This document shows, piece after piece, positions 1 to 29,168 of a stretch of DNA of 29,168 bases (position 1 is its first letter; every line of letters starts with the position of its first letter). The translations under genes and the position numbers were made by a program. Source of the DNA: Bacteroidota bacterium (lineage in GTDB: Bacteria; Bacteroidota; Bacteroidia; J057); contig JBCAWW010000001.1 of NCBI GenBank assembly GCA_038534415.1, forward strand, positions 1-29,168, written 5' to 3'. The notes under the pieces are model-generated. The model made no database searches, had not been told where the DNA came from, and saw only the letters and a program-made list of their open reading frames with translations.

Positions 1-1
1 G

Positions 2-1426
2 GATGAGGTCTTTGCTGTCTTCTTTTAAAAAGCTTTTGACGGGAAGATCTCCGGGGTATTAGTCGCTACTTCAAAAGGTGTTTTTTCCAATCATGGCCGA
101 GCGGATAGCAGTTTTGCGCTTATTACGGGAGGTATATCAGCCAATTGCTTTGCCTTTGATGATAACAATCGCCTATGGGTAGGGGCCAAAGATGGCTTAT
201 ATGCCATTGATCTTAATCAAAAAGGCCCCAAAATCATTAGGCGGGAAGCACAGGGTGTCAATATTGGTTGCATCGCTTTCGATCCTTATCAAAAACGGTT
301 GTTTGTTGGGACTGAAAAAGGCTTGTTTTTTGTTTATCCCGACGAAGTGCTTGCTCGTGAAAAACAGCTGCCAATAGTAGTGGTGACAGAATTGCAAACG
401 GAAGATTCGACTTATTACTTTCCCAAGAATGTGGTGATTTCTTCTGAAAAAAATTACCTAAACTTTCACTTCAGTAGCCTCAGTAACCTAGCTTTTCGAA
501 ATCCCAATTCATTAGAGATTGCCTATCGCCTCAACGGTCGCCCCTGGCAAGATATCCGAAGCCAAGAAATCCAATTAGCCGCCCTAGCAGATGGGGATTA
601 TACCCTAGAGCTCAAAGCAAGTAATGATGGACTAGAGTGGTCAGAGGTTGAGATGGTTTACTTTCGGGTTTCACCTCCTTTCTGGAAAAGTCCCTGGTTT
701 TATGCTTTGGTGAGTATGATCGCGGTATTGCTGATCAGTTTTTTGGCTTGGCGTAGAGTGCGTAATGTCAAGAAGAGAGAAAGAGAAAAACGCTATCTAC
801 AAAAGAAATTGACCGAGCTTGAGCAACAAGCCCTTGGCGCCATGATGAATCCCCACTTCATCTTCAATACCCTAAATTCGATTCAGCATTTTTTCAATCA
901 AAATGATGCCGCTGATGCCAACGAATATCTAGCCCGCTTTGCGCAGTTGATTCGGCTCAATATGGAGGTGGTACAAAAGCCGCAAACCCCGCTTGACGAG
1001 GAGCTAGATCGTCTACAGATTTATCTCGATTTGGAGCAATTGCGCTTTGGCGACAAGATGTCTCATAAGCTAGAAATAGCGGAGGAGATCGATACCGAAG
1101 AAATCATGATTCCGGCCATGTTGATGCAGCCATTTGTTGAAAATGCCATCTGGCATGGCATCGCTCGAAACAAGTCCGAGGGTTGGGTTCATGTCCAACT
1201 CAAAATGCTAGACGAGGAGACTTTACGGATTCGTATTGATGACAATGGACCCGGTGTGTTTTCCTCCCAAACGACCAAGAAATCGGCCCATACGTCGCGT
1301 GGGATGGAAATTACGCGTTCTAGACTGCATCATTACTCCCCTAAAGCGAGTCTGATATTTAGTGAGCGAAAAGATGAGCTTGGAGAGGTGCTTGGGACCC
1401 AAGTGGAGATACGATTACCCGTATAG
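2..1426 (+). CDS. Sensor histidine kinase, LytS/YehU (His_kinase PF06580) family, with two-component regulator propeller, Y_Y_Y domain and TM helix; 5'-partial, in-frame TAA at 26-28
   Basis: Frame 2 is open from 29 to 1426. It encodes propeller blades (VLVATSKGVF, RLWVGAKDGLY, RLFVGTEKGLF), a Y_Y_Y segment (YRLNG..LADGDYTLELKASND), a TM helix (WFYALVSMIAVLLISFLAW), the H-box MNPHFIFNTLNSI, and the ATPase motifs ENAIWHG and DDNGPG. The ORF-track start at 299 lies inside the propeller. Confidence 0.88.
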
Positions 1427-1510
1427 TCTCTAATTCAGGTTCATTCAGACAGCTATTTCTGCCATTCAGCGCAAAAGCCTAGATTTCAGCCCTTAGCTTC
1501 CGTATTCTTG

Positions 1511-1546
1511 TAGTGTAATTAATTGATACCCCTTACAATTACACTA
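1511..1546. promoter_or_regulatory. 10-bp inverted repeat with 16-nt spacer (candidate operator or 5' UTR hairpin)
   Basis: TAGTGTAATT (1511-1520) and AATTACACTA (1537-1546) are exact reverse complements, ending about 30 nt before the next start codon. Confidence 0.4.
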
Positions 1547-1575
1547 GTTTCTAACCGTTCTTTTTGATGCCACAA

Positions 1576-1953
1576 ATGAAGCAGTTGATAGGTCTTATCC
1601 TTTGGTTTTTTCTTTGTTCTCCTGTCTATACCATTTCCACTCCATTTACTGCTGATATAGTAGAAAAACAACCCGTTTGTATCTCCTATATTCCTTCCGC
1701 CATTTCACCTAATGGCGACGGTGTAAACGATTATTTTCAACTTCAATATAAATGTAAACCTGAGCAGTTTTCGATGCGCATATATGATAGCGCCTCAAAA
1801 CTGATCTTGGAAAGCGACCGCGTTGACCAACGTTGGGACGGCTCCTATGAAGGCGAGATTGCTCCCGAAGGGGCTTACGTCTGGATTATTAGCTATCAGA
1901 CCCCTAACGGACGAAAGATGAGTCAACGTGGCAAAGTGATGCTTATCCTATAA
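1576..1953 (+). CDS. Small secreted protein consisting of a gliding motility-associated / T9SS type-B C-terminal domain (CHU_C-like)
   Basis: Signal-like N-terminus MKQLIGLILWFFLCSPVYT, then IPSAISPNGDGVNDYF..IYD..WDG..APEGAYVW..GKVMLIL, the type-B CTD pattern. ATG 1576 is preferred; ATG 1567 and TTG 1564 are alternatives. Confidence 0.8.
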   Translation: MKQLIGLILWFFLCSPVYTISTPFTADIVEKQPVCISYIPSAISPNGDGVNDYFQLQYKCKPEQFSMRIYDSASKLILESDRVDQRWDGSYEGEIAPEGAYVWIISYQTPNGRKMSQRGKVMLIL

Positions 1954-1989
1954 AAGGTCCAACTTTTCTCTATCCTCCCTTCTATTGTA

Positions 1990-2025
1990 CTCCCGGCCTC
2001 CCACCTTTGGCCGGGAGCTTTTTTT
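1990..2025 (+). terminator. Intrinsic terminator
   Basis: Stem CTCCCGGCC/GGCCGGGAG with a 10-nt loop, followed by C and T7, 36 nt after the stop at 1953. Confidence 0.8.
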
Positions 2026-2031
2026 GGGCTA

Positions 2032-2332
2032 CTGCTTCGCAGAACGCCTCCCTCTGCCTCCTCGGTAGGTTTCTCGTCGTCTCGATGCTCGGGACATTTG
2101 TCGAAATGTATACAATCTTCCCGCTTTTCCCCTTCGAAGGGGAAACCAAGCGGAATGGGGATGTTGCAATTTTCCTGCTTCGCAGAACGCCTCCCTCTGC
2201 CTCCTCGGTAGGTTTCTCGTCGTCTCGATGCTCGGGACTTTGTCGAAATGTCTACAATCTTCCCGCTTTTCCCCTTCGAAGGGGAAACCAAGCGGAATGG
2301 GGATGTTTCAATTTTACTGCTGCGCAGAACGC
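2032..2332. repeat. Tandem repeat of a 143/142-bp palindrome-rich (REP/BIME-like) unit; two copies plus a 16-nt partial third
   Basis: Units start CTGCTTCGCAGAACGC at 2032 and 2175, and CTGCTGCGCAGAACGC at 2317. Each full unit contains the perfect 18-bp palindrome TTCCCCTTCGAAGGGGAA. The copies differ by a 1-nt indel and a few substitutions. Confidence 0.92.
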
Positions 2333-2383
2333 TGCTAATCGTTCCGCGAAGCGGTAATCCTCCCCCAAAACGATCAAATACCC

Positions 2384-2427
2384 AAAACGCCCAATATCCA
2401 CTTCATGATTGGACATTGGGCGTTTTT
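2384..2427 (-). terminator. Probable terminator hairpin downstream of the ABC1/UbiB gene
   Basis: AAAACGCCCAAT (2384-2395) pairs with ATTGGGCGTTTT (2415-2426), with an inner TCCA/TGGA pair. It lies 16 nt past the minus-strand stop. Confidence 0.6.
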
Positions 2428-2443
2428 AATTTTGTCTCCCTCC

Positions 2444-3763
2444 TTAGTCAAAGGCAGGCATATAGCGCTTGGTTTCAACTTTGGCTTTGAGCTTGTTGAG
2501 GATCGAAAATAGCCCAAAATAGGCTCTATTCATATACAGGCCGTCTTTGTCACCACGAGGGGCAGAGTTCCGCATGGCGGGATTACGACCCATACGATCA
2601 CCAAAAGCATAGATGGCATCAAAAAAGACATCGTCTCCAAAATCAAAGTGGTCTGCATGAAAGGGCTTGGTAACCATTTGGAGTGCTTCCTTGAAGATTT
2701 CGCTATAGGTGGCGATCTCTTTAGGGGTATCGGTATCTAAGATGATCTGAGCGGCTCTGGCCCCTTCGAGAAAGGCTGCGTCGTTTTCGAGCACCTTAGG
2801 ATTGAGCAGTTTGAAATAGCTCTGATAAAAGCTATCGGATATTTCTTTTACGCATCCAAAATCCAAGATTCCTACGGAACCGTCCTGTCTAAACAGAAAA
2901 TTGCCAGGATGTGCATCTGCGTGCATGATGCGCAGCTCGTGCACTTGAAAGTTGTAAAAGTCCCAAAGCGCCTGTCCGATGGAGTCGCGAATCTCCTGTG
3001 AAGGATTACCCTCCAAAAACTCATCCATATGCTCGCCCTCCATCCAATCCATCGAAATGATGCGATCACAGGAAAGCTCCGGATAGTAAGTGGAAAATAC
3101 CAGATTAGGGATATGGGCCGCTTTTTCGGAGATAAATTGCGAGCGTTCTAGCTCTAATTCATAATCGGTTTCTTCGACCAGTCGAGCTTTGACCTCTTCG
3201 AAATAGATTTCGATCTCCGAGTCTTTCCAACCAAACATCCTCCTTGCGATGGGGCGTACGATCTTAAGGTCAGACAATACGCTATCGCCTACGCCTGGAT
3301 ATTGGATTTTGATCGCGAGTGTCTTATCGCCTTTGAAGGCTCTGTGCACTTGTCCGATGGAAGCAGCATGAGCCGCTTGGATCTCAAATTTGTCGTATAG
3401 CTCACTAGGGGCCTTGCCAAAGTATTTGCGAAAGGTCTTGACGATCAGCGGGCCAGAGAGTGGGGGGGCTTTGTGCTGCGCTTGCGAAAATTGATTGGCG
3501 AAGGCCGGTGGTAAAGCACCTTTGTCCATACTGAGCATCTGGGCAACTTTGAGGGCGCTCCCCTTCATGGTACTCAGGCTCTCGTATATATCTTCCGCAT
3601 TTTTTTGATCAAGTGCATCTTTGTCAGCTTCTCCATTGACGAGCTTTTTGGCGTAATGCTTGGCATAGTTGCCACCAACCTTAAAGCCCGTTTTGACAAA
3701 GCGGCCAGCACGAGAGATTTTGGAAGTAGGGATTTTATCTTGCGTATTTTTCTGTTCGGACAT
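2444..3763 (-). CDS. AarF/ABC1/UbiB family atypical protein kinase-like protein
   Basis: Motifs KGSALKVAQMLS, AASIGQVH, AIKIQYPGV, EETDYELE, HADAHPGNF and LDFG. Confidence 0.93.
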   Translation of the reverse strand: MSEQKNTQDKIPTSKISRAGRFVKTGFKVGGNYAKHYAKKLVNGEADKDALDQKNAEDIYESLSTMKGSALKVAQMLSMDKGALPPAFANQFSQAQHKAPPLSGPLIVKTFRKYFGKAPSELYDKFEIQAAHAASIGQVHRAFKGDKTLAIKIQYPGVGDSVLSDLKIVRPIARRMFGWKDSEIEIYFEEVKARLVEETDYELELERSQFISEKAAHIPNLVFSTYYPELSCDRIISMDWMEGEHMDEFLEGNPSQEIRDSIGQALWDFYNFQVHELRIMHADAHPGNFLFRQDGSVGILDFGCVKEISDSFYQSYFKLLNPKVLENDAAFLEGARAAQIILDTDTPKEIATYSEIFKEALQMVTKPFHADHFDFGDDVFFDAIYAFGDRMGRNPAMRNSAPRGDKDGLYMNRAYFGLFSILNKLKAKVETKRYMPAFD

Positions 3764-3818
3764 ATATATCTTTCGTTATCCGTTTGAATAACGATTCCAA
3801 GGCCCGAAAGTTCATTAA

Positions 3819-3938
3819 AATATTAAGTAGGTAGTAAGTAGAAAATACACAGTATTAAGTAGCTAGAAACATGCCTGTAAGAAGCTCACAAGGCTGATTC
3901 GCCTCAGTCTTTATACCCAATACCCTGGTCTGAGTACT
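3819..3938. repeat. Two convergent arrays of degenerate heptamers (RGTANNN / AGACNNN)
   Basis: Plus strand 3819-3870: AATATTA AGTAGGT AGTA AGTAGAA AATACAC AGTATTA AGTAGCT AGAAAC. Minus strand 3938-3904: AGTACTC AGACCAG GGTATTG GGTATAA AGACTGA. Confidence 0.6.
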
Positions 3939-5245
3939 TAACCCGGAATTATATCGCGATCAAGGCGAATATCGATGCTCTCGCCTTCTGATTTGGCCAT
4001 CACCATCGTGAGGGTCAGGTCGCCAAAGATATTGACTACTGTCCGACACATATCAAGGATACGATCGAGTCCAAAAATCAAGGCGATGCCCTCTTCGGGT
4101 ATGCCCAAGGTACCCAGTACCAAAGCCAAGGTTACCATGCCTGCGCCCGGTACCCCCGCTGCTCCTACAGAGGCCAAAGTAGCGGTCAAGATGATCGTCA
4201 ACTGGGCCAGCATATCGAGCTGGATGTCAAATACCTGCGCAATGAAGAGTGCTGCTACGGCTTGATAGAGGGCGGTACCGTCCATATTGATCGTTGCGCC
4301 CAGCGGCAAAACAAAACTACTTACTTGCTTAGATACGCCCAGATTGGTCTGAGCGAGATTCATACTGATCGGCAGGGTGGCACTTGAAGAACTCGTACTA
4401 AAGGCCATCACTACCGCTTCCTTGATCGCTTGAAAAAAGAGGAGCGGACTCTGCTTGGTATAAAAATAAATAAAACTGCTATGGGTAATCGCGACGTGCA
4501 AGATCAAGCCAATCAGAACTGCTACCCCATAAATCACCAAGGGCCCCAATATATCTAGCCCCAGCTTGGCCACTACCCCTATCATCAAAGCAAAAACTCC
4601 ATAAGGCGCCGTTTCCATGGCGAGCGTAACCATTTTGATCACGGCATCATTGAGGCCGTCAAAGGCGCGGATCAGCGAAGCCGCCTTGCCCGGATCGATC
4701 ATGGTGATACAGATCCCCAAAAAGAGTGAGAAAAAGATCACGCCTAGCATTTGCCCTTCGGCCATGGCCTTGAGCGGATTGGTGGGGACAAAATCTATGA
4801 GGAGGTCAAATAACTTCTCCGCGGTGCTTTTCTCAGCAAACTCCTTTTTGAAGTTTTCCGCATCATCATTTTGCGTCTTTTTACTGGCATCATCGCCATA
4901 CTCGGCCATGAGGACGGTTTTCTTGTCCTCGGGTAAACCTTCGCCCGGTGCGAGGATGTTGCCTACCCCAAGACCTATCGTTACCGCGACCGCGGTGGTA
5001 AACATAAAAAAGCCAAATGCCTTGGCGCCCATCTTACCCACCTTGCGGATATCTCCCAAGCTTGCTGCCCCCAATATTAAGGAAACTACTACCAGTGGCA
5101 CCACTACCATCTTGACCAGATTGATAAAAATCTTGCCAATCCAATCGGTGTAAATGGTAAAATCGCCTAGATCTGCAATATTGTAAATGTAACCGACTAC
5201 GATACCGGCCACCATGCCGATCAAAATTTTAGTGTAGAGCTTCAT
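3938..5245 (-). CDS. Dicarboxylate/amino acid:cation symporter (DAACS, GltP/GltT-like)
   Basis: Multiple TM segments, serine-rich AFSTSSSSATLP, GATINMDGTALY, and GLDRILDMCRTVVN. Confidence 0.95.
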   Translation of the reverse strand: MKLYTKILIGMVAGIVVGYIYNIADLGDFTIYTDWIGKIFINLVKMVVVPLVVVSLILGAASLGDIRKVGKMGAKAFGFFMFTTAVAVTIGLGVGNILAPGEGLPEDKKTVLMAEYGDDASKKTQNDDAENFKKEFAEKSTAEKLFDLLIDFVPTNPLKAMAEGQMLGVIFFSLFLGICITMIDPGKAASLIRAFDGLNDAVIKMVTLAMETAPYGVFALMIGVVAKLGLDILGPLVIYGVAVLIGLILHVAITHSSFIYFYTKQSPLLFFQAIKEAVVMAFSTSSSSATLPISMNLAQTNLGVSKQVSSFVLPLGATINMDGTALYQAVAALFIAQVFDIQLDMLAQLTIILTATLASVGAAGVPGAGMVTLALVLGTLGIPEEGIALIFGLDRILDMCRTVVNIFGDLTLTMVMAKSEGESIDIRLDRDIIPG

Positions 5246-5423
5246 AAGGGGTTCTGTTGATAAAATTCCCAGCCTTGGGCACCTAAGAGACTGATCAAGA
5301 TAGGGGATATTACGCTAATTTCCGAAAGGGGGAAATTACCCTTGCTCGTTAGACTCGCATTGATTTATCTTTAGTTTCAACTTTTATCGATCATTTCTGA
5401 TCCTTAGCCAAAGACCCCCTCTT

Positions 5424-7094
5424 ATGTTGTATCAAGAATCCATCGCTTCTCTTGTTCAGGCCAATGTGGCCGAACGTGTCCTGTATCGCAAATCTTCGGT
5501 CAAGCATTCTATCCGTTCCCTGCAGGTTTTACTCTTTAAACTCGGCTTTGGCAAAGAGCTGGGTTGGGATAAGTATAGAGCTGATGGGGACTATGGAGGG
5601 GGTACGACCAAAGCAGTAGTGGCTTTTTTGCAAAAAAATGCTCTGCAAGGCAATGGAGAGCTAGTCGATACTGCAACGGCTAAGCTCATGCTCGATCGCT
5701 ACCAGTTGTTGACGCATATGGTCCGACTCTGGGAAGCCCTCAAAGCCAATCAAATGGCCCCCTATGCGGTGGCAACGGCTGAAGAAAATGCCATTCGAGG
5801 CATGCAAGCCATCCTCAATGCCTTGGGTTATGGAGAGCAGATGAACTTTGCTACCGTAGGTGCCCATGGTACGATGGATCAAGGTACGGCAGCGGCCCTA
5901 CATGCCTTTGTCAAAGCCGAAGGCCGGACGCTCGAAGGCAACGATCTAGACGCCACTACTGGGCGTCTGTTGTTGGAAAAAGTCTCTGCCTTTTATGGTA
6001 ACGCTTGGCCCAAGGCGCAAAATCGCACCCAAGCCAACCAGCGTCGCCAATCTGCTTTAGAGGTTTCGCAAAGTGGCAATCGTATTGAAGCCAAAAACGA
6101 TTATCTCCGTGGGCGCTTTACCAAATACAAGCGCGGTCTCTATACCGCGGGCAACGAAAAAGCGAGTACGACCATTCAGATGTTCAACTCTGCTTTGAAA
6201 AGTAATGGCATGACCGAGTCTGCCATTCGGGTAATGATGCCTGTTTCTAAAAATGAAGGTAATCTCGATGCCGTCAATACTTGGGACGATAGCTATATCT
6301 CGCTGGGGATGTTTCAGTGGACCTTGGGTAGAGGAGGCGGGAAAGGAGAATTAGCGGCCTTGCTTAAACGCCTCAAAGACAATGATCCCTCCGCTTTTCA
6401 AAACTACTTTGGCCGTTATGGCCTCGATGTCGCGCCCGACACCAATGAGGTCAATGGGTATATGAGTTTCAACGGTACAGTTTTGCGTTCGACCTCGTCA
6501 AAAGAACAGTTTAGAAGCATCGATTGGGCTTTTCGTTTTTGGGAGGCAGCCCTAGACCCTCGGGTGCAGATCGTGGAGATTTTGCATGGGCTTTCGCGGA
6601 TTTATTCCTTCTATCATCATTCGAGTTATACGCCCCTCAATAAGTTTTATATCGACCAATTGGTTACCTCTGAGTACGGCGTCGCCCTCCTACTCGATCA
6701 TCACGTCAATCGTCCCGGCCACTTGATGAAATATGCCATCGGCAAAAAGGACATCATCGGCCAGGCCATGAAAGACGCCAAGCTCGAAAACTCCAATCCG
6801 GCTCAATGGACCATGAAAGAGGAGATGGAGCTAATCAATGCTTATATCCCGCTACGTTTGGCTTCCTCGGTCACCCATGCCGATAAGCGCACAGAAGTGG
6901 TGCAAAATGCTTTTCAAAGAGGAGAGCTTTCGGCTGAGAGAGGTTCGTTTATGCTCTCTCCGAGAACGCGTAGTCTAGGCGCAAGTGCTGTAGCGTTCCC
7001 GCAGGGACTCAAAGAAGAGGACTACCCACACGTATCGCCAGACGAATATGAGGCTAGAGAGGAAGTACCCTTGGAAGTAGCAGAAAACATCTAA
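5424..7094 (+). CDS. Peptidoglycan-binding-domain protein with a putative lysozyme-superfamily catalytic domain
   Basis: Two PG_binding_1-like repeats (LQVLLFKLGF..ADGDYGGGTTKAVVAF..G..VD..T; MQAILNALGY..GTMDQGTAAAL..F). The C-terminal NEGNLDAVNTWDDSYISLGMFQWT has Glu then GxxQ as in lysozyme-fold enzymes. No signal peptide is evident. Confidence 0.72.
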   Translation: MLYQESIASLVQANVAERVLYRKSSVKHSIRSLQVLLFKLGFGKELGWDKYRADGDYGGGTTKAVVAFLQKNALQGNGELVDTATAKLMLDRYQLLTHMVRLWEALKANQMAPYAVATAEENAIRGMQAILNALGYGEQMNFATVGAHGTMDQGTAAALHAFVKAEGRTLEGNDLDATTGRLLLEKVSAFYGNAWPKAQNRTQANQRRQSALEVSQSGNRIEAKNDYLRGRFTKYKRGLYTAGNEKASTTIQMFNSALKSNGMTESAIRVMMPVSKNEGNLDAVNTWDDSYISLGMFQWTLGRGGGKGELAALLKRLKDNDPSAFQNYFGRYGLDVAPDTNEVNGYMSFNGTVLRSTSSKEQFRSIDWAFRFWEAALDPRVQIVEILHGLSRIYSFYHHSSYTPLNKFYIDQLVTSEYGVALLLDHHVNRPGHLMKYAIGKKDIIGQAMKDAKLENSNPAQWTMKEEMELINAYIPLRLASSVTHADKRTEVVQNAFQRGELSAERGSFMLSPRTRSLGASAVAFPQGLKEEDYPHVSPDEYEAREEVPLEVAENI

Positions 7095-7142
7095 GACTCA
7101 CTCTTGAAGTGCGTTTAGGCCCAAGGCTTTAAACTTAAGCAG

Positions 7143-7271
7143 CCGTCATTCCGGAATATTTTCGGCAGCATGGAAAAAAAATATCCAGAATCTTATTGTC
7201 TCATTTAGATCACGACTCAAGATTCCGGATAAATTTCGTCCCTAAGCTCCCGATATTTTCCAGAATGACGG
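7143..7271. repeat. REP-like nested inverted-repeat element (GTCATTCC...GGAATGAC class)
   Basis: Outer arms CCGTCATTCCGGAA (7143-7156) / TTCCAGAATGACGG (7258-7271). Inner arms TATCCAGAATCTT (7182-7194) / AAGATTCCGGATA (7219-7231). Each pair has one mismatch. Confidence 0.8.
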
Positions 7272-7414
7272 ATTTGTTTGTTATCCTACATTTTGATGCA
7301 TTTAAGCCCAAGCTTTGCTGCTTTGACATTTATTTTTGGTCGGGCTTATGCGAGCCGCTGCGCGGAACGCTTTGCTTGCAAGCCAAATCTATCGATCTCT
7401 TTTTATTTTATAAG

Positions 7415-7446
7415 CTCGTTACCCTCTCAAACGGTCTCGTTACCCT
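7415..7446 (+). promoter_or_regulatory. 11-bp exact direct repeat with 21-bp period (candidate regulator site)
   Basis: CTCGTTACCCT at 7415-7425 and 7436-7446. A TAnnTTTG-like TAATGTTG follows at 7456-7463, upstream of the start at 7514. Confidence 0.45.
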
Positions 7447-7513
7447 GAGTCTATATAATGTTGGCGCTTAAGATTTCTAATTGGGGCATATAACACATCT
7501 AAAGCCCTGAAAA

Positions 7514-8728
7514 ATGAAGCCCATTTCTTTTATTCCCTCTCTGACCCCACTGCGAGGAATTGCGGCAACGCTCGTTGTCCTCTTTCACTTTGACCTGTTT
7601 ATCGGCCCGATTGCCCCGGTGGGCAATATGATGGTGGATAAACTCTATCTCATGGTAGACCTCTTTTTTGTGCTTAGTGGATTTATCATGTATCACGTTT
7701 ACGGCAGCTGGTTTGCTGGCGGTGTTGGTCAAGAACGCTTTCTGGATTTTATGAAGGCACGTTTTGCTCGCCTTTATCCGCTGCACCTTTTTATGCTTAT
7801 CTATATGGTAGGCTGGGCGTGTGCCCTATGGGTGCAACTCGATAATTCTGCCATCCCAGAGATCGTCCAATCCATCCTCGATCCCAAGGCCATTCCGACC
7901 AGCTTACTATTGGTGCAAGCTTGGGGCATGCACTTCAATGCACCCTGGAACACTGCCTCTTGGTCTATTAGCGTAGAATGGTTGCTTTATTTGGCCTTTC
8001 CCTTTTTGGTACTCTTTATGGCTCGCTTCAAGGCCTCGGCCAAATGGATATTGACGGGAGTTTCTATCAGTGGTTTACTGCTCATCATGTATTGGATACA
8101 GCCCCAATATGAGCTCCTTTTTGCCCAAGAATTTGGCCTAGAAGGGGGCCGTGGCCCGAAAAACACCATCGACCTCATCACCGGTCCTGCTTTGCTCAGA
8201 GGCCTTTGTGGTTTTATCGCCGGTATGATAGCCTATGAGGCTTATCAGCAGCAATGGATGAAATCAGTCCTGCAAAAAGGTTTTTGGTTTCTCAGCCTGT
8301 TCCTCTTCATGTTTGCGCTATGGATAGGAGATTTGCTGCCAGATGTCGTGGCAGTGGCTTTATTTGCGATCTTGATCTTGCATGCCGCTTATGTCGAAGG
8401 CTTGACCAAACGGATACTTAACAATAAGGTCTTTAGCTATCTCGGTGATATTTCCTTTTCCATCTATATGGTCCATATCCCACTGATCTTATCCTTTTTT
8501 ATGTACAATATGATGCAAGGCAATATGCCCGATCCGGGCGCGGAAACCTCAGCCGAAGTCAACTGGATTGGCAATTGGATCGGAGCCTTGATCTTTTTGG
8601 CCATCAGCATTGGCGTTGCCTCACTCACTTACCGCTTTATTGAGTTACCGATGCGCCGCAAGCTAAAAGCTTATTTCCTTGGCTCGAAATCTCAACTAGC
8701 TTCGCCAGAGGTCGTCAAAAATATTTAG
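7514..8728 (+). CDS. Acyltransferase family 3 (OafA-like membrane O-acyltransferase), standalone without SGNH domain
   Basis: LTPLRGIAATLVVLFH, VDLFFVLSGFIM, RFARLYPLH, SWSISVEW, YLGDISFSIYMVH, and TYRFIELPMR; about 10 TM segments. Confidence 0.93.
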   Translation: MKPISFIPSLTPLRGIAATLVVLFHFDLFIGPIAPVGNMMVDKLYLMVDLFFVLSGFIMYHVYGSWFAGGVGQERFLDFMKARFARLYPLHLFMLIYMVGWACALWVQLDNSAIPEIVQSILDPKAIPTSLLLVQAWGMHFNAPWNTASWSISVEWLLYLAFPFLVLFMARFKASAKWILTGVSISGLLLIMYWIQPQYELLFAQEFGLEGGRGPKNTIDLITGPALLRGLCGFIAGMIAYEAYQQQWMKSVLQKGFWFLSLFLFMFALWIGDLLPDVVAVALFAILILHAAYVEGLTKRILNNKVFSYLGDISFSIYMVHIPLILSFFMYNMMQGNMPDPGAETSAEVNWIGNWIGALIFLAISIGVASLTYRFIELPMRRKLKAYFLGSKSQLASPEVVKNI

Positions 8729-8803
8729 TACGTACAAGCTAAAGCATGAAATCCCTTAGTCTGGGTACTGATTGCTTTTGTCCAAATAATTAGTCTCATA
8801 CTC
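8720..8803. repeat. Degenerate heptamer units (RGTANNN / AGACNNN) at the acyltransferase 3' end
   Basis: Plus strand AATATTT AGTACGT (8720-8733) contains the TAG stop. Minus strand has AGTACCC AGACTAA (8769-8756) and GAGTATG AGACTAA (8803-8790). Confidence 0.5.
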
Positions 8804-8814
8804 CCTTCCCATAT

Positions 8815-8852
8815 AAAGACAGCGACACAAATACTTGTGTCGCTGTTCTTTT
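8815..8852. terminator. Probable bidirectional terminator between the convergent acyltransferase and adhesin genes
   Basis: Perfect 12-bp stem ACAGCGACACAA/TTGTGTCGCTGT with an ATAC loop, flanked by AAAG and TCTTTT. Confidence 0.75.
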
Positions 8853-8879
8853 GGAAATAAATATCAGGAAAAGTCAATC

Positions 8880-11800
8880 TTAGTTCTCTCGCTGCAGTTT
8901 GAAGCTTTGTTTATAGCCATCTTCAAAAGTTACTTCAAGATAGTAGTAGCCTTCTGGCAGATTACCCAATCCTGCGATCTCAACTTCGCCTTCGCTGAGG
9001 CGACGCTCCACAGGAATGGCAATTTCACTCCCGCGGACATCAAAGAGCTGTATTTGCATGATCTTTTTTGCACGATTGCTGCTAATACTCAACTCTGATT
9101 GAAATGGATTCGGGCCAAACTCTACATTATACTGGGTATTTAAGCGGTTGAGTTGGATTACGTCCGAATAAGAAAAGACTCCATCAAAATCGACTTGGCG
9201 TAAGCGATAATAGACATACTCATCAAAGGGCAGGGCGGCTGCGTCTTGATCTTTGGTCGTATAATATCGCGTTTGTTGACTAGTGCCTGCACCTTCTACT
9301 TTTATGACATCGCTCCACTCATTGAGGTTGTAGCTTCGCTCAACGATAAAGTAGTCATTGTTAAATTCGGAGGCGGTGTTCCATTCGAGAAGGGCATCTT
9401 TCTCTTTCCCTTTTTCCCAAGCCGCGCTGAAATTCAACAGCTCCACGGGGAAGATGACCAAGGGCGTAGTTGGATCGGCTGAAAGTACGTAGTTGTTGAG
9501 GGTGGCATTGTTGTCTTGCTCGCCGCCGTCTGTACCATCACGTACTACGGTAGCCCCAGTAGGTTGGCCACTAAAGCTTGCGGTAACCGTATTGGGAGGA
9601 ATATTACCCGAAGGGGCAAACTGATTGATATCCGCACTAAAGGTAATGGTGACCGTTCCGCCAGGCGGGATGTCGAAATCTCCCGAAGTCCAAGAGTCGC
9701 CATTGTTGGTAAAGCTAGGCGTCTCTGCTCCTCCCGTAGTTCCCGTAACTGTCAAACTATTGATGTTTTGGAGATAAGCCGTAGCCACATCTGCTAGGGC
9801 CACATCATAAGCAGTTTCGGTCCCATCGTTGGTGATCACCAATTGGAAATCCACCTGGTCGCCTGGTTCGTGACTCGAGGTCAAGATCGTATTGGCGATG
9901 TCCAAATGCGGTTCTCCAACCTCCACAGTGGCTGAGTCTCGAATCACATCACTAAATGGAGCGTCTGGATGCACCGGATTGTCAAAGGTCAAACCTACTA
10001 CATTGTCTAGCTCTGTACCGCTATTGAGCCCGGCGTCGTATTGGTTGCCGATCACATTGCGGACCACGGCATCGTAGCTCAAAATGATGGTTTGGGCAGA
10101 GCCAGTTTGATTGTCGATGTTGCCGAGATTCAGATTGAGCGTCTGGGCAGTAGGATCGCTAAACTCAATCGGGCTATTGTCTGTGATGCCAGCATAAACG
10201 GGTACAGGACTTTGATTGAGACTACCGGTCAGATAATCCAAGCCAGCATCCAATACATCGGCAAACAGATTGTCGGTATTGTTTAGGACCACATTATTGG
10301 GTACGACCAATTGTACTTGATACTCGACGGTATCACCAATATTATAGTTGTTGGGGCTTGGAGGGTTGAGGATAGATTTGGTCAAGTCTAGGTCCATAAC
10401 GGTCAGCTCATGAGTGGCGTCCGCTGTATAATCAGAATCTCCATGACTGCCATCATAAACGCGTTCACCATTGATGTCTCCGGGATTGCCCGGCGTTGCC
10501 GAACTCGTACCCTGAGTGCCTGGCAAACTACTCATGCGCGCCCAAGCTTTGTTGTCGAGCGAGTCTGCATCAGTCTTGAGTTCGGGGATACCGTCTGCCG
10601 CTGCGCGGAACGTTACGTATGCGGTATCGCCCGGCGCTATCGAATCGATGGCAAAGCTCACGATACCATTACCCGCATCAGAGTTATCCGTCTCATTGCC
10701 CACATTGGTCGTACTGCTAAAGGCAATATTACTCAGGCTTTCGTATTTCTGTGCGCCAAAAGGTATCGTATCAGTTACGATCACATTGTAGGCGGTGGCC
10801 GTATTGGCGGTGGCAGAATTAAACACCTTGAGGGTATACTCTAGCGTTCCACCAGCGGTGAGAATATAAGAGCTTGAACCAGCTTTCTGGATACCAATCG
10901 CTGCTTCACGGATCGTTACCGTAGGATCACTACTCGTGCTCAAAGTTTGCTCAGCCAAGGCTCCATCCAAATATTGGAAGGTACCATCATTGCTCAAGCT
11001 CTGGCCGGCATCATTGCTGATACCGCTTTCGTTGGAAACTACGGCTTGAAGGCTAAGCGTATAGGCCTCTGCAGTGCCATCGGTGTCAGTATTGATGATA
11101 TCACCAAGAAACAAACTGATAAAGCGATTACTAGCGATCGTGATATCTGTACCATCGGTCAAGGAAACATTATTTCCACTTGTAGCACTATTGATACCGC
11201 CTGGATTGGTAGCGCTATTGAGGCCGGTGTTGAAGGTACGACTCAGCTGCGCTGAACTCGCGACATAACGCAAGCCTGCGGGAAGGCTGTCAATCAAAAA
11301 GGCTTCTTTCAGATTACCCTTGGGTACTTCAATATTGATGGCGTAGGTCAACACCTCTCCGATCAATACATCCGTGCCGCTACTACCGCCTTCGCTAGTG
11401 GCGCTCAAACTCTTGCTCAAATCAGCAGCATCTAAAGTACCGCTGCCTGTATGGATCGGCGTTTGGGTAGGATTGATGCCATCATCGTCATTGGCGTTGT
11501 CATCACTCAGGGTCGGAGTGCCACTATTGACATCGGGTGAAGTGATGCTCGCTTGGTTAGGGATCAGATCACCATCAGAGGCACCGCTAGGCGTAACGCT
11601 AAAACTAACCGTCGCTACTCCGCCTGGCTCTATTGGGCCAAGATTGACTGAGATATCGCCCGAAGTGGCGCTGGTTACGGTACCTTGACTAGTGGTCACA
11701 CTCCCACTCACCAATACCGTATTGGTGGGGGCAGCATCACTAAACTGAGCGTTCGACGCAGTCGCAGAACCCGTATTGATAACCGTAATGGTATAAGTAT

Positions 11801-14800
11801 AACTATCACTTGGATCAACCAAGCCATCATTATCGGTATCATCGGTCAAGGCCCAACGTTTTTCAGCATCTAAGGCTGGAGCAGCAGTAGCGCCATCGAC
11901 CGCAACAAAAACAGTCTCTTGATTGCCATCGCTAGGATCGCCATTGCTATCGGTTTCGGTAGGATCGGTTTGATCAGAATCGGCACTACCCTGATTGGTG
12001 AAAGTTTCGCTGGTACCCGTAACGCTATTGATAACGACATCTAGGGTTACACTGGCTACTTCCCCTACCTCTAGCGTTACTCCGGTCCAATTGATCGTCG
12101 GATAACTGGCTGTACTTAGGCTACCTTCAGTAGGTGTGCCTGCGGCAGAAAGGCCTAGGCCAGTAGGGATGACATCCGTCAAACTAACAGTGGTCAACTG
12201 CTCTGCGCCTCGGTTTTCGAGGATGAAAGTATAGCGCATAATATCAGTAGTACCCACTTCGTCTGCAGTAGAATTGTCGGTAAGCCAGCTCACCGTTTTT
12301 TGAGCGTATAGATCATTGACTACCTCTGGCTCAGGTCCTACAATAATGTCTGTTGGTTGATCACCATTGGCATCTACTCCATCTACATCCGTGGGTTCTG
12401 GTTCAGTTTCATCGCTGTCTACTGATCCTTGATTGCGAATCAAAGTTCCATCGGTAGTGCCACCGCTGACGCTGACATCAAAAGTGATGGTGACACTTGC
12501 CCCATTGGTCATATTGAAGCCATCTACTTGGACTAAGCTAGCGGTAGAATTGCTGCTAACTCCAGCCGTAGTGGTAATATTGCTGAGGCTGGTAGTATTG
12601 TCGGGGATGTTGTCTGTAAAGACGACATTATTGACTGTGGCGCCTGTATTGTTGGTTAGGACGATGGTGTAAGTAAGGACTTCACCCGCATCTAGTTGAT
12701 CATTGGTATTGCCATCGACATAGGCTACTGTCTTTGTCGCGTCAATGGCATTGAGAGCAGGCGTGACAGTAGTCGAAGTGCTAACATCATAGTGGCGTTC
12801 GACGAAGGCGCCCGCAGGATCACCAGGCTGAGTATCGTAGCTATCGCTGAGCCCAATCGAAGGCGTGATGGCGGTCCCTAAAATGGCATCATCATCAACT
12901 GTTGCCACAAAGGTAAAAGATACATTGCCCCCTGGGGTCAAAGAGCCTAGGGTAAAAGCCAGGCTATCGGTATCTGCGTCGTCGATGCTAAAACCGCTGC
13001 CATTGGCGTTGAAGCTGCTGCCTAGATAAGTCATATCTAAATCATCCAATAGACTCGCAAGCGCAATGTCGTGAGCCGTGGCACCGCCTGTATTGTTGAC
13101 CGTTACCGTAAAGGTGACCGGTTCACCCAAAGCGGGAGTTGCATTGTTAGGCGTAATGCCTACTACCAAATTAGGCTCAATGATATCAATAGAGAGATTG
13201 TTGGAATAAATCGCACTATTGATGGCGGAGGTAACGTAAGACAGATTGCCTTTGCTAAAGCCTGCTTGGATATTGGTGGCGTCGTCTAGGACTTGGGCGG
13301 TCAATGTTACCGTAATGGTATCGTTAGTGGCATCGCCATCGGCGGTATTGGTGACATTGCCAAAGGTAAAGCTGATTTTACCGGCATTGCCGACTACACC
13401 ATCATCGGTCATAGTACCATAACTAAAGTTGCCAGGAGAAGATTCACTCACAGAGAGAAAACCTAAGCCATCCACTAAGGAATCTACTACCACTACGCTA
13501 CCTACAACCCCTTCGGGGATGAAGACTTTGAGTTCGTAAATCACATCATCGCCGATGGTAAAATCATTGGTGGCGTGAGTAGCGCTAAGTCTTTTGACGA
13601 TCGCGGGTGTACCGGCAAGCGTGGTTGTTACTGTGCCCGCCTCATTGTAGTTGTTGAGGTCTGTATCATTGTCATCATCTGAGCTTGGCGTACTGCCATC
13701 TCGGCCTCGAATATCATCGTTGAGTAAACTATTATAGTCTGCGGTGCTATTGAGGGTGAGATCAGCGTTTGCGCCAGCCGTATTGATAACTGTCGCATCA
13801 AAGGTGAGCAATAAGGTATCACCCGCAGGGATATCAAAAGCCGCGAAGCTAAGCTGATCGCCAGTGTTTGTCGCGGTGCCTAAGCTGATATCACTAGCTG
13901 AAATAGCGGTTCCAGTACCGGTTTGAACTACACTACCACTGGTGTTGCTTACTACAATATTGTCATAAAAAGGGCTGCTACCTCCAAGTAATTCGGGCGG
14001 AAGAACGTTGGCAAAATTTACCCCATAAGCCGTTGCCCCACCGGGCCCATTGATAATCCGGATCGTATAGGGGATCGTACCACCAACGGCATAATTACCG
14101 CCTCCATCACTCATTTCGATAGTGAGATTGGGTTCGATGACGGTTACGGTAGCACTGCTGCTCAGTGAATCCGCTCCACTAGAACCCGTGAAGCTGATCG
14201 CCGCATCATTGTCCAAAGTAGTGGCCGCCTGGTTGGCTAACAGATTACGGACCTCGACTTCATAACTGATCGTGATATCTTGGCTAGTACTATTTTGATT
14301 GGTCAAGGTGCCAAAGTTCCAAATCACTGGATCATCATCTGCGGCAGTACTTGGACTTGGGGTGTCTGCAAACACACCAGTCGGAAGCGTAATGGAGACT
14401 TCGTCTCCGGTATATTTGAGCCCTGCGGGCAAATTATCTGTGATCGTAAAGCTTTGCATCGTACCACCCGGTACGGAAATCGTCAGATTCATGATCGTAG
14501 AATCGCCTACTGCCAAATTTGCATCGCCTGTTTTGGCCATAGTTGGCTCGTCTAGGGTGATCGTGGTGGAGGTCGCTACATTGAGATCATTGCTGCCAAC
14601 CGCTGAACCGGTTCGTTCGCCATCGGCATCTCCTGCAGTATTGGCGGTATTGCTACCAGAAGAAGTATTGCCAGCGGCTCCATCGAGACTGGTAATGCTA
14701 CCCCTAACATCATTGATAAGATCGCTATTGGCCTCGGCGAGGCTATCGATGACGGCTGTGTATACCACAGTAATCGTATCGCCCGGATCGAGTGAGTCAA

Positions 14801-17800
14801 GGGTACAGCCTCCATTGGTCGCATCAAAAATCAACTCATTGCCGTCGCCGCCAAACTCAAAACAAGCACTGATGTCAGAACCATCGCCCGAATAGGTAGC
14901 CGAGCTAAGATTGGGTTGTTGGCCTGCATTGGCGCTGGTGCCGAAGAAAGTTGCGGGTAAATCATCACTGAGGGCGAGATTGTATCCCGTGGCGGAGTGG
15001 GTGCTATTGGAGTTGAAAAACTTAGTGGTAAAGGTGACGGTTTCCATCCCGCTTGCTGACCCACCCGCGGGAGCGGCAGAGGTCGTTACGCCAAGATCGG
15101 GCTCTTTGAGCGTGAGGGTGATCGCATCACTATCAGAGATTGGATTGGCATCACCATCTTGATATTGTAGGCCTACGGTATTGGTTTTGCTGTCGCCAGC
15201 ATTGTTGTCGCTATTGTTGAGAACGAGGACTTCGTAGGTGATGATCAGCTGTTCGGCATCAGCATCTGAGACGACTTGGTCATCATTATTGGTGATGTCG
15301 CCAAGGTCGAAACCAAGGATTTGCCCGCTGGCTACATTTCCGCTGACACTCGGCACTAAGACTGCTGGGGTCCCATCTATGGTACCGGCTACGCTAGTAC
15401 TAATTTCTCCGCCATTGAAATCTGCTACGGCTGAAATACGGGCCGAATGACTGCCTCCTGTATAGGTGGCATCTAGGTATTGAAAACCTACTGGTAAAGT
15501 ATCCGTCAAGATCGGATTGCTACCGTCTTCGAGGGTGGTCCCTTCGGGAACGGTCAGTGCGATCTGGTAGGTCAATATTTCTCCTATGCCTGCTTCCGTA
15601 GCGCCGGTATTGACATCGGTGCTGCTGATAAGGGTCTTGGCAAGCAGAGGGATGCCAGTAGTGGTGAGGGTTTCGGTATTTTGGCGGCTACTAGAACGTT
15701 CTTCGGGGGCAGTCGTGCCGGCTTGAGTAGTGGCTACAACTGTACCCACATTGTCGAAGCTAGTGCCTGAGTTGACCCCAGATTTGATTTGGACGGTAAA
15801 CTCCAAATCTCTGCGTCCCTCTGCTACTGTTAAGGTAGACTTGGTAAAAGTTACCGTTGGATTGCTGTAGCTATAATTAAAACCATCGGCATTGACGAGG
15901 GTGACGGTACTGAGATCAAAAACATTGCCATCGAGTATATCGGTGGCTACGATATCATGAGCCGTAGCGGTACCGTTATTCCTGACTCGAAGCTCGACCG
16001 TAATCACATCGCCTGCATCTCCAGTGTTAGAAGACAATACTTTATTGATCGTAACCTTAGGCTCTGCAAATGGTACCACATCTGTATCGCTGATGCTACT
16101 GCCTGAAATGCTATTGCTAGTAAGTGTAACGGTATTGGTCTTGGCCTGCGTTGCATCTTCCCCATCGTTGGCATTGTCATCCATCACAACCGCCTTCATG
16201 GCGACGATGAAATCGTTATTGGCAGCATTGTTATCTCCAACTACTGTGGTTGCACCCGAAAAAGTAAAGGTAACCGTTCGGCCAGCCGCAACTGTACCAC
16301 TAGTCGCTACAGTAGGCGAGCTACTGACCGTACCATTAAATCCAGTATTGTCAACGACATAAGAGACATATTCAAAGCCAGCTGGCAAAGCATCCGTCAA
16401 GACTAAGTCCGTCGTCGTACCTTCAGTCAGGTCCACGGTGAGATGATAGGTGATCGTATCCCCTGCGGTAACGTTTGTACCAGCAGTGCCTGTACCATCA
16501 GGTGAAACTGCGTTTAGGCTTTTACTGATACTTGGATCAGAGGTGCTGATATTATCGCTGGCGCTATCAGTGGTAGTGCGTTGTTCGGGAGCGGAGCCCG
16601 GCTCGCTATCTCCGCTTACACTTGCCTGATTGTTGTAGGTAGTGTTGGGCTCGACATTGCTATCTAGGTCGATGGTAAAAGTGAGCACTTTGCTTGCTCC
16701 TGCCGCAAGACCCGTGGCCCCGTTCAGCGAATAGCTGACCGTAGAACCCGCTAAGCCATCAAAAGTCCAATCGCCGAGAGTCGTGGTGTTGCTGAGTGAG
16801 CTTAGATTGAGAAAATCACTCAAGCCATCGAGATTATTGCTGGCGGTAATGTCGTAGGCGGGGGCGGTACCCGTATTGCTGACCGTCATCGTGACGGTGA
16901 TTTGATCGCCAGCATCACCTTGGCTGGGCGTCGAAAGGTCCAGCGTAATATTAAGCTCTGGCTCAGTGAGAGTAACAGCATCTGTCGCGACGATATCTGC
17001 GCCGACGATGTCGGTATAAGTCAGTTGTGATTGATTGGTTTTGCTCTGTGCGGTCGGGAGACCATCATTGGCTGGGTCATCTAATACTACCGCTTCAAAG
17101 CTGAGAAGAAAGGCATCATTTGTATTGACATTGTCGTCGCTATTGCTGGGGCTGCCCATATCAAAAGTTACGGTCTGCGGGCTTCCGGCTGCACCTGTAC
17201 CGCTAGTGCCTACTGTAGGCGAGCTGCTCACCGTGCCATTAAACGCACTGCTATTCACGACAACTGAGCTTGCTACATAAGCGAGCCCTTCGGGCAAGGT
17301 GTCGGCCAAACTTAAGGAGGGAGTCGTTCCCTCAGGGAGAGTAACGGTCAATTGATAAACAACGGTATCACCCGGTACTAAAATATTGGCGTTGCCAGAG
17401 CCATTGGGAGAGATTGAGGTATGCGTTTTGGCCAAAGTCGGTCGGTCGATAGAGATTTGAACACTGTCAAGCACTTCCTCAAAAGGATCGGCTAAGGGTT
17501 GTTCTGTCTCGGGTATGGCTTGCCAAGCAGCACTAATCCCATTGAAAAAGCTATCGTTAGGTGCTACCGTAGCGGCAATATCGCAGGTACAAGTGATCGT
17601 GACAGTATCTCGCTTAGAGGCATCACCGCTAGCGTATAAACTGTCTAGCGTCAAGCCGTTGACATCAAAAGGATTGCCGCTATAAAGCCCTACTCCTACT
17701 GCAGTACCATCTCCATACTTGACGGGATCGGTCGCGATCATGCTACAATTGGTCAAACTAGCGGGCGCGTCATCTTTGATGACGAGATCGTAAGCTCGGG

Positions 17801-19850
17801 CACCGCCTGAATTGATCGCCGTAAGCACGAAGGTGATTTCATCGCCAGCATCTGCTTCGCTAATGGTACTAACGTTCGGCACGGCCGGACTCGCGGGTGT
17901 GATCGTGCCATCGCCACTCGTCGCACTCACGCCTTTGGCAACTGAAATATCGGGAGAACAGATATTGAGATACTGGACTTGGACATCTGAGATGACATCT
18001 CCGTCGCTATTTGTCGTGGAATAATAAAATAAATCTGATAGTGCCAAACCATCTGCAAAAGGCTGATAATCGATCGGAATATCTACCAATACCGAAACTG
18101 TTTTACTGACCGTGGTGCCCTCCAAGTCTGGCCAAAGGATTTGCAATGAGTTACCTGCGGTACTTTTGGTAATATCGGCCGTCAAGGGGACAAATGATGG
18201 GTCCGTATGGTCTGAGGCTAGTCGTATATCAAAGCCATTGCCAAAGTTATCCGTATCGACTTCCGAAACATCAAAAACCGGTAGGGGAAAGAAATTGATG
18301 AAGGTTAGGTTTTCGGTATCGCCCGAAGGAACCGTTACGGTCAACTTAAAGGTAATAACCTCGCTAGGCACCCAGCAGCTAGGATCTCCGGGACTATTGA
18401 ATAGACTCAGATTGGGACTAGAAGATTGAATACTAACCCCTGCACTTGAATTATCGCCGCAGCCGGAGGCCTTGCCCAACAAATCATAGGCTAGGCTCGT
18501 CGGTTTGCCCAAGGCATCATTGGCCAAAAGGGGATCGTCATTAGTAGGCGGGTTATAATGTTGCAGTACATCTCCTCTAAAGGTGAGGGTTCCTTCACTC
18601 CCGTTACTGATGTTGCCGCTTACCGCATGCACATCAAAGACTAAAGTAGTAGTATTGTCTCCATTGACTGTGATCACTGGGGTGATGTTTTGAGCGGCCC
18701 CAGCATCTATACTGATGGTCGGCTGAAAACCCGCGTCATAGGCGATGCCGGCAGGCAAGGTTTCCGTTATGACCGCGGCATCAATAGGATTACTGTCAAA
18801 GTCTGAAACCTGAAAGGAGCTGGTATAAGTTACTTTGTCGTCGGGCTTCACATTGGTCGGAGAGGCATTGCTTTGGATCGGCATATGTTTGGCCGTAACT
18901 ACATCCCGCGCTGAATCAGGATTGATCGCAACCAATCCATACATAGCCGTAAAATCGGCACTATTGCTAATAATAGAATCTTCACAGACTGTCTCGTCCA
19001 ATATATCTTTGATATGGACATCAAAACTGATCGAAATTTCATTGCCGGAGGTCCCCACTGTAGTAGGACAAGTAGCACTCAAAGTCCTCGTACCGGCTGT
19101 ATAAGTAGCGGTACAAGCCCCATCTACAATATCGCCCACAAACTCAACCTCCTCGGGTAAGACATCCGTAAGGCTAATCGCAGTCAAGGTCTTCCCCGCC
19201 GCAATATCTACATTAAGCGTATAGGTAAATGGCCAAGAACTCCCCGGTGCTCGCTCGCTTTCAGGAGCATTATTGGTTTTGGTAAATGTTACCAAAGTGG
19301 GTTTGCTATTGGCTGTGATCGTCGTGCCAAAGATAGGCCCATTGTCCCCCGTAGGAGTATCACCATATTGGAGGCCCGGCTGAAACTTATAGACATAGTT
19401 AGAGTCTAATGTTGCACCATCTAAAAACTCCACACAAACCGCAAAAGTCAAATCAGGTGTGGTCGAAACCAATGAGCCAACCGGATAGCTCAATACATAT
19501 AGGGTATCCCCACTCACTGCACCATCGCTGGCCGTAACACTCGTCCCACTGATCGGGTCATTGAGCGCAGGCACTCCGTCTGGGAAAGCCCCTACTTTGA
19601 CAGTCGTAAGGCTTGTACCTAAAAAACTGACACTCTTGAGGGTGACATCGGGGGGCAACATGATCCGATAGTAGGGACCATATCCGGGATCTCCCGTCAA
19701 ACTCAAGTCCAAATTGAAACAGTAGGTTTCATTGATAAAGTTGGAGGCTGGCACGGATTCAGTGCCCACTGGAGTTTGGGCCATGAGTGGTAATATGCAT
19801 AGGGTAGCAAAGAGCAATAGTGTTATTCGTCTAAAAAGGATAAGGAGCAT
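8880..19850 (-). CDS. Giant (3656 aa) T9SS-secreted adhesin-like protein with about 22 tandem isopeptide-forming fimbrial-D2/DUF11-type Ig-like domains and a type-A CTD
   Basis: Signal peptide ends ..LPLMA|Q. Repeats include IGEILTYQIALTVPEG..LTDTLPVG..KTN and DAGD.ITV...N.G...A.D. The pre-CTD Ig domain is FPVELLNF..EWNTASEFNNDYF.VERS..YYRLRQVDFDG, and the CTD is PNPF..LFDVRG..LPEGYYYLEV..KLQREN. The ORF is uninterrupted over 10,971 nt. Confidence 0.9.
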   Translation of the reverse strand: MLLILFRRITLLLFATLCILPLMAQTPVGTESVPASNFINETYCFNLDLSLTGDPGYGPYYRIMLPPDVTLKSVSFLGTSLTTVKVGAFPDGVPALNDPISGTSVTASDGAVSGDTLYVLSYPVGSLVSTTPDLTFAVCVEFLDGATLDSNYVYKFQPGLQYGDTPTGDNGPIFGTTITANSKPTLVTFTKTNNAPESERAPGSSWPFTYTLNVDIAAGKTLTAISLTDVLPEEVEFVGDIVDGACTATYTAGTRTLSATCPTTVGTSGNEISISFDVHIKDILDETVCEDSIISNSADFTAMYGLVAINPDSARDVVTAKHMPIQSNASPTNVKPDDKVTYTSSFQVSDFDSNPIDAAVITETLPAGIAYDAGFQPTISIDAGAAQNITPVITVNGDNTTTLVFDVHAVSGNISNGSEGTLTFRGDVLQHYNPPTNDDPLLANDALGKPTSLAYDLLGKASGCGDNSSAGVSIQSSSPNLSLFNSPGDPSCWVPSEVITFKLTVTVPSGDTENLTFINFFPLPVFDVSEVDTDNFGNGFDIRLASDHTDPSFVPLTADITKSTAGNSLQILWPDLEGTTVSKTVSVLVDIPIDYQPFADGLALSDLFYYSTTNSDGDVISDVQVQYLNICSPDISVAKGVSATSGDGTITPASPAVPNVSTISEADAGDEITFVLTAINSGGARAYDLVIKDDAPASLTNCSMIATDPVKYGDGTAVGVGLYSGNPFDVNGLTLDSLYASGDASKRDTVTITCTCDIAATVAPNDSFFNGISAAWQAIPETEQPLADPFEEVLDSVQISIDRPTLAKTHTSISPNGSGNANILVPGDTVVYQLTVTLPEGTTPSLSLADTLPEGLAYVASSVVVNSSAFNGTVSSSPTVGTSGTGAAGSPQTVTFDMGSPSNSDDNVNTNDAFLLSFEAVVLDDPANDGLPTAQSKTNQSQLTYTDIVGADIVATDAVTLTEPELNITLDLSTPSQGDAGDQITVTMTVSNTGTAPAYDITASNNLDGLSDFLNLSSLSNTTTLGDWTFDGLAGSTVSYSLNGATGLAAGASKVLTFTIDLDSNVEPNTTYNNQASVSGDSEPGSAPEQRTTTDSASDNISTSDPSISKSLNAVSPDGTGTAGTNVTAGDTITYHLTVDLTEGTTTDLVLTDALPAGFEYVSYVVDNTGFNGTVSSSPTVATSGTVAAGRTVTFTFSGATTVVGDNNAANNDFIVAMKAVVMDDNANDGEDATQAKTNTVTLTSNSISGSSISDTDVVPFAEPKVTINKVLSSNTGDAGDVITVELRVRNNGTATAHDIVATDILDGNVFDLSTVTLVNADGFNYSYSNPTVTFTKSTLTVAEGRRDLEFTVQIKSGVNSGTSFDNVGTVVATTQAGTTAPEERSSSRQNTETLTTTGIPLLAKTLISSTDVNTGATEAGIGEILTYQIALTVPEGTTLEDGSNPILTDTLPVGFQYLDATYTGGSHSARISAVADFNGGEISTSVAGTIDGTPAVLVPSVSGNVASGQILGFDLGDITNNDDQVVSDADAEQLIITYEVLVLNNSDNNAGDSKTNTVGLQYQDGDANPISDSDAITLTLKEPDLGVTTSAAPAGGSASGMETVTFTTKFFNSNSTHSATGYNLALSDDLPATFFGTSANAGQQPNLSSATYSGDGSDISACFEFGGDGNELIFDATNGGCTLDSLDPGDTITVVYTAVIDSLAEANSDLINDVRGSITSLDGAAGNTSSGSNTANTAGDADGERTGSAVGSNDLNVATSTTITLDEPTMAKTGDANLAVGDSTIMNLTISVPGGTMQSFTITDNLPAGLKYTGDEVSITLPTGVFADTPSPSTAADDDPVIWNFGTLTNQNSTSQDITISYEVEVRNLLANQAATTLDNDAAISFTGSSGADSLSSSATVTVIEPNLTIEMSDGGGNYAVGGTIPYTIRIINGPGGATAYGVNFANVLPPELLGGSSPFYDNIVVSNTSGSVVQTGTGTAISASDISLGTATNTGDQLSFAAFDIPAGDTLLLTFDATVINTAGANADLTLNSTADYNSLLNDDIRGRDGSTPSSDDDNDTDLNNYNEAGTVTTTLAGTPAIVKRLSATHATNDFTIGDDVIYELKVFIPEGVVGSVVVVDSLVDGLGFLSVSESSPGNFSYGTMTDDGVVGNAGKISFTFGNVTNTADGDATNDTITVTLTAQVLDDATNIQAGFSKGNLSYVTSAINSAIYSNNLSIDIIEPNLVVGITPNNATPALGEPVTFTVTVNNTGGATAHDIALASLLDDLDMTYLGSSFNANGSGFSIDDADTDSLAFTLGSLTPGGNVSFTFVATVDDDAILGTAITPSIGLSDSYDTQPGDPAGAFVERHYDVSTSTTVTPALNAIDATKTVAYVDGNTNDQLDAGEVLTYTIVLTNNTGATVNNVVFTDNIPDNTTSLSNITTTAGVSSNSTASLVQVDGFNMTNGASVTITFDVSVSGGTTDGTLIRNQGSVDSDETEPEPTDVDGVDANGDQPTDIIVGPEPEVVNDLYAQKTVSWLTDNSTADEVGTTDIMRYTFILENRGAEQLTTVSLTDVIPTGLGLSAAGTPTEGSLSTASYPTINWTGVTLEVGEVASVTLDVVINSVTGTSETFTNQGSADSDQTDPTETDSNGDPSDGNQETVFVAVDGATAAPALDAEKRWALTDDTDNDGLVDPSDSYTYTITVINTGSATASNAQFSDAAPTNTVLVSGSVTTSQGTVTSATSGDISVNLGPIEPGGVATVSFSVTPSGASDGDLIPNQASITSPDVNSGTPTLSDDNANDDDGINPTQTPIHTGSGTLDAADLSKSLSATSEGGSSGTDVLIGEVLTYAINIEVPKGNLKEAFLIDSLPAGLRYVASSAQLSRTFNTGLNSATNPGGINSATSGNNVSLTDGTDITIASNRFISLFLGDIINTDTDGTAEAYTLSLQAVVSNESGISNDAGQSLSNDGTFQYLDGALAEQTLSTSSDPTVTIREAAIGIQKAGSSSYILTAGGTLEYTLKVFNSATANTATAYNVIVTDTIPFGAQKYESLSNIAFSSTTNVGNETDNSDAGNGIVSFAIDSIAPGDTAYVTFRAAADGIPELKTDADSLDNKAWARMSSLPGTQGTSSATPGNPGDINGERVYDGSHGDSDYTADATHELTVMDLDLTKSILNPPSPNNYNIGDTVEYQVQLVVPNNVVLNNTDNLFADVLDAGLDYLTGSLNQSPVPVYAGITDNSPIEFSDPTAQTLNLNLGNIDNQTGSAQTIILSYDAVVRNVIGNQYDAGLNSGTELDNVVGLTFDNPVHPDAPFSDVIRDSATVEVGEPHLDIANTILTSSHEPGDQVDFQLVITNDGTETAYDVALADVATAYLQNINSLTVTGTTGGAETPSFTNNGDSWTSGDFDIPPGGTVTITFSADINQFAPSGNIPPNTVTASFSGQPTGATVVRDGTDGGEQDNNATLNNYVLSADPTTPLVIFPVELLNFSAAWEKGKEKDALLEWNTASEFNNDYFIVERSYNLNEWSDVIKVEGAGTSQQTRYYTTKDQDAAALPFDEYVYYRLRQVDFDGVFSYSDVIQLNRLNTQYNVEFGPNPFQSELSISSNRAKKIMQIQLFDVRGSEIAIPVERRLSEGEVEIAGLGNLPEGYYYLEVTFEDGYKQSFKLQREN

Positions 19851-20145
19851 TACGACTTTTGGATTATCCGTCTTTGTGGATTATATTTCGATGATTTGAA
19901 ATATTTATAACAAAGATTTAATAATCATTTAAATTATTTTCTGCTAAAAAATTCCTTGAATAACATTTCTGTTGCCTCCTTTGGCTCATATTCTGCCTCT
20001 TTTCCTTTACTTGCTTTGCAGGCAAGATGGACCTTGGCTTGCTTGATGAGGGCTTAGTCGGCTAAAAATGAGCGCTTAAACTCAATTACTTACTCAGGCA
20101 ATCTGATAAAAGGGCTAGGGATGTTCGATTTTCTCACATTCCTCT

Positions 20146-20153
20146 TACCTTCG
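20146..20153 (+). promoter_or_regulatory. Bacteroidota -7 promoter element variant (TACCTTCG) directly before the MBOAT start
   Basis: One mismatch to TAnnTTTG; ATG at 20157 follows after 3 nt. Confidence 0.4.
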
Positions 20154-20156
20154 CGT

Positions 20157-21554
20157 ATGCTCTTCAGCTCTCTCAGCTTCTTGGGATTATTTTTGCCGCT
20201 AGTTTGGGTGGTCAATCTTTTGTTGCCCGCTAAAGCGCGGAACGTCTGGCTCCTGCTGCTGAGCTTATGGTTTTATGCTTGGGGAGAAGGGGCATGGGCC
20301 TTTTTGATGTTGGGCTCTATTCTCCTCAATTATTTTCTTGGTCTCAAGGTCGGGCCAAAGTCTTCTCGCCAAAAGCTTTGGCTTAGTTTGGCGGTGAGCA
20401 TAAATCTGGCTTTACTCCTTCTCGTCAAATATGCCGGCTTTCTCCTCAGCAATCTCAACCAACTGCTGTTGCTTTTTGAGGATGTCTCACTACTGATACC
20501 AGCCGTCAATTTCAGCCTGCCCATCGGCATTTCCTTTTTCACCTTTCAGGCTCTGAGTTATCAGATTGATCTCTATCGTGGCAAATATCCGCCTCAGACC
20601 AATCCCTTAGACCTTGGGCTGTACATTGCCTTTTTTCCTCAGCTGATTGCGGGGCCCATCGTGCGCTATGAGACCTTTTTTCCGCAATTGACGGAGCGAA
20701 AATTTGATTGGGAACAAAATATAGTCGGCATCAAACGCTTCGTGATTGGGCTCGCCAAAAAGGTATTGATCGCCGATCCCTTGGCCTTAGTCGCTGACAA
20801 GATCTTTTTGCTTCCAGACCAAAGTCTCAGTCCTTGGCTCACCTGGCTAGCCATGATCGCTTACAGCTTGCAGATCTATTTTGACTTTTCTGCCTACTCT
20901 GATATGGCGATTGGTCTCGGCAAGATGCTCGGCTTCGACCTACCCGAAAACTTTCGCTTTCCCTATATCGCCCGTAGCATCCGTGAGTTTTGGCAGCGCT
21001 GGCATATTACCCTATCAACTTGGTTTCGGGATTATTTATACATCCCCCTAGGCGGCAATCGACACCATCTCTATCGCAATCTGTTGTTGGTATTTGTGCT
21101 TTGTGGCTTTTGGCATGGCGCGAGCTGGAATTTTCTCATTTGGGGACTATTTCATGGACTATTTTTGGTCTTAGAGCGCACTGCTTGGGGACGAGTATTG
21201 CAAAAGTTTCCTCGCTTCTTACAACATATCTATACCCTTTTAGTGGTGCTCTTTGCCTGGGTCTGGTTTCGGGCCGAAGATGTCTCCCAAGCGCTCCTAA
21301 TCTATGAGAAGCTATTTGGGTTTGCTGCCAATGCGCAGGCTGATAATTACGCCTACTTCCTGCTGAGCTATGATATTATTTGGCCTTTGCTCCTTGGGAT
21401 CGGTTTTGCCATGCCGCTTTTCCCCTTCGTGGAACGCTTAATTGAGCGTTCGCCAAAGGCGCTCGAAAGCATACTTTATCTCGGCTTGACGCTGCTGAGC
21501 CTCCTTGCTGTCCTCACCAATGCCTATCACCCCTTTATTTACTTCCGCTTTTGA
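20157..21554 (+). CDS. MBOAT family O-acyltransferase (AlgI/PatA-like)
   Basis: MLFSSLSFLGLFLP start, LPIGISFFTFQALSYQID, FFPQLIAGPIVR, QIYFDFSAYSDMAIG, FWQRWHITLSTWFRDYLYIPLGG, catalytic-His motif WHGASWNF. ATG 20157 is preferred over the ORF-track start at 20121. Confidence 0.93.
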   Translation: MLFSSLSFLGLFLPLVWVVNLLLPAKARNVWLLLLSLWFYAWGEGAWAFLMLGSILLNYFLGLKVGPKSSRQKLWLSLAVSINLALLLLVKYAGFLLSNLNQLLLLFEDVSLLIPAVNFSLPIGISFFTFQALSYQIDLYRGKYPPQTNPLDLGLYIAFFPQLIAGPIVRYETFFPQLTERKFDWEQNIVGIKRFVIGLAKKVLIADPLALVADKIFLLPDQSLSPWLTWLAMIAYSLQIYFDFSAYSDMAIGLGKMLGFDLPENFRFPYIARSIREFWQRWHITLSTWFRDYLYIPLGGNRHHLYRNLLLVFVLCGFWHGASWNFLIWGLFHGLFLVLERTAWGRVLQKFPRFLQHIYTLLVVLFAWVWFRAEDVSQALLIYEKLFGFAANAQADNYAYFLLSYDIIWPLLLGIGFAMPLFPFVERLIERSPKALESILYLGLTLLSLLAVLTNAYHPFIYFRF

Positions 21555-22960
21555 ATCGCTCTCACTCACATATCGCCGCTAAAATAGGGAGCCTTGGCTT
21601 CATCCTTTTGCTTTTGGCAATGGGACTGCGTGGCTTGTGGCTGGCTAAACTCGACGGTAAAAATCTCTTTCATAAATTTCGACTAGATCGGCTTTCGATT
21701 ACGACCGCCGCTTTTGACGCCGACCTCAATCAATATGCAGGCGGTGATACCGCTTTGTTTCATCCCTTGGGTACGCTCAACTATCAGCTGAGACATCGCT
21801 CCTTAAGCCGCAAAATATTGCCCGGACAAACTGATTGGTTCTTTTTGTGGAACGATCAGACGGATTTTGATCCATTGGAACAAAGATTAGGACTGAGCCA
21901 GTTGAGCCCATTACAACTCAGGGAGTTGGTCCTACAATTTCAACAGCGAGCCTTCTGGGCCAAGCAAAACAATAGCGAATACCTCATCCTCTTGGCTCCC
22001 AATAAAGCCAGTATTTATGGCGAGCATTTGCCGGGGAGTTTGCTGCTAGCGGAGCAGACATTTTTAGATGTTTTATACCCTGCCTTGCAGAACGCTCAGC
22101 TCCCTGTCCTTGACTTGCGCCAAGCGCTGCAAGCGGCCAAGCCCAGCGGTTTGCTTTACTATCGACACGATACCCATTGGAATGATCGCGGTGCATGGGT
22201 GGGTACGCAGGCTGTCATGGATCGCCTTGGCTTGGGCAAGCTCCTCATCAATCCACAAAGACTACAATTGCAGGCCCAAAAAGGAGGCGATCAGCTTCGC
22301 ATGGCTCGATTGCGTGAAAGTGGGTTTACAGACTCGGCCTATCGCTATCTGGGACCCGATACTATCCCCTTCCAAGTGCTACCCAATCCCATCGGTTCGC
22401 CAGCCGATCTCCCCTATCAAAGCAAAGCAAATGAGGCGCTAGGACCAAAAATACTATTGTTTCATGATTCTTTTGGGCATGCGATGCGGCCTTGGTTTAG
22501 TTATGCCAGTCGCGAGTTTCGTGCGCTTTGGGCTTGGGGGGAGTTTCGGCCCCTCTATCTGCGGCGCTACCAGCCGGACTATGTGGTGGACGAGATCATC
22601 GAACGTAATCTGGCAAAACCCTTTCCCGGCAATCAAAGTGAGCTAATCAAGGCCTTTTGGCTGGCCCATTGGCCTGAAACAGGCGCAAAACGCTATCAGA
22701 CTGAGTATAGTTTGGGGCAACTGCAGGCTTGGATACAGACGCAAGCTGATACCGAGAAACTATTGGTGGTCAAGCTCAAAATCATCGCTGAAGAGGCCGG
22801 AACAATCAGCCTTAGCAACGGACTCAGGGTCAAACAAAGCTACCTCTTTGACGCAGGTCAACATACGCTCTACTTCCAAGTCAATCCGCAACGGCCTTTA
22901 GCGCTAAAGCTGGATACTGAACTGAAGTTTACGGACTTGGAAGTGATCGAATTGGATTAA
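21551..22960 (+). CDS. AlgJ/AlgX (ALGX-family) SGNH-like O-acetyltransferase with N-terminal membrane anchor
   Basis: TTG start overlaps the MBOAT stop (TTGA). One N-terminal TM, then DWFFL, PNKASIY, YYRHDTHWN (DxH) and ILLFHDSFG (catalytic Ser position). Confidence 0.85.
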   Translation: MNRSHSHIAAKIGSLGFILLLLAMGLRGLWLAKLDGKNLFHKFRLDRLSITTAAFDADLNQYAGGDTALFHPLGTLNYQLRHRSLSRKILPGQTDWFFLWNDQTDFDPLEQRLGLSQLSPLQLRELVLQFQQRAFWAKQNNSEYLILLAPNKASIYGEHLPGSLLLAEQTFLDVLYPALQNAQLPVLDLRQALQAAKPSGLLYYRHDTHWNDRGAWVGTQAVMDRLGLGKLLINPQRLQLQAQKGGDQLRMARLRESGFTDSAYRYLGPDTIPFQVLPNPIGSPADLPYQSKANEALGPKILLFHDSFGHAMRPWFSYASREFRALWAWGEFRPLYLRRYQPDYVVDEIIERNLAKPFPGNQSELIKAFWLAHWPETGAKRYQTEYSLGQLQAWIQTQADTEKLLVVKLKIIAEEAGTISLSNGLRVKQSYLFDAGQHTLYFQVNPQRPLALKLDTELKFTDLEVIELD

Positions 22961-23049
22961 GGAGGAGGAGCCAAGCTCACAAAAAGGGATAGCAAGCTCC
23001 CCCAATCAGTAATAGACGCTCTTACTTACCACAGCTCAAGGGACTTTTG

Positions 23050-23057
23050 TATCTTTG
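23050..23057 (+). promoter_or_regulatory. Bacteroidota -7 promoter element TATCTTTG directly before aroE
   Basis: Exact TAnnTTTG match; ATG at 23061 follows after 3 nt. Confidence 0.65.
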
Positions 23058-23060
23058 TGC

Positions 23061-23804
23061 ATGCGATATTTTGGTTTGATCGGGCAGAAGCTAGGACATA
23101 GTTTTTCGAAAAAATATTTCACCGAAAAGTTTGCGCGAGAAGAGATCTCTGGCCAGTACGAACTCTACGAGATTCCGACGATTGAAGCGCTGCCAGCGCT
23201 ATGGGCAAGCGTTCCGCTCAGCGGTATGAATGTAACCATCCCTTATAAGCAGCAGATCATGGCTTATTTGGATGAAATCTCTCCTGAGGCGGCAGCGGTT
23301 GGGGCAGTCAATACGGTACTCTTTCGCGATGGACGTAAGATTGGCTACAACACGGATACTTATGGTTTTCGCGTCTCTTTACAAGCATTTTTGGGGGAGA
23401 CCAAGCTAGCGCAAGCCTTGATATTGGGCAATGGTGGCGCAGCTAAAGCCGTGCGCTATGTCTTGGAGCAACAAATGGGATTCCGGCCTTGCCTCACGGT
23501 CTCGCGTTCGGCTGCAGGCCCAAACCAAATCACCTACCAAGCTCTACAAGACCTAAATTTGGATGAGTATCCGCTGATCGTCAATACGACGCCCTTAGGT
23601 ATGTTTCCCTACGAAAAGGACGCTCCCGCGATCCCCTATGACCGCCTAGGAGAGGGGCATTTTGCCTATGACCTCATCTATAATCCCGCAGAAACTGAAT
23701 TTATGCGCCTCATCACTCAACAAGGCGCCAAAGCCTGCAACGGCATGGAGATGCTAATCCTGCAAGCCGAAGGGGCCTGGGAGATTTGGAATGGTATTAA
23801 GTAG
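23061..23804 (+). CDS. aroE: Shikimate dehydrogenase
   Basis: MRYFGLIG..GHSFS, NVTIPYK, GAVNT, YNTDTYGF, LGNGGAAKA, VNTTPLGM, YDLIYNP and NGMEML..QA. ATG 23061 is preferred over TTG 23055, which lies inside the promoter box. Confidence 0.95.
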   Translation: MRYFGLIGQKLGHSFSKKYFTEKFAREEISGQYELYEIPTIEALPALWASVPLSGMNVTIPYKQQIMAYLDEISPEAAAVGAVNTVLFRDGRKIGYNTDTYGFRVSLQAFLGETKLAQALILGNGGAAKAVRYVLEQQMGFRPCLTVSRSAAGPNQITYQALQDLNLDEYPLIVNTTPLGMFPYEKDAPAIPYDRLGEGHFAYDLIYNPAETEFMRLITQQGAKACNGMEMLILQAEGAWEIWNGIK

Positions 23805-23856
23805 AAAGTATTAAGTAGGAAGTATAGAGACTTCCAATTTATCTGTACTAAATACT
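23793..23856. repeat. Convergent heptamer arrays between aroE and the MBL hydrolase
   Basis: Plus strand: GGTATTA AGTAGAA AGTATTA AGTAGGA AGTATAG AGACTTC (23793-23834). Minus strand: AGTATTT AGTACAG (23856-23843). Both stop codons lie inside the units. Confidence 0.7.
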
Positions 23857-24744
23857 AAGCGTCCCTTCCGTTTTTTTGTGCCAATAACGCAGTAGGCCCG
23901 CGACACTCATATAAGAAGGATTTGCTGCCTCATATCTAGCGGCACCCGCTTCATCTAGCCCGGCGGCAATCAACTGTTGATGGGCATATGCTTGAAACTC
24001 CGGCACTACCTCTGGGGCTTTGCGACCTGCATCGTACTGAGGTTTCATCCAAGCGGCCCAGTCGTGGAGAATGGCTTCCAACTCATTGAGGTGCTCGCTG
24101 ACATTGTCAATCGCCCCAAAGTGTGTCAGATATAGCTGCTTAGGATTTTGGGCGCGTAGGATATTGATAGATGCTATCCACTGTTCGATATTGATATCAG
24201 GTGGTGGACAAGGTGGTACTACGGGACCCCCATTGATTTTACAACCTGCTACATCGCCGGCAAAAATCACCTCCCCGACTTGCCAAGCGATATGGTGGCT
24301 TGCATGGCCGGGCGTATGCCAAGCTTTGAAAGTGGTGTCTCCGACTTGAATTTCGCGTTCGTCATCGACGGACTCCAAAAGAGGCTCTGGAATCGGCTCC
24401 ATCAAACCCCAAAGTGCCTCCATCATATCGCCATAGATGCGTTTGGCGGAGCCATAAAGCCGACTGGGATCAAGCAAATGTTTATAGCCTCTCGGGTGGA
24501 CGTACACTTTTGCTCCCGCCTGTGCCAAGGCCCAGGCTGCCCCCGCATGATCAAAATGGATATGCGATAAAAATACGTGCTTGATGTCCGCTAACTCATA
24601 GCCCAAAGCTTTGAGTTCGGAACTAAGTCGCGGCAAGACAGAGTGAGGGCCTGTCTCAACTAAGACGGGCCCTGCACTGCTTTCTATGACAAAGGCAGCA
24701 ATTGCCTGTTTTACTTGAAATTCGAGGTCGAGTGTATGAATCAT
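23848..24744 (-). CDS. MBL-fold metallo-hydrolase
   Basis: LVETGP, SHIHFDHAG (HxHxDH), HTPGHASHH and FAGD; no signal peptide. Confidence 0.92.
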   Translation of the reverse strand: MIHTLDLEFQVKQAIAAFVIESSAGPVLVETGPHSVLPRLSSELKALGYELADIKHVFLSHIHFDHAGAAWALAQAGAKVYVHPRGYKHLLDPSRLYGSAKRIYGDMMEALWGLMEPIPEPLLESVDDEREIQVGDTTFKAWHTPGHASHHIAWQVGEVIFAGDVAGCKINGGPVVPPCPPPDINIEQWIASINILRAQNPKQLYLTHFGAIDNVSEHLNELEAILHDWAAWMKPQYDAGRKAPEVVPEFQAYAHQQLIAAGLDEAGAARYEAANPSYMSVAGLLRYWHKKTEGTLSI

Positions 24745-24750
24745 CTTTGC

Positions 24751-27039
24751 TTATTGTCTCACTAATTTGTGGTGCCAAACACTTTCTCCTTGCTCGATTT
24801 GGAGGAGGTATACGCCTTTGGGATACGCGCTGAGGTCCAAAGATAATTGGCCGGCGCGACTCTCTCGGCTCAAGATCGTCTGTCCGAGACTATTGCGCAA
24901 ATATAAGTGATACGATTGTTGATTTGGGTTTTGCAGCTTGACCTGAAATCTTCCTTCAGATGGGTTGGGGAAGATGAGCGGACGCGCGGGATCCTGTTCT
25001 GGGTCGACTGAGAGAGGCGGATTCTCCGAACGCTTCCCCTGCACCAACTGTAAGCCACCGCGGATACTCCCGACGATAAAACTGTAAAAGTCCGAAGTAT
25101 CGAGTTGTGCAATGGCCGGAGCAGAGAAGGTGCCAAAATCATAGTCAAAAGGCATGGGTTGGGCAACCAATTGAGCACTTAGACCAGCGGATAGATCGGT
25201 ATAAAGTTCAAGGTAGCCTTGATCGCCGCCGATAAACATTTCTGGCTCGCCATCACCGTCATAGTCTACGATGCGTGGCTTACTGTTGCCCGAAAAGTTA
25301 CTGCCAAAGACATTGGAAAGCTTGATATTGCCAAAGGCACTCGACACTTGCGTAAAGGCAAAGCTTTGGGCAGTACCGGTATTTTCATAATAATTGATCC
25401 AGCCATGCTCTTCACCAATAAAGAGGTCTAGGTCTTGGTCGCCATCAAAATCGTAAAGCTCGGGCGCACTTAGGTTGCCAATATCAATGGTATCGCCAGC
25501 CGCATCTTTGAGTTCTTCGGTGATTTTGATGTAGATTGCGTTTTGGCCTGGGCTGGAGGCATTTTCATAGTAAGCCAACTTGCCAGCTTGATAACCCAGC
25601 AACAAATCATCGTCTCCATCTCCATCTAGATCTCCAGCAGCAATGGTCACATTGGTCATAGGCACGCCCTGAGTACCGATGCCCAAAAAGTTAGAATCTG
25701 CTAAGGTATAAGCAGGCGCTTCGGCCGTACCAGTATTGCGATATAAGCGCAGCTCATAACGAGTTTCCAAGCCATTGCTAGTATGATAACCCGCAGAACC
25801 ATGACTTACGAGTAGGTCTAATAGGCCATCGCCTTCATAATCAAAAAAGGCCGGAGCGGAGAAGTTACCCATGTCGATTTGTTCATCTACGATGAAACTT
25901 CGGCCGCGGAACTTGAAGTCTGGATTGTCATCTAGCCCATCGTTGTGATACCAAGCCATACCGCGACTGGTTTCTCCCCCTCCCAGGGTTTCGTTGGGGG
26001 CAAGGATAAGATCCTTGGTGCCATCATTGTCGATATCTTCATAAAATATCCCTGGAAAGACATCTAAATCCGCCGGTATATCGGTTTGCGGATAATTCAC
26101 CTCTATCGAATCCATAAAGGCATAGTCTATACAGCCATTATTAAAAGTCGCTACGATATTGGGAAAGGAAATATCTCCGAGTAATAGATCTTTGAGGCCA
26201 TTGCCATCGAGGTCGATTGACAGTAGGGTCGTACCTGCATGGCGTGGGTCGCTTATATGCGTAGGAGGGGTAACTCGGATTCTTTTTTCAGGGATACAGT
26301 TTTCAAAACCTGCTTGAATGGGACAATTGGAGGTGTCCCCAATAAAGAGGGTATTATCACTGCTACTTTCAAAGAAGTGTCCCCAGCAAGCGGTTTCGCG
26401 ATCAAATACCAAGGTATCACAACGACCAAAATTCTCGACCGCAAGATTGCGGAGATAGGTCATACTGGTAAATACATTTTGGGGAGTGAGGATATCCAGG
26501 TCGCCATCATTATCCATATCTACAATGGCAGGAATATCATTTTTAGGGACTGCGAGTGGGATATAGTTTTGCGTGTACTGCGCCATCAAAGGATCATAGA
26601 CCAATTCAAAGCCTACAGAATCTCCATTGTAGATCACATTTTCATAAACCAATAACAGCCCTGTTTGCGTACCGCAAAATATATCTGCTCTGCCGTCGCA
26701 ATTATAATCCTCAAATAAGGTCCAAGTTGAGCAATCGCAGCTATCAAAATTGGTCCTAAACTCCGGGGCAAAGCGATAATCTACCTCATTGGCAGTACCC
26801 CCATTGACATAAACATTGAAAGTCTCGTCTGCCCGATCAAATAGGACGATGTCCAAGTTACCATCCAGATTGATGTCCACCGAAGACACCAAGGGATTAT
26901 TCATGCCACCGTTCCAAGCAAATGATTGGGTCTGACCGACAAAGTCAGTTACGGGAATATCTTGACTGGGGGCGTAAACGACTTGCGCGTCTAGCCTGAT
27001 TAGAAAAAGCCCTAAAAAAATAAAAAGGAGTGATCGCAT
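24751..27039 (-). CDS. FG-GAP/VCBS-repeat beta-propeller protein with T9SS type-A CTD
   Basis: Signal peptide ends ..RLDA|Q. Repeated D.D.DG..D loops (DINLDGNLD, DMDNDGDLD, DLDGNGLKD, DIDNDGTKD, DLDGDGDDD, DFDGDQDLD). CTD is IFPNPS..LRNSLGQ..LSAYPKGVYLLQI..KLVRQ. Confidence 0.9.
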   Translation of the reverse strand: MRSLLFIFLGLFLIRLDAQVVYAPSQDIPVTDFVGQTQSFAWNGGMNNPLVSSVDINLDGNLDIVLFDRADETFNVYVNGGTANEVDYRFAPEFRTNFDSCDCSTWTLFEDYNCDGRADIFCGTQTGLLLVYENVIYNGDSVGFELVYDPLMAQYTQNYIPLAVPKNDIPAIVDMDNDGDLDILTPQNVFTSMTYLRNLAVENFGRCDTLVFDRETACWGHFFESSSDNTLFIGDTSNCPIQAGFENCIPEKRIRVTPPTHISDPRHAGTTLLSIDLDGNGLKDLLLGDISFPNIVATFNNGCIDYAFMDSIEVNYPQTDIPADLDVFPGIFYEDIDNDGTKDLILAPNETLGGGETSRGMAWYHNDGLDDNPDFKFRGRSFIVDEQIDMGNFSAPAFFDYEGDGLLDLLVSHGSAGYHTSNGLETRYELRLYRNTGTAEAPAYTLADSNFLGIGTQGVPMTNVTIAAGDLDGDGDDDLLLGYQAGKLAYYENASSPGQNAIYIKITEELKDAAGDTIDIGNLSAPELYDFDGDQDLDLFIGEEHGWINYYENTGTAQSFAFTQVSSAFGNIKLSNVFGSNFSGNSKPRIVDYDGDGEPEMFIGGDQGYLELYTDLSAGLSAQLVAQPMPFDYDFGTFSAPAIAQLDTSDFYSFIVGSIRGGLQLVQGKRSENPPLSVDPEQDPARPLIFPNPSEGRFQVKLQNPNQQSYHLYLRNSLGQTILSRESRAGQLSLDLSAYPKGVYLLQIEQGESVWHHKLVRQ

Positions 27040-27104
27040 GGTCTAGGATATTTAATGGATGTGCTTTGCTAGGTAAATTTACGGATTTGTCAATGTAATA
27101 GTGT

Positions 27105-27112
27105 TACTTTTG
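27105..27112 (+). promoter_or_regulatory. Bacteroidota -7 promoter element TACTTTTG directly before murF
   Basis: Exact TAnnTTTG match; ATG at 27117 follows after 4 nt. TTTG at 27086-27089 is closer than the usual -33 spacing. Confidence 0.6.
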
Positions 27113-27116
27113 TAAT

Positions 27117-28430
27117 ATGACAACTAAAGGCCTATTAGACCTATTTCTTCGCTATCAATCTGTGAGTACTGACACACGCAAAGTGAAGAAAGGTGATATG
27201 TTCTTTGCTCTAAAAGGAGATAGATTTAACGGTAACCTTTTTGCGGCCCAAGCCCTTGAGGCTGGTGCAAGCCATGCGATTGTTGATGAAGCGGCGGTCT
27301 GTGTCGAAGGAGATGCTCGTTATCTATTGGTTGACAATGTCCTCTTGGCTTTACAGGACTTGGCTCGCGCCTATCGGCGAACGCTTGACATCCCTTTTTT
27401 GGGTATCACGGGTAGCAATGGTAAGACTACTACCAAAGAGTTGGTCTATGAGGTGTTGAGTATGCATAAAAACACCTTTGCCACTAAAGGCAATTTCAAC
27501 AATCATATCGGCGTGCCATTAACGCTCTTGTCTATTCCAGCAGAAACGGAGATCGCCATCATAGAGATGGGCGCCAATCAAGCGGGGGATATCAAAGAGC
27601 TGGCGGAGATTGCCGAACCCACTCACGGTCTGATCACCAATATCGGTCAAGCCCATCTCGAACGCTTTGGTTCACTCGATGGAGTACAAAAAACCAAGGG
27701 TGAGCTGTTTGATTTTCTACGAGCGAGTGGAGGGGTTTTGTTTGTCAATCTTGCAGATGAACGCGTAGTCAAGGCTGCCGCTTATGAAGATACTGATATT
27801 AGCTTTGGCACAGCTGAGGCAGATCATCAGATCGAATTGCTCGATCATCATCTTGAAGGGATGAGCCTGCGTTATACCAAGGCCGGCGCTGAGCCGCTGA
27901 GCTTGGATACACAATTGAGTGGTGGCTATAATGCCATGAATATATTGGTTGCAGCCATGCTTGGGGACTACTTTGGCGTTCCGCGAAGCGGAATACAAAA
28001 AGGAATCTACGGCTATCAGGCTACCAATAATCGAAGCGAAATCGTCAAAAAAGGCGATAAGACGATTTTGTTAGATGCTTACAACGCCAATCCCTCTTCT
28101 ATGCGGGCGGCGATTCAAAATATTTTTAGTTATCCTGACAAAAGCGTATTACTCATTTTGGGGGATATGTTAGAAATGGGGGAGGAAGAAGCGGAAATTC
28201 ATGCCGAATTGGGCCGTTTTGTCAATCAATTTGAGCCTAAACACACGATCGGAGTCGGGCCTAGGATGCAAAGCCTGGTACAGGAATTGGCTGGAGCTGC
28301 TAGCTGGTATGTCGATACCAAAAGTGCGCAAGAAGGGGTGCAAACCCATAGTAATGAGGTAGATATGATTCTAATAAAAGGCTCGCGAGGCATGGCTTTA
28401 GAAAACCTATTAGATCATATTTCCGTCTAA
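27117..28430 (+). CDS. murF: UDP-N-acetylmuramoyl-tripeptide--D-alanyl-D-alanine ligase
   Basis: STDTR, FFALKGDRFNG, GITGSNGKTTTKE (P-loop), NNHIGVPLTL, EMGANQAG, DAYNANPSSM, LGDMLEMG and KGSRG. Confidence 0.97.
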   Translation: MTTKGLLDLFLRYQSVSTDTRKVKKGDMFFALKGDRFNGNLFAAQALEAGASHAIVDEAAVCVEGDARYLLVDNVLLALQDLARAYRRTLDIPFLGITGSNGKTTTKELVYEVLSMHKNTFATKGNFNNHIGVPLTLLSIPAETEIAIIEMGANQAGDIKELAEIAEPTHGLITNIGQAHLERFGSLDGVQKTKGELFDFLRASGGVLFVNLADERVVKAAAYEDTDISFGTAEADHQIELLDHHLEGMSLRYTKAGAEPLSLDTQLSGGYNAMNILVAAMLGDYFGVPRSGIQKGIYGYQATNNRSEIVKKGDKTILLDAYNANPSSMRAAIQNIFSYPDKSVLLILGDMLEMGEEEAEIHAELGRFVNQFEPKHTIGVGPRMQSLVQELAGAASWYVDTKSAQEGVQTHSNEVDMILIKGSRGMALENLLDHISV

Positions 28431-28539
28431 TCCAATAAATAGTTCATTTCGAAACGCGAAAATTTGAATATTCCTATTCTGTTTCCGTTAGAATTTACTA
28501 GACAAGTGACCTTTTTTCATTCTACTTGTCAAAAGCATA

Positions 28540-28563
28540 CTTCTCTATTGGGGAATAGAGAAG
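28540..28563. other. Perfect 10-bp hairpin/palindrome upstream of the DUF4332 gene
   Basis: CTTCTCTATT-GGGG-AATAGAGAAG; no U-tract follows on the plus strand. Confidence 0.45.
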
Positions 28564-28598
28564 ATGACACACTATTAGGACATTAAATAAGGACGTAC

Positions 28599-29003
28599 AT
28601 GGCAAGTATCTCAGTAATTGAGGGAATTGGTAAACTCTATGCTCAAAAGCTCTCAGAGTATGGCATTAAAACAGTTGAGGATCTGTTAGAACAATGTGGC
28701 GCAAAGTCAGGCCGTAGAAAAGTAAGCAAGGACACTGCTATCGATGAAAAGAAACTACTGAACTGGACCAACAAAGCCGATCTTTTTCGGATCAAAGGGA
28801 TCAGTACTCAGTATTCAGACTTACTTGAGGCGTCTGGTGTTGACACAGTCAAAGAACTTCAACATCGAAACCCAGAAAATCTGCTGGAAAAGATGAGAGA
28901 GGTGAATCGAGCCAAAAAATTGGTGCGACAAGTACCTGCTTTCAGTCAAGTAGAAAGTTTTGTTGCCCAAGCTAAGCAGCTTGAACCTAAAGTAACTTAC
29001 TAA
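28599..29003 (+). CDS. DUF4332 domain protein (helix-hairpin-helix repeats)
   Basis: IEGIGKLYAQKLSEYGIKTVEDLL, W..KADLFRIKGI..QYSDLLEASGVDTVKELQHRNPENL, and VRQVP..SQVESFVAQAK. Confidence 0.85.
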   Translation: MASISVIEGIGKLYAQKLSEYGIKTVEDLLEQCGAKSGRRKVSKDTAIDEKKLLNWTNKADLFRIKGISTQYSDLLEASGVDTVKELQHRNPENLLEKMREVNRAKKLVRQVPAFSQVESFVAQAKQLEPKVTY

Positions 29004-29005
29004 GT

Positions 29006-29042
29006 AAAAACGGGGCTAACTATAGGCTTAGCCCTGTTTTTT
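29006..29042 (+). terminator. Intrinsic terminator
   Basis: AAAAACGGGGCTAA / TTAGCCCTGTTTTT stem with one G-T pair and a T-tract, 2 nt after the stop. Confidence 0.8.
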
Positions 29043-29168
29043 ACTCCCTTCTTTGTTGACGACAAAGTAGATTGTCAAGAGCAATACTAGTATCGCTCCT
29101 GATAATAGTGCGACAAAAGGACCAAAGTATTCAATTAATTCCATATCTTGTGGAGGTTTATTAGGGCA

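Follow-up and report, generated by a model that had tools for sequence, protein, structure and literature searches.

The window analysed here, a 29,168-nucleotide stretch of DNA, encodes a giant protein that is probably a stand-alone fibrillar surface protein of a marine Bacteroidota bacterium, exported by the T9SS, in which the domains carrying a Lys-Asp-Asn triad are most likely crosslinked by isopeptide bonds. Its gene is a single unbroken open reading frame (8880..19850, minus strand) whose translation of 3656 aa has zero internal stops; the mature protein has a mass of ~366 kDa and a pI of ~4. From N- to C-terminus it consists of a signal peptide, a head, 21 CnaA-like Ig domains, a small domain and a type A T9SS CTD (Table 1). 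The 21 homologous domains (residues 178-3458) were delimited with an HMM built from the protein's own repeats. This confirms the domain order proposed in a preliminary description of this DNA, namely a head and four N-terminal domains (residues 26-797) followed by A/B pairs, a DUF11 block and again A/B pairs, and the motifs by which that description distinguished the A and B repeat types are found in the sequence. In orthologs, a hydrophobic leader likewise precedes the start of the mature protein, AQ-P-VP, which is itself conserved. The database gene call (P0002, 3634 aa) starts 22 codons downstream, and the leader would be lost from it.

Table 1. Features of the giant gene and its flanks, with positions in the window and residues of the 3656-aa protein.
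Feature	Position	Strand	Residues	Remarks
Putative signal peptide	19776..19850	-	~1-25	MLLILFRRITLLLFATLCILPLMA/Q; from reading the sequence, with the upstream ATG
Head (D0)	19320..19775	-	26-177	β-sandwich, no Pfam family
D1	18888..19319	-	178-321	CnaA-like; K191/D229/N296
D2-D4	17460..18887	-	322-797	Three divergent Ig domains; parsed with the protein's own HMM
Five A/B pairs	12780..17459	-	798-2357	
A domains of the five-pair block		-	798-962, 1100-1262, 1395-1582, 1763-1905, 2076-2224	All with K/D/N
B domains of the five-pair block		-	963-1099, 1263-1394, 1583-1762, 1906-2075, 2225-2357	Full triad in 1263-1394 only
Three DUF11/CLIPPER domains	11445..12779	-	2358-2802	Pfam DUF11 and TIGR01451
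Triads of the three DUF11 domains		-	K2373/D2413/N2473, K2518/D2559/N2619, K2664/D2705/N2765	Full triad in each
Two further A/B pairs	9477..11444	-	2803-3458	
A domains of the two further pairs	within 9477..11444	-	2803-2974, 3148-3312	Both with triad
B domain	within 9477..11444	-	2975-3147	K2989/D3027/N3100
B domain	within 9477..11444	-	3313-3458	Without Lys
Pre-CTD domain	9129..9476	-	3459-3574	~115 aa, no family match
T9SS type A CTD and stop codon	8880..9128	-	3575-3656	PF18962
Flanking O-acyltransferase	7514-8728			Acyl_transf_3
Flanking O-acyltransferase	20121-22960			MBOAT and AlgX-like

The stalk domains had been likened to the isopeptide domains of pilins, and both sequence profiles and predicted folds bear this homology out. 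Over the whole protein, TIGR04226 (RrgB_K2N_iso_D2) matched seven stretches (1.3e-65, 219.8 bits; curated cut-off 30 bits) and DUF11 (PF01345) matched ten (1.6e-70, 235.1 bits; gathering threshold 24.6 bits), in both cases well beyond chance; a six-frame search of the genome found eight separate stretches of the open reading frame above the DUF11 cut-off. When the seven A domains were scanned singly, all matched TIGR04226 (E 3e-5 to 2.6e-10), five of them over the cut-off (34-41 bits) and the other two at 24.8 and 28.0 bits. D1 reached 28.9 bits against the same profile and D4 27 bits against DUF11. Pfam at E≤0.1 gave zero matches for the head, D2, D3, the A domain 1395-1582 and the pre-CTD domain. 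TIGR04226 was present in 46 of 200 sampled Bacteroidota genomes, frequently within giant open reading frames.

Structure prediction was performed for two segments, and the models matched pilin isopeptide folds and the CLIPPER domain 9IFR with Z-scores of 12-13.5 and rmsd of 2.0-3.2; all per-domain fold matches come from VIA-align, not from Foldseek. In the AF2 model of an A/B pair (residues 1100-1394, pLDDT 90.4), the A domain superposes on EbpB (Z 13.5, rmsd 2.6, 132 residues aligned), CppA (Z 13.1) and RrgB D2 (2x9w; Z 12.2, rmsd 3.2, 138 aligned). The B domain of the same model (1263-1394) superposes on 9IFR over 115 of 123 residues (Z 12.9, rmsd 2.0) and on BcpA (Z 13.5), and D1 on 9IFR (Z 13.0, rmsd 2.1, 114 aligned) and Mfa5 D2 (Z 12.8). 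Foldseek, given the two-domain model, returned mostly integrin legs and AgI/II C-domains, as alignments of tandem Ig pairs with high rmsd.

The head represents a family outside Pfam. Pfam gave no match for it in this protein or in 48 relatives, and a search of 1.84 billion proteins at E≤1e-3 yielded 165 cluster representatives, in nearly all of which the domain forms the N-terminal end of a giant protein. The motifs G.PGYGPY and GDTPTG.NG are conserved and the Cys pair C44, C139 is invariant. Its AF2 model (pLDDT 94.2) comes closest in fold to a cohesin module (2vo8; Z 12.3, rmsd 2.8, 127 aligned), followed by CppA D2 (Z 11.4); these are generic β-sandwiches that point to no particular ligand, and the head falls in no recognised adhesive family.

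The assignment of the protein as T9SS type A cargo is upheld: the signal peptide and CTD are present, and the genome encodes SprA (1833 bits), PorV (424 bits) and two PorU paralogs in tandem (1214 and 1206 bits). The isolated CTD scored 30.5 bits against PF18962 (Por_Secre_tail; cut-off 27) and 20.4 bits against TIGR04183, under the cut-off of 23; taken together, the pre-CTD domain and CTD have sequence features resembling Bacteroidota Por_Secre_tail clusters (score 0.98 in the atlas comparison), and the orthologs also carry PF18962. By analogy with established T9SS, the Sec system would carry the protein over the inner membrane and folding in the periplasm would precede the T9SS step. The type A CTD would then steer the protein through the SprA translocon, with PorV as shuttle, and PorU would cut off the CTD and probably attach the protein to the cell surface. 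Evidence that PorU anchors type A cargo comes chiefly from Porphyromonas and Tannerella, and culture supernatants of environmental Bacteroidota contain many proteins with a type A CTD. Instead of being anchored, the protein might be released.

A single-protein scan gave four loci, and the close relatives belong to MAGs of Bacteroidota, Bacteroidia and Saprospiraceae. Two orthologs lie in entirely different gene neighbourhoods, with no conserved context pointing to a pathway, and the gene itself stands alone without pilin-operon or fimbrial-operon partners. A functional tie to the flanking O-acyltransferases was rejected, as the neighbourhoods of the two orthologs hold no such genes. A search of sequencing runs recovered 98% of the words in one marine metagenome, possibly the sample of origin, and <20% in each of the others, from which no habitat is concluded; no RNA run was among the listed matches.

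This lack of a conserved neighbourhood, together with the supernatant proteins and a head outside the known ligand-binding families, would suit a T9SS-exported protein that is not a cell-anchored adhesin: one that is released, or that acts at the surface as part of a sheath, as a filament related to motility or as a fibre of a matrix or of aggregates, its crosslinked domains serving only durability in seawater. We consider this unlikely. The succession of signal peptide, head, long repeat stalk and sorting domain corresponds to what is described for fibrillar adhesins by Costa et al. Moreover, in other phyla the same head and stalk are coupled to type B CTD, to IPTL-CTERM-like tails and to outer-membrane-barrel-like tails, and the use of several different cell-anchoring tails argues for a function that includes cell tethering. 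For the head we infer an adhesive role.

Whether the stalk can be crosslinked depends on the triads. The census found Lys, Asp and Asn in 13 of the 21 domains, or 14 counting D2, whose candidate triad (K321/E363/N444) is doubtful and varies among orthologs. Lys is missing at the bond position in the other seven, five of which are B-type and two of which are D3 and D4. Among the 11 domains of B or DUF11 type, five have the triad (1263-1394, the three of 2358-2802, and 2975-3147) and six lack Lys. The seven A copies, by contrast, do not vary at K, at D of D.LP.G or at N of K.N. The preliminary description's "self-crosslinked fibre" could thus hold for the 13-14 triad domains but not for the seven without the bond Lys: with most B domains lacking it, the fibre would be crosslinked only in part.

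The position and conservation of these residues suggest that they form bonds. The triad columns align with residues that are seen to form isopeptide bonds in crystal structures: those of the A domains coincide with K, D and N in the pilin-like protein 8wxd. The A-domain residues fall in model strands 8-17, 51-56 and 136-145; every triad residue in the AF2 models (pLDDT 90.4 and 94.2) lies inside a β-strand, in the expected order. No polar positions are better conserved than K, D and N among the seven paralogous A domains. The triads are kept in five of six full-length orthologs at an overall identity of only 52-58%, and those of D1 and the three DUF11 domains are invariant in all six. In the sixth ortholog, P0005, 7 of the 13 domains with a triad have lost their Lys, their Asn or both, so at least one lineage can do without those crosslinks. 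In four of these domains Lys and Asn were lost jointly, which would be the pattern expected if each residue were useful only with its partner, but as evidence of covariation it is weak because all losses fall within one lineage. P0005 has thus naturally lost about half of its triads.

The tolerance of P0005 to residue loss in seven domains could also mean that, in a CnaA-like fold, Lys, Asp and Asn are kept by descent or for structure and that this protein forms no isopeptide bonds. Many DUF11 domains have no bond according to Costa et al. (PMC12617251). Against this, such residues would hardly be expected to be the most conserved polar positions of seven paralogs, to persist in five orthologs of such low identity, or, with the reservation made above, to be lost in pairs. 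The triad columns of the DUF11 domains align, in addition, with the corresponding K, D and N in 9IFR, a CLIPPER domain of B9T28_05395 from Acinetobacter silvestris in which these residues do bond: the Lys715-Asn806 isopeptide bond was seen by crystallography and is stabilising, and the Lys-to-Ala mutant of the domain is destabilised (PMC12617251). We regard the absence of bonds as improbable.

Our preferred reading, that of a T9SS-exported, partly crosslinked surface fibre, would then be as follows. The chain would comprise ~22 β-sandwiches, the family-less head and 21 CnaA-like domains of the RrgB-D2/CLIPPER (DUF11) superfamily. In 13 of them (14 with the doubtful one), the predicted positions of Lys (first strand), Asp (a central strand) and Asn (a late strand) agree with those in isopeptide domains of known structure, and on the evidence of sequence and models the Lys-Asn bond would most likely arise spontaneously on folding. 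Such a bond would make the domain stiffer and more resistant to heat, proteolysis and mechanical pull. The remaining seven domains, mostly B-type and without Lys, would be ordinary uncrosslinked Ig domains. We infer bond formation, surface anchoring and a fibre length of ~90-125 nm.

The protein was also described as made without a sortase, and sortase PF04203 indeed had no match in the genome, a MAG of an uncultured organism whose 76% completeness means that the absence falls short of proof. That copies of the protein are instead linked covalently into a pilus by an enzyme acting like a sortase, such as PorU, is hardly credible: although the domains are homologous to pilin domains and the genome has two tandem PorU paralogs, the protein has no LPXTG motif and ends in a T9SS CTD, no sortase was matched, the gene has no pilin-operon partners, one 3656-aa chain is already of fibre length, and cargo polymerisation by PorU is not known.

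The backbone pilins RrgB, SpaA, EbpB and BcpA of Gram-positive bacteria share with this protein the domain family, the fold and the alignment positions of Lys, Asp and Asn. They differ in that their fibres are built from polymerised subunits, whereas here a single polypeptide without LPXTG, pilin motif or matching sortase provides the fibre length and is exported over the outer membrane by T9SS. The CLIPPER adhesins, represented by B9T28_05395, are similar in being long single chains with an N-terminal head, a tandem CnaA-like stalk and a C-terminal sorting or anchoring domain, and in carrying the triad in some repeats and not in others. However, B9T28_05395 is 2129 aa long, has a CshA-like head and an OmpA-like domain, and combines CLIPPER with cadherin-like repeats, whereas the present protein has 3656 aa, a family-less head, a T9SS type A CTD and an alternation of RrgB-D2-type (TIGR04226) and DUF11-type domains. 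Mfa5 of Porphyromonas gingivalis is, like it, a Bacteroidota protein with a CnaA-like domain, and D1 superposes on its D2. It is a ~1200-aa tip protein on a type V fimbria, with a vWF head and one proven bond, in contrast to a stand-alone chain of 21 such domains without a fimbrial operon.

These comparisons do not support the novelty implied in the preliminary description, that of isopeptide chemistry routed through T9SS in the absence of a sortase. Mfa5 is targeted to T9SS and its Lys-Asn isopeptide bond was demonstrated by crystallography and mass spectrometry (PDB 6TO1; Heidler et al. 2021, PMC7835359), and Costa et al. 2025 (PMC12617251) surveyed CLIPPER/DUF11 domains in Gram-negative fibrillar adhesins, including their co-occurrence with Por_Secre_tail. 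As Gram-negative T9SS-exported proteins of this type were described in 2021 and 2025, the present one is an ordinary addition to a known class. The architecture is common in Bacteroidota. The idea that isopeptide chemistry needs no sortase and can be routed through T9SS being published, no new question is opened.

What the protein adds is a clean and very long example, with 21 domains and too large for the AlphaFold database, of isopeptide-stabilised Gram-negative fibrillar adhesins. Three points may be of use: a family-less head common to giant surface proteins with different sorting signals, an ortholog (P0005) that could offer a natural comparison for biophysical work, and a conserved pattern in which locked domains alternate with unlocked ones. 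Orthologs at 52-58% identity retain this alternation of A domains, always with the triad, and B domains, usually without Lys. It is conceivable, although we hold it to be rather doubtful, that it is a designed mechanical pattern on a non-Pfam head family fitted to at least four anchoring systems, in which locked A domains stay folded when loaded and unlocked B domains unfold and refold. If so, the A/B pattern would provide a tether that yields under shear, lengthening instead of breaking.

A profile HMM seeded with three repeats and refined iteratively against the giant protein found 21 homologous domains in residues 178–3458, bearing out the domain order that the preliminary description had read by eye (Table). 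Because this one repeat HMM finds all 21 domains, we conclude that the A type (RrgB D2-like) and the B type (DUF11-related) share a common ancestor. As that description had also anticipated, the stalk matched DUF11 in Pfam (10 stretches, 1.6e-70) and the RrgB D2 Lys-to-Asn isopeptide domain TIGR04226 in NCBIfam (7 stretches, 1.3e-65), alongside TIGR01451 (9 stretches) and the Pfam families DUF7619, DUF7507, CARDB, bMG10 and Por_Secre_tail. When domains were scanned singly, TIGR04226 matched every A domain (24.8–41.2 bits) and D1 (28.9 bits). The domain of about 115 aa ahead of the C-terminal sorting domain (CTD) had no Pfam match at E<=0.1; it is kept in orthologs, with the motifs VELL.F.A and YYRL.QVD.DG.

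Features of the giant protein and its surroundings (window coordinates)
Feature	Residues	Position	Strand
Giant gene, 3656 codons	1-3656	8880-19850	-
Signal-peptide codons dropped by the database call		19785-19850	-
Head D0	26-177	19320-19775	-
D1-D4	178-797		
Five A/B pairs	798-2357		
Three DUF11 domains	2358-2802		
Two further A/B pairs	2803-3458		
Family-less pre-CTD domain	3459-3574	9129-9476	-
CTD	3575-3656		
Acyl_transf_3 gene, flanking one side		7514-8728	+
MBOAT gene		20121-21554	+
MBOAT and AlgX-like SGNH pair, flanking the other side		20121-22960	+
Second T9SS cargo, 762 aa		24751-27039	-

The isolated tail scored 30.5 bits against Por_Secre_tail (Pfam threshold 27) and slightly below cut-off against TIGR04183, and it resembles Bacteroidota CTD clusters. 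The source genome, a MAG of 6.7 Mb in 1375 contigs, encodes the T9SS components SprA (1833 bits), PorU (two tandem paralogs) and PorV; no sortase match was obtained in this 76% complete assembly. At 11914–20275 of its contig C7, the two PorU paralogs are full-length (1206 and 1214 bits) and are followed by PorV (424 bits), a duplication perhaps worth attention. Among DNA relatives, the closest are MAGs labelled Bacteroidota, Bacteroidia and Saprospiraceae, and the source sample was likely a marine metagenome. The window also encodes a second T9SS cargo, which contains FG-GAP repeats and matches Por_Secre_tail strongly (45.4 bits).

The seven A domains share invariant columns that include an early Lys, the Asp of D.LP.G and a late Asn. 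These three residues align with their counterparts (K, D and N) in the pilin-like surface protein 8wxd; the A-domain profile also matches SpaA (3hr6) and EbpB. The B/DUF11 profile was aligned with 9IFR, the crystal structure of CLIPPER (DUF11), where its K, D and N columns correspond to K in VDVVK, D in LNDTL and N in VVNKV, with a K-to-N spacing of 91 residues, the same as in the published Lys715–Asn806 bond. In a census of all 21 domains, full triads were found in 13 (D1, the seven A domains, B 1263–1394, the three DUF11 domains and B 2975–3147, with K2989). Lys is missing from seven (D3, D4 and the B domains starting at 963, 1583, 1906, 2225 and 3313), and the triad of D2 is doubtful and not conserved in orthologs. 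The self-crosslinked fibre proposed earlier therefore holds in part: as read from these residues, crosslinks would occur in about two thirds of the modules, not in all.

An AF2 model of residues 1100–1394, computed from an alignment of 42 A/B pairs, reached a pLDDT of 90.4 and placed 6/6 triad residues within beta-strands in the expected order. In superpositions, the A half fits EbpB (Z 13.5, rmsd 2.6), CppA (Z 13.1) and RrgB D2 (Z 12.2), and the B half fits BcpA (Z 13.5, rmsd 2.2) as well as 9IFR (Z 12.9, rmsd 2.0, 115/123 residues). The pair taken together fits the C-terminal domains of P1 and SspB, which carry isopeptide bonds (Z 13.2–14.5). In a model of residues 24–330 (pLDDT 94.2), D1 resembles 9IFR (Z 13.0).

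The feature is real, and the protein belongs to a class already described. Mfa5 of P. gingivalis, whose solved structure contains a CnaA-like domain with an MS-confirmed Lys111–Asn518 isopeptide bond, is targeted to the T9SS by its C-terminal domain according to its authors (Heidler et al. 2021, PMC7835359); its D2 is alike in fold to D1 of the giant protein (Z 12.8). Since three Mfa5 domains span 164 Å (PMC7835359), and about 22 domains of 4–5.5 nm each are present here, a fibre length of about 100 nm is a reasonable inference. A survey of the AlphaFold database renamed DUF11 as CLIPPER, solved 9IFR and found copies without the isopeptide bond (Costa et al. 2025, PMC12617251). TIGR04226 matched 46 of 200 sampled high-quality Bacteroidota genomes (26/109 genera, the window's own genome counted), often within ORFs of 3,000–10,000 aa.

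Five full-length orthologs from metagenomes (3668–3687 aa) share 52–58% identity over the whole length. Four of them keep 13/13 triads, except for Asp-to-Glu at two catalytic positions; in the ortholog P0004, the sole triad loss is the Lys of B domain 2975–3147. P0005 (3670 aa, JGI metagenome) has lost Lys and/or Asn in 7/13 triad-bearing domains, four of them jointly, while other orthologs keep nearly all triads. Joint loss fits each residue mattering only with its partner, weakly so because a single lineage is involved. P0005 would be a natural variant with fewer crosslinks, which indicates that the bonds would be dispensable in its lineage.

The gene is a single uninterrupted ORF on the 29,168-bp contig, all of which is covered by the window, with no difference in GC content from its flanks. 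Read from the ATG at 19850, its N-terminus is a typical signal peptide, which the database call (3634 aa) drops by beginning 22 codons downstream at Met23; the longer reading is favoured because orthologs have a leader preceding a conserved mature start. The gene stands alone, convergent with the Acyl_transf_3 gene and divergent from the MBOAT gene, and neither an operon nor a conserved partner was seen in the window or two ortholog neighbourhoods. These two neighbourhoods are unrelated both to the window's and mutually, and they lack the flanking O-acyltransferase genes, leaving a functional tie between these enzymes and the adhesin unsupported.

The head D0 matched no Pfam family, in the giant protein or in 48 relatives, and may warrant a new family entry. 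Its motifs G.PGYGPY and GDTPTG.NG and a pair of its cysteines (C44, C139) are invariant, and it is predicted to form a beta-sandwich nearest in fold to cohesin modules (Z 12.3); no ligand could be inferred from the fold matches of the D0–D1 model. Among 1.84 billion cluster representatives, 165 homologues were found at E<=1e-3, almost always N-terminal in proteins of 1,000–5,800 aa. Head-plus-stalk relatives with varied sorting signals (P0009, P0010, P0013, P0041, P0048, P0118, P0162 and others) end in CTDs of type A or of type B (CHU_C-like), in IPTL-CTERM-like or outer-membrane-barrel-like tails, or in KTGNP followed by a hydrophobic, basic tail (LPXTG-like). Because the tails vary in this way, the head-plus-stalk module has evidently been plugged into many anchoring systems.
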